The notes under the pieces are model-generated. The model was given only the letters and a program-made list of their open reading frames with translations, was not told the origin of the DNA and did not search any database. A stretch of 64,000 nucleotides of DNA from Dictyostelium discoideum (lineage: Eukaryota). Below, piece by piece: positions 1 through 64,000 of this stretch (within the stretch, counting starts at the first letter, position 1; every line of letters starts with the position of its first letter). The position numbers and the translations under genes are program-made. Where the stretch lies: positions 3,872,001-3,936,000 of the forward strand of contig CM000152.2 of NCBI GenBank assembly GCA_000004695.1, read 5' to 3'.

Positions 1-389
1 TTACCAATAAATTCAAATTTAATAATTAGTGGTCCAAATTCAATAATTTCAAATCAATTATCAATTGATGGTAAATTAAATATTGAATCTGGTTCTATAT
101 CATTTAATGGTGGTATAAACTCTAGTGTTAATTCATTTTTATTTTGTAATAATGCAAAAGTTTCAATTGGTGCATCATCAAATTTTAATGGCCCATTCTC
201 TATAACTGGTTCAAGTGGTTCAATTTCAATTTCTGATGGTATCATTAATTTCTATCAAGGTATTCAAATTCCAACAACTAAATGTCCATTTAACATTTTA
301 AAATCATCAACTTGTAATATTCATTCAACAAGTTTAATTAGTTCGCCAGTTTATTGTTTAAATGATTCAACTTTAAATATTATTTCAAC

Positions 390-424
<35 letters not shown>

Positions 425-939
425 TAGAAAATATTATACAATTTGAAGGTGGTTTATTCACTGATATCAATTCAATGTTTATAATTGATAATTCAATTAT
501 ATCATTAAATTCAACTTCAATAATTTCAGGTTTAGTAATGTTAAATGAATCACAATTGGTTTCATGTGGTCAAACTACTTTCCAAAATGGTATTGATTCA
601 ATTATTAATGGTAAAGAAGGTAATAATACATTATTGGTTAATAGTGGTTATTGTTTAATAAATACAACTAATTCAATTGAATTATCAGGTTCAATTAATA
701 TCATGGAGAAAGCATTCCTATCAATTAGATCACCAAATACAACTTGTTATAAAGGTATTAGAAATTCTGGTTCTCTATTAATTGGTTCAATTGTTAATTT
801 AAAGAATTCAATGATTAATCAATTAAATGGTGATTCAAGTTTAGAATTATTACAAGGTAGTAATTTAATAACAGTTGGTGCAAATTTCGCTTCTGGTATT
901 GTTAGTGGTATTGGTAAAATTACAATTATAAACTCCACC

Positions 940-978
<39 letters not shown>

Positions 979-1485
979 TCATCATCATCAGAATCAAATT
1001 CAATTGGTAAATGTGAAAGTGGTGGTATTTTAAGTGGTTGGATTACAATTGATGGACAACTTAAATTATTGGAAAGTTCAGTGATAAGAGTTAATATTGT
1101 TAGTAGTACAAATGTTTCAAAAATCATTTGTACTGGATCAACAATTATCAATGGTTTAATTGATGTTTTATTTGACACTGATACTGTTGAAGAAACTTTA
1201 ACTAAAGGAATGGTTTTCCCAGTTTTATCTTCATCAATTTCAATAACAGGTAATTTATCATTATCTGATACATTGGATTCAAAACAATTCTCATGTAAAC
1301 CACAACAACAACAACAATCATCCTCCTCCTCAAGTACTGGATCAGAATATAGTTTAGTTTATCAACAAACTAACGTACCATCAAACAAAATTACCTCTAC
1401 AGAAGATTCAACAAATTCTTCAAAATCAATTTATAATTTTACTTTTTATTTATTATTAATTTCATTATTAATTTCATTATTTTAA
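1..1485 (+). CDS. C-terminal part of a Ser/Asn/Gly-rich putative GPI-anchored cell-surface protein; the 5' end lies upstream of the window
   Basis: Frame 1 is open from nt 1 and continues into ORF 475..1485. Many NxS/T sequons and repeated IxGxxNxS-like units are present. The C-terminus (...NSSKSIYNFTFYLLLISLLISLF*) is a Ser-rich stretch followed by a hydrophobic tail, typical of a GPI-attachment signal. Confidence 0.5.
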
Positions 1486-1659
1486 AAAAATCATAATGAA
1501 ATTAATTTTTGTATATATCCACATTAGAGATTTTATCATATGTAATATTATAATTTAAAAAAATAAAAAAATATAATAATTTAAAATAATTTAAAATATA
1601 TAACATATTTACAAGTTTTATTTTAAGAATATGTACTCTTTTTTTTTTTTTTAATTAAT

Positions 1660-1883
1660 TTAATCAACCTCTTCTTTTTTTTCTTCCTCTAAAATTAATT
1701 TCTTTTTCTTTTTTCTTTCTTTAATACCTGTTTCAACTAATTCTTCTTCAAGTATTACTTGATGACCTTCATTTTTTAATGTATTAATTCTAGCTTTTGA
1801 ATGATCATTTAATGATTTATTAACTTTATAAGAAAACTTGAAAAATAGTATTTAAAAAAAAAAAATTTAAAAGGTTAATAATA

Positions 1884-1924
<41 letters not shown>

Positions 1925-3525
1925 CATCAAAATCATGATAATCTAAATGAGTTTTATCATCAGCTCTTCTTAAACCTCTACCTAATTTTTGAATTGTTGA
2001 ATTTGGATCTTTACCACCACAAGCATTAATTAAATGATGAATTTTAACATCAATACCAACATTACCAATTGATGAAAAAATTGCAATAACTTTTTTATTT
2101 GGATCTGATTTTCTTAATTTTTTAATAACATGTTCTCTAGTTTCTTGATCATCTTCACCTTTAATCCAATATGCATCTGGTAATAATTTAAATAATTCAT
2201 CACCATGTGATAAACGTTTAACCAAAATCATAATTCTACCACTTGATATTTTATCAACAATTTTTACAATTGACTGATTTAAAAATTCATTTTCTGATAT
2301 TAATTTATCTTCTACCTTTTGAAAATGTGTTCCTTTTTCAAATTTAATTACTGGTGCATTAATTGGATAAAAATGTATAATTGCTCCAGATAATATTTCA
2401 TCTAAAATATAAAATTATATATATGAAACTAAGTATATTATATTATATAATTAAAAAAAATTAAATTATAATATTATAATATATATATATATATGATTTA
2501 CTTTTTGTTAATTCTCTTGTTGTAATATCACATAATTGAGTACCAAAAATTGATGTTAAAATATGATTATGAACTGGATCTTCATTTTTAAATGGTGTTG
2601 CAGAGAAACCTAATCTACAATATGCATTTTCAAATTGTTGAAATACTTTTTCAGAAAATGGACCAGAGAATTCATGAACTTCATCAACTATTAAAACTCT
2701 ACAATTTTTAACATGTTCTGGAATTTTATGAGTTGATCTAACTGTTGAAATTGTTATCATACCAGTTTCTGAAAAATCACTTGAATTCCTACCTATATTA
2801 CAAATATTTAATTCTTTTAAAACTTTATAAATTTGTGTAACTAATGATCTTTTACTAACTAATATTACAATTGGAACACTTTATTATTATTATTATTTAT
2901 ATTTATTAATATAAAGTTTTTTTTTTTTTTTTTTTTTTGCTTTGTGTGTGTATTTGTAAAATATTTACTCTGGGCCTAATGCTTTAATGAAAGCAGCTAA
3001 AATTAAAGTTTTTCCACCACCAGTGGCACATTTTATGATACCTCTGTGATTTGCAAGAGCAAAATTAACAGTATCAACTTGATAGTCATATAATGTTACA
3101 TTAGAATCTGATAGGAAATCTTTATCAATAATTTTAGGTTGTAATGCATCTCCATCTTCTTCATCTTCGTCATTGTCATCATTAATTTTATTTTTATTAT
3201 TATTATTATTATTAATTTGAATATCATTCCAATTTTCATATAGTTGAGGTAATGGTTCACGTTCATCAATATGATCATATTCAATATTTAAATCTTTTAA
3301 ATGTGATGTTATTATTGGTAATAAACCAGTTTTAAATGCACCTGTTTTTTGATTGAAAAATGATTTTGGTGATAAGAAATATAATTTATTAAATGCACTA
3401 ACTTTATTAAAAACCTTATATGGCCTATTAAATTTCATTTTACTTCCAATCCATATTAATGTTGATTTATCTGTATTCTTTAAAAATGATTGAATATTTC
3501 CAATCTTTAAAAATGGTGTTTTCAT
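1660..3525 (-). CDS. SF2 DExH-box helicase (ResIII / helicase-C type), four exons: 3525-2969, 2878-2502, 2401-1926, 1836-1660
   Basis: ORF-track pieces 2965..3525, 2461..2760 and 1875..2231 join in phase through GTAAAT/GTTTGT donors and (T/A)nAG acceptors. Motifs: LYDYQ (Q-like), CATGGGKT (Walker A), LIVDEVHEF (DEVH), SATP (III), QKLGRGLRR (VI). The last exon (1836-1660) is the least certain. Confidence 0.55.
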
Positions 3526-3954
3526 TTCTTACTTTAATAAATAATAGAAAATAAAAATAAAAAAAAAATTGAAAAACTAAAAAAATAAAAAACTATAAAA
3601 CTAATAAAAAAAAAAATTAAAAAAAAAAAAAAAAAAATAAAAAAACGAATTAATTCTTAGAATTTTTTAAAACCATTTGAATTTTTTTTTTTTAATCTAT
3701 CTTTTTATTTCTTTATATCAGTTTTATATATTTTTTTCCTTTTTTATTTCCCATTTAATTACAAACATACCAATAATATTTTAAGCAATTAGACTTGTTA
3801 CATAAAAAGTATAAGTAATATTTAATTTCAAATAATCTGAATTGGGTTATAAAATTTTTATTTATTTTTGTTTGAATTGGAAACTTTTTTAAAAATTTCT
3901 TTTTTTTAAATAGAAAATAATATACTGATATTTTTTGAAAGTTTTCATATAAGA

Positions 3955-4025
3955 GCGTATGTGGTCTAGTGGTATGATGCATCCCTGCCACGGATGCGAA
4001 CTGGGTTCGATTCCCAGCATACGCA
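3955..4025 (+). tRNA. tRNA-Gly (anticodon GCC)
   Basis: A 71-nt cloverleaf: acceptor GCGTATG/CATACGC; anticodon stem CATCC/GGATG with loop CTGCCAC (U33-GCC-A37); T-arm CTGGG-TTCGATT-CCCAG. It resembles eukaryotic tRNA-Gly-GCC. Confidence 0.85.
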
Positions 4026-4057
4026 TAAATTTTTTTAATGTTTTATTAGAATGACCC

Positions 4058-4077
4058 AGAAAATCGGAAGTTCCGAA
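4058..4077 (+). promoter_or_regulatory. Conserved element AGAAAATCGGAAGTTCCGAA about 30 nt downstream of tRNA-Gly copy 1 (candidate external B box)
   Basis: The same 20-mer, preceded by CCCWAG, sits at the same distance downstream of the second tRNA-Gly copy. Dictyostelium tRNA genes commonly carry a downstream ex-B box. Confidence 0.4.
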
Positions 4078-4678
4078 TTTAAAACTAACATTTTTATTTA
4101 ATCTTAATTTAATTCTTATTTTTTTATTATTTAGTTTTTTATTAATGATTTAATTATTAATATATTTATTATTTAATGATTTAATTATTTATTTATTATT
4201 ATTTATTTATTATTTATTTATTTTTTTTTTTATTTATTTATTAATTTATTTATTTATTTATTTATTATTTATCCTTAAATTAGCTTAAATATTTTATCAA
4301 ACCTATTTCATTATTTAATCCATTAAAATTGAAAAAAAATAAAAATAAAAATAAAAATAAAAATAAAAATAAAAATAAAAAGCCTAAGAGAATTTTTATA
4401 CCAAAATATTTAAAAATCGATATACCAAAACATCTATATCATAGCAGGTGACTTCAATATATTCTAATGAAAGTATCGACAAGAAATAGCAATGGTATAA
4501 TATATTCACAAATTTTAGAATCAATCAAGAATCTATACACCAAATTCTCAAAAAATTGAAACTCTCCAGAATCCAAAGCATTTTAATTTAAATTTTCACT
4601 TGATGAACAAAAGATTTCATTTTTTAAAATAGTTTTTTGTAGCTGTACTGGTATTTTTTTTAAAATTTTCATAAAAGA

Positions 4679-4749
4679 GCGTATGTGGTCTAGTGGTATG
4701 ATGCATCCCTGCCACGGATGCGAACTGGGTTCGATTCCCAGCATACGCA
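4679..4749 (+). tRNA. tRNA-Gly (anticodon GCC), second copy
   Basis: Identical 71-nt sequence to the copy at 3955-4025, lying 724 bp downstream. The 5' flank (TTTTCATAWAAGA) and the 3' flank element are also conserved. Confidence 0.85.
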
Positions 4750-4767
4750 TAAATTTTAATAAACCCT

Positions 4768-4787
4768 AGAAAATCGGAAGTTCCGAA
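4768..4787 (+). promoter_or_regulatory. Second copy of the downstream element AGAAAATCGGAAGTTCCGAA (candidate ex-B box)
   Basis: Exact 20-mer repeat at the same spacing from the tRNA 3' end as in copy 1. Confidence 0.4.
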
Positions 4788-5238
4788 AATATTATTGCAA
4801 ATTTTTTTTTTTGAAATGAATTGGCTATGTATCTCAATCCTGTGGCATTTTTGCTTTACTAGACCTCGGTATTTTAATATGAGGGCAAAAAAATGGATTG
4901 AAATTGGGCAATTTCCATTTAAGCAAACCTTTTTCAAAAAAAAAAAAAAAAAAAAAAAGAAAATATAATAATCCATTCCTAAAACAGGATTTCTAACTAA
5001 TAAAATTTTATAAATATGAAAAAACAGAAAAAAAAAAAAAAGAAAAGGTAAAAACTAATTAAAAAAAGTTCCAAAAAAAATTATTTTCCATAAAGAAAGA
5101 CAACATATTTTTAAATGGTTAAACCTAATAATTATTTTTATAAAATAAAACCATATAAAAAACATTACAAAAACCAAAACTAAAATTAAACCTCTTCAAA
5201 TAATTTTTTTTTTTTTTTTTTAAAATAATTATTTTTAT

Positions 5239-5309
<71 letters not shown>

Positions 5310-5404
5310 TTTTTTAAATTACTAATAGATTCAATAGGAATCTAGTTTAAAAAAAGTCATTAAGTTGGGAGTTTTTTTTTTAATTAATGAAAATTATAAT
5401 TCAA

Positions 5405-5975
5405 TTAAGGGATTAAAAGACATATTAAAGCAATTGATATAGCAATCATTTGAACAAATGCCAATGGAATTTTAAGTACTCCTCTTTTAAAACTTCCTAA
5501 TCTTTTTTCTTTAATATCAACAGTTTTCTCTACAGTATTAATTTCACTAATTTCTCTTTGAATATCAGAAGGCCTTATAATCTTATTTCTATTCAATTCT
5601 CCTACAATAATGTAATTGTAACTTTTTTTAGAATTATTATTGTAATTATTGTTGTTGTAGTTGTTGTTTATATTCTTTTTTTGAATTTCAAAAACACTTT
5701 TATTTGAAGATGAGGATAAAAAATTAAATAAAAAGTTTAATTTTGTTGAATTCACTCCAAATTTATTATCTTTTGTTTGCTCAAACTGGACATTATTATT
5801 TAAAAATTTTGAATCTTTAAAGAGAAAAAAAAAAATTAATTTTCTATTCATGTTTAAATAAAAATTAAAAATAAAAAATAAAAAAATTATTTAAAATAAA
5901 AAAAAACATACCTTCAGATTTTATTAATTTGAAAACCACAATTATTAAAATTAAAATAATGGCAACATCGTACAT
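5405..5975 (-). CDS. Small membrane protein, two exons (5975-5912, 5814-5405); hydrophobic N-terminal exon and C-terminal transmembrane segment
   Basis: Exon 1 is ATG...TCTGAAG|GTATGT, encoding MYDVAIILILIIVVFKLIKSE. A polypyrimidine tract plus CTCTTTAAAG acceptor joins it in frame to ORF 5405..5851. The C-terminus is ...IPLAFVQMIAISIALICLLIP*. Confidence 0.4.
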
Positions 5976-6082
5976 ATGAACGTTTTTTATTTTATTTATT
6001 TTGAATATCATTTTTTTTTTTTTTTTTTTTTTTTTATTATTTATTAATTNTATTTTTTTTTTTTTTTATTATTTATTAATTC

Positions 6083-6120
<38 letters not shown>

Positions 6121-6989
6121 TATTTATTAATTAATTAAAAATATTTATTTTTGGAAAATAATGGTTTAAAAGTTAATGGTCCAATATACAAAAATAATTA
6201 AAAAAACAAAGCACTTTTATTAATTTATTTAATTTGAATATTTATTGGTAAAACAAAAAAGTAGTAGTAGTATTGGTATAAAAAAAAAAAAATGAATTTT
6301 AAAAATTAAAAAAAATAATTAATTTATTTTTTTTTTTTTTATTTGTAGTATTAAGTTGTGATCACAAGGTGTGGTTTAATGAAATATGTTTTGGTTTTTT
6401 TTTTTCCGACTTCACATGTGGCCACTATTTATAAAGGTTGTGTTTTTTTTTTTTAAATAAAATTTAATTTTATTTTTTTTTAAATTAAATGTCGGTTCAA
6501 AATTGAATTGAGTTGGAGGATATAAATCTTTGAGGGGACTTGATTTTTTGAAAAAAATATAAAAATTTTTGAATTTTCATATTCTTTTACTATTTTTGGA
6601 AATAAAGAAGCAATTTGGAATCGAATTTTCAAAAAAATTTGAAATTTAATTTATTTTAATTTTTTTTTTAAAAATTTTTTATGGTTATTTTTAATTTCTT
6701 TTTAATTTCAAAAAGGTACCAATTATCATTAAAATTTCTTTGGGTTCTATAAAACTATATCTAGTTGATATCTTTAGATTTGACTTTCGATCAACATTCT
6801 TCTCACATCATTAAATTTTAAATTAAATTAATTATTTTTTAATAATCGAATTATATAACTCCTTTTTTAAATTTTAATTAAAATTAAATAAAATTAAATT
6901 TTAAAAAATAAAAAAAAAAATAAAAAAATAAAAAATAAAAACATTTTAAAATTATTGTTTATATTAATTATAATTATGAAATTATGTTT

Positions 6990-7258
6990 TTATTTTTTTT
7001 TATTTTTATTATTGTTATTTTTATTATTATTATTATTATTTTTAAAATCTTCAAATGGAATTAATCCACAAATTAACATAATTGATAATGTAATCATTTG
7101 AACAAAAGATACATAGTGAATACTATAATTAATTTGATTTTCTTTAATTATTTGAATTTGATTTTCTACCTCTTCATTAATTATTATTATTTTATTTTCT
7201 TTAATTACATTATTTTCATTAATGTTTTTATTTAAACTATCTATATTAATTTAATTAT

Positions 7259-7295
<37 letters not shown>

Positions 7296-7461
7296 AACAT
7301 TATTTTTTTTATTTTTTTTATTTTAAAATTTATTAAAATAATTTTAAATATTTACTATTACTATTATCAGATTTTACCAAAGTTAATACAATTAATAATA
7401 AAATTAAAATTACTAAAATATCATAAATGAATAACTTTTTATTAAAAATTAAAACTGACAT
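6990..7461 (-). CDS. Paralog of the 5405-5975 small membrane protein, two exons (7461-7356, 7240-6990)
   Basis: Exon 1 encodes MSVLIFNKKLFIYDILVILILLLIVLTLVKSDNSN with an A|GTAAAT donor. Exon 2, after an AATATAG acceptor, encodes ...HYVSFVQMITLSIMLICGLIPFEDFKNNN..*. Architecture and C-terminal TM motif (FVQMI..S..LIC.LIP) match the upstream paralog. Confidence 0.35.
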
Positions 7462-7929
7462 TATTTGAATAAGAGATAATTAAATTTAAAAGTAAAAAAT
7501 AAAAAAGAAAAATATTTTTTTTAAAATTAAATACTTTACCAAAAAAAAAAAATAAATAAATAAATAATATAAAAAAAAATAATAAAAAAAATTAAAAACC
7601 AGTTTAACACTTTTTTTTTTTTATTTCAACTTCATATTTTTTTTTTTTTAAACATTGTGTTTAATTAAAAAGATATTAAAAATTGAAAAATTGAAAAATA
7701 TTAAAATTTTGAAAGAAAACAAAGTAAATGTAATTTTTTTCTTTTAACACCTATACTTTTTTAAACAATAATAAAAATAAATTAAATATTATTTTTTTTT
7801 TTTTTTTTCCTAACATTTTTAAAAACTTAAAAAAAAGTTTTTTTAAACAATAATAAAAATAATTAAAATGTAATTTTTTTTTTTTTTTTTTTAATATAAA
7901 TGAACTTTATTATTCAGTAAATATAATTT

Positions 7930-8291
7930 TTAACGACCACTGAAACCAGAGACTCTTTCACTTTTTTTATTACCACCTCTACGAATATCGCCATCAAGGT
8001 CCAATTTGAATGCATTGACTGGTGGAACTAAAAATTGGTCAGTATCAATTTCTTTTAATTTATTCATTTTAGTTTGTTTGTGTGGTCTTGGAGTGGCATG
8101 GCTATCAGCACCTAAAAAGAGTAAAGAAGTAAAAAAAAGGAAAAAAAAAATAAAAACAAAAAATAAATTAGTATCTATACAATTTTTTTTTTTTTTATTA
8201 TTTAATTTAATTTTTTTAAAAAAAAAAAAAAAAATTTACCTTTCTTTTTTGCCCATCCTTTATCATTATCTGCTAAGTATGCTCTTGACAT
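7930..8291 (-). CDS. Small basic protein of about 77 aa, two exons (8291-8240, 8111-7930); function unknown
   Basis: Exon 1 is ATGTCAAGAGCATACTTAGCAGATAATGATAAAGGATGGGCAAAAAAGAAAG|GTAAAT. Exon 2, after the CTCTTTTTAG acceptor, reads in phase to TAA. The protein is MSRAYLADNDKGWAKKKGADSHATPRPHKQTKMNKLKEIDTDQFLVPPVNAFKLDLDGDIRRGGNKKSERVSGFSGR. The region is clearly more GC-rich and non-repetitive than its flanks. Confidence 0.45.
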
Positions 8292-8717
8292 TTTTATTTA
8301 TTTATTTTTTTTAAAAGATATAATTTAATTAATTTATTTGTTGTGTTTAATTGTTTTTTTGTTTTTTTGTGTAAATATGAAATGAATTGAAGAATAAAAA
8401 AAAATTTTATATGCTTTGAATTATTTAAACAAAAAAAACCAATCATAAATTAAAATAAACTTAAATTTATGTGTGTGAGATATTATGATAAAAGAATTTT
8501 TATTTTAATTTTTTTTTTTTTTTTCTTTTTTTTTTTATTTATTTTATTTTTTTTTTTTTCCAAAAATGGGTTCCCAGTTTCGATTAATTTTTTTTTTTAT
8601 TTTATTTTTTTTTTTTTTAATTTTTTTTTTTTTTTCAAGTTTATTTTAAAATAATTATTAAAATTCTATTATTTTATTTTTATAATAATTTCTTTTTTTT
8701 TATTCTTTTTCTTTTTT

Positions 8718-8752
<35 letters not shown>

Positions 8753-9151
8753 TTTGTTTAATTTTTTTTTTAAAAATTTAATAATAAAATTTTTCAATTT
8801 GTTTATTTTTTTTTTTCTGTTTGATTTAAATTTAGAATTGATATAAAAGAAAAATTGTAAAAAAAAAAAAATGAATAAATATCTTTGGGTGAACTATTTT
8901 CCCAAAAATAAACAACGAAACATTTACCTAATTTTTGATTTTTTTTTTTCTTAATTTTTTAAAAATTTCATAATTATTTGAATTGAATTTAATTAATTTT
9001 TATTTTTTTTTTATTTTTTTTTTTAAATATTTAAAAAAAATTAAAAAATAAAATTAAATTAAAAAAAAAAAAAAAAATTAAAAAAAACAAACCACATTAT
9101 TATTTAAAATTATAAACACACACACATTAAAAAAAAAAAAAAAAATTAAAT

Positions 9152-13032
<3,881 letters not shown>

Positions 13033-14091
13033 TAATAAATTATAAATAATAAATTATAAATAATAAATAATAAATAATAATAATAAATAATAATTATTAT
13101 TTAAAAAATAAAATTTTAAAAATAGATTATAAAAAAAAAAAAAAAAAAAAAAAAACAATACCAAGACTCTATTTTTTTTTTTTTGTAAATATTTTTTTAT
13201 TTTATTTTAGAAATAAAAAATACATTGTAAAACAAAAATACATTGCCAAAAATAACGAGACTCAAGTTTTATTTTTTTTATTTTTGTTTTTTTTTATTTT
13301 TAATTTTTTTTTTTTAAAAAAAATTTTTTTTTTTTTTTTTTCCAATCACTTTTTTTTTTATAAAAAGCCAAAAAAAAATTATTTTTCATTTTCTTTTTCG
13401 TTCGTTTTATTTGTAAATCGTAAGTGTATACATTTATTTTTATTATGTGTTATTTTTTTTTTTTTTTATAAAAATTAGATGATGAACCAAAATACGTATT
13501 ATCCTATACTTTAGAACCCATAGTGAAATGATTTTACAACCTTCTTTAGAAGACGTCTGATTATTTTTATAAAAAAAAAGAAATAAATAATCTATTAATA
13601 AATTTTAGATATTTTTTATTTTCCAATATTAACTTATTTTTTACTTTTTTTCAAAAAATATAGATTCCACAATGAGCTAAAATAATTATTTTTCCAGTCT
13701 CCTTAAAATTCTCGTCCCGTTATTTAAATCCAATATGTTAAAAGGTGTTGTTTCACACAATTAACTTGATTGCATTTTGCAAAGATAATAATAACAAAAA
13801 AATTATAAATAAATAAAAACTCTATGTTTTATTAAAATACATTAAACCTTTTTTCCATGATTATTTTTTTTTTTTTTTTTTATATGGTTTTTTTTTTTTT
13901 TTTAATTTTTTTTTTTTATTTAAAAAGACAAAACAGGTGCATATTTATTTTTTTTTTGATTTTTTTTTTTTTTGTGAAAATATTATTTTTTTTTATTTTT
14001 TATTTTTTATTTTTTTTATTTTAAATTTCCATTTTCATTTTTAAATTTATTTTTTCACTCATAGTAAATTATACACACACACACGACGATA

Positions 14092-14374
14092 ATGTCCGAC
14101 AACGGTGCCAAATTAAGAGATGCTGCCAAATCAGGTAATGAAGAATTAGTTAAAAGTGTAATTTTAAAATAAAATTAAATAATAGAAGAGGAAGAAATAA
14201 TAAAAATTTGATCACAATAAATTAACAAAACAAAACAAAATAAAATAAAAACAATAAAATTTAATAATTAAAATAAATATAGTTAATTGCTGAAGGACCA
14301 AGTTCAATTTTAGATTATAAAGATAGAAGTGGTTTCACTCCACTCCATATGGCCGCTATGTATGTAGTTAATTC

Positions 14375-14426
<52 letters not shown>

Positions 14427-14599
14427 TCCTTACACAATATCAATTTTATTTTATTTTTAGGTTTGGACATCAAAATATTTGTACAATTTTATTACAAGCA
14501 GGTGCTAGCAATGATATTAAAACAGTTGATGATGAAACTGCATGTGATGTTGCTAAAACTGTCACTCTTGGAAACTTTATTAAAAATTTTAAGAAATAA
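14092..14599 (+). CDS. Mini ankyrin-repeat protein of about 93 aa, three exons (14092-14157, 14283-14359, 14461-14599)
   Basis: Exons join via AGT|GTAATT, GCTAT|GTATGT and TTTTTAG|G. The product is MSDNGAKLRDAAKSGNEELVKSLIAEGPSSILDYKDRSGFTPLHMAAMFGHQNICTILLQAGASNDIKTVDDETACDVAKTVTLGNFIKNFKK, which matches the ankyrin consensus (G-TPLH-AA--GH---V--LL-AGA). Confidence 0.6.
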
Positions 14600-14725
14600 T
14601 TTATTTTTACACACACCCTAAATAATATATAATAGTAATAACAATACCAATAACAATAATAATAATAATATTTAAATAAAGAAAATTTGTATCATCACCA
14701 TATTTATACACATATAAATATTTAT

Positions 14726-14765
<40 letters not shown>

Positions 14766-14789
14766 TATAACTCTTTTTTTTATTATTTT

Positions 14790-16946
<2,157 letters not shown>

Positions 16947-17341
16947 CTCTCTCTCTCTTTTTTTATAAATACATATATTTCTATATGTATTAAAAGATAT
17001 AGATATAAAGATAGATATAATATATGAATATTTAAATTTTACAAATTATTATTATATTAAAATTATATTTTTGAATTCAAAAAAAAAAAAAAAACAAAAT
17101 TAAAAAAAAAAAAAATAAAAAAAGGGAATCTGTCATGAATTAATAACACTTTAATTTTTTCATTATTTTATTTCATTACATAAATTAAAAATAGCACATC
17201 TATTCATTAAACAATTTTTTATAATTTTTAAATTATAAAAGAAACAAAAAAACTATTAAAATTTTTCCAAGAAATATTTTTTTCAATCGGAAAATTTTTC
17301 ATAATATATAATGCGTTAAAAAAAAATAAAATTCATCCAAT

Positions 17342-17413
17342 TCCTCATTGGTGTAGTCGGTAACACTCTAGTCTTTCACACTGGTACCTCGGGTTCGATT
17401 CCCGAATGGGGAG
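17342..17413 (+). tRNA. tRNA-Glu (anticodon UUC)
   Basis: 72 nt: acceptor TCCTCAT/ATGGGGA; D-arm GTGT-AGTCGGTA-ACAC; anticodon stem CTAGT/ACTGG with loop CTTTCAC; T-arm CTCGG-GTTCGATT-CCCGA; discriminator G. Confidence 0.85.
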
Positions 17414-17442
17414 CTTTTAAAGGAAACATTTTTCATGTCGCA

Positions 17443-17452
17443 GGTTCGAACC
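17443..17452 (+). promoter_or_regulatory. External B box (GGTTCGAACC) 30 nt downstream of tRNA-Glu
   Basis: A perfect B-box consensus copy, outside the tRNA and at the spacing typical of the Dictyostelium ex-B box. Confidence 0.6.
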
Positions 17453-17709
17453 TTAGGAGGACTATATCATAAAAAATAAAAACAAAAAGTTTCACAAATA
17501 CAAGGAACAATTAGATCAACTACTTTGAACTCCTTGTATGGTTTGGAAGATTTTGGCAATTAATTATTTTTTAAAAAAAAAAAAATTAAATCCTTAACTT
17601 GTCAAATAAAATATAATTTAACTAATATCTTCACAGATGATTTTATTTTAAATAAAGTAATATTACAAAAATAATTATTTTGAACATAAATTTTATAATT
17701 ATAAAAATT

Positions 17710-18076
17710 TTAAATACCACAACATGAACCATTTCCTCCACCCATACTTCCATGACCATGACCATGGCCACGATTACCAGATCCACGATTACTACCACAA
17801 GCACCGCTTGATCTAGAACCTCCAGTTAAATCTAATCCTAGACCTAAACCTAATCCAAGAATACTTCCACTTCCTCCACCACAACCGCCACCACATGCAA
17901 TTGAATTAGAACCCATACTTGTCCCACTACCAAACGAGGCAATACTGGATTTTGAACTTGTCATTGGACTTGAAATTGATGAGATTGATGCTTTTATTTA
18001 ATTATAAATTAATTAGTTTTAATTTTTTTTTTTTTAAAAAATAAAATATCATTAAATCCTTACAAAAAAGTGTCAT
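17710..18076 (-). CDS. hssA/2C/7E-family small Gly/Ser/Cys-rich protein, copy 1 (exon 1 at 18076-18064, exon 2 at 17990-17710); variant tail with HG repeats
   Basis: Exon 1 is ATGACACTTTTTT|GTAAGG. The AAAAG acceptor joins in phase 1 to ORF 17710..17964. The product is [43 protein letters not shown]...(GL)n...[19 protein letters not shown]. Confidence 0.7.
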
Positions 18077-18822
18077 TTTATTTTTTCTGATTAAGTGAAT
18101 AACTAAATTTTTTAAATTTTTTATTTATACTTTTTTTTAAACCTTAAATAATAATTTACTTTTTATCAATAAATAATAATTTGTAATTTATCCAAAAAAG
18201 TATAATGTCAAAAAGCTTAACACAATTTTTATAATTAATATTCTTACTTTTGTGTTTTTATTAGATGAAAATATACTTTTTAACAGTTTATACATTTATT
18301 TGAAATAAATAAAAATAATATTATTTTTAATATATTAATTTTTTATAATAAAAACGATAGCGATTATCATTAACAATTTTATAACCCCACTCCACAATTA
18401 TTAAAAAATAATTTTAAAAGTGGTGTTTAAAATAAAAAAAAAATCACTAATAACAATACCGCCACCTGCCATTAAAAAAATAAAATTTTCTATATTACAT
18501 TTCTTGTAAAATTTATCACACATGTGGGAAGTAATGAAAATATAAATTTCAAAAAATAAAAAAAATCAATTAACAATACAATGAAATATTAAAATAATTT
18601 GTTTAAAATAAAAATCTTTTTTTTTAATAAATCATTTTAAAAAAGAGGGAAATTTAATTTTTTAAAAAAAAGTATTATGATAATAATAAAAAACAAATTT
18701 TTTTAAAAATTAAAAAAGTTCTAATTTATTTAGTTTTTTTAATTTAATTGGAAATTCGCCAATTTTAAATTAAAGTAGTATTACATTTATTGTAATGTTG
18801 AGTATATATATTATAATAATTT

Positions 18823-19195
18823 TTAAATACCACAACAACAACCTCCACAGCATGGGCTTTTTCCTCCACCCATACCTCCATTACCATTACCACGGTTTCC
18901 ACCATTACCACCACAAGCACCTCTTGATCTAGAACCTCCAGTTAAATCTAAACCCAATCCTAAACCTAATCCTAAACCAAGAATGCCTCCACTTCCACCA
19001 CAACCACCACATGCAATTGAATTTGAGCCCATACTTGTTCCACTACCAAATGATGAAATACTGGATTTTGAACTTGTCATTGGATTTGAGATTGATGAAA
19101 TTGATGCTATTAATTTTTTTAATTTAATAAGTATTCATATTTAATTTTAAATATTCCTTTATTATAATTTAAAAATACTTACAAAAGAGGGTCAT
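18823..19195 (-). CDS. hssA/2C/7E-family protein, copy 2 (A-type; exon 1 at 19195-19183, exon 2 at 19106-18823)
   Basis: Exon 1 is ATGACCCTCTTTT|GTAAGT, with a 76-nt intron ending TTAATAG. The product is [27 protein letters not shown]...CCGGCCCGI. Confidence 0.7.
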
Positions 19196-19711
19196 TTTAT
19201 TTTTTTATTTATTTTATTAAATTTTAGTTTATTTAATTATTTATTGAATTAATAATTTATTGATGAAATAAATAATAAAATTTTTTATTTATTTATACAT
19301 TTTTTTTTGAAATAATTTATTAATTAAAAATATTTTGTAATTTAACCTCAAGTCTACATAGTCAAAAAGTTACACACTAATTTCTAATAAATCAATTATG
19401 TTAGATTAATTCTTTTTACAAATTATACTTAAATAGAAAAAAGTTTAAAAAATGAAATTTCTAAATGGAATGTTTAAAACTTCATATAAAAACGAATTTG
19501 TTTATCACCAAACACACATATATTTATTAAAAAATTGAAATATAGTGTTTTCAATTCAAAAAAATCATCATATGATCTTTAACAATACCCCCATTTTTTA
19601 AACCTAAAAATAATTATCACCAACTTACAATTATCTTAATATTTTTTTTATATTAAAAATTTAAAGACGATGATATTATTTTAATGAAAACACTCTAATG
19701 ATTGATACCAC

Positions 19712-19742
<31 letters not shown>

Positions 19743-20079
19743 AAAACTTTAATTTTTAAATAAAATTTCAATTATAAAATAAAAACCAAATTATAGTTGT
19801 TTTAAATTTTTTTTTTTTTTATAAAAATGAACATGAGTAATTTTTACTATCGAAAATTCATATCCTATTCCCCTAAATTGATCTCCATTTTTAAACATCA
19901 AAACAATATACAAAATTTTCAAATTAAGACAATAAGAAAAAAAAAAAAAATAATTTGAAAAAATAGTTTTTTATTTATTTGTTTTTTTTTATAATTTGGT
20001 AATCCACCAATTTTATTTTAAATAAAATTGTTTTATATTTATAGTAATTTGGTAATATATTATAGTTTTTTTAAATATT

Positions 20080-20473
20080 TTAAATACCACAACATGGACC
20101 TCCACAACATGAACCATTTCCTCCACCCATACCTCCATTACCATTACCATTACCACGATTACCACCACAAGAACCTCTAGATCTAGAACCACCAGTTAAA
20201 TCTAAACCTAGTCCTAGACCTAAACCTAAACCTGAACCAAGAATACCACCACTTCCTCCACAACCACCACCACATGCAATTGAATTTGAACTCATACTTG
20301 TTCCACTACCGAATGATGCAATACTTGATTTTGATCCAGACATTGATGTTGACATTGATGAAATTGATGCTAATAATAACATAATTAAATTATAAAAAAT
20401 TAGTATTTTTTTTATTTTTATAAAATTTTTAAAACAAAAACTAAATAAGTTAATCCTTACAAAAGAGTGTCAT
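20080..20473 (-). CDS. hssA/2C/7E-family protein, copy 3 (B-type; exon 1 at 20473-20461, exon 2 at 20369-20080)
   Basis: Exon 1 is ATGACACTCTTTT|GTAAGG, with a 91-nt intron ending TTATTAG. The ORF-track ATG at 20382 lies inside the intron. The product is [27 protein letters not shown]...[10 protein letters not shown]. Confidence 0.7.
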
Positions 20474-21287
20474 TTTTTGATTTATTTATTAATTAAAATT
20501 TAATTTTTTTTATATTTGATTTGTTGATATTTGATGATTTAATTAATAAAAAAAAAAAACTTAATTTATAATTTTTTTTTTTTATAGGATAATTAAAATA
20601 AAATCATATTTTTTAATTTGTTTTCTTTAAATTATAATAATTTGTAATATAACCAATTTTTTTACAAATGTATAACTTCAAAAAATTAACCACAAAATTA
20701 CAATAAAACAAATTCTTTGATTTATACTTTTTTTTTTTATTTATTTAAGGTGTATTTAAAATTTTATATACATTTTTTAACAGTTTATATTAAAAAGGAT
20801 AAAACGAAATTTCTAGTTAATAATAACAAATTTGTATTTTTTTATTTAACCCCCACAACCCACAAAATTTAATTAATAAATATAATAATTTATGATGTTG
20901 TTAATTAGAAGAAAAAAAAAAAAAAAAACAACCACTAAATAATTTTTACCAAATTACAATTGTAGTAAAATTTAACACTAGTGCGGGAAGTAATGAAGTA
21001 AATTCAAAAAAATAAAAAAAGCGATTAATTAACAATACAATGAAATTTAACAATAATAAACAAACTGATAAAACCTTATTAAAATTTTATTTTTTAATAA
21101 ATCATTTTAAAAAGAGTTAAATTTTTAAAAAAAAGTATTATGATAATAATAAAAAAACAAAATTTTTAATAATAAAAAAGATTTTTTTTATTTATTTTTT
21201 TTAATTTGAAATTCGCCAGTTTTATAAATAAAGTAGTATTACATTTATTGTAATGTTGAGTATATAATTATAATTTTTTTAAATTTT

Positions 21288-21652
21288 TTAAATACCACAA
21301 CAACCTCCACAACATGGACCATTTCCTCCACCCATACCTCCATTACCATTACCACTGTTACCACCATTACCACAAGCACCTCTTGATCTAGAACCTCCAG
21401 TTAAATCTAAACCCAATCCTAAACCTAAACCTAAACCAAGAATACCTCCACTTCCACCACAACCACCACCACATGCAATTGAATTAGAACCCATACTTGT
21501 TCCACTACCAAATGATGATATACTGGATTTTGAACTTGTCATTGGATTTGAGATTGATGAAATTGATGCTAATAATTTTATAATTTAATTAGTATTCATA
21601 ATTTAAATTTAAAATTTCTTTTTAGAAAAAAATCCTTACAAAAGAGTGTCAT
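21288..21652 (-). CDS. hssA/2C/7E-family protein, copy 4 (A-type; exon 1 at 21652-21640, exon 2 at 21568-21288)
   Basis: Same 13-nt exon 1, GTAAGG donor and TTATTAG acceptor as the other copies; ORF 21288..21542. Confidence 0.7.
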
Positions 21653-22193
21653 TTTATTTTATTTTATTTTATATTTTAGTTTTTTATTTTTTGTTTATTG
21701 AATTAGTTAATTTGATTTAAATAAAAAAAAAAGTTTATAATTTATTTATACATTTTTTTTTAAAAAAATAATTTTAATTGAATAATCAATTTTTATTAAT
21801 TAAAAATATTTTGTAATTTAACCTCAAGTCAACAAAGTTATACAGATATCCACAAATTTCTAATAAATAAATTCTGTTAGATTAATTCTTTTTACAAATT
21901 ATACATAAATAGAAATTTCTAAATGAAATGTATAAAACTTCCTATAAAAACGAATTTGTTTATCACCCCAACCCACAAATATTTGTTGAAAAATTGAAAT
22001 ATAGTGGTGGCAATTCAAAAAAAGACATCATATGATCTTTAACAATACCCCCATTTTTTAAACCTAAAAATATTAATTTGCCAACTTACAATTATTATAA
22101 TATATTTTTTTATTAAAAATAGAAGTAAATAAAAAATTTAAAGAAGATATTATTTTAATGAAAAAAATTTAATGATTAATATCAATCATTTAC

Positions 22194-22231
<38 letters not shown>

Positions 22232-22493
22232 AAATTTGGAAGTAAAATAAAAAATGTTATGGATGTTCTTTTTTAAATAATGTATCGATTTTTATTTTGA
22301 GATCATTCACGAGATTATAAAAAAATCTTTTTTAAAAATATCAATAATCATATTTTAGATATTTTTGTATAGCAATTTTCATCATTTTTTATTTATTTGT
22401 TTTTTATAATTCGGTAATTCACCAATTTTATATTAAATAAAATAGTATTACATTTATAGTAATTTGAATATATATTTTTTTTTTTTAAATATT

Positions 22494-22883
22494 TTAAATA
22501 CCACAACATGGACCTCCACAACATGAACCATTTCCTCCACCCATACCTCCATTACCATTACCACGGTTACCACCATTACCACAAGCACCTCTTGATCTAG
22601 AACCACCAGTTAAATCTAAACCTAATCCTAAACCTAAACCTGAACCAAGAATACCACCACTTCCTCCACAACCACCACCACATGCAATAGAATTGGAGCC
22701 CATACTTGTTCCACTACCAAATGATGCAATACTTGATTTTGATCCAGACATTGAGGTTGACATAGATGAGATTGATGCTAATAATTAAATAATTAATTAA
22801 AATTATAAAATTAATATTTTATTTTATTTATAAATTTTTTTAACCAAAAATAAAATAATTTAATCCTTACAAAAGAGTGTCAT
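22494..22883 (-). CDS. hssA/2C/7E-family protein, copy 5 (B-type; exon 1 at 22883-22871, exon 2 at 22777-22494)
   Basis: Exon 1 is ATGACACTCTTTT|GTAAGG; ORF 22494..22763 extended upstream to the acceptor ATTATTAG. Confidence 0.7.
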
Positions 22884-23239
22884 TTTATTTTTTTTACTTT
22901 AAAATTTGATTTATTTGATGATTTAATTAATGATAGTAAAAAAAAAAAACTTTAAATTTATACTATTTTTTATAGGATAATTAAAATTAAATCATTTTTA
23001 TATTTTTTTTCTTCAAATTATAATTTGTAATTTAACCAATTTTTACAAATGTCAAAAAGTTTACCACAAAATTACAATAAAGCAAATTCTTTGATTTTTA
23101 CTTTTTATTTTTTTTATTTTTGAGGGTAAATACATTTTGGACAGTTTATATTAAAAAGGATATAATGAAATTTCTAATAATAACAAATTCGTATTTATTT
23201 AATTAACCCTCACAATCCACAAATTTTTTAAATATTTAG

Positions 23240-23281
<42 letters not shown>

Positions 23282-23919
23282 TAGAAAAAATAACAATACC
23301 ACCATTAAAAAAATTATTTGTTACCAAATTACAATTCCAGTAAAATTTAACTCAAGTGTGGGATGTTATGGCAATATTAATTAACAATACAATGAAATTT
23401 AACAATAATAAAATCTTAAACTGATATATCTCCTAAAATTAATTTATTAATTTAAAATCTTTTTTTATTTAATCAATCATTTTAAAAAAAGTTAAATTTA
23501 ATTTATAAAAAAAAGAATTATGATAATTATAAAAAACAGAATTTTAAATAAAAAAAAATTTTGATTAAATTTATTTAGTTTTTTAATATAATTGGAGCAT
23601 ATTTAGCACCAATGGCAACATTATAGCAGCTTGAGAAGGTGTATCGCTAGTGGTCTACAATAATGACCAGCATTGTGAGCAGGTGGATGGCATAAAAGCA
23701 CGAGTGTACCCAGAATAACTAACAGAATCAATGGTAGCACAAACCTAACCAATAAATTCTGAAAAAAAAAGAAAAAAAAAAGAAAAAAAAAAAATTAATT
23801 ACTATAGATTTTAATTATTTATTATTTTAAAATAACTTACCTATAATGATTTGGTACACATTTTTGTTGTTTTATATTTTGTTTTCTTTTTTAGTTGGTC
23901 ACATTCGATGTTTGAGGAG

Positions 23920-23952
<33 letters not shown>

Positions 23953-25026
23953 AAATAATTTTAAAATTGAAAAAAAAAAAAAAGGTGGGAAAAAAATGAA
24001 TTATTTTTTTTTTGGTTTTAGAATAGATAAACAGAGCACTCAAAAATATACAAAATGATATAAAATCTAAAAAAATGAATGTAACAATAATCGTATTATA
24101 GTAATTGTAAATTCTATTTTTTCCATTACATATTTAAAATAATATAAAAAAAAATAAATGGAATAAATCTTGATTTCTATAACCGATTTTATTTTTTTTT
24201 TTTTTTTTTTTGTATTCCATATTATTATTTTCTTGGGTACTTATTCCAAAAAGAAAATGATTTTGTTGGTGGGAAATATATTATTTATTATTCTTGTTAT
24301 TTTTGGAAAGAATAATAATATGGAATCATGAAAAAAAATTAATTAAAAAAAAAAAAAAAAAAATTCACACAAAAAACACAACTAATAAATCATCAATTAA
24401 TATACTTTAATATTGAAATGCCATGTTATTTTTTATAAAAAAATACAAAATTATTTTTCATTTCCACACCATCTCATTTTTTTTCTATATAAATGAGCCA
24501 AGATTGGATCATGTGATAAAAAAAAAATAAAAACAAAGAAAAAAATAAAAAAAAAATAAAAAAAATAAAAAATTAAAAAAAAAAAAAAAAAATGTAATAA
24601 TTAATACATTTCTTTATATATCTACTACTAAATACATAGTATTAATTATTTTTAAATTATATAAAATAAAAAATTAAAAAGCAAATAAACAAAACTTATT
24701 TTATTCCTTTAACATAAAAAACATTTAAAAAACTAAGAATTTATTTTTATTTTTCAATTTTATATAATTAATAGTATTTCCAATTGTTTCTCCCCAAGTT
24801 TAAAAACCTTTATTCGGTTACTCTTTATTCTACCTGGCTATTACTAATTCTTCTACTTTATCAAAACATGCTGAATCATTTGATGGTATCCAAAACTTTG
24901 CTATTGGACGACCTAATGTACTTTCAAACTCTCATATTTTTGTTCTATAACAATGGAAACATAGAAAAATTTTATGTAGGTTCCATCAGAAATTATATTA
25001 ATTTAATTTCTGTATTATTTATTTAG

Positions 25027-25087
<61 letters not shown>

Positions 25088-26058
25088 TAATGTAAATTTT
25101 ATTTAATTTTAATTTCTATTTTTTTATAATTTTTTTAGTAATTGTTTATTTTAATAGTAATATTAAAATTTGATGAATAAAAAAAAAAGACACATAATGT
25201 TTTACTCTTTAGAAAGGATGAATTTTTATTTTTTTTAATTTTTTATTTTTTATAAATTCACAATGAGACCCAGTATTAAATATAAAAATATGTTTTATTT
25301 TATTCTAACTTTAGATAAAAAAACAATGATGTTCCTATTTTAAGAAACAATGTTTTTATTATTTAATTTTTTTTTTTTTTTTTTATTTAGTGTTGTTATA
25401 TAAACATTTTTTTTATTATTTTATTTTAAAAAAAAAAAGCTTAACTGAAAATAGTTTTTCTAAAAATAGAATTTTTTGATCTGGCCAAAAATGAAAAATA
25501 ATTATATCATTACAATAAAATGGGAAAATAATGAGAAAACAATGGAGATTTGTTAAAATTAATAATAAAATTGTTTTTTTTTTTTTTTTTTTTTTTTTTA
25601 AGGTAATTCAAGTGTGGGAAGTTTTATATGGTTAAATTTACAGATAATGCAATACCACACAATTTTTTTTATTTTTTTATTTGGGTGTGTGATAAATAAA
25701 TAAAAAAATAAAAATAAAAAAAAAACAAATGGTGGTGATTGATTGTGTGCTGTTTTCTTAAAAAATAAATAAATAAAAAAAAAAATAAAAAAAAAATAAA
25801 AATAAAAAATATATTTTTTGAAATTACATATTGGTACAATGATATAAATAATTTTTTTTTTTCATTATCAATTTTATTTTTTTGTTCACTCAAAAACATC
25901 TCTATTTTATTATATAAAAGCTACACATTGTAAATCCAAAATTTCATTACCTTTCAAGTAAATATTATTTTTTATTTTAGTTTTAAAAATATATTTTATT
26001 AACCTTTTTTTATCTTTTTTTTCTTTTCTCTTTTTTTTTTTTTTTTTTTTTATAAAGA

Positions 26059-28113
26059 ATGGAAAACCCATTCAATTCCAATACTTATAATAATAATTAT
26101 AATAATACTAATTATAATAATAATAATAATTATTATTATAATAATAATAATAATTATAGTAATAATTATTATAATAATAATTATAATAATAATAATTTGA
26201 ATAATAATTATACCAGTTGTAGTAATCATCTCAACCTAACTCCTGAAGAATCTATGATTGATCAACCAAAGGAAAAAGAACAACCTATGCCTTTCTCTGC
26301 ACAAGACAGAACTTTGGCAGTTACTACACCGTCCAATCTAGCAATAGAATCTCAAGTTACCGATCTGTTGAGAGAGGATGAGGAACCATCTGCTGATGCA
26401 TCGCCAGCTACTACCTTTTCCATACAATTAATCGCCAAAGGAGGGCATGTTATTTACCTTAACCATCCAAATGCTCAAGTAGCTACTCTCAAGGTTCAAC
26501 TACCTGATACCGCACCATCCACTTTAGAATTACCATTACAAATAACTCCAGCAATAGACGTAAAGCAACTTGCAATATCGACCCATGATTACCAAAAAAA
26601 TCGGGTGAAGGTATGCGTACCTCGATTAGATCCTAAGGGTAAAGGATATGTACGTATTGAAGCATATGGTTTAAAAGGAGGATCAGGCGGTATAGAACTA
26701 GATACAGAGAAATTGATTACAGATATCGTATCAGGGTTCCATTTAGTAGGCATGCAGCCTTCTTCGGAAATGATCAATAGTTGGCGTCCTTTTTTAAGAG
26801 ACTTCTCTACTACACTCTCCAATATGACTCTGGACTTAAAGGATACCCCTTCTCCGATGTCAATTAATTCTTATGATCCAGGTAACTATCGCAGTACCTT
26901 TGAGCGAATAGCGAGTCATGCTACTAATAGAAGAATTACCCTCACACGATATGGGGCAGCCTACTTGCATATCGTGAGCCAAATAAGAACAAAGATCAAA
27001 CAACAGCAAAGCCTTCCCATTGACCCAGTTGAGTATCCTTCCCATAGCTATACGGTAAGCTTACAACCCAACTTATTGCATATGCTACCCTTGGTGGCCT
27101 CGCTGAATCATCTCTATGCTACGCCCATAGGAGGAGAATTTACCTTTGATGTAGGTAGTTTAATGCAGATAGCCCAGGTCGCTGTATGCTTTCATCCTGC
27201 TTTTTTAAATTTTGAAAATTCTAAAAGAATTACTTCTACTGGCATCAACCTAGATGATTTACTCACTGCTGCTTTACAAGAAACCACTTTGCAAGAGACT
27301 GCAAGAAAGCAAATGGATCAACAAGCACAAGAAAAGATAAAAAAAACAGTAGGTGAGGTAAGTGATTCGCTAGAAAACATAGAACTAGTCATTGAAGATG
27401 CGAAAGAACAATGGCAATCCTTGCATCCTCCCACAGATAACTACCCAGCATCTATGCAAGAAATCATCAAGGATTTGAAAGACATGCATACTTTACTAAC
27501 TAAAAAACTCACCATTTTAGATGATTTAGCCGGTGCAGATGAGAAAATTCGGGCTAAACGCAAAGAGCTGGTGGTAAAATCCACCAGGATGCAAGATGAA
27601 ATCGATGTCCTACTGCCTAAAATGCAGCAGGAACTGGAAAAGGTGAAGAGGGACGCAGTAGCACAAGAGTCTACCTTATTGGTTAGCCCCACAGGTAAAG
27701 GGATCCGTAATGACCGTGGAGGACAAGGTCATTACGGTGCATCGAGAGGTGGTCGCAAACATATGGGCATAGATTTTAGTTCAATAGTAGGACAGGATAT
27801 TGTAGCGCCTATATCTGGGAAAGTAGTCAATTTTAAAGGAGCTAGAACAAAGTATCCTATGTTACAACTATATCCATCAAAAAAGTTCACAGAATTTGAT
27901 TATCTACAAATGTTATATGTTCATCCTCCAGTTGGAATCAATATGGGAGCTAGCTATCAAGTATCTGTTGGAGATACTATTGGTATAGCGGCAAATTTAC
28001 AAGAATTAGGATACTCGGTAGAAGTGACACCACATATTCATTTAGAACTAAAAAAGAATGTACCTGGTAAAGATCCTATAAGTATTGACCCCACTAAATT
28101 TTTCTTCAACTAG
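26059..28113 (+). CDS. Intron-less 684-aa protein: a poly-N/Y leader, then a GC-shifted body with a coiled-coil region and a C-terminal M23 (LytM/lysostaphin-like) metallopeptidase domain; candidate horizontally acquired gene
   Basis: M23 signatures RKHMGIDFS (HxGxD) and TPHIHLE (HxH) flank the GKVVNFKGAR...VGDTIGI core. From about 26215 onward GC rises to roughly 40% against under 25% locally, and codons rare in Dictyostelium (CGG, GGG, CTG, GCG, ACC) appear. There are no introns. Internal ATGs at 26254 (MIDQPKE) and 26287 (MPFSAQ) could be the true start. Confidence 0.6.
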   Translation: MENPFNSNTYNNNYNNTNYNNNNNYYYNNNNNYSNNYYNNNYNNNNLNNNYTSCSNHLNLTPEESMIDQPKEKEQPMPFSAQDRTLAVTTPSNLAIESQVTDLLREDEEPSADASPATTFSIQLIAKGGHVIYLNHPNAQVATLKVQLPDTAPSTLELPLQITPAIDVKQLAISTHDYQKNRVKVCVPRLDPKGKGYVRIEAYGLKGGSGGIELDTEKLITDIVSGFHLVGMQPSSEMINSWRPFLRDFSTTLSNMTLDLKDTPSPMSINSYDPGNYRSTFERIASHATNRRITLTRYGAAYLHIVSQIRTKIKQQQSLPIDPVEYPSHSYTVSLQPNLLHMLPLVASLNHLYATPIGGEFTFDVGSLMQIAQVAVCFHPAFLNFENSKRITSTGINLDDLLTAALQETTLQETARKQMDQQAQEKIKKTVGEVSDSLENIELVIEDAKEQWQSLHPPTDNYPASMQEIIKDLKDMHTLLTKKLTILDDLAGADEKIRAKRKELVVKSTRMQDEIDVLLPKMQQELEKVKRDAVAQESTLLVSPTGKGIRNDRGGQGHYGASRGGRKHMGIDFSSIVGQDIVAPISGKVVNFKGARTKYPMLQLYPSKKFTEFDYLQMLYVHPPVGINMGASYQVSVGDTIGIAANLQELGYSVEVTPHIHLELKKNVPGKDPISIDPTKFFFN

Positions 28114-28381
28114 TAAACCTATGCCTCTGTTTTTCAATTAGTGATTTTTACTGTAGGAAATTCATATCTTAATCACTTTTACAATTTTTAGAACTTCAAA
28201 AAATAGACAAATTTTTTCAAATTAAGATAAAAAAAATAAAAAAAAATTAATTTAAAACAATAATTTTCTATTTATTTGTTTTTTTTTTTATAATTCGGTA
28301 ATTCACCAATTTTATATTAAATAAAATAGTATTACATTTATAGTAATTTGAATATATATTTTAATAATTTTTTAAAATATT

Positions 28382-28776
28382 TTAAATACCACAACATGGA
28401 CCTCCACAACATGAACCATTTCCTCCACCCATACCTCCATTACCATTGCCACGGTTACCACCATTACCACCACAAGCACCTCTAGATCTAGAACCACCAG
28501 TTAAATCTAAACCTAATCCTAAACCTAAACCTAAACCTGAACCAAGAATACCGCCACTTCCACCACAACCACCACCACATGCAATTGAATTTGAACCCAT
28601 ACCTGTTCCACTACCAAATGATGAAATACTGGATTTTGATCCAGACATTGAGGTTGACATTGATGAGATTGATGCTAATAATAACATATTAATTTATAAA
28701 AAATTAGTTTTTTATTTTATTTATAAATTATTTCAACTAAAAATAAAATAATTTTATCCTTACAAAAGAGTGTCAT
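28382..28776 (-). CDS. hssA/2C/7E-family protein, copy 6 (B-type; exon 1 at 28776-28764, exon 2 at 28674-28382)
   Basis: Exon 1 is ATGACACTCTTTT|GTAAGG. ORF 28382..28687 begins inside the intron. The plus-strand Pro-rich ORF 28446..28751 is its antisense artefact. Confidence 0.7.
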
Positions 28777-29596
28777 TTTATTTTTGATTTATTTTATTTA
28801 AATTAAAATTTGATTTATTTAATATTTGATGATTTAATAAAAATAAAAAAAAAAAAAAAAAACTTATAATTTATACCTTTTTTTTTTTTATAGGATAATT
28901 AAAATTAAATCATATTTTTTTTTTTTTTTTTCTTTAAATTATAATAATTTGTAATATAACCAATTTTATACAAATGTATAATGTCAAAAAAGTTAACCAC
29001 AAATTACAAATTCTTTGAATTATACTTTTTTTTTTTGTGTGTTTATATACATTTTTGACAGTTTATATTAAAAAGGATAAAATGAACTTTCTAGTTAATA
29101 ATAACAAATTCGTATTTAATTAATCCACACAACCCACAATTTAAGGTGCCGTTAAAAAAAAAAAAAAAAAAAATAAAATAAATACAATAGAAAAATAACA
29201 ATACCACCAACCAACCTTTAAAAAATTATTTTTTACCATATTACAATTCTTGTAAAATTAACACTAGTGTGGGATGTAATGGTAATATTCAAAAAATAAA
29301 ATCAATTAACAATACAATGAATTAAAACAATAATAAAACCTTAAACTGATAACCTTAACTAGTTTATTAAATATAAATTTTTTTTTTTTAATCAATCATT
29401 TTAAATAGAGTAAAATTAAATTTGAAAAAAAGTATTATTATAATAATAAAAAACGAAATTTTAAAACATTTAAAAAAATTCTGATTTAATTTATTTAGTT
29501 TTTTAATTTAATTGGAAATTCGCCAATTTTTAAATATAATAGTATTACATTTGTTGTAATTTTGAAAATATATTTTTAATAATTTATAAAAATATT

Positions 29597-29927
29597 TTAA
29601 ATACCACAACAACAACCTCCACAACATGGGCCATTTCCTCCACCCATACCTCCATTACCATTACCACGGTTTCCACCATTACCACCACATGCACCTCTTG
29701 ATCTAGAACCACCAGTTAAATCTAAACCTAATCCTAAACCTAATCCTAAACCAAGAATACCACCACTTCCACCACAACCACCTCCACATGCAACTGTATT
29801 TGAACCCATACTTGTTCCACTACCAAATGATGATATACTGGATTTTGAACTTGTCATTGGATTTGAAATTGATGAAATTGATGCTATTAATTTTATAATT
29901 TAATTAGTATTCATAATTTATTTTATA

Positions 29928-29963
<36 letters not shown>

Positions 29964-29980
29964 TTACAAAAGAGTGTCAT
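29597..29980 (-). CDS. hssA/2C/7E-family protein, copy 7 (A-type; exon 1 at 29980-29968, exon 2 at 29883-29597)
   Basis: Same exon 1, intron and exon 2 architecture as the other copies; ORF 29597..29857. Confidence 0.7.
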
Positions 29981-30908
29981 TTTATTTTATTTTATTTAAG
30001 TTTAGTTTATTTTTTTATTTTTTTATTAAATTAATAATATATTTATGGAATTAATAATAAAGTTTTTAATTTATTTATACATTTTTTTTTGAAATAATTA
30101 TTTAAATTGAATAATCACTTTTTATTAATTAAAAATAGTTTGTAATTTAACCTCAAGTCTACAAAGCCAAAAAGTTATCCACGAATTTCTAATAAATCAA
30201 TTCTGTAAGATTAAATCTTTTTACAAATTCTACATAAGAGAAAAAAGTTTAAACAATATAAAAAAATAAATTGAAATTTCTAAATGGAATGTATAAAACT
30301 TCATATAAAAACGAATTTGTTTATCACCCCAACCCACAAATATTTATTGAAAAATTGAAAATAGTGGTTGCAATTCAAAAAAAAAAAATCTTCATATGAT
30401 CTTTAACAATAACCCCATTTTTTAAACCTAAAAATAATTATCACCAACTTACATTTTTTTTTTTTTTATATTAAAAATAGACTTATATATAATTTAAAGA
30501 AGATAATAAAATTTTAATGAAAAAATTATAATGATTGGTATTATAAAAAAAAAACTATATCTTTTATTTTAAACTAAAATTTTAATGATAAAATCATAAA
30601 CCAAATTATGTTTTAAAATTATTCAATTAATAATTGTTTTTTTTTATAAAATTGAACATGATTGATTTTTTCTATAGAAGATTCGAATCTTTGTCCCCTT
30701 ATCAAATCTTAACTCTAAAAACATCAAAACAATATATCAATAGTTTTAAATTAAGATAATAGAAAATAATAAAATAAAATAATTTAAAACAATAATTTTT
30801 TATTTGTTTTTTTTTTTATAGTTCGGTAATTCATCAATTTTATATTAAATAAAATAGTATTACATTTATAGTAATGTTGAATAAATATTTGTAAATTTTT
30901 TTAATATT

Positions 30909-31326
30909 TTAAATACCACAACATGGGCCTCCACAACATGAACCATTTCCTCCACCCATACCTCCATTACCATTACCATTACCACGATTACCACCACAAG
31001 CACCTCTTGATCTAGAACCACCAGTTAAATCTAAACCTAATCCTAGACCTAAACCTAAACCTGAGCCAAGAATACCACCACTTCCACCACAACCACCACA
31101 TGCAATTGAATTTGAACCCATACTTGTTCCACTACCGAATGATGAAATACTGGATTTTGATCCAGACATTGAGGTTGACATTGATGAGATTGATGCTAAA
31201 AAATAATTTAAATTATAAAATTAGTATTTTATTTTATTATATAATATTTATATAATTATAAAATATTATGAAATATATAATTTCAACCATAAATAAAATA
31301 TTTTAATCCTTACAAAAGAGTGTCAT
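30909..31326 (-). CDS. hssA/2C/7E-family protein, copy 8 (B-type; exon 1 at 31326-31314, exon 2 at 31195-30909)
   Basis: Same architecture as the other copies; ORF 30909..31181. Confidence 0.7.
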
Positions 31327-32016
31327 TTTATTTTTTATTTTTTTTAATTTTTGATTTATTTAATATTTGATGATTTAGTTGATTAAAAAAAAAAAAAAAC
31401 TTATAATTTATACTTTTTTTATTTTTAGGATAATTAAAACTAAATCATATTTTTTATTTTTTTTCTTTAAATTATAATAATTTGTAATATAACCAAATTT
31501 TTTACAAATGTATAACGTCAAAAAATTAACCACAAAATTACAATAAAACAAATTCTTTGATTTATTCTTTTTTTTTTTATTTGTTTGTATTATATTTTTG
31601 ACGGTTTATATTAAAAATGAAATTTCCAGTTAATAATAACAAATTCGTATTTATTTAATTAACCCCCACAACCCACAAATTTATATTAATAAAAAAAAAA
31701 AAATTTATGGTGTTAATTAAAAAATAAAAAAAAATAAAAAATAAAAAAAATAGTAATAATAACAATACCACCTTTTTTTTTTTTTTACCAATTTACAATT
31801 TAATTTCGATTTTATTAATTTTATTATCAATTGTATTTAAAAAAAATTGTAATATCAAATTTAACAATAAACAATCAAATATATATCATTTTCTATTTAA
31901 ATATGATAATGTTATTAAATTTTCTTTTTTTTTTTTTTTTTTAGAAAATTAAAATTACAATAAATACAAATTTAGATTAATAAATATTAATATATAAATT
32001 AATAAATTATTAAATC

Positions 32017-34218
<2,202 letters not shown>

Positions 34219-34233
34219 AACAACTTTTTTTTA

Positions 34234-34331
<98 letters not shown>

Positions 34332-34509
34332 GAATAAAATATATTACACAATAGTTTTATTTTTATAAAAGAATCTTTAAAGATTAAAAAAAAAAAAAAG
34401 ATAAATTGGAAATTGTTTCTGGTTTTTGTTTGTCTTTTTTTTAGTGATATAACTATTGTTTTTCTTTTTTTTTTTTTTTTTTTCTTTTTCTTTAACTATT
34501 TGATTTTTA

Positions 34510-34552
<43 letters not shown>

Positions 34553-36256
34553 TTTTTCTAAAAATAATGCAATTTTTTTTTTTTATTGTTTTAATTTATT
34601 AAATTTTATTTTAATTTAATTTTTTTTTTTTTTTTTTTTTTTTGTGGCTGGAGGTTGTTTTTTTTTAAAATAATAATCTTGACTTTTGCTATAAGTTTAT
34701 AAATAAATAAAAAAATGTTTTACTATAATAAAATAATTATTTTATGAATAAAAACAATGTGGAGAAAAAAAATTAAAAAAAATATTTATAAATAAAATTA
34801 TTACTTTTGGGTGGTGTGTTTTATTATTTTAAAAAAAATTCAAAAATTGAAAAAAAAAAAAAAAAAAAAAAAAAAATATTTATTTTGGCGACTCAAAGAT
34901 ATCAAAAACTTTTTTTTTTTTTTTTTTCAAATAATCTGCGAAAAATAAAAACTAATCAAAAAACCAGGATATTTTAAATAAACAAAAATAAAAAAAATAA
35001 TAAAAAAAAAAAAAAATAATACAAATAAATAAATATAATAAAAAATGTTTAAAAAATAAAAAATAAAAATAAAAAAATAAAAAATAAGATAAAAATATAA
35101 ATATTTATTGTTTTTATTTAATTTTTTTATTTTCCCAACCAATCGGTTTTTTTTTTTTTTTTTTTTTTTTTGATTTTCATTTTTTTTTTTTTTTTTTTTT
35201 TTTTTTGTTTTTTTCAAATAATATTTCCACATAAATGTCATTGTTTTAATTAATAATATATTTTTAAACTATGATTATTAATAACAAATCTTTTAATTTT
35301 AAAAAAAATTAACGTGGTACAATTAAAAATACCCCACCATGGTGGTTTTTTTGTAATTTATTAACACTGTAACTAATTAATTTTTGATTTATACTATTTA
35401 TGTTTATATTTGAATATAACGATGGTGATGATGATGATATAGTGGATACTTTAATAAAATTATCTATTTTTTATGTGATAGAAAGAAAATAAAAAAAAAA
35501 ATAAAAAATTATTAGTCAAAAAATATATATATAAATAAAAATTTTTAATTAAATAGAGTGGGTTAATTACCAAAGATGGCCATTTCTATTTTTTTTATTT
35601 GTTTTTATAATTGATTGAATTTTTATAGTTTAATTTTTTGTATTTTTTTGTTTTTTGTTTTTATAATTGATTGAATGTAAATTTATATTTTTATTTTTGT
35701 TTATCATTGATTTTTTTTTTTTTATTTTATTTTTTTTATTTTTTTTAATTTTTTTAATTAATTATTTTTATTTATTAATTTATTTATTTATATAGATAAT
35801 ATAATATAATATAATATAATATTAAAAAATAATATATTATAATAATATTATTTTTTTATATTTTATTTTTTTTTTGTTACAAATTTGTTGACATAATAAA
35901 AAAAAAAAAAATGTAAAAACAATTTTTCTAAACATTTTTTTTTTTTTTTTTTTTTTTTTTTGTTTAAAATAGAAACTTTTATAAAATAGATTTTCGCTAG
36001 GACCTTTATTTCACTTTAAAAATTCAAAACAAAAAAAAAAACATAAAAAAAAAATTAAATAATAATAACAATAATATTTAATTACAATTTTCAATCTTTA
36101 AAAACTAAAAATGGAATGACACCCATTATGGTTTTTTTTTTTTTTTTTTCCAATTAATAATAATGGACAAAATATATATAGTAGAAAATAAAATAAAATG
36201 TATATTAAAATATTCTCAATAATTATAATAAAAATAATAATAAAAATAAAAATAAA

Positions 36257-36391
<135 letters not shown>

Positions 36392-37225
36392 GTATTTTAG
36401 ATTCTTTGAAATTACTTGTAATAGAACCAATTTATCATGCAAATATTTTTATAATAATTATTCATTGACTTGAAAATGAATGGTATGAAATGAATAGATT
36501 ATTTAATAAAATATTTAAAAAAGACTAGAACTTTATTCTCAAAAAGTTTGGTTGTTATCTTAAAAGAAAAAAAAAAAAAAAAAAAAAAAAATTGGTTTGG
36601 GTGTATATTTTATTTTTTTTTATTTTATTTATTTTTTATTTTTATTTTTATTTTTTTTATTTTCTTTTATCAAGAAACTTTATTAATAAAAAATAAATAA
36701 TGAAACATTTAACAAATTGGAACCATTAGTTTCTCATTTAATGGTGTAAAAAAAAAAAACATTGCACACCTTTTTATTAGTAATAAAAAATTTAAAAAAA
36801 TTTAAAAATCATATAAATTATTTATACAAATAATAAATAATAAAGATAAAAATGAATTTTATTTTAAATTTTTTTTTTTTTTTTTTTTTTTTTTCCTTCT
36901 TTTTTTTAATTTTTTTTTTTTTTTATCTACTTATAATAAATTTTGTTTCGTTTTTTAATTGAACTTTCAGACTTGATGTGTTATATTAATAAATAAACAA
37001 TTTTTTAATTTTGAAACTGTACAAGATAATGTAAAATAAAATCATCATTGGTATGTTTTTTTAAAAAATAAAAAAAAATAAAAATATAAAAAAAAAAAAT
37101 GATTAAAACAAAAGAGGAGTTTGTATTTTTAATTAACATTATTTATATTATTTTTTTTTTTTAGATTTCGGCTTTATTTTTAATTAAAATAAATCGGAAG
37201 TGTTTTTCTTTTTTTTGTTTATCCT

Positions 37226-37325
37226 NNNNNNNNNNNNNNNNNNNNNNNNNNNNNNNNNNNNNNNNNNNNNNNNNNNNNNNNNNNNNNNNNNNNNNNNNNN
37301 NNNNNNNNNNNNNNNNNNNNNNNNN
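37226..37325. other. Assembly gap (100 N); a single N also occurs at 6050
   Basis: A run of n characters in the sequence. Confidence 1.
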
Positions 37326-37796
37326 TATTTATATATACACTTTTATCAATTTTGTATGATGATGATGGTGATGATGAAATAGATATTTTAATTAAATTAT
37401 CTGATTGTTTTTTTTTTAAAAAAAAAAATAAAAAAAATGGAATTTATTAGCCAAAATTTAATTTTTTTGGAAAAAATAAATTTAGTAAAAGAGGATTGTT
37501 AAATTTACCTAAAATAGACATTGTTTTATTTATTCTTTGTTTTTTATTAATTTAAATTGTTTTTTATTTTTTATTTTGTTTTTATGTTTATTTTTTTTTA
37601 TTTTTTTTTTTTTTGTTTTTTTAATTTATTAAATTTTTTATAAATATTTTTATTTTTTTTTTTTTTTTTTTTTTTTTTTATTATTTTTAAATCTTTAAGG
37701 TTATTTCAAGTTAATAAAATAAAAAAATTATAAAAAATAAAAAAATAATTTTGTGATTTTATGAAAATTAATTAAAAAAATATCATTTTTTTTTTT

Positions 37797-37833
<37 letters not shown>

Positions 37834-38148
37834 TGTTCAGAAAAAAAAACATAGGGTATTATTGCCCTTTTGAGTTATAATTTTTATTAATAAATTTTTT
37901 TTTTTTTTTTTTAATCACTTTTTTTTTTTTTTGATAGAACACACTAAAACAGTTTGATTTTCCATATAAATAAAACTGTGTGGTTGTTGTTGTCAACAGA
38001 AAAATTATATCAATTTAAAAATATTTGTGTTTTTTATTTGGTGTTTAAAGATATTTCTATTTAACGTCTATCAAAAAAAAAAAAAAAAAAAAAAATAAAA
38101 TAAAATAAAATAAAATAAAATAAAATAAAAATAAAAATAAAACAAAAG

Positions 38149-38195
<47 letters not shown>

Positions 38196-38558
38196 AACAA
38201 AAGTAAGAAACTCATAAAAAGGATGATTTATAAATCAGCACTCAGATTATGTCACATGTATTCATCACCACCCAAATTCTCGTTTTTAACCAACAATTAA
38301 TAATTAAAACAAATACTACATTCCGTATTTAGTAATGTGATAAAAGTGTGTTTCAAAAAATCATCACTAACGAACACACAAAAAAAAAAAAAAAAAAAAA
38401 AAATGAAATAATTAAAAAATAAATAAAAACAAATAATAATAATTAAAATAATAAATACTTAAATTAAATAATATTAAATAATTAAAAAATTAAATTAAAC
38501 AGTTTTTTTTTTTTTTTTTTTGTTTGTTGGAGTTTGAAAAAAACAAGTAATATTTATT

Positions 38559-38589
<31 letters not shown>

Positions 38590-39178
38590 CTATTATTTTG
38601 AAAAATTGTTATTAATAATAATTATGATTTAAAAGGAACTAATATTTTTTTTTATATGAAATGTTTTTTTTTTTTATTATTATTATCATTATTTGTTCAT
38701 CAAAATGATTAAACCATCAATGCAAAGTAGCATTGAATTAGATTTATATTTGATATCTTATAATAAATCCATGAAAATAATTAGTAAAGATAATCTTATA
38801 TTAATTAATTTTGTTTTTATATATATATATTATTTTTTGATAAGTGATTTTGATTTCCTTTTTTAAAATAATAAAAATAGTAATATTATTAATAATAATA
38901 ATAATAAAAATAATAATAATAAGAATTAAAACAATGTTGTTAAATAATATAAGTCATAAATTTTAATTTTTTTTTTTTTTTAAAAAAAAAAAAAACAAAA
39001 CAAAAAGATAAATAATTTTATTTTTTGATTTTTTATGTTTATTTTATTTTTTGATTTTATTTTTTGTGTTTATTTTATTTACCAAAATTTAAAAAAATAA
39101 AAATAATAATATTAATTAATTCTTATTTTTTTAATTAAATTTAATCAAAATCTAATTTTAGATGAAGCGCTCAATTGA

Positions 39179-39231
<53 letters not shown>

Positions 39232-40109
39232 TCAATTTTGCTTCACAAATTAAAAAAATAAAATCTTTGATTATTGGTTGTGAATTTCAATTAGTAAGGC
39301 AAAATCAAAATTAATCATTAAGTGAAAATACCAATAATATCTCGAAAAAAAAAAAAAAAGACCACACAATAGTGTGTGAAAATTAAATATATAAATTATT
39401 TTATTAAAAGAAAAATATGCATATAGGGTGAATTTATTGTTATATATTTTTTTATTAATTAGAATACTAGCACATATTAGTGCATGGATAAAAATCATTT
39501 CTAACAAAAAAAAAAAAAAATAATAAAAAAAAATAAAATAAAATTGTTATTTTTGCTTATGTTGTTGTTGTTGTGTTTTTGTTGTTGGTTATACCAATTA
39601 TTGATTTTATTTTAATTTTTTTTTTTTTTTTTTTTTTATTTTTTTTTTAGTATGGGGTTATATATATAAAGTGTGGTTTCTTTTTGATTTTAAAGCGAGA
39701 TAACGTTCTTATCGAGTTGTTCTATTTTTAAAAAAAAAAAAAAAATTAAAAAAATTTAATAGTTAAAAATAAAAATATAAATTGGAAAAATAAAAGAAAA
39801 AATGATGAGCCCCTAAAAAATCTCTATTGAATTTACAGAATTCAATCATTGATTTTATTTTTGGTTTATTTTTAAATATTACATAAAAAAAAAAAAAAAA
39901 AAAAATATATAAAAATATAAAAATAAAAAAATAAAAATAGGTTGTAAATTAATTGATTTGATTGTTAATACCACTCATAGTATTTTTATTATTTTTATTA
40001 TTTTTATTTTTTTTATTTTACAATTTTACTTTACTTTTTTTTTTTTAAAATTTTATTTTTTCCTTCTCATATTTCTGTGAGGAAATAGACCAATTAATTA
40101 TTTGAATTT

Positions 40110-40146
<37 letters not shown>

Positions 40147-40206
40147 GGAATTGAATTTTGGTGGTGTGTGGGATATGTTTAAATAATCACAGATCTGGCC
40201 AATTTT

Positions 40207-40248
<42 letters not shown>

Positions 40249-40529
40249 CTTTCCAACTTTTTTTTTTTTTTTTTTTTTATTTTTTTTTTATTTTATTTTA
40301 TTTTTATTTTTATTTTTTTTTTTTTTATCGTCACGCAACTGATTCATTCATTTTTGTATATATTTTCCTGTTTTAATATTGATTTATTTATTTGTTCATT
40401 TATTTCGCCATATATTTATTTATTTATTATTTATTTATTTATTTATTTAAAAGATAACATCTTATTTGTATATATTAAAAAAAAAAAAAAAAAAAAAATT
40501 AATTAAAAAAAAAAAATAATAATAATAAT

Positions 40530-40564
<35 letters not shown>

Positions 40565-40676
40565 AAAGAAAAATATAAAAATAATAATAATAAATTTATT
40601 TGTACATATATAAAAAAAAAAAAAAAAATATCAACAAAAAAAAAAAAAAAAAAAAAAAAAAAACTACAATAATAAT

Positions 40677-42050
40677 ATGGCAGATAAACAAGGATTTTTA
40701 ATTAAAGAAGGTGGATCAATTAAAACATGGAAAAAGAGATGGTGTGTTTTAAAAAATAATTCAATTTTCTATTCAAAGAATGCAAGTAGTGGTGAATTAG
40801 GAATTATTCATTTAAAGGGAGTAAGTTCAATTAGTATTAGCTCAAGAAAGAAAAAGAATTGTTTTGAAATAGCAACACCTGAAAGAACCTATTTTATGAA
40901 GGCACCATCAACTGAAGAGATGAAAGAATGGATAGAGATTATAACTCAACAATTAAATAAACTTAAAGAATCTACAACAAGATCCAATAGTATGGGACAA
41001 AGTGATAACAATTTAAGACTATCTTCTAGTGGTGGTGGTGGATCAACACAACAACGTATATCAGTTGAAGATTTTGATTTATTAAAAGTTATTGGTAAAG
41101 GTAGTTTTGGTAAAGTTATGCAAGTTAGAAAGAAAGATAATGATAGAATTTATGCAATGAAGGTGTTGAATAAGAATAACATTATAGAGAGAAAAGAGGT
41201 TGATCATACGAGATCAGAGAAAAATATCCTACAAAAGTTGGTTCATCCATTCTTGGTGAACTTAAATTACAGTTTCCAAACCAACGATAAACTCTACTTT
41301 ATAATGGATTATATAAATGGTGGTGAGCTATTCTTTCACCTGCAAAACGAAGAGAAATTCGATGAAATTCGTGTGAAATTTTATTGTGCAGAAATAGTTT
41401 GTGGACTGGAGTATCTCCATAATTGCGGCATTATATATCGTGACCTCAAGCCAGAGAACATTCTACTAACAAGCGATGGACATATAGTATTGACCGATTT
41501 TGGTATAAGCAAGGAGGGTCTGGTGTCCGATAACGACCGTACGGCAACATTTTGTGGCACACCCGAGTATTTAGCTCCAGAGGTGCTCTTGGGCAAGGGC
41601 TATGGTAAGGCTGTGGATTGGTGGAGTTTTGGAACGTTGGTGTATGAGATGTTGTCTGGTTTACCACCATTCTACTCTCAAGACGTTAGGGAGATGTATC
41701 AAAAAATCATGAATGAAGATTTGAAATTCACACCACAATTCTCACCAGATGCAAGAGATTTCATAACTTAACTATTGGAAAGAGATCCAAATAAACGTTT
41801 AAGAGATATAAAAGTTGTTAAATCACATCCATTCTTCAAAGGTATCGATTGGGATAAATGCGTAAAAAAAGAATTAACTCCACCTTTCATCCCACCTGTA
41901 ACTGGTGGTAAAAATGATACAAGTCAAATCGATTCTGGTTTCTTAATTGAAACTGCAAAATTATCATTAGATCCAACAACACTAAGTAGTTCAATGCAAA
42001 AGAACTTCGAAGGTTTTACATTTGTAAATGTAAATGAACATTTAAATTAA
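40677..42050 (+). CDS. PKB/Akt-like AGC kinase with N-terminal PH domain, activation-loop TFCGTPEY and hydrophobic motif FEGFTFV; the reading frame is interrupted by one in-frame TAA at 41769-41771
   Basis: ORFs 40677..41771 and 41775..42050 are in the same frame, separated by a single TAA inside subdomain XI (...SPDARDFIT*LLERDPNKRL...). Kinase motifs present: GKGSFGKV, AMK, HRDLKPEN, DFG, GTPEYLAPE. The second ORF's reported M is a TTG. Confidence 0.7.
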
Positions 42051-42148
42051 TAAATAATAATAAATAATAAATAATAAAAAAATAAAAAAAATAAAAAAAA
42101 TAATTTTGTATTATAATAATTAAATTATTTGTTTATTTATTTTTATTT

Positions 42149-43176
42149 TTAATTTAAATTAACTTTAATTAATGATTCTAAACAAGCTCTACCACCTTCA
42201 ATTTCTAATTTAACTTTTGTATTATTATCTAAGAAAGCTTGAGTGACACGATTTGCTAAAATGATTGTAGAAGAAGCAGCTTTAATTGGTTGTTTTGAAC
42301 GTGTTGCTAAATGATATAATTGGAAAGTTTCCATTTCCAAGGTGTTTACTTTATTCTCATATAGATCAATGATATTTTCAATTAATTGTTCATTGAAATC
42401 ATCAAATTCTGGGTCGATTCTACCTTGACTACTATAGAATGAATCGGCTGATGCATTAATACCAACGACTGTTTTTCTATCTTTGAAAATTGATTCAAAG
42501 TCATTCTTTAATAAATCGATCAACTCTTTATCACCTGCAACTGGTTTTGAAATGTCATATGGTTTGCATTTAGTTTGATCTTTATTATTATCAGAGTGCC
42601 AGAAATCTGGATTTCTACGAATTAAAATCGATGATTCTGCAATTGCCAATGAACCAACTTCAACATCTTTAATAGAGCCACATGTACCATATCTAATGAT
42701 TGCCATTGGTCCATCTACAACAAATCTACCCTCTCTAACTAAAAAGTCCATCATTGGTGTACCCATACCAATTGATACAATTGATACTCTAACTCCCTTA
42801 TATTTACCAGTATGAATTACAAATCCTCTATGTGCTTTTTCTTCTTCAACTTCTTCTAATAATTCTTTTGTAAGTCTTGATGCACGTTCTGAATCTCCAA
42901 CTGTTAAAATTCTTTGTGATACTTTTTTTTAAAAAAAAAATAACAAATAAAAAATAAATAATTATTAATTAATTAATTAATTAATTAATAAATAAAAAAA
43001 TAAAAAAAAAATTTTAAAATAATAATAATAATGATTGTGAGAGAGAGAAAAAAAATAAAAAAAAATAAAAAAAACTTACATTCCCCTTTTGCAACACCTA
43101 AATGATATACAGCATTTCTTTCATCAACTGGGAAATTTGCATTTTTAGCATCGCCTAATTTTTTTACTTCTGTCAT
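42149..43176 (-). CDS. Purine/uridine nucleoside phosphorylase family (PNP_UDP_1, DeoD-like), two exons (43176-43080, 42921-42149)
   Basis: Exon 1 (ORF 42985..43176) ends GGGGAAT|GTAAGT. The acceptor (A)nG joins in phase to ORF 42149..42766. Family motifs: SIGMGTPMM, RYGTCGSI, EMETFQLYHLA. Confidence 0.6.
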
Positions 43177-44235
43177 TTTAATTTTAGTTTTATAAATGTA
43201 ATGTTATTTTATATGTATATTACAATATTAGTATTTTTTTTTTTTTTTTGAAAAAGTGATTTTTTTTTTAAAAAATTTTTTTTTTTTAAAATGCATTTTG
43301 CAGAAAAAAATTAAATTAAATTGAATTAAATTGAAAAAAAAAAAATCAAAAAAAAATCAAAAAAAAAAAATCTTTATTTATTCTTCAAATTTAATTGAAA
43401 AAAAAAAAAAAGAATGGAACCTCTTGGAAGCTGAAATTATTTATTTGGAATTATTCAATTCTAATCACTTTGTTTTAAAATATTTTAAATAGCAAAAATA
43501 ATATATAAATAAATATATATATATATATAAAATAAAATAAAATATTTATTAATATACATAATATATTATATATATATATTTTATTTTATATATTTTTTTT
43601 TATATATATATTAATAAATATATTTTTTTTTTGAAAAAATTCTTTTTTTAGTTTTTTATTTTCAAAACACAAAATTTGAACTTAATTTTTGATATTGAAA
43701 CTAAAAAAGGAAAAAAATAAAATAAAATAAAAAAACTTTGAACCAAAAAAAAGACGCGTCCAGAATAAAAAACAAATTCCAAAAAAAAAAAATAAAAAAA
43801 AATAAAAAATAATTTAAATCAGTTTAGATTATTCTTTTGGATAAAAAAAATTTGAAATCCCCTTATCGAATTTTTTTTAAATTTAGAAAGAACGAAATTT
43901 CCTTTTTTTTTTTTTTTTTTTGCCTGGGAAATATAATCGAATCTATTTTTAAATTTTTTTTTAAAATTAAGAAAATAAAATTGTTAATTTAAAAAAAACA
44001 TAATTATGGGAAAAGATATATTTTTGGTGATTATTTATTATTTATTTTAAAAAAAGTTTAATTAAACATAATTAGATTTTAAAAAAAAAAAAAAAATAAA
44101 ATGAAAATTTTATTTTTTTTTTATTTTTTTATTTTTTTTTTTTTTTTATTGGAATTTTATTTTTTTTTTCTATTTTTTTATTTTTTTTCTACTTTTTTTT
44201 TTTTTTTTGTTAAAATACCAATAAAAAAAAAAAGA

Positions 44236-44351
44236 ATGGAAGAAACTAATACAAGATGTTCTATTTGTTTGTCAGATATTGAGAATCAAACAAAAAATAA
44301 TCAATGTAATCATATATATTGGTAGGTTTCATTTAGTTTTTTTTTAATAAA

Positions 44352-44383
<32 letters not shown>

Positions 44384-45144
44384 ATTAATATTATTAAATA
44401 TTAAATATATAATATAATATTTTATTTTTTTATATAGTTTTGATTGTATATTTAATTGGGTAAAAAGTAATGATTCTTGCCCATTATGTAAAGTAAAGAT
44501 TAAAGAATTAATAAATAATGATAATGAAATTATTAAAGTTGAAGAACCAAAGAAACCAGCACCAGAGAATGTTGAAGCTGATATTAGTTGTTTAGATAAC
44601 AAATTCTTTTTAGAAGAAGTTGAAAAGTTATTATCAATTTCACATAGTATAGTATTACAAATGGAAGGATTAATGACATCACATAAAAAAGTGTACGTTA
44701 CACCAACAATGACAACTGAAGATACCAACAGATTGAATCAAATCACTGATAGATTATATATACTTCAAAAGGATTTAGAAAATTATGAAAATGCATTCGA
44801 CCCTGAAGATTTATTATCAACATTATACATTTACGAAACCACTTTAACAGATCTTAAAAATATTTATTTATCAGAATTTTTAAATAATAATAATTTAAAT
44901 GGTAATAATTATAGTAATAGAAATAGAAATAAATATAAACAAAATCATACTACTAGTGGAGATATAAGAGGTGGTTATACTAATTACAATGATGATGACT
45001 ATGAATCTGATGAATATGAAGATGAAGATTATTATGAAATTCAAGATCAAATTTATAATAAATCTAATAATAATAGTGGTGGTGGTAATGGTAATGTTAG
45101 TAGAAATTCAAAATTAAATAATAGTAATAATAATAATTTAAATT

Positions 45145-45181
<37 letters not shown>

Positions 45182-45206
45182 TAAACCGACACCAAGTAAA
45201 AGATAA
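44236..45206 (+). CDS. C3HC4 RING-finger protein, two exons (44236-44321, 44438-45206)
   Basis: Exon 1 is ATGGAAGAAACT...CATATATATTG|GTAGGT. The acceptor TATATAG joins in frame to ORF 44661..45206. The RING is CSICLSD-x15-CNHIYCFDCIFNW-x6-CPLC. Confidence 0.6.
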
Positions 45207-45231
45207 TAATTATTATAATAAAAATATGTAT

Positions 45232-45266
<35 letters not shown>

Positions 45267-45294
45267 TACAAATTTATTATTGTTATTATTAAAT

Positions 45295-45999
45295 TTATTT
45301 TTTTTGTTTTTTAAAAGGTGATTCATCATTTGTTGATGATAAAGTTTGTTGTGATAAAGGTTTTGAATAATCTGGAATCATTTGAATTTTTAAATCTTCA
45401 TCAGTTTCCCAACCGATATCTTCTTGTAAATCTTTTTTCTTTTTATTTGATCTTTCAAGTACTTGATCAAGGATATCTCTAAATAGAGCTTTACGTTTTA
45501 CCCATTCACTTCTTGCTTTTTTTATAGTATCATCAAGACGTTGTTTATCTTTATCGGACATTATCTCTTTGGTTTGGAATGTCAATAATTTCGATTCCAA
45601 TTCTTTATTCTCTGTTGATAATTGATTAACCTCCTTTTGAATTTGTTCATCTGATAATTGATTATTTAGTTGTTTACTTTGTGAAATTAATGATTTTAAT
45701 GTATCTTGTTCAACCTCCAATTGCCTGTTTATACCGTCCAATTTTCTATTTAAATCGTGAATTGATTCTTGTGGTATTTCATAACCTTGTTCATCTAATT
45801 TTGGACCTGTATCTTGTATTCTCCAATATATAATAGCTTTATTATATTCTTTAAATGTTAATTTACCTTGTTCTCCTAAAGATTTTAATGTTTTTACAAT
45901 TTGTGTTTTACCCATACTTGGGAATGCTGCTTCTATCATTTGATAATTATATGGTCTATTTGCTTTATTTATTAAATTTAATATATTTTCTTCAACTAA

Positions 46000-46030
<31 letters not shown>

Positions 46031-46133
46031 ACAAATATAAAAAAAGTATTAACATATGTATTTTTTTTTTTTTTTTTTCAAAAAAATTATTTTTTTATAT
46101 ACCTTCATCTTTTTTTGTTATCTTTTTTGACAT
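45295..46133 (-). CDS. hop2: Hop2/TBPIP homologous-pairing protein, two exons (46133-46103, 45995-45295)
   Basis: Exon 1 is ATGTCAAAAAAGATAACAAAAAAAGATGAAG|GTATAT. The acceptor AAAATTAG joins in phase to ORF 45295..45939. The N-terminal winged-helix region is ...LINKANRPYNYQMIEAAFPSMGKTQIVKTLKSLGEQGKLTFKEYNKAIIYW..., followed by coiled coil. Confidence 0.6.
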
Positions 46134-46546
46134 TCTTTTTTTTTTTTGTAAATATAATTATTAGTTCTTGCTTTACTAGTTTTGAAATTAAAATGAAAAT
46201 TTTTTATTTTTTTTTATTTTCACTTTTTTTTTTTTTTCAAAAAAAAAAAAAAAAATTCATACACTAAAAACTCTAAATTCTTAGAAAAAAAAAAAAAAAA
46301 AAAAAAAATCAAAAAAAGTAATAAAAATAAAATAAAATTATTTACCAAGAATCTAATTAATTTATACAATGAAAAAAAATATATATTATGATTATTTAGG
46401 GATCACAATATCTTAAATTTATTTATTTATATATATATTTTTTTTTTTTTATATTAAAAAAAGTATTAAAACAGGAAAGATTTGGATTTAGATTTAGGAT
46501 TATATTTGTATTTGTATTTGTGTTTGTATTTTTCTTATTCTTCTTT

Positions 46547-48423
<1,877 letters not shown>

Positions 48424-48866
48424 TTTTTTTATTGTTATTATTATTATTATATTATTATATAATTTACTATAGTGGTATGCGTATGTTAAAAACGATTTTT
48501 TAAAAATAAAAAAAATAAAAAAAAAAAAGATGGTGACGTTGGTAGGGTTTTTTTTTTTTTTATGATTTTTTGATTTTTGAATCAATAAGATTTTTTTTTT
48601 TTTTTTTTTTTTTTCTGTGATTTTTATTGGTGTATTTTGTTTGTAAAAATATATAAGAAGAATATCAATTGATGATAATAATAATAATAAATAAATAAAA
48701 ATTAAGATTAAATACAAAATAATTAATGAAAATTTATTATGAAAAAAAAAATAATAATAATTATTACGTGAAATATTTTTTTTAAAAAAATAAATAAATT
48801 AAAAATTAAAAAAATAAAAAATAAAAAACAATCAATGTGAGTATTTGTGTGTATGAATAAATAATA

Positions 48867-48918
48867 GGTGTGGTGGTAGATGGGAGGTAGATGGGAGGTA
48901 GATGGTGGGTGGGTGGTG
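48867..48918 (+). repeat. G-rich tandem repeat (GGTAGATGGGA)x3 followed by GGTGGGTGGGTGGTG
   Basis: Read directly in the sequence. It sits in the divergent intergenic region between the 46547-48423(-) and 49693-51045(+) genes. Confidence 0.8.
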
Positions 48919-49186
48919 AATATTTGTGATTGAAAGCAAAAAAAAAAACAAAATATACACAAAACACACACAAAAACACAATTTTTAATTAAATAGAATG
49001 TAAATTGGATGGTGCTATATTGATATTTATTTACAGATAAATATATAGAAAAAATAAAAATAAAAATAAAAATAAAAATAAAAATAAAAATAAAAATAAA
49101 AATAAAAATAAAAATAAAAATAAAAATAAAAATAAATAAAAATAATTAATAAAAAAATAAAACTTTGTTTTTAATAGATATAGAAA

Positions 49187-49235
<49 letters not shown>

Positions 49236-49413
49236 CAAACGATGATTTTTTTGATTTTTTTTTTTTTTTTTTGATTTTTGTTTTTTTTTTTTTTTTTTTT
49301 GACGGGTCCGCATATTCATTTAAAAAGAATATTTTTAACACCCACCATCATATGATTTTAGTTAAAATTGAAAAAAAAAAAAAAAAAATAAAAAAATAAT
49401 AATCAAATAATTG

Positions 49414-49445
<32 letters not shown>

Positions 49446-49692
49446 ATTAATAAACAAAAAAAATCATTGTTTTATTTAAATTTTAATTTGAAAAGCCTTT
49501 TTTGTCCCAACCTATTAATCAAATTTTTTTTTTATTTTTTTTTTTTTTGTGTGAATTTGTTTTTTAATTTGAAATTTTTTGTGTGAATTTTTTTTTTTTT
49601 TTTTTGTGTGAATTTTTTTTTTTTTTTTTTAGTTATTTTTTTTTCAAAATTAAACAGTTTTTTTTTTATATAAAATAAAAAGAAGCTACAAT

Positions 49693-51045
49693 ATGTTTGA
49701 AAATAATAATAATGATGGTGGAAGTGGTAGCGGAATAAATTCACCATTATCACCCCAATCACCATATCAAGCAACTACTACAAATAGAATTAATAGAGTA
49801 TCAAATAATAGAAATAGTAATAATAATAATAATGATAGTTGGGTAGAAAAAGTTAAATTATTCGATTTTTACCCAAAAGTTAATGATGATGTACCAAGAC
49901 ATAAATCAACATTTGGTGGTGTAGCAACAATGATTTGTATTTTAATTACAACTTATTTATTAGTATCAGAGATTTATTTTTATACATTCCCAATTAGGGA
50001 ACATTCATTAAAGGTAGATATTACCAGAGGTAATAGATTACCAATCAATATCGATATTCATTTCCCAAGATTGGTTTGTACTGATATTACAATCGATGTA
50101 GTTGATGGTATAGATGGTAACCCAATTAAAGATGCAGCTTATCAAATAGTTAAACAAAGATTAGATTCATATGGTGAGCCATTTGCTCAAGGTGTTGCAT
50201 TAGGTAATAAAAAAAAAAATAAAAAATAAAAAAAAAAAAAAAAAAACAATATAAATATTAATTTATATGTTGTTTATTTTTAATTTTTAGCTGGTAAAAA
50301 AGGTATATTTAGTAGATCATGTACAGAATGTGAATTTCCAAAATCAAAGAGAGTATCATCAGTATTTTATAAACAAAAATGTTGTAATAGTTGTGAAGAT
50401 TTAAGACAATATTATAGACTTAATAGAATACCACAGAATTTAGCAGACGATTCACCACAATGTTTAATAGAGAGACCAGTTCAAGATGATGAAGGTTGTA
50501 GAATTTATGGATCATTGTCAGTGCAAAAGATGAAGGGTGATTTCCACATTTTGGCAGGCACTGGTATCGATCAATCACATGATGGTCACGTTCATCATGC
50601 TCATCATATCCCCAGAGAGAATATTGGGCGTATTAAACATTTTAATATCACTCATCATATTCACAAGTTTTCATTTGGTGAGGATATCGAAGGTTTGATT
50701 AACCCATTGGAAGATTTTGGTATTGTTGCTCAAAGTTTGGCTGTTCAAACCTATTATCTTCAAGTTGTACCAGCAATCTATAAAAAGAATGATTTCGTTT
50801 TAGAAACTAATCAATACTCTTACACCTATGATTATAGGATTGTAAATATGTTCAATTTAGGTCAGCTTTTCCCTGGAATTTACTTCAAATATGATCTCTC
50901 TCCTCTTATGATTGAAGTAGATCAAACCTCAAAACCATTGGTTGAATTAATTACAAGTATTTGTGCAATTGGTGGTGGAATGTATGTAGTTTTAGGTTTA
51001 GTTGTTCGTTTATCTGAATTTATTACAAATTTAAAAAAGAAATAA
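49693..51045 (+). CDS. ERGIC3/Erv46-family ER-Golgi intermediate compartment protein, two exons (49693-50203, 50291-51045)
   Basis: ORF 49693..50229 ends TTAG|GTAATA. The acceptor TAATTTTTAG joins in phase to ORF 50515..51045. Family hallmarks: FDFYPKV, the N-terminal TM GGVATMICILITTYLL, and the Cys-rich CTECEF...CCNSCEDLRQYY loop. Confidence 0.7.
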
Positions 51046-51505
51046 AATCAAAAATATAATATAATATAATATATAGTAAAATAGTAATAATAAAAAATCA
51101 AAAAAAAAAAAAAAAAATCAAAAAAAGTCTAAATATAGAATATAAATGAATATTTTTATTTTTTTTATTTTTTTAATTTTTTTAATTAGGTGGAATCTAA
51201 TAAATAAAAAAAAATTATTAATTTGGCGCCTATTTTTTTTTTTTTTTTTTTTTTTTTCTCTTTTTCCAAATTTTTTTTTTTTTTTTTTGTTTTTTCTTTT
51301 TTTTTAAAAATTATTTTCATTATTGAGGATAAATATAAAATATTTAGTTGATAATAGTTTAATAACTATTTTAGAAAAGGATAATAGATAGATAAATAAA
51401 AAAAAAAAAAAAAAAAAAAAATTATTATATGTTTTTTTTTAGGTTATTTTTTTTTTTTTTTTTTTTTTTTTTCGGAAGTAATTAAAATATTTAATAATAA
51501 TTATT

Positions 51506-52871
51506 ATGGATACTCATCAATCATTTAATGAAAATCAACATCCAAATTTTAATAGTGGTAATCATGGAGGTATTAATATGAATAGATTTCAAAGATTTTC
51601 AAAACCAACAATTTCACCAATTCAACAACAACAACAACCACAACCACAACAACCATCATCAATTATACAAAGACAATCAATCATTATGACACAACCACAA
51701 CCACAACCACAACCACAAATGATACCAATATTTAGAGAACCAAATGAATGGTATAAATTAATTGATATGGAAATGAATAAATTTAATAATGAGTCAAGAC
51801 CATCACCTGAATATATAAAATATTTAACTCAATTATTTCAACAGGCTTTAGATAGTCTTGAACATAAAAATACACCCGAATTTTATTTATTCTTATTAAA
51901 TCGTGCAACTTTTCAAAGGTAATTTTATATTAAAACTTTTTTTTTTTTTCTTTTAAAATACATGATACTAACTGAAAACTTTTTTTTTTTATTTCATTCA
52001 TCATGGATTATATTAATCACTCACACATTCACATACACACACATATATATATTATATATATATATATATACTATTAGTAAAATCGGAGAGAATGAAGATG
52101 CAAAAGGAACATTAAAATATATGAAAGTATTAAAGATGGAAAGTTTTGAAGTATTTGTATTATTATCAGAGATTGAATCGAAATCTTTTAGATTTTCAAA
52201 GGCAAGATCAATTATTAATAGAGGTATTCAAAAGATTCCCTCAAGGAGTAAAGAATTTGAGGGATTTTTAATGGTTATAGATATTCAAGAGGATGAATTT
52301 TCAAGAAATGGTTGTATTATTAGTAATAATAATAATATAAGTTTTAATAATGGTGATGTAAATAATAATAGTATAATAATGAATGAAAATGATCAACCAA
52401 TGGTAATTAATCTTAATCCACAGCAGCAACAACAACAACAACAACAACCATATGAAATATCATCATCATCATCATTGATGAGTACACCAGCATCCTCTAG
52501 ACATTTATCTAATAGATCATCAATAGTTCCAACACCAAATAGTTCAACAAAACTCTCTGAATCAATTAAAACAATTGGTTTAAGATCTGTACAACCCAGA
52601 AGAGTTATTCATAAACAAACTACTACAAATTTTAATACCACCACTACTACTATACCTGAAAATAGTTATGATGATGATGCTGATCAACCAATGGATCATG
52701 ATGGTAATAATAATAATAATTTTAGAATACATTCGAACAACAATAATAATAGTAGTGCAAATAGTAGTTATAATAAAAGTGAAAATGATGAAGATGATCA
52801 AGATGAAGAAGATGAAGAAGAAGAAGATGAAGATGAGGATGATGATGAAGAAGATGAAGAAGAGTATGAAG

Positions 52872-52951
<80 letters not shown>

Positions 52952-53104
52952 TATTTTAAATACAATCGACAACAATACATTTTAAATAATGATAGTGATA
53001 CTAGTACAAACCCAAATTCACCAGCATCTTCAAACTCTTCTGTTAACGATATCATTAACAGTATTTCAATTACTGATGATTCTAAATTAGATTATGAAAA
53101 TAAT

Positions 53105-53189
<85 letters not shown>

Positions 53190-53459
53190 ATATACAACAA
53201 CAACAACAACAACAACCAAAAATACACCCACAAAGATTTTCACTTCAAAATAATACACCAACAACAACTACAACAACAACAGCAGCAACAAATGTACAGA
53301 ACCCTTCATCATCATCATCATATATTTCACCTCCTTTATCTTCTCAATCATCAGAACTCCAACATCAAAGAAGACACTCTATTCAAGCTCAAAGAGCAAA
53401 TAAACCTCCTGTTATTCCTCCACCTTCAAAATTACATCAAAATAATTTACAACAGCAGC

Positions 53460-53513
<54 letters not shown>

Positions 53514-53568
53514 TACTTTTACAACAACAAGCTTTATTACAACAACAGCAGCAACAACAAATTTTATT

Positions 53569-53620
<52 letters not shown>

Positions 53621-54616
53621 AAACAACAAGAACAACAATTAAAAAAAACAAATATGCAACCACCGCCACCAAAGCAACCTCAACCTCAAACCCAAACTCA
53701 ACAACAACAAAAAAATATTAATAATTCAGAAATTGTTGATAAAGAAAAATCATTTGAAGTTGCAAAAAGTTGGAGTGAAGTTGCAATGGTAAATGGTAAA
53801 CCATATTTAAGAATTGAATTTATAGGAAAAGGTGGTAGTGGTAAAGTTTATAAGGTATTAAGTGGTGATTTAAAAATCTATGCATTGAAATATGTTTGTT
53901 TATCAGATCCAAATGAGATTGAAGCACAATTGAATGAAATTGAAATGTTGAAACGTTTAAGAAAACAGGTTAATATCATTCAATTGATAGACTATGAAGT
54001 TAATATGGCAAAGAATTATATATTGTTAGTGTTGGAATTTGGTGAGATCGATCTATCAAAACTTTTACAAAGATTGCAAACTCCGAATGGAACCAATGTG
54101 AATTTCATACGTATCTATTGGCAGCAAATGTTGCAGGCTGTGCACACCATCCACGAGGAGAAGATCATTCATGGTGATTTGAAACCCGCAAATTTCGTCT
54201 CGGTTCAGGGTAGTTTAAAATTAATTGATTTCGGTATTGCCAAAGCCATCCAATCCGATGATACTACCAATATCGTTAGAGAGAGTCAAATTGGTACAAT
54301 CAATTATATCTCACCCGAGGCTTTAATCGATACTTCACAAGGTGGTCCAAAGCAGTGTATGAAGTTAGGAAGAGCAAGTGATATTTGGTCTTTGGGTTGT
54401 ATACTCTATGAGATGGCTTTTGGTTATCCACCTTTTAAAAGTTTTTCAAATATAATCTCAAAATATCAAGCTATCATTAATCCTCATCATAAAATTGAAT
54501 TTCCAGTTCATCCAAATGAAAATTTATTAAAAGTTTTAAAACTTTGTTTAATTAGGAATCCTCATGAAAGACCAACAATTCCAACTTTATTAAATCATGA
54601 TTTTTTAAAAATTTAA
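51506..54616 (+). CDS. Mps1/TTK dual-specificity protein kinase with an N-terminal TPR-like region and polyQ/polyN, two exons (51506-51918, 52078-54616)
   Basis: ORF 51506..51922 ends CAAAG|GTAATT. The acceptor CTATTAG joins in phase to ORF 51962..54616. The kinase domain resembles TTK: IGKGGSGKVYKV, IYALKYV, HGDLKPANF, LIDFGIA, GTINYISPEA, SDIWSLGCILYEM. Confidence 0.7.
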
Positions 54617-54680
54617 TAAATAATAAATATTATGTGTGTGTATATATATATATTTCTATTTATTTTAACTTTTTATTTTT

Positions 54681-55709
54681 TTAATTTAATTTTATAACAA
54701 TTTTACCAAATGAACCTCTTGATAAATGTTGAAATGCTTTAATTGAATCATCAAAATCATAAATTGTATCAATTACTGGTTTAAAGATGAAATTTGTTGA
54801 TAATTGATTAATCATTTCTTGGAAAGAATCTTTTGGTGAAACTCCAATACCATGTAGGTTAATTCTTTTAAAGAGAGCATCAAAAAGGTTGATTTTAGCA
54901 TTTGATTCTTTTAAAAATCCAATCATATAGATATGACCATGTGTATGACTACAACGTATTGATCTATTTATATAATCACCACCAACTACATCAAGTACAT
55001 GATTTACACCTTGATCATTTGTTAATTTCATAACTTCTTTCTCCCATTCATTATGGGTTTTATAATTTATAACATGAGTGGCACCCATTTTTAATAATCT
55101 TTCTTTTTTTTCTTCATTACTTGTTAAAAGTATAGTTTTTGCACCAATTGAATGTGATATTTGAAGAGCGAATAATGAGACACCGCCAGTGCCTTGAATT
55201 AAAACAGTTTGATTTGATTTTAATTTTGATTCAATTCCACCGACATTCATTAACGAATACCACGCTGTACATGCTGCAATGGGTAATGTTGAGCATTCTT
55301 CATCTGTGTAATGTTTTGGTGGTATTAAACATGAGTTTTCATCAAGAATAATGTATTTTGCTAAACCGCCATTTAACGGACCACCATAACTGAATTGTTC
55401 TTCATTACTTTTCGCTTCACCTTCCATCCAGTGAGATAAGAAATGATTTACAACTCTATCACCAACTTTAAATTTCTTTACATTTTTTCCAACTTTTTCA
55501 ATTATGCCACAAGTATCAGATACTGGTATTAAACCTTTTTCAAATTTAATACCATAGGTTCCATCCATTATTGCTTTATCTCTATAGTTTAATGAAACTG
55601 CTGATACTTTAACCAATACTTGATCATCATTAATATGTGGAACTGAAATTTCATCCATTTTCATACCATAGGTACCATCAAAACTATGAATTCTCCATGC
55701 CTTCATCAT
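54681..55709 (-). CDS. Zinc-type alcohol dehydrogenase / quinone oxidoreductase (MDR superfamily), single exon, 342 aa
   Basis: GroES-like N-terminal domain and Rossmann-fold motif (LIQGTGGVSLFALQI). The ORF is uninterrupted. Confidence 0.75.
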   Translation of the reverse strand: MMKAWRIHSFDGTYGMKMDEISVPHINDDQVLVKVSAVSLNYRDKAIMDGTYGIKFEKGLIPVSDTCGIIEKVGKNVKKFKVGDRVVNHFLSHWMEGEAKSNEEQFSYGGPLNGGLAKYIILDENSCLIPPKHYTDEECSTLPIAACTAWYSLMNVGGIESKLKSNQTVLIQGTGGVSLFALQISHSIGAKTILLTSNEEKKERLLKMGATHVINYKTHNEWEKEVMKLTNDQGVNHVLDVVGGDYINRSIRCSHTHGHIYMIGFLKESNAKINLFDALFKRINLHGIGVSPKDSFQEMINQLSTNFIFKPVIDTIYDFDDSIKAFQHLSRGSFGKIVIKLN

Positions 55710-56108
55710 TTTTTTATTTATTTAATTATTTGTTTTTTTTTTTTTTTTAAAAAAAAAGGTAAATTATATTAAAATTATTAAATAAAATAAAATTGTGAAA
55801 AAAAAAAAAAAAAATATTATGTTGGGGTTTTTTTTTTTTTTTTGTGTTGAATTTCATTTTTGTACATATTTGGAATATTCAAACATTTTAATTTTGTAGT
55901 TTGTATACTGAGGAGTTTTATTCTTTTTTTTTTTTTTCAATTTTTAATGTATAATGGATCCATTCAGTGAAATAAAAAAAAGGTATGTAAATTATAATCC
56001 AATAAAAAATTAAAATAAAAACATTAAGTTTCTCCCAATTTTCATTTAAACCTTTTATTAAAAATTAATATTACCTTTCATATTTTTTCTTAAAATTAAA
56101 ATAAATAG

Positions 56109-56184
<76 letters not shown>

Positions 56185-56565
56185 AAATGAATAAATAAAT
56201 AAAAAAAAAAATAAAAATAAATAAATTAATATATCATTTACTGATTAAATAATATTTTAATTATTTTTTATTTGAAATAATGTTCAAAACCCCCATTAAT
56301 TACAGAATAGATTAAAAAATTATTAAAAAGAGTGGTTAATTCAAAAGATTAATAAGGATTATATTAATATGGAAATTGTAGAGTTTTAACCGCCTTTATA
56401 TATATTCTGCTATTTCAGTTAAAAGGGTTTGAATATTGAAATTGACAAGAATGATTTTTTTTTTTTTTTTTTTTTTTTTTATTTTTTTCAAGAATAGTTA
56501 GTATTTAAACAAAAAAAAAAAAAATTTAATAAAAATCAAAAACCAATCAATTTAAAAAAATAAAA

Positions 56566-56902
56566 ATGACTTTGTTTGGTAATCATTAATTTTATTATAA
56601 TTATAAAATTAATATAAAAAATAATTAATTCTTTTTTTTTTTTATTTTTTATTTTTTTTTTAGCTTCAATCTCTTTAATTTCTAATCCATTAAAAGGATC
56701 AAACTCAAGAATCTCATCATCAAATGGAAGTGGTATTTTAATGGGATCAAATTCAATAACATGTGGAGGTTGTGGTGGAACAACTACTACAATAAAATCA
56801 TCTGGTTCATTTACAATTGATTCTAGTATTAATGTTTATGTGGATTCTAAAAATGTTTATTCACGTACTTATCATGATTCATTTAATGGCTGTTCTAGTT
56901 AA
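56566..56902 (+). CDS. Divergent hssA/2C/7E-like small protein (exon 1 at 56566-56578, exon 2 at 56664-56902); it lacks the (GL)n core
   Basis: Exon 1 is ATGACTTTGTTTG|GTAATC. The acceptor (T)nAG joins in phase. The product is [54 protein letters not shown]...NGCSS*. It was missed by the ORF track because it is under 60 aa from its internal Met. Confidence 0.5.
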
Positions 56903-57798
56903 TCGTGTGATTTAATCATAAAAAGTAAATCTGATAAATCACCAAATATTAATATTTATATATATCAGTAAATTTGTAATATCAATCAATTTCCTTATTT
57001 TTTTAAAATAATTAAAAAATAAAAAAATAATAAATTCAATAATTTCTTTTTTTTTTTAAAAACAATATTATTTTTCATTCTTTTTTTAATTTAATGATTT
57101 ATTCTTAAATTAAAGATTAAAAAATATAAATAAAATTAGATTTGAATAATATTAAATATGATCATAATTGTGGATATACATACAAAAATGTATTTTTTAT
57201 TTTTTATTTTTTATTTTTAAAAAGACAAAATATGTTTTTTTTTAAATTAAATTTAATAATGTAAACCTTAGTTTGTGTTTTTTTACAACAATTTATTTGA
57301 ATTAAACAGTCACTAGAAAAAAGTAGTTTATATTTGGTTAAAAAACAATTTTAAAAGGGGTTTATATTATAATGAATAAAGGTTTAAATTTTTTTTTTTT
57401 TTCTGGTTTTTTTTTTTTTTTAAAAATCAATAACCACATGTTCAAGATGGATTAAATAATTTAAAACAAAAATGGGTTTGTGGTTTGTGAAAAAAAAAAA
57501 AACAAAAATTTGTTTGGATAAACTTTTAATCACGATTTTTAATATTTATTATATATAATCAGTAATTTCATTTTTTTTTTTACCTGTCAAAAATGTATTG
57601 AGATCTTATAGAAAATGAGTGTTTTTAGATAATTAAATCTCTGTACTATTTGGTCTAAAATAATTATTGTTTTTATTTGAAAAAAAAAAAAAAGAATGAT
57701 TTATTTTTAAAATTTTTTTTTAGTTTAAAAAAAAAAGTATAAAATAAAATTTAATTTTATACATTTAAAAATATATTTTAAAATTTAACTTAATAAAA

Positions 57799-58159
57799 AT
57801 GACTCTTTTTTGTAAGAATTTATAAACTAAAAAAAATATTAAAATTAAAACTAACCATATAGTATTATTAATTAATAGCATCAATTTCATCAATTTCAAG
57901 CTCAATTTCAAGCTCAAAATCAAGTATTGCATCATTTGGTAATGGAACAAGTATGGGTTCAAATTCAATTGCATGTGGTGGTGGTTGTGGAAGTGGAAAT
58001 GGATTTGGTGGTATTTTTATTGGTGCAAATATAGATTTAACAGGTGGCGCCAGTACAAGTAGTGGGGGCAGAGGTGGAAGACCAGGTCGTGGACATGGTG
58101 GGCCACATGGTCATGGTCGTGGTGGTTCTGGTTCTGGAAGCTCATGTGGTTGTAATTAG
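57799..58159 (+). CDS. Divergent hssA/2C/7E-family protein (exon 1 at 57799-57811, exon 2 at 57879-58159) with a Gly/His/Pro-rich tail
   Basis: Exon 1 is ATGACTCTTTTTT|GTAAGA. The acceptor TTAATAG joins in frame to ORF 57953..58159. The product is [27 protein letters not shown]...[18 protein letters not shown]. Confidence 0.6.
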
Positions 58160-58441
58160 GTTTTAAAAAAAACTATATTTCATTCATCCTATTACTATTA
58201 TTGTAATAATACTATATCCAATAAATAAAATTATATATTTTTTTAAATCATTTAAATCAAAAACACTCTTATTTATTTAAAATTTATTATTTAAATATAA
58301 GGATATTTTGACAAGGGAATTTTTTTTTTTTATATTAAAATTAATTTTAGTTTTAAATTTTCTTGGGAAATTAAATTACTTATATTAAATATTTTTAAAA
58401 AAACTATAAATGTAAAATGTAAAATGGTAATAGTTTTTTAT

Positions 58442-58482
<41 letters not shown>

Positions 58483-58955
58483 GTATTGTTAAAAATAATA
58501 TCATGTTTTTTTAATTAATAACCACCAAATCTATTAATTTCAATTTTTTATTAATATTTGTGGATTGGGGTATTGGTGTGTTTGAGTGTGTGGTTAAAGA
58601 TAAACCAATTAGTTTTTATATTTTTATATATATAACTATTATGGGTATCATTAACTGGAAATTTCGTATTTTTAATATTTTGTAAACTGCTAAAAAAGTT
58701 TATTCATCTAATATGAACTCAAACTTAAAAATAAATATTATTTGAATTTGGTAGTTAATTTTTACTTTTTTACAATACTGGTTAAATTACAAGTTAATAT
58801 AAATGAAAAAGAGTGATTTATTTTTTATATTACTCAAAAATAAAAAGTATAAATTAAAATTTTTTTTTTTTTTTTCATTAATCAATTATTATATTTTTAA
58901 TAAAAAAAAATTAAAATAAATTAAAATAAATTAATATAAATTATATTAAAATAAA

Positions 58956-59315
58956 ATGACACTCTTTTGTAAGTATTTTTTTTTTATTATTTTTTAATTT
59001 AATAAATTAAAATAATTACTAATAATTTTTATAATTATAGCATCAATCTCATCAATTTCAAACCCAATGACAAGTTCAAAATCCAGTATTGCATCATTTG
59101 GTAGTGGAACAAGTATGAGTTCAAATTCAATTGCATGTGGTGGTGGTTGTGGAGGTGGAAGTGGTGGTATTCTTGGTTTAGGTTTAGGATTAGGATTAAA
59201 TTTATTTGGAGGTTCTGGATCAAGAGGTGCTTGTGGTGGTAATGGTAGATCTGGAAATCCTGCTCAAGGAGGAAATGGAGGTTCTTGTTGTGGAGGTCCA
59301 TGTTGTGGTATTTAA
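58956..59315 (+). CDS. hssA/2C/7E-family protein, plus-strand copy (exon 1 at 58956-58968, exon 2 at 59041-59315)
   Basis: Exon 1 is ATGACACTCTTTT|GTAAGT. The acceptor TAATTATAG joins in frame to ORF 59067..59315. Confidence 0.7.
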
Positions 59316-59429
59316 AATATCTTAAAAAATTTTAAAAAAAATATATATGTTCAAAAGTACTATAGATGTAATAGTACTTTATTAAAATAAAAATGGTTAT
59401 TTACCAGTTTATTCAAAACAAAAAAAAAT

Positions 59430-59462
<33 letters not shown>

Positions 59463-60247
59463 TTATTGTTTTTTATTTTTAATTTTTAAAATAAACTATT
59501 TCTACAATTGTTATTGTAATGGTCTCAATTTAAATTAATTTTATTAGTCTTATTTTTCATTGGTTTAATTGATATATGATTGACCTCATTGAAATACCCA
59601 CTTTTTTAATCCATTTTTGTGGTGATAATTAATTCATTATTAACCCCATTTTATAAAAAAAAAATCTAAACTTTTTTTAAAGTTTTTAAAATTATTATAG
59701 TTCATTTAATAATATCAATAATCAAAGAAATGCCTTCGGTTTTAATAAAAATAAAATAATAGTTATTTTTATTTTATTTTTATTAAAAAAACATAAAAGA
59801 AATTTGGGATGATATTAAAAGGGGGTATTGTTATAAATCTAAAGATGTTTTTTTATTATATTTCAAAAATAACACAAAATTATAATTTTTGTGGGCTGTG
59901 GGTAAAATATTTTAATTGATAAACAAATTCTTTTTATATTAATTGTATTACATTACCTTTTTTTTTTTTTTTTCTATTTTTATATTATTGGTAAAATGAA
60001 TAAAAAAGTATATTCATCTGATGAATATACTGAAACTTAAAATGTCATTTATTTGAAATTTTGGTAAACTTTTTGACATTGTAGTATTTTGGTTAAATTA
60101 CAAATTATTATTAAAAAAAGTGATTAAAAACAAAAATAAAAAATAAAAAAAAATAAAAAAAAAAAACAAGGATATAAATAAAAAACTTTTTAGCTTTTTA
60201 ATTAACAAATATTAATACTAAATTATAAAATAATTAAAAAATAAAAA

Positions 60248-60628
60248 ATGACACTTTTCTGTAAGGATTTTAATATTTTAAAACAAAAATCATAAAAAAA
60301 ACATTTTGTAAACTAATTTTTAAAAAAATAATGAAAACTAATAAATTAATTATTATTAATAGCATCAATCTCATCAATTTCAAACCCAATGACAAGTTCA
60401 AAATCTATAATAGCATCATTTGGTAGTGGAACTATTATGAGTTCAAATTCAATTGCATGTGGTAGTGGTTGTGGAGGTGGAAGAGGTGGTATTCTTGGTT
60501 TAGGTTTAGGATTAGGATTAAATTTATTTGGAGGTTCTAGAGGTGCTTGTGGTGGTAATGGTGGATCTGGAAATCCTGCTCAAGGAGGAAATGGTTCTTG
60601 TTGTGGAGGTCCATGTTGTGGTATTTAA
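60248..60628 (+). CDS. hssA/2C/7E-family protein, plus-strand copy (exon 1 at 60248-60260, exon 2 at 60363-60628)
   Basis: Exon 1 is ATGACACTTTTCT|GTAAGG. The acceptor TTATTAATAG joins in frame to ORF 60389..60628. Confidence 0.7.
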
Positions 60629-61474
60629 AATATTTAAAAATTATAAAATATATGCTCAAAATTACTATAAATGTAATACTTTATTTAATATAAAAATGGT
60701 GAATTACTAAAAATGTTTTAAATAAATTAATTTTTTTAATAATTTGTTTTTTTTTTTTTCTAAATCTTTTTTTTATATTAAATTAATTTTTATCCATATA
60801 TAAACAAATTAAACCAAATTGAACTCTTTTGTGATGAGTTATTAAAATTTAATTTTCAATGATGATTTAAAAAAAGTGATTTATTGTTTACATCAATTTA
60901 TGACCTTATTTTTTTAATTTGATTTATTTATATTTTTAATTACTATTTTATTCTGATAGTTTTAAAGATTATTTTCATTCCATATATATGTAAAATTAAT
61001 GATATAAAAAAAGAATTGTAAGTTGGTAAAAGTTATTTTTTTAACAGTTAGTGGTATTGTCATAAACGATCTTATTTTTTTTTTTCCCACAGTAAATTAT
61101 ATTTTTTTAATATATGTGGGTTGGGGGTATTATATTGCGATAATTGTTTTAATCTTACACTATAATTATTATTTTAATTTTATTATTATTTTTTTTAATT
61201 TAATAATTCTATTAATGAATAAACTGTTAAAAAAAGTATTATCATCTAATAAAAACACAAAACAAATAATATTAATTATTAAAATTTAATGTCAAACTTT
61301 ACATTATACTTTTTTGGTTAAATTACAAATTATTATTTATTGAAAATAGGTGATTTATTTTTTAAGGGTTTTTTTTTAAAAAAAAGCTATAAATAAAAAA
61401 AAAATAAAAAAAAAGAATTATTAATCATTAATCAGTAAAATATTAAATAATAAATTATAAAACTAAAAAATAAA

Positions 61475-61849
61475 ATGACACTTTTTTGTAAGGATTTATT
61501 TAATAATTTTAAGTTTATAAAAAAAAAAAAAAAAAGAAAACTAATTAATTTAAATTAAAAATTATAAGCATCAATCTCATCAATTTCAAATCCAATGACA
61601 AGTTCAAAATCCAGTATTGCATCATTTGGTAGTGGAACAAGTATGAGTTCAAATTCAAATGCCTGTGGCGGTGGTTGTGGAGGTGGAAATGGTGGTATTC
61701 TTGGTTTAGGTTTAGGTTTAGGATTAAATTTGTTTGGAGGTTCTAGATCAAGAGGTGCTTGTGGTGGTAATAATGGTGGATCTGGCAATCCTGGTAATGG
61801 TCCATTTTCAGGAGGCTCTTGTTGCGGAAGTCCATGTTGTGGTATTTAA
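61475..61849 (+). CDS. hssA/2C/7E-family protein, plus-strand copy (exon 1 at 61475-61487, exon 2 at 61569-61849)
   Basis: Exon 1 is ATGACACTTTTTT|GTAAGG. The acceptor ATTATAAG joins in frame to ORF 61595..61849. The minus-strand Pro-rich ORF 61555..61788 is its antisense artefact. Confidence 0.7.
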
Positions 61850-62449
61850 ATTATTAAAAAATTATAAAATATATGTTCAACATTACTATAAATGTAATAC
61901 TACTTTATTTAAAAATTGGCGAATTTCCAATTATATTAAAAAACAAAAATAAATAAAATCTTTTTATTTTTAAAAATTTTGTTTTAATTATCACAATACT
62001 GTTATTTTACAAAATGAAATAACTTTTTTGTTGGCATTGTTATAATGATTTTATTTTTTAAAACACCAAAAATTCTTTTTTTTATTTTATTATTGGGGTG
62101 GGGTGTGGGTTTTAGATTGTTAATGATAATCATTATCGTTTTTATTATTTAAAAATATTAAAATTAATTTTATAATTAATGAAAATTTTTTTTAATTTTC
62201 TAATAAATATATAAATTGTATAAAAAAGTATATTCATCTAATATAAAACCTGAAATGTAGAATATTAATTATTTTAATTTTTAGTTTAACTTTTTGACAT
62301 TATACTTTTTAGATATATTACAATAATTTTTATTTTAAAAAAGTGATTTATTTTTGCAATCCTTTAAAATAAGCTATAAATAAAATTTTTAATTTTAAAT
62401 ATTCTTCATCACTCATTAGTTAATTATTAAATTATAAATCAATAATAAA

Positions 62450-62822
62450 ATGACACTTTTTTGTAAGGACTTAATATTATTTAATAATTTATAGTTCTTA
62501 TAAAAAAATGAATACTAATAAATTTATAATTATTAATAGCATCAATCTCATCAATTTCAAATCCAATGACAAGCTCAAAATCCAGTATCCAATCATTTGG
62601 TAGTGGAACAAGTATGGGTTCAAATTCAATTGCATGTGGTGGTGAATGTCGAAGTGGGGTGGTATTCTTGGTATAGGATTAGGTTTAAGTATAGGATTAG
62701 GTTTTGGATTAGGTTTAACAGGGGGTTCTAGATCAAGAGGTGCTTGTGGTGGTAATAATGGTGTATCTGGAAATAATGGTAATGGAAGTATGGGAGGAAA
62801 TGGTTCATTTTGTGGTATTTAA
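62450..62822 (+). pseudogene. hssA/2C/7E-family copy with a frameshift (exon 1 at 62450-62462, exon 2 from 62540)
   Basis: Exon 1 and the acceptor are intact. A deletion inside the [12 protein letters not shown]-coding segment (here TGTCGAAGTGGGGTGGTATTCTTGG) brings a TAG into frame after ...[13 protein letters not shown]. The downstream Gly-rich tail (...GSMGGNGSFCGI*) is readable only in another frame. No ORF of 60 aa or more survives. Confidence 0.6.
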
Positions 62823-63485
62823 AATATTTAAAAATTATAAAATATATTCACAATTACTATAAATGTAGTAAACTTTAAAAATTGGAGAATTTCCAATTAA
62901 ATTTTAAAAAATAAAAATAAATAAATTTTATTATCAAAATACTATTATTATAACAAAATGAAATTTAACTATTGTTTAGTTTTTTTATTTTCTGACTAAT
63001 GATTCATAAAATCTCAAGTTTACTTTCATTCCTTCAATTTTTAAAATTAACTAGTTAAAATTCAATTTAAATGTTGATGGTATTGTTAAATTTGATTTTA
63101 GTTTAATTTTTTTAACCACTAAAAAATTCTTTTTTTTTTTTTTTTGTATTTAATAATTGTGGTGGGGTGGGGTTTTATATAATAATGATAATCGTTATCG
63201 TTTTTATTATTTTTAAAAATTAAAATTGATTTTATCATTTATAAAAATAATAACATCATTTTTCTAATAATGAATATACTATTAAAAAAGTATATTTGTT
63301 TAAAAAATACACATGAAACGTAGAATATTAATTATTATAATTTTACTTTTACTTTTTGACTTTATTTTGGCATTATGAACATTTCCCCAAAAAAAAAAGC
63401 TATAAATAAAAAAAAAAAAAAAAAAAATTAAATTTTTATAATCACTCATCAGTAAACTATTAAATTAAAAATCATCAAAAAATAA

Positions 63486-63880
63486 AATGACACTATTTGG
63501 TAAGTACTTATTTTATAATTTATATTTGAAGGGAAAAAAAAAAAAAAAAAAAAAAAAACTAGGAAACAAGGAAACTAATTAATTAATAAATATTAAAAGC
63601 ATCAATCTCATCAATTTCAAATCCATCAACAAGTTCAAAATCCAGTATCGTATCATTTGGTAGTGGAACAAGTATGGGTTCAAATTCAATTGCATGTGGT
63701 GGTTGTGGAGGTGGAAGTGGTGGTATTCTTGGTTCAGGTTTAGGTTTTGGTTTAGGATTAGGATTAAATTTAAGTGGAGGCTTTAGATCAAGAGGTGCAT
63801 GTCGTGGTAATAATGGTGGTTCTGGCTATCCTGGTAATGGAGGTATGGGTGGAGGAAATGGTTCATGTTGTGGTATTTAA
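63486..63880 (+). CDS. hssA/2C/7E-family protein, plus-strand copy (exon 1 at 63486-63498, exon 2 at 63600-63880)
   Basis: Exon 1 is ATGACACTATTTG|GTAAGT. The acceptor ATTAAAAG joins in frame to ORF 63674..63880. The product is [27 protein letters not shown]... Confidence 0.65.
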
Positions 63881-64000
63881 AATATTATAAATTACTATAA
63901 ATATAATAATACTTTATTAAAAATAAAAATGGTGAATTACCAATTATGTTAAAAACAAAACAAATATTTTTTTTAAATTAGGTTTTTTATAAATTAATCT

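Follow-up and report, generated by a model that had tools for sequence, protein, structure and literature searches.

The window, by which we mean the whole 64,000-nucleotide stretch of Dictyostelium discoideum AX4 chromosome 3 analysed here, contains exactly 15 genes of the hssA/2C/7E family (other names: HssA/B-like, sigN-related, Pfam PF05710), eight on the minus strand (17710-31326) and seven on the plus strand (56566-63880) (Table 1). We are highly confident that they are paralogues of this Dictyostelium-specific family, 14 of them intact and one a probable pseudogene, and that their structure and array history are as proposed below. The family assignment and the two-exon structure of these copies are already known. 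Three proteins of the window are exact AX4 chromosome 3 entries.

Table 1. Family members and intervening features of the window
Feature	Position	Strand	Intron (nt)	sigN entry	Remarks
A' gene, 97 aa, GHGHGHG tail	17710..18076	minus	73	sigN133 (Vicente 2008)	exon 1 18076-18064; exon 2 ends at 17710
A-subtype gene, 98 aa, tail CCGGCCCGI	18823..19195	minus	76	sigN115	
B-subtype gene, 100 aa	20080..20473	minus	91	sigN130	unspliced ORF from intronic ATG
A-subtype gene, 97 aa	21288..21652	minus	71	sigN114	
B-subtype gene, 98 aa	22494..22883	minus	93	sigN128	
Unique 4.6-kb segment interrupting the minus array	23597..28183	none			at the place where an A copy is expected
M23-peptidase-domain gene DDB_G0280935, 684 aa	26059-28113	plus			inside the unique segment; about 37% GC
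B-subtype gene, 101 aa	28382..28776	minus	89	sigN125	
A-subtype gene, 99 aa	29597..29980	minus	84	sigN123	
B-subtype gene, 99 aa	30909..31326	minus	118	sigN119	
Single-copy block between arrays	31800..56500	none			ordinary single-copy genes
Divergent member, 83 aa, without (GL)n core	56566..56902	plus	85	sigN129	donor GTAATC; HssA/B-like protein 43
Divergent member, 97 aa, ends CGCN	57799..58159	plus	67	sigN124	
Plus-array gene, 95 aa	58956..59315	plus	72	sigN121	
Plus-array gene, 92 aa	60248..60628	plus	102	sigN120	exon 1 ATGACACTTTTCT
Plus-array gene, 97 aa	61475..61849	plus	81	sigN126	
Frameshifted copy, 49-aa product	62450..62822	plus		sigN154	indel after ...IACGG
Plus-array gene, 97 aa, MTLFA...	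63487..63880	plus	100	sigN113	

Identification and arrangement of the family members

The spliced products of five representative copies scored 50-76 bits against the PF05710 profile 'Coiled' (HssA/B-related family), above its cut-off of 21.4 bits, with E values of 1e-13 to 1e-21 and with residue 1 aligned to profile position 1. As copy 56566 is in addition exactly UniProt HssA/B-like protein 43 (Q54UL6), the original prediction of membership in the hssA/2C/7E family is supported. Each of the 15 copies has its own counterpart among the sigN1xx entries of the supplementary table of Vicente et al. 2008, with agreement in chromosome and in the lengths of protein and intron. Searching the window for the pattern ATGACNCTNTTTNGTAAG with one mismatch allowed gave 14 matches against 0.00 expected, all on the gene strand (eight minus, six plus), the minus-strand ATGs lying at 18076, 19195, 20473, 21652, 22883, 28776, 29980 and 31326. 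For the 15th copy (56566), exon 1 and donor (ATGACTTTGTTTG/GTAATC) were read directly from the sequence. Neither tblastn nor nhmmer found further family relics in the window besides these 15 loci. Word-indexed protein searches returned only five to six relatives, the query being of low complexity, and were not taken as evidence of unannotated genes. A full HMMER search with representatives yielded 10 matches, all but one from the D. discoideum species complex; a Phytophthora protein among the 10 was rejected as a spurious, low-complexity match. In a contig search, none encoding HSL43, HSL49 or HSL64 was found.

Two arrays of eight and seven copies had been predicted, and both the counts and the opposite strands hold. 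However, the minus array is not continuous and the plus array runs beyond base 64000, where the next copy is exactly HssA/B-like protein 49 (sigN118). Both arrays do transcribe away from the 25-kb block that separates them, whose genes are ordinary single-copy ones (F-box/TBC RabGAP, PH-domain kinase, PNP-family, Hop2/TBPIP, ERGIC/ERV, protein kinase and Zn-alcohol dehydrogenase). Along the minus array the order is A' A B A B, then the 4.6 kb of unique DNA with the M23-domain gene, then B A B. The repeat period is 2.41-2.53 kb, against the expected ~2.4 kb, and the A/B alternation is broken twice. A tRNA-targeted retroelement was considered as the cause of the interruption and discarded, there being no tRNA in 23.6-28.2 kb.

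The window genes can be compared with the sigN Group 1 and Group 2 clusters of chromosome 2 (PMC2257962), which belong to the same family, share the 13-nt exon 1 ORF, have introns of 66-107 nt and likewise form clusters of closely similar copies, whose origin is ascribed to the duplication of a two-gene unit; their products are small and Gly/Ser/Cys-rich, and sigN genes are induced in multicellular development. In contrast to them, the window genes lie on chromosome 3, are all head-to-tail within each array, encode longer products, of 83-101 aa (87-89 aa for sigN), and are just 26-34% identical to SigN1 in the PMC2257962 table. The founding members on chromosome 3, hssA (DDB_G0280999) and 2C (DDB_G0280847), share the Pfam family and a nearby ID range and probably, with the window IDs assigned by adjacency, a similar developmental induction. 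hssA itself is absent from the window, where its published qPCR primers have no match even at three mismatches. Kin et al. 2018 (PMC6198379) describe an hssA-like clade specific to cup cells; it belongs to the same family and has the same 13-bp first exon, and is expressed solely at the very end of fruiting-body formation.

Two-exon structure of the copies

Judged from the sequence, a common two-exon structure would hold for all 15 copies: exon 1 contributes 13 nt of the ORF, a single short intron follows, and exon 2 carries the remainder. The 13-nt coding exon 1 (ATGACNYTNTTYK) encodes MTLF plus one base; it is followed by an AT-rich intron of 67-118 nt (5-15% GC) and a GC-richer exon 2 (29-43% GC), which encodes the other 78-96 residues. 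When the 13 nt are joined to exon 2, an open frame of 83-101 aa with the N-terminus MTLF(S/A)SIS(S/L)(I/M)S results in 14 copies. This exon-intron model, as predicted, agrees with the table of Vicente et al. 2008 (PMC2257962) for each copy and is published for the family: these authors found the 13-nt exon in 89 of 96 family genes, and Kin et al. 2018 (PMC6198379) state a 13-bp first exon explicitly for hssA-like genes. The 13-nt exon also occurs in a D. firmibasis homologue. Two details of the prediction were too narrow, namely an intron length of 70-100 nt and donors restricted to GTAAGG and GTAAGT, since introns reach the limits given above and GTAAGA and GTAATC also serve as donors.

The remaining copy, 62450, is a probable pseudogene because its frameshifted sequence is identical in a second assembly; its tail is also degraded (FCGI).

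Products, expression and a conserved 3' element

The 14 intact copies encode small Gly/Ser/Cys-rich products, all shorter than 120 aa, with a conserved MTLFSSISS...SKSS... N-terminus and the invariant columns M1, T2, L3, F4, S6, I7, S8 ... N33, C37. AlphaFold2, run on a 23-sequence alignment, returned a model without secondary structure (mean pLDDT 44, pTM 0.10), and the product is predicted to be disordered. Older database labels speak of coiled-coil heptads or a six-cysteine knot, which we did not find; the low-confidence model neither supports nor disproves them, and the sequence is Gly/Ser-rich and of low complexity. No classical signal peptide was detected at the N-terminus. A cysteine stands at position -4 in 14 of 15 copies; the C-terminal CCGI/CGCN is a weak candidate for a CaaX prenylation box and was set aside, a2 being Gly or Cys and X being I or N, while other members end differently. 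By analogy with the proposal made for sigN genes, the products are probably small proteins with redundant roles, either secreted or of a matrix/adhesion type. Attempts by Vicente et al. 2008 (PMC2257962) did not demonstrate localisation to the surface or matrix, and in their study the deletion of 13 related genes gave no phenotype.

Each copy forms its own small transcription unit, with a TATA box (TATAAAT and then a run of T) located some 85-100 nt upstream of the start codon. In published RNA-seq data, the hssA/2C/7E genes DDB_G0280927, DDB_G0280931 and DDB_G0280933 are at 0 at 0 h and peak at 16 h; they are expressed in prespore as well as prestalk cells, and their values in mature cells are close to zero. 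These dictyBase IDs are mapped to copies solely by their adjacency to DDB_G0280935 of the window, and with this mapping and the literature the window genes would be silent in growth, induced about 8 h into development and most active at the slug stage.

Downstream of the genes, a G/C-containing element, ATTACTATAAATGTAATAC followed by TTGGNGAATTNCCAA, lies 40-90 nt past the stop codon (9 matches against 0.58 expected) and is common to the subtypes and to both arrays. This pair might be an undescribed family-specific cis-element, which would either govern RNA stability or localisation or be bound by a dimeric factor, maybe tied to the RNA-level activity reported for hssA, although we consider this rather unlikely. 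A wider reading is that the transcripts are active instead of, or besides, the proteins, the conserved 3'-flank motifs serving the RNA role. An RNA-level function is possible because a frame-shifted hssA reportedly suppresses a culmination defect no less effectively than its in-frame counterpart, and the conservation of the 3' element over subtypes and arrays would fit. However, the dN/dS of about 0.1 points to selection on the protein sequence, the tail of the frameshifted copy 62450 is degraded as well, and the 3' element could simply direct polyadenylation or termination or bind a transcription factor; an RNA role seems quite unlikely. As a separate observation, a related motif, TGTAATATTAC, is located downstream of a distant D. 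firmibasis homologue.

History of the arrays

Self-BLAST delineated units of 2.4-2.6 kb with 81-86% identity. Within subtype A or B, coding sequences are 95-97% identical with a dN/dS of about 0.1, introns are 69-87% identical, upstream flanks differ by 11-16% (84-89% identical) and dS between copies is 0.11-0.17, these dS values resting on 8-11 synonymous differences per pair. Between subtypes the synonymous divergence is about 0.3, and the 3' motif pair persists in spite of it. Because dS about equals the flank divergence and dN/dS is so low, the sequences suggest that the cluster was shaped not by homogenisation but by a single old burst in which a two-gene unit was duplicated, with purifying selection thereafter. 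The minus array grew via tandem duplication of a ~2.45-kb A+B unit, all duplicates being about equally old. Since then silent sites have diverged neutrally and flanking sites have diverged too, while purifying selection kept the proteins constant. Copy 17710 and the plus array belong to older sister lineages, and the opposite orientation of the arrays may reflect an old inversion or inverted duplication. The comparison of dS with flanks is a modest addition to the known picture, not a discovery.

The original prediction had instead suggested concerted evolution in the interior and decay or neofunctionalisation at the edges. In such a reading, gene conversion or unequal crossing-over would keep interior copies similar, and copies at the edges would escape this and decay. 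The high coding identity of same-subtype copies fits such a process, and so does the lower similarity seen at two edges, the left one of the minus array and the inner one of the plus array; AT-rich flank alignments are also noisy, dS comes from few differences and short gene-conversion tracts are possible. However, homogenisation would remove silent differences too, so the silent divergence counts against it; the near-identity extending to silent sites and spacers that characterises rDNA-like homogenised repeats was not found in dS, the introns or the upstream flanks. Moreover, the A and B subtypes are distinct despite being interleaved, and copy 30909, at the right-hand edge, has the typical features of subtype B. 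The upstream flank of edge copy 17710 is 74-77% identical to those of plus-array copies 61475/62450 vs 62-66% to those of A/B copies. Ongoing concerted evolution is on this evidence very improbable. Decay at the edges is not borne out either: the reading frames of copies 17710, 56566 and 57799 are intact, 57799 and 56566 are similar to separate subfamilies found elsewhere, the HG-rich tail recurs in HSL64 and in a D. dimigraforme protein, and the only clearly decayed copy (62450) is interior. The divergent copies at the edges represent older sub-lineages and not decayed genes.

Consequences for annotation

The prokaryote-style ORF list, made without splicing, is wrong at every copy, as predicted, because the 13-nt exon 1 and the intron precede exon 2. 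Its ORFs were expected to start at an intronic ATG in the B copies, which is the case for two of the four (20080 and 28382), while the other two start at Met10. A reading without splicing, in which translation begins at internal or intronic ATGs and the conserved ATGACNCTNTTT is a mere 5' UTR or promoter element, agrees with the 101-aa unspliced ORF that one public annotation gives for copy 28382 and with the single-exon 2008 prediction for copy 20080, but is hardly credible, since variation in exon 1 is confined to positions 6, 7, 9 and 12 (each synonymous in the MTLF frame) and to position 13 (Ser/Ala), GT...AG boundaries with a sharp GC drop are found in 15 of 15 copies, the Pfam profile and curated UniProt relatives start with MTLF, the published sigN1 cDNA shows the 13-nt exon, and A-type copies lack any ATG that would retain the conserved SISSISNP segment.

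The main value of the spliced model lies in checking annotation, as prokaryote-style ORF calling and some recent eukaryotic annotations mis-model these lineage-restricted, highly expressed developmental genes, and the micro-exon rule is useful for curating the roughly 100-member family. In the independent annotation GCA_054883475.1, three copies are called with exactly the spliced spans, four minus-strand and all plus-strand copies are missed, and one copy (28382) is called from the intronic ATG; copy 20080, a single 303-nt exon in the 2008 model, is a spliced gene there. In other strains, a single 175-aa model combines HSL43 with HSL44.

A 13-nt coding first exon in all copies

The micro-exon pattern ATGACNCTNTTTNGTAAG, searched across the window with at most one mismatch, gave 14 matches against 0.00 expected, all on the strand of the adjacent Gly-rich ORF, and the fifteenth copy (56566) carries ATGACTTTGTTTG followed by GTAATC. 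A tblastn search and an nhmmer profile of the window both pointed to these 15 loci, with no additional fragments. When the 13 nt were joined to exon 2 from the first post-AG CATCAAT (CTTCAAT in 56566), open frames of 83-101 aa were obtained in 14 copies, all of them beginning MTLF(S/A)SIS. The introns are 67-118 nt long with a GC content of 5-15% (exon 2, 29-43%); their donors are GTAAGG (n=10), GTAAGT (n=3), GTAAGA (n=1) and GTAATC (n=1), and all acceptors end in AG. Only positions 6, 7, 9, 12 and 13 of the 13 nt vary. Because none of the changes at the first four alters a residue in the frame ATG-ACN-YTN-TTY, and T/G at position 13 yields Ser or Ala after joining to exon 2, the micro-exon is predicted to be translated in the MTLF frame, and this pattern of variation constitutes direct evidence for it at the sequence level.

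The spliced products score 50-76 bits with PF05710 (HssA/B-related, named 'Coiled'; cut-off 21.4 bits), with residue 1 aligned to profile position 1, and the curated AX4 relatives HssA/B-like proteins 49, 50 and 52 show the same N-terminal start. A homologue from D. firmibasis (L003, 6001-6304) contains ATGACACTCTTCT, then GTAAAT and a 73-nt intron; the micro-exon is therefore older than the split between D. discoideum and D. firmibasis. Detectable relatives were restricted to the D. discoideum species complex. The mechanical ORF list places the start of every copy downstream of the true one: it opens A copies at Met14, two B copies at Met10 and some plus-strand copies at Met30, and for B copies 20080 and 28382 it uses an ATG within the intron. 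Membership of the hssA/2C/7E family, the 13-nt exon followed by an intron in each copy and the mis-started ORFs, all put forward in the original prediction, are thus borne out.

Published catalogue and current annotations

The observation is real and aptly described, and the family and splice model are correct, yet both were already published and catalogued for these very genes. The gene structure with the 13-nt exon was published by Vicente et al. (PMC2257962), and the 13 bp first exon of the hssA/7E/2C family was restated by Kin et al. 2018 (PMC6198379). Chromosome 3 genes in Vicente Additional file 1 correspond one-to-one with every window copy by protein and intron length (intron lengths there being one less than those given here), and the prediction IDs of the 15 copies are consecutive along the map. 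The window (GC about 20%) encodes three products that match exactly D. discoideum AX4 entries on the 6,357,299-bp chromosome 3 record. This region shares 99.6-99.8% identity with loci L001 and L002 of a second D. discoideum assembly, GCA_054883475.1. Its annotation gives exact spliced spans for 20080, 29597 and 30909, presents 28382 (L001, 12324-12629) as an unspliced 101-aa ORF from the intronic ATG, and lacks four minus-strand copies and all plus-strand copies, so that the family is mis-modelled in recent public annotations. Other strain annotations (P0007) show a fused 175-aa protein in place of separate HSL43 and HSL44.

Features of the window (sigN names from Vicente Additional file 1, 2008; a single number is the name of the copy)
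Feature	Position	Strand	Remark
sigN133	17710	-	
sigN115	18823	-	
sigN130	20080	-	single 303-nt exon in Vicente, i.e. ORF from intronic ATG
sigN114	21288	-	
sigN128	22494	-	
sigN125	28382	-	
sigN123	29597	-	
sigN119	30909	-	
sigN129	56566	+	spliced product = HssA/B-like protein 43 (Q54UL6), exact AX4 match
sigN124	57799	+	
sigN121	58956	+	
sigN120	60248	+	
sigN126	61475	+	
sigN154	62450-62822	+	49 aa; frame-breaking indel after ...IACGG
sigN113	63487	+	
Unique segment with M23-domain gene (+)	23597-28183		4.6 kb
DDB_G0280935, 'Peptidase M23 domain-containing protein'	26059-28113	+	684 aa, exact AX4 match
Zinc alcohol dehydrogenase	54681-55709		342-aa ORF, exact AX4 match
3'-flank motif	e.g. 18748-18762, 19996-20010, 22411-22425, 28295-28309, 29512-29526	-	
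3'-flank motif	e.g. 61916-61930, 62882-62896, 63929-63943	+	

Organization of the two arrays

As initially proposed, the arrays are transcribed away from the 25-kb block between them, which consists of ordinary single-copy genes; the strong opposite GC skews of the arrays are due to the Gly (GGT)-rich coding strand. Along the map, the minus-strand copies of subtypes A and B are ordered A'(17710), A(18823), B(20080), A(21288), B(22494), the unique DNA, B(28382), A(29597) and B(30909). Self-BLAST of the window revealed two-gene units of 2.4-2.6 kb with 81-86% identity (for example 18429-20928 with 29170-31741, and 19887-22177 with 28184-30536), repeated with a period of 2.41-2.53 kb. Plus-strand copies are spaced by 0.98-1.29 kb and do not alternate between A and B. 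This array extends past base 64000, since the next copy (L002, 781-1052, about 0.7-1.0 kb beyond) has HssA/B-like protein 49 as its exact translation. HSL50 and HSL52 are encoded on this chromosome too, and the series is prolonged by the 2008 prediction IDs DDB0203954-57.

Homology upstream of B22494 ends at 23596, approximately the expected 3' end of an A copy, suggesting that the M23 segment stands where an A copy would be expected. The N-terminus of DDB_G0280935 is Asn-rich, and at the C-terminus a metallopeptidase domain of M23/LytM type contains HxxxD (HMGID) and HxH (HIHLE) motifs; the Pfam score of the protein (22.9 bits) is below the cut-off, its PDB matches are an M23 peptidase and LECT2, and the GC content of the gene, about 37%, is far above that of its surroundings. 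Elsewhere in the window, two tRNA-Gly(GCC) genes (3955-4025 and 4679-4749, plus strand) are accompanied by a third tRNA-Gly-like repeat near 5202-5312 that received no ARAGORN call, and a tRNA-Glu(UUC) gene (17342-17414, plus strand) flanks the minus array, about 300 nt beyond its left edge. An 899-aa ORF (10333-13032, plus strand), whose product combines a PX domain with a weak match to dynamin-N, lies in a region of unusual composition (GC 0.32, AT skew +0.35).

Evolution of the arrays

Within a subtype, identity reaches 95-97% in the coding sequence, 84-89% in the upstream 400 nt and 69-87% in the introns; dS is 0.11-0.17, based on the small number of 8-11 synonymous differences per pair, and dN is 0.009-0.023. 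Between A and B, dS is 0.18-0.34 and the flanks (63-69% identity) are essentially unalignable. Because divergence at silent sites matches that of the flanks, with dN/dS about 0.1, a single burst of unit duplication followed by purifying selection would account for the similar proteins, and ongoing homogenisation would not be needed; the concerted evolution previously suggested for the array interior is thus not upheld. Neither is decay at the edges: 57799 (HG-rich tail) and 56566 (without the GL core) have intact frames, and each resembles a distinct subfamily known from elsewhere (HSL64 with a D. dimigraforme protein; the 'IDINIDINL...CGCN' group). As for 17710, the coding tree places it beside 62450 and 63487, and its upstream flank shares 74-77% identity with the corresponding flanks of 61475 and 62450. 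These two observations suggest that both arrays derive from one ancestral array, split or copied in inverted orientation. The copy 62450, whose tail reads FCGI instead of CCGI, is probably a pseudogene judging from its frame; the indel is identical in the second assembly and is therefore not a sequencing error.

Expression and possible function

In published RNA-seq tables, the hssA/2C/7E IDs adjoining DDB_G0280935 are DDB_G0280927, DDB_G0280931, DDB_G0280933, DDB_G0280949, DDB_G0280951 and DDB_G0280953, which presumably belong to particular window copies. These genes are at 0 in vegetative cells, induced at 8 h and maximal at 12-16 h; their transcripts occur in prespore and prestalk fractions alike and are almost absent from mature cup, spore and stalk cells. 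For the related sigN genes, it was reported that antibodies disrupted mounds, that staining was vesicular and that a 13-gene deletion had no phenotype, and the products were proposed to act redundantly as secreted, adhesion or matrix proteins. The AlphaFold2 model of the exon 2 product (23-sequence alignment; pLDDT 44, pTM 0.10) contains no secondary structure, and the old 'coiled-coil' and 'cysteine-knot' labels find no support in this prediction. Our guess, made with low confidence, is that the products are small proteins, secreted or associated with the sheath, that are abundantly expressed and redundant. A frame-shifted hssA reportedly still acts as a suppressor, so the family may also act at the RNA level.

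Flanking motifs and C-termini

In nearly all copies a conserved TATA box, (G/A)(G/C)TATAAAT(A/T)A, stands about 85-100 nt before the ATG with an oligo-T run after it (for example 18120-18135, 19290-19300 and 58870-58880), and a TGATTTA(T/A)TTTT motif lies 20-30 nt upstream of that box; the flanks are otherwise diverged. Downstream, a conserved motif pair common to both arrays, ATTACTATAAATGTAATAC then the partly palindromic TTGGNGAATTNCCAA, lies 40-90 nt after the stop; the 3' motifs are also given as TTGGNGAATTNCCAA and TGTAATAC. The search for the 3'-flank motif gave 9 matches against 0.58 expected, and a related TGTAATATTAC occurs downstream of the D. firmibasis homologue (L003, about 6330). 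The pair may signal polyadenylation or termination, or act as a regulatory element. At the protein C-terminus, 14 of the 15 copies have a Cys at -4 (CCGI or CGCN) with more Cys before it (e.g. 17713-17724, 29600-29611 and 58148-58159), a pattern that appears superficially CaaX-like with putative palmitoylation sites, its residues being atypical for prenyltransferases.

Follow-up and report, generated by a model that had tools for sequence, protein, structure and literature searches.

A gene of bacterial origin in the hssA array of Dictyostelium discoideum joins an orphan N-domain, a BAG-like module and an M23 peptidase module

The window, the whole 64,000-nucleotide stretch of Dictyostelium discoideum DNA that was analysed, carries minus-strand hssA genes at 17710, 18823, 20080, 21288, 22494, 28382, 29597 and 30909. 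They are spaced by ∼1.2 kb with a single exception, an interval of 5.9 kb, and it is in this interval, as a first-pass annotation made from the sequence had noted, that the gene considered here is found (Table 1). The ORF list and its translation give one frame of 684 codons and a stop without introns, in agreement with the ∼2-kb intron-less ORF of that annotation, which had also placed the internal ATGs correctly; a TAA lies two codons 5′ of the leader ATG. A protein search matched the product at 100% identity to DDB_G0280935 of D. discoideum AX4, and no mention of the gene identifiers was found in the searchable literature. Rfam and tRNA scans found no RNA genes in the 22.7–28.5 kb part of the window.

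Table 1. Features of the DDB_G0280935 locus (window positions; aa, residues of the ORF product)
Feature	Position	Strand	Basis or remark
Flanking hssA-family gene, upstream side	22494–22763	−	array mapping
AT-rich DNA, no counterpart in other hssA spacers	23597–26058		between upstream spacer part 22765–23596 and gene
Complete intron-less ORF (DDB_G0280935)	26059–28113	+	ORF call and protein identity
Host-type N/Y-rich low-complexity leader, codons 1–52, GC 0.09	26059–26214	+	stands in place of bacterial signal peptide
Start of foreign block, poorly conserved linker; internal ATGs 26254, 26287	26215–26418	+	GC shift
Conserved N-terminal domain, aa 121–394, mixed alpha/beta	26419–27240	+	homologue comparison
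BAG-like domain, three long helices, aa 398–537	27250–27669	+	profile and structure comparison
M23 (LytM/lysostaphin-fold) zinc peptidase module, RHS-toxin/LECT2-like clade	27682–28110	+	motifs, model, tree
Resumed hssA spacer, 3′ junction of insertion	28137–28381		80% identity to 19833–20079 and 30663–30910
Flanking hssA-family gene, downstream side	28382–28687	−	array mapping

The long spacer holds ∼4.5 kb of extra DNA (23597–28136), of which only 26215–28113 looks bacterial; the AT-rich part upstream of the ORF presumably contains the promoter. A foreign tail of 90 nt had been proposed to follow the stop codon (28114–28200). It has to be given up, since homology to the hssA spacer is already back at 28137/28142, which leaves at most 23–28 nt unaccounted for.

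The leader and the rest of the ORF differ sharply in composition. The first 52 codons are indeed the host-type N/Y leader described by the annotation, and the foreign block that follows them has a GC content of 0.40 (0.51/0.38/0.31 at codon positions 1/2/3). The 1,896-nt block from 26215 is the GC maximum of the window (0.40 versus 0.33 for the next best, z = 3.5; window mean 0.21), which bears out the proposed switch to ∼40% GC at about this position, and all six codons named as rare in Dictyostelium (CGG, GGG, CTG, GCG, ACC and CCG) are over-represented in the foreign part. The suggested comparison with neighbours points the same way: the remaining long ORFs range from 0.20 to 0.34 in GC and from 0.09 to 0.30 in GC3 (0.31 here), and with these ORFs as reference the CAI is 0.41 for this gene versus 0.52–0.78 for the ORFs themselves. 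The genes of bacterial homologues (GC 0.38–0.39, GC3 0.26–0.28) match the amoeba gene, against a GC3 of 0.09–0.20 for host ORFs. Its composition is donor-like rather than host-like and, being indistinguishable from that of the bacterial homologues, indicates that the gene has not been ameliorated. A bacterial-like composition is also what an assembly artefact or contaminating bacterial DNA would give, an explanation that we reject as having a negligible chance of being right. The window is continuous, with hssA spacers on both sides of the insertion; the ORF is in frame with its host-type leader and is followed by hssA spacer sequence within 24–29 nt; the protein is recorded on a 6.4-Mb contig; and independent copies exist in two other species with eukaryotic genes beside them. 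The gene is integrated in the host chromosome sequence.

A protein search with the full ORF gave dictyostelid proteins only; the N/Y leader had probably taken up the candidate list of this word-based search. Once the leader was removed, the best non-dictyostelid matches in the BLASTP and HMMER comparisons that the annotation had called for were bacterial and full-length (an Amoebophilus MAG and metagenomic proteins). The full-length bacterial homologues P0004, P0005 and P0006, which are lipoproteins, are 39–45% identical over 97–99% of the query. P0005, an M23 peptidase of a ‘Candidatus Amoebophilus sp.’ MAG (43% identity, 97% coverage), is encoded on a 58-kb contig among bacterial neighbours (FtsH, RsfS, LplA, Ank), and Aasi_0346 of A. 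asiaticus 5a2 has the N-domain and the helical module in common with the amoeba protein. Among 580 relatives collected by an exhaustive HMMER search the only species-named eukaryotes are P. violaceum and D. purpureum, and two EukProt entries are also present. DDB_G0280935 is nested in a bacterial clade and patchily distributed among eukaryotes, and together the full-length homologues, the bacterial GC and GC3 and the tree placement strongly support the horizontal acquisition proposed at the outset. Two scans of bacterial reference genomes yielded pattern matches but no tblastn-confirmed relative, not even in A. asiaticus, so that the taxonomy of the donor rests on one MAG name and Aasi_0346. 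Amoebophilus is carried by 16% of wild D. discoideum clones (PMC8518690). Directly downstream of the homologue gene at L001 and L006 are small lipoprotein ORFs, candidate immunity genes, that show weak mutual similarity (E = 8e–7 over 54 aa, signal peptides included); the window holds no counterpart of them. NCBIfam gave no meaningful match, whether for the window protein, for its bacterial homologues or for the candidate immunity ORF.

The foreign part encodes three modules, an orphan N-domain, a BAG-like bundle and an M23 peptidase. The first-pass annotation had seen no domain in ∼480 aa upstream of the peptidase; a conserved domain of ∼270 aa is in fact located there, which in bacteria is fused to several peptidoglycan hydrolases, M23 or phage-lysozyme (Phage_lysozyme in P0015 and P0019), or to other C-terminal domains. 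This N-domain has no structural match in the PDB.

The segment that had been read as a coiled coil matches, by profile and by structure, a BAG-like three-helix bundle, and aa 398–537 have the fold of an antiparallel three-helix bundle. Pfam BAG (PF02179) is the top family for all eight members compared (best E-value 2e–6). Aasi_0346 scores 23.7 bits, above the curated cut-off of 23.4, and the window protein falls below it, with 16.3 bits as a whole and 22.0 bits as the isolated region. A profile of the region matches the BAG1 domain in the PDB over its full length (E = 5e–4), and hhalign to BAG gives 78% probability and E = 2e–5, versus 0.7% for the reversed control. Sondermann and colleagues are said to have identified, in 2001, E212, D222, R237 and Q245 as the Hsp70-contact residues of BAG1. 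D488 (27520–27522) and R501 (27559–27561) align with D222 and R237 and are conserved family-wide; the equivalent of E212 is Glu in bacterial members and Thr in D. discoideum and P. violaceum, and that of Q245 is not conserved. Judged by its sequence, the module looks BAG-like, resembling Hsp70 nucleotide-exchange factors, and it may bind Hsp70. No paper combining ‘BAG domain’ with endosymbiont or Legionella was among the top-ranked literature matches.

The C-terminal module has the M23 beta-sheet core fold (AlphaFold2 model, pLDDT 90). M23 enzymes are defined by H(x)nD, HxH and an additional catalytic His ∼30 residues before HxH (PMC9662197). Both zinc motifs of the first-pass annotation are present, H568-M-G-I-D572 (27760–27774; H568 27760–27762, D572 27772–27774) and H659-I-H661 (28033–28041; H659 28033–28035, H661 28039–28041); its wording of the first as HxGxD needs correction, the canonical motif being HxxxD. 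The first motif aligns to that of StM23 9gy1 and of LECT2. The extra catalytic His (LytM His260-type) is H622 in ‘LYVH’ (27922–27924), 37 residues before H659; across the clade this position is variable (H, D, N, G or V), with Val in the P. violaceum copy. Against Pfam M23 (PF01551) the window protein scores 22.9 bits, below the gathering threshold of 28.7, and its clade relatives P0026 and P0061 are above it. The clade otherwise serves as the C-terminal toxin of bacterial RHS-repeat proteins, and the nearest solved structure to the module is vertebrate LECT2, a non-enzyme (PMC9662197). With all its catalytic residues in place, the D. discoideum module is predicted to cleave peptidoglycan. In the transfer and the domain architecture, taken together, we have high confidence.

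In other dictyostelids, where the annotation had advised to inspect the orthologous locus, the P. violaceum and D. purpureum copies are at non-syntenic, unrelated loci flanked by eukaryotic genes, and all three dictyostelid copies have ∼0.40 GC. The three N-domains form one clade (100% bootstrap), sister to the Amoebophilus MAG (74%). Such monophyly could mean that the gene entered the shared ancestor of Dictyostelium and P. violaceum once, in an ancient transfer, and was then inherited vertically, with a later swap of the D. purpureum C-terminus, and the classical D. discoideum HGT genes are indeed all older than the group 4 radiation, their D. purpureum orthologues being 90–100% similar (Sucgang 2011, PMC3188802). 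However, the N-domains of D. discoideum and P. violaceum are 84% identical at the nucleotide level with a dS of just 0.37, for lineages that have been apart at least since the D. discoideum–D. purpureum split ∼400 My ago. The copies branch as ((Dd,Pv),Dp), whereas the accepted species tree is ((Dd,Dp),Pv). None of the copies shows amelioration, and the M23 modules of D. discoideum and P. violaceum, with 56% amino-acid identity and a dS of 1.4, group with different non-dictyostelid sequences: that of D. discoideum with bacterial P0004 (74% identity, 98% bootstrap), that of P. violaceum with metagenome P0012 and EukProt P0018. We reject the ancient vertical gene, an improbable reading in view of the tree conflict, the lack of synteny, the low dS and the absent amelioration. 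The conflicting phylogenies of the modules point instead to repeated, fairly recent transfers, and most likely P. violaceum and D. purpureum obtained their copies separately, from related donors with different C-terminal cassettes. The C-terminal domain of D. purpureum has no Pfam or PDB match and resembles the C-termini of P0011, P0013 and P0030 only locally (‘H..NGARA[IV]DI’); its H...D/HxH pattern makes it a candidate LAS/M15-like enzyme.

The bacterial members begin with a signal peptide plus a lipobox. In a by-eye, unscored reading Cys54 (26218–26220) within TSCSNHLNLTPEE lines up with the Cys of the lipobox in the bacterial homologues (compare TTSCSGNFGVPTQQE in Aasi_0346, and NNSCGFEETQES in D. 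purpureum), and by this correspondence the foreign segment would begin exactly where the cysteine of the bacterial lipobox survives as a remnant. Whichever of the three candidate starts is taken, neither a signal peptide nor a transmembrane segment was found behind it. With its signal peptide lost, the product is predicted to stay in the cytosol, which weakens the proposal of the first-pass annotation that a secreted or phagosomal peptidoglycan hydrolase kills or digests prey. The host is a bacterivore, and the M23 module, which is complete, falls in a clade that serves bacteria as an RHS C-terminal toxin. Against this, the bacterial export signal has been specifically lost and the BAG-like module suggests a partner in the cytosol, Hsp70; without a surviving signal peptide a phagosomal digestive role is unsupported, and we regard it as improbable.

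The explanation that we prefer starts from a bacterial effector-type gene of Amoebophilus-like Bacteroidota, obligate intracellular symbionts of amoebae, wild D. discoideum included, of which DDB_G0280935 would be a nuclear copy. The donor protein would have been a lipoprotein made of signal peptide and lipobox, a disordered linker, the N-domain, usually the BAG-like bundle, and an exchangeable peptidoglycan hydrolase. Bacterial DNA would have been inserted into the hssA spacer with loss of the signal peptide, the start codon now being supplied by the AAT/TAT-encoded N/Y leader. In the amoeba, where the gene is presumably expressed, the BAG-like bundle might dock on the nucleotide-binding domain of Hsp70/Hsc70 and the M23 zinc endopeptidase might cut the peptide cross-links of peptidoglycan. 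Its targets would be bacteria (for example Amoebophilus, Chlamydiae or escaped pathogens) that are exposed to the host cytoplasm or reside in compartments derived from the host, so the gene would be a captured antibacterial effector for the control of symbionts and pathogens and not for digestion of prey in phagosomes. As a whole, with origin, architecture, role and history, we give this explanation an even chance; the role in the amoeba, control of intracellular bacteria, is by itself a tentative proposal that falls somewhat short of that.

It may also be that the gene is a young, selectively neutral passenger, recent symbiont DNA that is still open for lack of time and is unexpressed or unused, and as its composition is unameliorated, it could be intact just because it is young. 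Two of the three frames of the AAT/TAT leader repeat are open by construction, so that an open leader is not in itself proof of translation, and triplet repeats of this kind accumulate in weakly constrained genes (PMC3188802). An apparently degenerate relative, P0018, with a truncated N-domain and the HxH motif lost, comes from another eukaryote dataset, and the silence of the searchable literature on the gene would fit as well. However, 632 foreign codons have stayed open in a setting where TAA, TAG and TGA arise easily, every M23 catalytic residue is intact, intact copies exist in three dictyostelids and in two species the loss of the signal peptide stops precisely at the lipobox. The dN/dS between D. 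discoideum and P. violaceum is 0.33, a value that also speaks against a passenger but may reflect selection in the donors if the transfers were independent. On balance we find a neutral passenger rather unlikely, though with a chance well worth keeping in mind.

Being of Amoebophilus-like origin, the gene records gene flow from symbiont to host. Such flow, from an obligate endosymbiont lineage whose presence in wild isolates was recognised only in 2021 into the nuclear genome of the principal model species among social amoebae, is traceable and datable. Since the gene looks recent and recurrent, unlike the classical Dictyostelium HGT genes, transfer dynamics could be studied in natural populations. 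On the bacterial side an uncharacterised effector family is defined by the orphan N-domain, to which a BAG-like module is often added, and by exchangeable hydrolases of the cell wall, and the M23 cassette of RHS toxins is placed beside vertebrate LECT2. Should the protein be active, a peptidoglycan hydrolase in the eukaryotic cytosol, tied to the Hsp70 system, would represent a new host route against intracellular bacteria, and this in a genetically tractable organism. The most far-reaching reading joins all of this: an undescribed lipoprotein effector of the Amoebophilus lineage, in which an orphan N-domain and a BAG domain derived from eukaryotes are combined with a swappable hydrolase, was repeatedly and independently captured by social amoebae and became in D. 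discoideum an Hsp70-coupled cytosolic bacteriolytic enzyme that polices endosymbionts. It is unlikely to hold in full. If it did, an innate-immune gene would have been taken from the very symbiont lineage that it targets, and the bacterial RHS-toxin M23 clade would also have given rise to vertebrate LECT2.

Among known systems, the closest in proposed use are tick Dae2, a domesticated antibacterial effector acquired by a eukaryote (bioRxiv 10.1101/2020.04.10.036376), and aphid amiD, ldcA and rlpA, acquired genes directed at the peptidoglycan of symbionts (PMC8689515, PMC9116674). There as here a bacterial peptidoglycan-cleaving gene, without an immunity gene, resides in the nucleus of a eukaryote that lives with bacteria, and control of associated bacteria is the use proposed. 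The amoeba gene differs in encoding an M23 metallopeptidase and not a Tae amidase, AmiD or LdcA, in its two extra modules, in lacking a secretion signal, in that its donor would be the host's own endosymbiont lineage, and in a transfer that seems recurrent in three social amoebae; its expression and activity are predictions from sequence. With the Amoebophilus ‘prodomain’ APD1/APD2 lipoprotein effectors (Zhang et al. 2012, PMC3482391) and polymorphic toxins the bacterial relatives share a signal peptide and lipobox, a constant N-domain and variable C-terminal enzymes, and the M23 cassette is common to RHS toxins. However, the N-domain occurs in only one A. asiaticus 5a2 protein, unlike the expanded APD domains, and every identifiable C-terminus targets peptidoglycan, not host proteins.

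The modules themselves depart from their known counterparts. Like BAG proteins (eukaryotic Hsp70 nucleotide-exchange factors, BAG1 among them) the helical module is a three-helix bundle of ∼110–140 aa, and the signature ‘LDDLxGxDExxRxKRKxLVxK...D’ aligns with helices 2–3 of BAG1, including the D222 and R237 positions; here, in contrast, its setting is bacterial lipoproteins and a transferred gene, where it is joined to a peptidoglycan hydrolase, and the amoeba copy, without the E212 and Q245 equivalents, is only predicted to bind Hsp70. With the M23 family (LytM, lysostaphin, EnvC; PF01551/MEROPS M23B) the peptidase module shares the core fold, HxxxD, HxH and the extra His, yet scores under the Pfam cut-off; with LECT2 it has the pre-motif ‘NDxGGxGHYGAxRGxRxHxGxD’ in common, but it retains the catalytic His, and in bacteria the LECT2-containing clade is used as a C-terminal RHS toxin cassette. 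The classical horizontally transferred genes of D. discoideum, said to go back to Eichinger's work of 2005, are likewise bacterial genes resident in the nuclear genome. DDB_G0280935 is absent from the list of 16 such candidates (PMC3188802, Table 2), and differs from them in being unameliorated, non-syntenic and mosaic.

The product of the single long ORF listed in the table matches, with 100% identity, DDB_G0280935, a hypothetical protein from D. discoideum AX4 that UniRef names 'Peptidase M23 domain-containing'. Its codons 1–52 form an N/Y tract encoded by AAT/TAT (GC 0.09). At nt 26215 GC rises to 0.40 (0.51/0.38/0.31 at codon positions 1/2/3), versus GC of 0.20–0.34 and GC3 of mostly 0.09–0.20 in 12 other long ORFs of the window. 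This 1.9-kb foreign block has the highest GC of the 64-kb window (0.40, runner-up 0.33, z = 3.5); the runners-up are ordinary eukaryotic genes (PH-kinase, PX/dynamin-like protein). The first-pass annotation had proposed both the shift at about 26215 and a preference for codons rare in Dictyostelium, and both hold against the window ORFs: every codon that it listed is enriched, and GC3 and the codon-adaptation index (0.41 versus 0.52–0.78 for the 12 ORFs) set the gene apart from its neighbours.

Positions of the hssA-family genes, which lie on the minus strand about 1.2 kb apart, confirm that the gene is housed in a single exceptional interval of 5.9 kb, as had been noted. Homology to the hssA spacer stops at 23596 on the upstream side and resumes at 28137/28142, so the insertion measures about 4.5 kb. 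Downstream, the spacer is back 24–29 nt after the stop codon, and the non-repetitive tail of about 90 nt formerly assigned to the foreign block was an error. DDB_G0280935 is integrated in the hssA array, and it is very unlikely that the block is a contaminant. In the upstream part of the insertion no RNA gene was recognised by Rfam and tRNA scans. This part includes an island of 170 nt with moderate GC (∼23600–23770), which carries a 43-codon hydrophobic ORF (23621–23752, minus strand) and gave no match in Pfam, Rfam and tRNA searches. Elsewhere in the window, inverted hssA-spacer sequence recurs in at least five places (58738–59053, 60048–60375, 61248–61581, 62269–62552 and 63477–63612), so that the right end (∼58700–63600) may carry a second hssA array, on the opposite strand.

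Coordinates of the gene, its insertion, its protein modules and bacterial accessory ORFs
Feature	Location	Strand	Description
DDB_G0280935 ORF	26059..28113	+	single 684-codon ORF
First 2.46 kb of insertion	23597-26058		AT-rich, non-spacer, upstream of gene, absent from other hssA spacers
BAG-like module	aa 398-537		three long helices
M23 peptidase module	aa 542-684		HxxxD, HxH, additional His
Small ORF, bacterial locus L001	2137-2910		lipoprotein signal; directly 3' of homologue
Small ORF, bacterial locus L006	2178-2375		lipoprotein signal; directly 3' of homologue

The sole matches of the whole protein were two other dictyostelid proteins. When the low-complexity leader was removed from the query, full-length bacterial homologues were recovered, with 39–45% identity over 97–99% of the query. 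Among 1.84 billion representatives, an exhaustive profile search recovered 580 relatives, including Aasi_0346 from the amoeba symbiont A. asiaticus 5a2 ('BAG domain-containing protein' in UniProt). One of the full-length homologues is P0005 ('MAG: M23 family metallopeptidase [Candidatus Amoebophilus sp.]'); its gene is located on a contig of 58 kb, surrounded by typical bacterial and ankyrin-repeat genes. Bacterial homologue genes have GC of 0.376–0.388 and GC3 of 0.26–0.28, indistinguishable from the amoeba copy, which thus shows no sign of amelioration. A neighbour-joining tree of the conserved N-domain (aa 121–394) unites the three dictyostelid sequences (100% bootstrap), with the Amoebophilus MAG protein as their sister (74%). 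Since 16% of wild D. discoideum clones carry Amoebophilus (PMC8518690), the donor lineage has physical access to the host. The origin of DDB_G0280935 is bacterial and Amoebophilus-like; the horizontal acquisition put forward in the first-pass annotation is strongly supported and its donor lineage can now be named. The gene is not included in the 16 classical D. discoideum candidates for horizontal transfer (PMC3188802 Table 2), and we found no mention of its identifiers in the searchable literature. Two family members from EukProt, P0014 and P0018 (entries 'gene3854-4805_t' and 'gene54-80_t'), provide a hint of further transfers in another eukaryote, or may represent symbiont contamination of that dataset. 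In P0018 the N-domain is truncated and the HxH motif lost, so that it looks like a decaying copy.

Comparison with other dictyostelids had been proposed for the orthologous loci; copies do exist in P. violaceum and D. purpureum, but the three loci show no synteny. The P. violaceum copy is intron-less, has 70% identity and GC of 0.405, and adjoins unrelated genes. In the D. purpureum copy (DICPUDRAFT_81734, 10001–12017 of locus L003; GC 0.41, flanks ∼0.20) the annotated intron is confined to the 5' leader; the N-domain and BAG-like module are retained, and the C-terminal domain is different. The latter ('GAHMEDNGARAVDI...HYHFQL') has a local motif also present in bacterial P0011, P0013 and P0030, which may be the signature of a zinc peptidase of LAS/M15 type. 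Between D. discoideum and P. violaceum divergence depends on the module: the N-domain has 84% nucleotide identity and dS of 0.37, the BAG region dS of 0.97, and the M23 module just 56% amino-acid identity and dS of 1.4. For its M23 module D. discoideum instead shares 74% identity with P0004, a bacterial metagenome protein, and the two modules cluster at 98% bootstrap; that of P. violaceum falls elsewhere. The N-domain tree, ((D. discoideum, P. violaceum), D. purpureum), is at odds with the accepted dictyostelid species relationships. One ancient transfer into dictyostelids fits less well with the lack of amelioration in all three copies, with a low dS although the split of D. purpureum from D. 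discoideum alone dates back ∼400 My (PMC3188802), and with non-syntenic loci and trees that conflict between modules. These same features are consistent with multiple independent acquisitions, all fairly recent, from related symbionts whose C-terminal cassettes had been shuffled.

The AlphaFold2 model of aa 103–684 is confident (mean pLDDT 90) and reveals a protein of three modules. Several lines point to a BAG domain in the middle one: Pfam BAG is the top family in all eight members tested (best E-value 2e-6), the Aasi_0346 match lies above the curated Pfam cut-off, a profile of this region alone matches the entire BAG domain of human BAG1 (E = 5e-4), and hhalign gives 78% probability for BAG versus 0.7% for the reversed sequence. 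Seven members outside the Amoebophilus-like subgroup (P0011, P0013, P0015, P0016, P0019, P0021 and P0030) lack the BAG-like signature, with no more than a charged linker rich in E/R/K separating N-domain and hydrolase, so the BAG module is specific to the subgroup that holds the dictyostelid copies. The M23 catalytic set (motifs as defined in PMC9662197) is complete, comprising H568 and D572, H659 and H661, and the additional H622, in agreement with the zinc motifs read earlier; the Pfam M23 score is 22.9 bits, under the 28.7-bit cut-off.

In bacteria the N-domain is joined to varied C-termini: M23, phage-type lysozyme (P0015, P0019) and, in P0011, P0013 and P0030, domains showing an H...D/HxH pattern. 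All of those that could be identified are cell-wall hydrolases. RHS-repeat proteins of 1,267–2,490 aa have the same M23 module at their extreme C-terminus, in P0008 after the end of the RHS core, which identifies it as a polymorphic-toxin cassette. The small ORFs following two bacterial homologues share weak similarity (E = 8e-7 over 54 aa) and are therefore candidate immunity proteins of the hydrolase; neither matched Pfam or NCBIfam, and no counterpart was found in the window. Aasi_0346 (8001–9884 of its locus, L004) has a lipobox, the N-domain and the BAG module, ∼55 residues after the bundle, and no hydrolase domain. As it is surrounded by transposase (rve) fragments, it may be a truncated copy. 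With a lipobox anchor, a constant N-terminus and a variable C-terminus, the bacterial family is similar in architecture to the Amoebophilus effectors with APD1/APD2 domains of Zhang et al. (PMC3482391).

At the N-terminus the bacterial members carry a signal peptide plus lipobox ('LLxSQLLTSCG', for instance). By eye, 'TSCSNHLNLTPEE' of D. discoideum compares with 'TTSCSGNFGVPTQQE' of Aasi_0346, and the D. purpureum copy still has 'NNSCGFEETQES'. The foreign block in D. discoideum thus appears to begin at a lipobox remnant, with the hydrophobic signal sequence gone and host-type sequence in its place. After each of the three possible start codons (26059, 26254 and 26287), both a signal peptide and a transmembrane segment are absent; the export signal of DDB_G0280935 is lost. 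The digestive or prey-killing role suggested in the first-pass annotation is less likely, given the absence of a signal peptide. We propose instead that the host-type upstream region drives expression of the gene and that the encoded protein would be cytosolic, where the BAG-like bundle might bind Hsp70 and the M23 domain might cleave peptidoglycan cross-links of bacteria sharing the host cell interior, and so serve symbiont or pathogen control. The main rival is a young neutral passenger gene, with which dN/dS of 0.33 is compatible, since, had the transfers been independent, the donors would have been the site of most substitutions.

The BAG-like module, orphan N-domain, endosymbiont donor, apparently recurrent transfer and LECT2 affinity are unusual and make DDB_G0280935 worth experimental follow-up. 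Bacterial cell-wall hydrolase genes acquired by eukaryotes are a known class, which this gene joins; the closest parallels to its proposed role in the control of bacteria are tick Dae2 and aphid amiD/ldcA.

What the first reader, a model, noticed from the sequence alone, without database searches (positions are those of the whole stretch)
41760..41780. In-frame TAA inside kinase subdomain XI of a PKB/Akt-like PH-AGC kinase
The kinase is otherwise intact: PH domain, GKGSFGKV, HRDLKPEN, DFG, TFCGTPEYLAPE, and after the stop the AGC tail with hydrophobic motif FEGFTFV. It is split by one TAA (41769-41771) at exactly the position where AGC kinases have a single residue (...ARDFIT-x-LLERDPNKRL). 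Both flanking ORFs are in the same frame and there are no other defects. Four readings are possible: a very recent nonsense mutation in this strain, a base-call error (CAA/AAA/GAA to TAA), a strain polymorphism, or programmed stop-codon read-through.
Basis: seen in the sequence. Interest (0 to 1): 0.55.

Follow-up and report, generated by a model that had tools for sequence, protein, structure and literature searches.

The report
Known Dictyostelium akt2/pkgE nonsense pseudogene
The stop codon is real, but it is the already catalogued pseudogene akt2_ps (pkgE) of the laboratory strain of Dictyostelium discoideum: one recent base change (TCA serine to TAA) cuts short a second Akt-type kinase that is old, conserved and intact in every related slime-mould genome examined.

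Summary
The in-frame TAA at 41769-41771 is confirmed. It interrupts a single-exon gene at 40677-42050 (+) that encodes a PH domain, an AGC kinase domain and an AGC tail.

The gene is D. discoideum Akt2_ps, also called pkgE, PK5, pkfB or DK3. Goldberg et al. 2006 already list it as a pseudogene with the same sequence. Its PH domain is the widely used PIP3 reporter PH-PkgE/PH10.

The stop is not a base-call error. It also appears in an independent chromosome-level assembly (ACTFIT) and in GenBank AAF21806, a 364-aa product.

Seven sister genomes carry TCA (Ser) at this codon and have an intact ORF. They are two labelled D. discoideum, two D. cf. discoideum, two D. citrinum and one D. dimigraforme. 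The cause is therefore a C-to-A change at 41770.

The family is under strong purifying selection (dN/dS 0.01-0.05). The window's own branch carries 6 synonymous changes, the nonsense change and one T378I change, so inactivation was recent.

Nothing supports programmed read-through or a reassigned TAA.

One point goes beyond the 2006 paper. akt2 is not a retrocopy of akt1. Both paralogues have orthologues in the same species from across the dictyostelids, with conserved neighbouring genes, and introns are present in D. purpureum and C. fasciculata.

Verdict: already known, low interest.

The parts
40677..42050 (+). Whole akt2_ps / pkgE gene: a single exon of 457 codons if the internal stop is read as a residue. 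The true terminator is TAA at 42048-42050, followed by a second TAA.
   Evidence: The sequence is identical to Akt2_ps (DDB0215393p; pkgE, PK5, pkfB, DK3) in Table S2 of PMC1420674 over the roughly 400 aa shown.
40686..40952 (+). PH domain (aa 4-92). This is the domain used as the PIP3 reporter PH-PkgE / PH10.
   Evidence: Pfam PF00169, E=2.5e-21. Reporter constructs use PkgE residues 1-100 or 1-103 (PMC5154761; PMC4374526).
41079..41837 (+). Protein kinase domain (aa 135-387) with GKGSFGKV, YAMK, YRDLKPEN, DFG and TFCGTPEYLAPE. The stop interrupts it at codon 365.
   Evidence: Pfam PF00069, E=1.8e-76. The best solved relatives are full-length human AKT2 and AKT1.
41547..41549 (+). Activation-loop Thr291 in TATFCGT. 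I infer it to be the counterpart of the PDK1 phosphorylation site of Akt.
   Evidence: The column is invariant in the alignment. Its role is inferred from established knowledge of AGC kinases.
41769..41771 (+). Premature TAA at codon 365. It is derived from TCA (Ser) by a C-to-A change at 41770.
   Evidence: The window and L001 (ACTFIT) have TAA. L002, L003, L006, L007 and L008 have TCA and L004 has TCT.
41808..41810 (+). Codon 378, ATA (Ile). This is the second derived amino-acid change on the window/ACTFIT branch; the sister genomes have ACA or ACC (Thr).
   Evidence: The site varies (P, A or T) in deeper orthologues, so it says nothing about relaxed constraint.
41910..42023 (+). AGC C-terminal tail (aa 412-449), including the hydrophobic motif FEGFTF at 42006-42023. 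It is still intact but lies downstream of the stop.
   Evidence: Pfam PF00433, E=4.8e-07. The tail is identical in all members of the D. discoideum complex.
41696..41782 (+). An 87-nt stretch that the ACTFIT gene model (P0002, 428 aa) removes as an intron to avoid the stop. It is not a credible intron.
   Evidence: Removing it reproduces P0002 exactly. It is 31% GC, starts GTATCA, and encodes 29 conserved residues. The kinome paper describes such 'bogus' introns and gives the norm for real Dictyostelium introns as under 15% GC.

Best explanation
The window comes from the laboratory (NC4/AX4-type) lineage of Dictyostelium discoideum, and the gene is akt2_ps, also called pkgE. A single C-to-A change at 41770 turned Ser365 (TCA) into TAA. 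The predicted product is a 364-aa fragment. It keeps the PIP3-binding PH domain and most of the kinase core. It lacks the end of the kinase fold with the conserved subdomain-XI Arg, and the whole AGC tail with the hydrophobic motif FEGFTF. From what is established for AGC kinases, that fragment should be catalytically dead or unstable, so the allele is a loss of function. The event is recent, and the gene it disabled is an old paralogue of pkbA that is under strong selection and present in all the dictyostelid species examined. It is best described as a unitary, lineage-specific pseudogene, not a decayed retrocopy. Shown here: the stop is real, the ancestral codon was TCA, relatives carry an intact gene, the family is under purifying selection, and the paralogue is ancient. 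Inferred: that the truncated protein has no activity, and that the allele is confined to the NC4-derived lineage.
For: Identity: the sequence equals Akt2_ps in the AX4 kinome table, which flags it as a pseudogene.

Independent confirmation: the gene in L001 (ACTFIT, GCA_054883475.1) is 100% identical, including the TAA. The flanks differ by 35 mismatches and 159 indel columns over 21 kb, clustered in AT-rich intergenic tracts, so it is a separate assembly of the same lineage. GenBank AAF21806 is the 364-aa truncated product.

Ancestral state: six sister loci whose DNA was fetched have a Ser codon here (TCA in five, TCT in L004), and a seventh genome (D. citrinum ACTFIU, P0126) has Ser in its protein. 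All seven have full-length ORFs of 456-461 aa.

Selection: dN/dS is 0.014-0.052 between the window and the relatives, and 0.026-0.063 in the 92 codons after the stop. The window's branch carries 6 synonymous changes and 1 nonsense change, plus T378I. Under neutrality this has P about 0.0004-0.0013 for 1 of 7 changes, and by my own hand calculation stays below about 0.005 if T378I is also counted.

Ancient paralogue: akt2 orthologues are 76-84% identical to the window protein and only 57-60% identical to PkbA. They occur in D. purpureum, P. violaceum, T. lacteum, A. subglobosum and C. fasciculata. Separate PkbA orthologues occur in D. purpureum, C. fasciculata and A. subglobosum, and also in H. 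album.

Synteny and introns: a PNP_UDP_1 gene lies next door in D. purpureum, and a RabGAP-TBC gene lies upstream in C. fasciculata, as in the window. D. purpureum and C. fasciculata have introns in this gene.

Genetic code: TAA is the normal terminator here (16 of 17 long ORFs), and this gene itself ends TAA TAA.
Against: The kinome paper's Figure 6, with EST and RT-PCR results per pseudogene, is not held as text. The nearest intact alleles are fairly distant (dS about 0.13, about 4% mismatch in the flanks), so the mutation cannot be dated within D. discoideum proper. It could have arisen in the laboratory, be private to NC4, or be segregating in the wild. The stop is followed by C (UAA-C-UA), which is a weak termination context in other eukaryotes, so a small amount of full-length protein cannot be excluded. 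A truncated protein that still binds PIP3 through its PH domain could have some non-catalytic effect.
Confidence: 0.9

Rival explanations
1. Sequencing or assembly error: the true codon is a sense codon and the gene is intact in this strain.
For: A single-base difference (TCA vs TAA) in a very AT-rich genome. The ORF is otherwise perfect.
Against: The same TAA is in an independent assembly (L001), in the 2006 AX4 kinome catalogue and in a separate GenBank entry of 364 aa. The kinome authors state in general terms that, where stops or frameshifts blocked the best gene model, they examined individual genome reads and ESTs to see whether these were sequence errors.
Confidence: 0.01
2. Programmed or functionally meaningful stop-codon read-through: ribosomes decode UAA-365 at a useful rate, so lab strains still make full-length PkgE.
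For: The downstream 92 codons are intact and conserved. The stop is followed by C-U-A, unlike the A or T that follows the other stops in the window. On my own knowledge, a C after the stop is the leakiest context in other eukaryotes.
Against: The stop is absent from all seven sister genomes and from all deeper orthologues, so nothing has been selected for read-through. The context is simply inherited from TCA CTA TTG. The 100 nt downstream fold no better than shuffles (z = +0.85). There is no Rfam hit and no suppressor tRNA in the window. On my own knowledge, UAA is the least leaky stop codon. Conservation after the stop is explained by how recent the mutation is. A literature search for stop-codon read-through in Dictyostelium returned nothing whose title or abstract bears on this gene; those papers were not opened.
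Confidence: 0.04
3. Processed (retrotransposed) pseudogene of akt1/pkbA, as hinted in the 2006 kinome paper because akt2_ps has no introns while akt1 has two.
For: The D. discoideum-complex gene has no introns. PkbA has two introns.
Against: It is only 58.6% identical to PkbA but 76-84% identical to a distinct set of orthologues in five other dictyostelid species. D. purpureum, C. fasciculata and A. subglobosum also have their own PkbA. Neighbouring genes are conserved (PNP_UDP_1 in D. purpureum, RabGAP-TBC in C. fasciculata). The D. purpureum orthologue has a 71-nt intron after codon 10. The C. fasciculata orthologue has an intron at the same place as PkbA intron 1. dN/dS is about 0.02. The lack of introns is therefore intron loss in a functional gene.
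Confidence: 0.02
4. TAA is a sense codon (for example Gln) in this organism, so there is no interruption.
For: The paralogue PkbA has Gln at the aligned position. TAA-to-Gln reassignment exists in some protists (my own knowledge).
Against: 16 of 17 long ORFs in the window end in TAA, and this gene itself terminates at TAA TAA just after the conserved hydrophobic motif. The direct ancestors of the codon are TCA and TCT (Ser), not CAA.
Confidence: 0.002

Closest known systems
Akt2_ps / pkgE (DDB0215393; aliases PK5, pkfB, DK3) of D. discoideum AX4, in Goldberg et al. 2006, PLoS Genet 2:e38 (PMC1420674)
   Same: It is the same locus. The protein sequence is identical, with the interruption at DFIT|LLERD, and it is classed as AGC/AKT with YAMK, YRDLKPEN and DFG and flagged as a pseudogene.
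   Different: Nothing differs in the sequence. The interpretation differs. The paper lists akt1 as the likely parent and stresses the missing introns, hinting at a retrocopy. The comparisons here show an ancient, syntenic, selected paralogue that is intact in sister genomes.
PkbA (Akt1) of D. discoideum and mammalian AKT1/AKT2
   Same: Same architecture: an N-terminal PH domain, an AGC kinase core, an activation-loop Thr and a C-terminal hydrophobic motif. The best solved relatives are full-length AKT2 and AKT1 (E about 1e-107 to 1e-104).
   Different: It is 58.6% identical to PkbA and belongs to a separate orthologue group. It has no introns. In this lineage it is truncated before the end of the kinase fold.
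Unitary or polymorphic pseudogenes (a single-copy conserved gene inactivated by one recent mutation in one lineage)
   Same: One disabling substitution, no further decay, and intact orthologues under purifying selection in close relatives.
   Different: The allele's frequency in natural D. discoideum populations is unknown. Only NC4-type sequences were seen with TAA.
Programmed stop-codon read-through genes (for example UGA-CUAG genes of animals)
   Same: An in-frame stop followed by conserved coding sequence, and C-U-A after the stop.
   Different: The stop is not conserved in any relative, it is UAA rather than UGA, and there is no stimulatory structure.

Membership tests
AKT/PKB family of AGC kinases | N-terminal PH domain | tested here: met
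   Pfam PF00169, aa 4-92, E=2.5e-21. The domain is used experimentally as a PIP3 reporter.
AKT/PKB family of AGC kinases | Complete catalytic core (Gly loop, VAIK Lys, catalytic loop RD, DFG, APE, subdomain-XI Arg) | tested here: not met
   All motifs are encoded. The predicted 364-aa product ends before the KRL Arg of subdomain XI, so the translated protein lacks the last element.
AKT/PKB family of AGC kinases | Activation-loop Thr and C-terminal hydrophobic motif F-x-x-F-[ST]-[FY] | tested here: inconclusive
   Thr291 is present. FEGFTF (aa 444-449) is encoded but lies downstream of the stop. It is present in the DNA and absent from the predicted product.
AKT/PKB family of AGC kinases | Closest solved and curated relatives are AKT | tested here: met
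   The top PDB hits are AKT2 and AKT1 over aa 4-427. The kinome paper classifies it as AGC/AKT.
Pseudogene by recent nonsense mutation (unitary / polymorphic) | A disabling mutation in an otherwise conserved region that is real rather than an error | tested here: met
   TAA is seen in the window, in L001 and in AAF21806, and is listed in the kinome table.
Pseudogene by recent nonsense mutation (unitary / polymorphic) | An intact, selected orthologue in close relatives, with the ancestral sense codon identifiable | tested here: met
   Seven sister genomes have Ser365 and full ORFs. dN/dS is 0.01-0.05.
Pseudogene by recent nonsense mutation (unitary / polymorphic) | No functional product made | not testable with these tools
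   This needs RNA-seq, Ribo-seq, western blot or mass spectrometry. The exact 364-aa product is not on record in the gene index.
Processed (retro) pseudogene of akt1 | A recent copy of a parent gene, with no orthologue at the same locus in other species | tested here: not met
   Distinct orthologues with shared neighbouring genes exist in D. purpureum and C. fasciculata. Identity to PkbA is only 58.6%.
Processed (retro) pseudogene of akt1 | Lack of introns because the copy derives from mRNA | tested here: inconclusive
   The D. discoideum complex has no introns, but orthologues have one or more introns, one of them at the position of PkbA intron 1. This fits intron loss.
Programmed stop-codon read-through | The stop codon is conserved among relatives | tested here: not met
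   Every relative has a sense codon.
Programmed stop-codon read-through | A read-through-promoting context or 3' RNA structure | tested here: inconclusive
   UAA-CUA-U has the leaky +4 C and three of the four bases of CUAG. There is no stable structure (z = +0.85) and no Rfam element.
Stop-codon reassignment (TAA as sense) | TAA is not used as a terminator in the genome | tested here: not met
   16 of 17 long ORFs end in TAA, and this gene ends TAA TAA.

The most novel reading that the evidence does not exclude
The weak UAA-C-UA context lets a small fraction of ribosomes read through codon 365. Laboratory D. discoideum would then be a hypomorph rather than a null for a third PIP3-dependent Akt (PkgE). 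Alternatively, the stable PH-plus-crippled-kinase fragment acts as an endogenous PIP3 buffer. Either way, the 'pseudogene' would still shape PIP3/PKB signalling in the strains on which the field's chemotaxis and macropinocytosis work rests.
Probability: 0.05. Interest if true: 0.5.

Novelty: already known. Interest (0 to 1): 0.17.

Why it matters
As an observation it adds little. The locus has been published as akt2_ps since 2006, and its PH domain is an everyday PIP3 reporter.

The comparative result has modest practical value for Dictyostelium researchers. The standard laboratory lineage appears to lack a second PH-domain Akt through a very recent single-base change. That kinase is conserved in all the dictyostelid species examined, with dN/dS about 0.02. 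PKB/Akt genetics done in AX strains (pkbA, pkgB/PKBR1) may therefore have been carried out in a natural akt2-deficient background. Wild relatives may have an extra PIP3-responsive kinase.

It also corrects the idea that akt2_ps is a retrocopy of akt1. Finally, it shows automated annotation (the ACTFIT model) again hiding the stop behind an invented intron.

Tried and rejected
- **Exact look-up of the 364-aa truncated product** in the gene-position index, to look for transcript assemblies or other strains: nothing on record.
- **Metagenome scan** for the 29-mer around the codon, with N at the variable base: 0 hits.
- **Read-through signals:** RNA folding of the 100 nt after the stop gave z = +0.85. 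Rfam on 40000-43000 at E<=1 found nothing. The tRNA scan found only Gly-GCC twice and Glu-UUC.
- **High GC3 in the kinase core:** codons 160-340 have GC3 of 0.40-0.57, against about 0.15 elsewhere in the gene. I considered gene conversion or foreign origin. The same profile is in the D. purpureum orthologue and in pkbA, so it is an ordinary codon-bias pattern of conserved kinase cores.
- **The ACTFIT model's 87-nt intron as a real splice that rescues the frame:** rejected. It is 31% GC, has a poor 5' site, and would delete 29 conserved residues.
- **T378I as a sign of relaxed constraint:** rejected, because the site varies among deeper orthologues.
- **Literature:** searches for the accessions AAF21806, Q9U567 or ACTFIT, for the new assemblies, and for read-through in Dictyostelium returned nothing that appeared relevant from titles and abstracts.
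- **NJ bootstrap:** support for the complete akt2 clade was lost on re-rooting. The two-clade conclusion rests on the tree shape, 94% support for the akt1 clade, and the identity table.

Full report
**Observation.** The window is about 20% G+C with long A and T homopolymers. An ORF starts at ATG 40677. It is interrupted by TAA at 41769-41771, continues in the same frame, and ends at TAA TAA (42048-42053). Read through the stop, the 457-residue product has a PH domain (aa 4-92), a protein kinase domain that spans the stop (aa 135-387, E=1.8e-76) and an AGC C-terminal domain (aa 412-449). The catalytic loop is YRDLKPEN rather than HRDLKPEN. The residue expected at the stop is not K, Q or E (see the ancestral codon below).

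**Identity.** The best protein matches are Dictyostelium proteins. The sequence is identical, over the roughly 400 residues displayed, to 'Akt2_ps' in Table S2 of the Dictyostelium kinome paper (Goldberg et al. 2006, PMC1420674). That entry is DDB0215393p, with synonyms pkgE, PK5, pkfB and DK3, classed AGC/AKT, and it shows the interruption at DFIT|LLERD. The paper lists it among 15 kinase pseudogenes recognised by nonsense codons or frameshifts in conserved regions. It notes that automated predictors had hidden such defects with invented introns or truncated ORFs. The PH domain of PkgE (residues 1-100 or 1-103, 'PH10') is a standard PIP3 reporter in the field. The finding is therefore already known.

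**Is the stop real?** Three lines of evidence say yes.
- A chromosome-level assembly labelled D. discoideum (locus tag ACTFIT, GCA_054883475.1; L001) has a gene 100% identical to the window's, including the TAA.
- Over 21 kb of flank, L001 differs from the window by 35 mismatches and 159 indel columns, clustered in AT-rich intergenic tracts. It is thus an independent assembly of essentially the same lineage.
- GenBank AAF21806 / UniProt Q9U567 ('rac serine/threonine kinase homolog') is a 364-aa protein that ends exactly at the stop.

The ACTFIT annotators produced a 428-aa model by splicing out window 41696-41782. Removing those 87 nt reproduces their protein exactly. The 'intron' is 31% GC, begins GTATCA and encodes 29 conserved residues, so it is an annotation device and not biology.

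**Ancestral codon.** Seven genomes of the D. discoideum complex encode full-length proteins of 456-461 aa with Ser at the stop position. They are two labelled D. discoideum (ACTFIR, ACTFIW), two D. cf. discoideum, two D. citrinum and one D. dimigraforme. In the six loci whose DNA I fetched, the codon is TCA in five and TCT in one. The lesion is therefore a C-to-A transversion at 41770. Deeper orthologues have L, N or A at this position, and the paralogue PkbA has Q.

**Age of the lesion.** Pairwise dN/dS between the window allele and the relatives is 0.014-0.052 over the gene, and 0.026-0.063 in the 92 codons after the stop. Polarising with the relatives, the window/ACTFIT branch carries six synonymous changes, the nonsense change and T378I. 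T378I falls at a site that varies in deeper orthologues. If the gene had drifted neutrally along that branch, about 75-80% of changes should alter the protein. For 1 of 7 changes the observed pattern has P about 0.0004-0.0013, and by my own hand calculation it stays below about 0.005 if T378I is counted. The gene was therefore under selection for most of the branch, and the stop is recent. The nearest intact alleles are rather distant (dS about 0.13, about 4% mismatch in the flanks). I cannot tell whether the stop arose in the wild ancestor NC4, in the laboratory, or is segregating in nature.

**What the truncation removes.** The stop aligns with the G of LLAGLLKKDP in human AKT2. The 364-aa product keeps the PH domain and kinase subdomains I-X. 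It loses the subdomain-XI Arg (KRL) and the whole AGC tail with the hydrophobic motif FEGFTF. From established knowledge of AGC kinases, the tail and its hydrophobic-motif phosphorylation are needed for activity, and the subdomain-XI Arg stabilises the C-lobe. I therefore infer a loss-of-function allele. This step is inference and was not tested.

**Read-through and genetic code.**
- TAA is the normal terminator in this window: 16 of 17 ORFs of at least 150 aa end in TAA, and this gene's own terminator is TAA TAA. Reassignment is excluded.
- Programmed read-through predicts a conserved stop, and no relative has one.
- The 100 nt downstream fold no better than shuffled controls (z = +0.85).
- Rfam finds nothing, and the window's tRNAs are ordinary.
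- The stop is followed by C-U-A, a weak context in other eukaryotes (my own knowledge), whereas the other stops in the window are mostly followed by A or T. That context is merely inherited from TCA CTA TTG. A trace of read-through cannot be excluded.

**Origin of akt2.** This goes beyond the 2006 paper, which singled out akt2_ps as lacking introns while its presumed parent akt1 (pkbA) has two, implying a retrocopy. The comparisons here contradict that.
- The window protein is 58.6% identical to PkbA but 76-84% identical to a distinct protein in D. purpureum, Polysphondylium violaceum, Tieghemostelium lacteum, Acytostelium subglobosum and Cavenderia fasciculata.
- D. purpureum, C. fasciculata and A. 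subglobosum also have their own PkbA orthologue, as does Heterostelium album.
- A neighbour-joining tree separates the two groups, with 94% bootstrap support for the akt1 clade.
- Gene neighbours are shared. A PNP_UDP_1 gene lies downstream in the window, in all complex members and in D. purpureum. An F-box/RabGAP-TBC gene lies upstream in the window (32020-34218) and a RabGAP-TBC gene lies upstream in C. fasciculata.
- The D. purpureum orthologue has a 71-nt intron after codon 10.
- The C. fasciculata orthologue has an intron between YYSKNP and SGELG, the same place as PkbA intron 1 (YYKTKG|ELVPLG).

The duplication therefore appears to predate the divergence of the dictyostelid species examined, and the intron-less state in the D. 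discoideum complex reflects intron loss in a functional gene.

**Verdict.** This is a real nonsense allele of a conserved second Akt, already catalogued as a pseudogene. It is not an error, not read-through and not a reassigned codon. Interest is low. The residual value is practical. The standard laboratory lineage probably lacks a kinase that its relatives keep under strong selection, which can be tested by repairing one base.

Noticed in passing
window 18823-31181 (- strand ORFs at 18823-19080, 20080-20382, 22494-22763, 28382-28687, 29597-29857, 30909-31181); related copies at about 58800-62800 in inverted orientation: A cluster of about 1-kb repeats, 78-88% identical to one another. Each carries a small (85-101 aa) Gly/Ser/Cys-rich ORF ending in CCGGPCCGI or CCGGCCCGI. 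One ORF matches Pfam PF05710 'Coiled' (E=5e-16). On my own knowledge I take this to be the Dictyostelium hssA/2C/7E small-protein family.
   Followed up: partly
window 26059-28113 (+): A 684-aa ORF embedded in that repeat cluster. It has the highest G+C in the window (0.38) and is the only long ORF ending in TAG. It has an Asn/Tyr-rich N-terminus. Its C-terminus matches Peptidase_M23 just below Pfam's threshold (27.5 vs 28.7 bits, E=3.7e-06; HxxxD and HxH motifs are visible). It may be a bacterial-type domain in an amoeba gene.
   Followed up: partly
window 41150-41700 (codons about 160-340 of pkgE): Third-position G+C rises to 0.40-0.57 in the kinase core, against about 0.15 in the rest of the gene and 0.09-0.29 in neighbouring genes. 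The same profile appears in the D. purpureum orthologue and in pkbA, so it seems to be a general codon-bias feature of this conserved core.
   Followed up: yes
L002 and L003 (assemblies GCA_054859355.1 and GCA_054859385.1, labelled D. discoideum) against window 30700-52300: These two assemblies labelled D. discoideum differ from the window by about 4% mismatches plus many indels over 21 kb, and by dS about 0.13 in pkgE. On my own recollection of published D. discoideum diversity, that is far more than expected within one species. They may represent cryptic lineages.
   Followed up: partly
L010 3001-4532 (C. fasciculata DFA_05853, P0027): The public gene model looks wrong. It lacks about 39 residues of the PH domain, because an intron after about aa 36-38 seems to be mis-placed. 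It also contains a 24-residue insertion (GKRNKREISYIWLTSTNNNNTLFV) inside the kinase domain that is probably an unspliced in-frame intron.
   Followed up: partly
P0127 (GenBank AAF21806) against window 40677-41768: The 364-aa GenBank protein differs from the window at D3N, R21K and R70K. Given the window's codons (GAT, AGA, AGA), each is most simply a G-to-A change, which suggests cloning or PCR errors or a slightly different source strain.
   Followed up: no
window 3955-4025, 4679-4749, 17342-17414 (+): Two tRNA-Gly(GCC) genes lie about 720 bp apart, and there is one tRNA-Glu(UUC) gene. On my own knowledge, tRNA genes are landing sites for TRE retroelements in Dictyostelium; I did not check for any here.
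   Followed up: no
window 51962-54613 (+): A second, unrelated protein kinase gene: an 884-aa ORF with the kinase domain at aa 617-882 (Pfam E=1.3e-52). It lies 10 kb downstream of pkgE. Other neighbours are an NPRL3/GATOR1 homologue (14793-16946, -), a PX-domain protein (10333-13029, +) and a zinc-type alcohol dehydrogenase (54684-55709, -).
   Followed up: no
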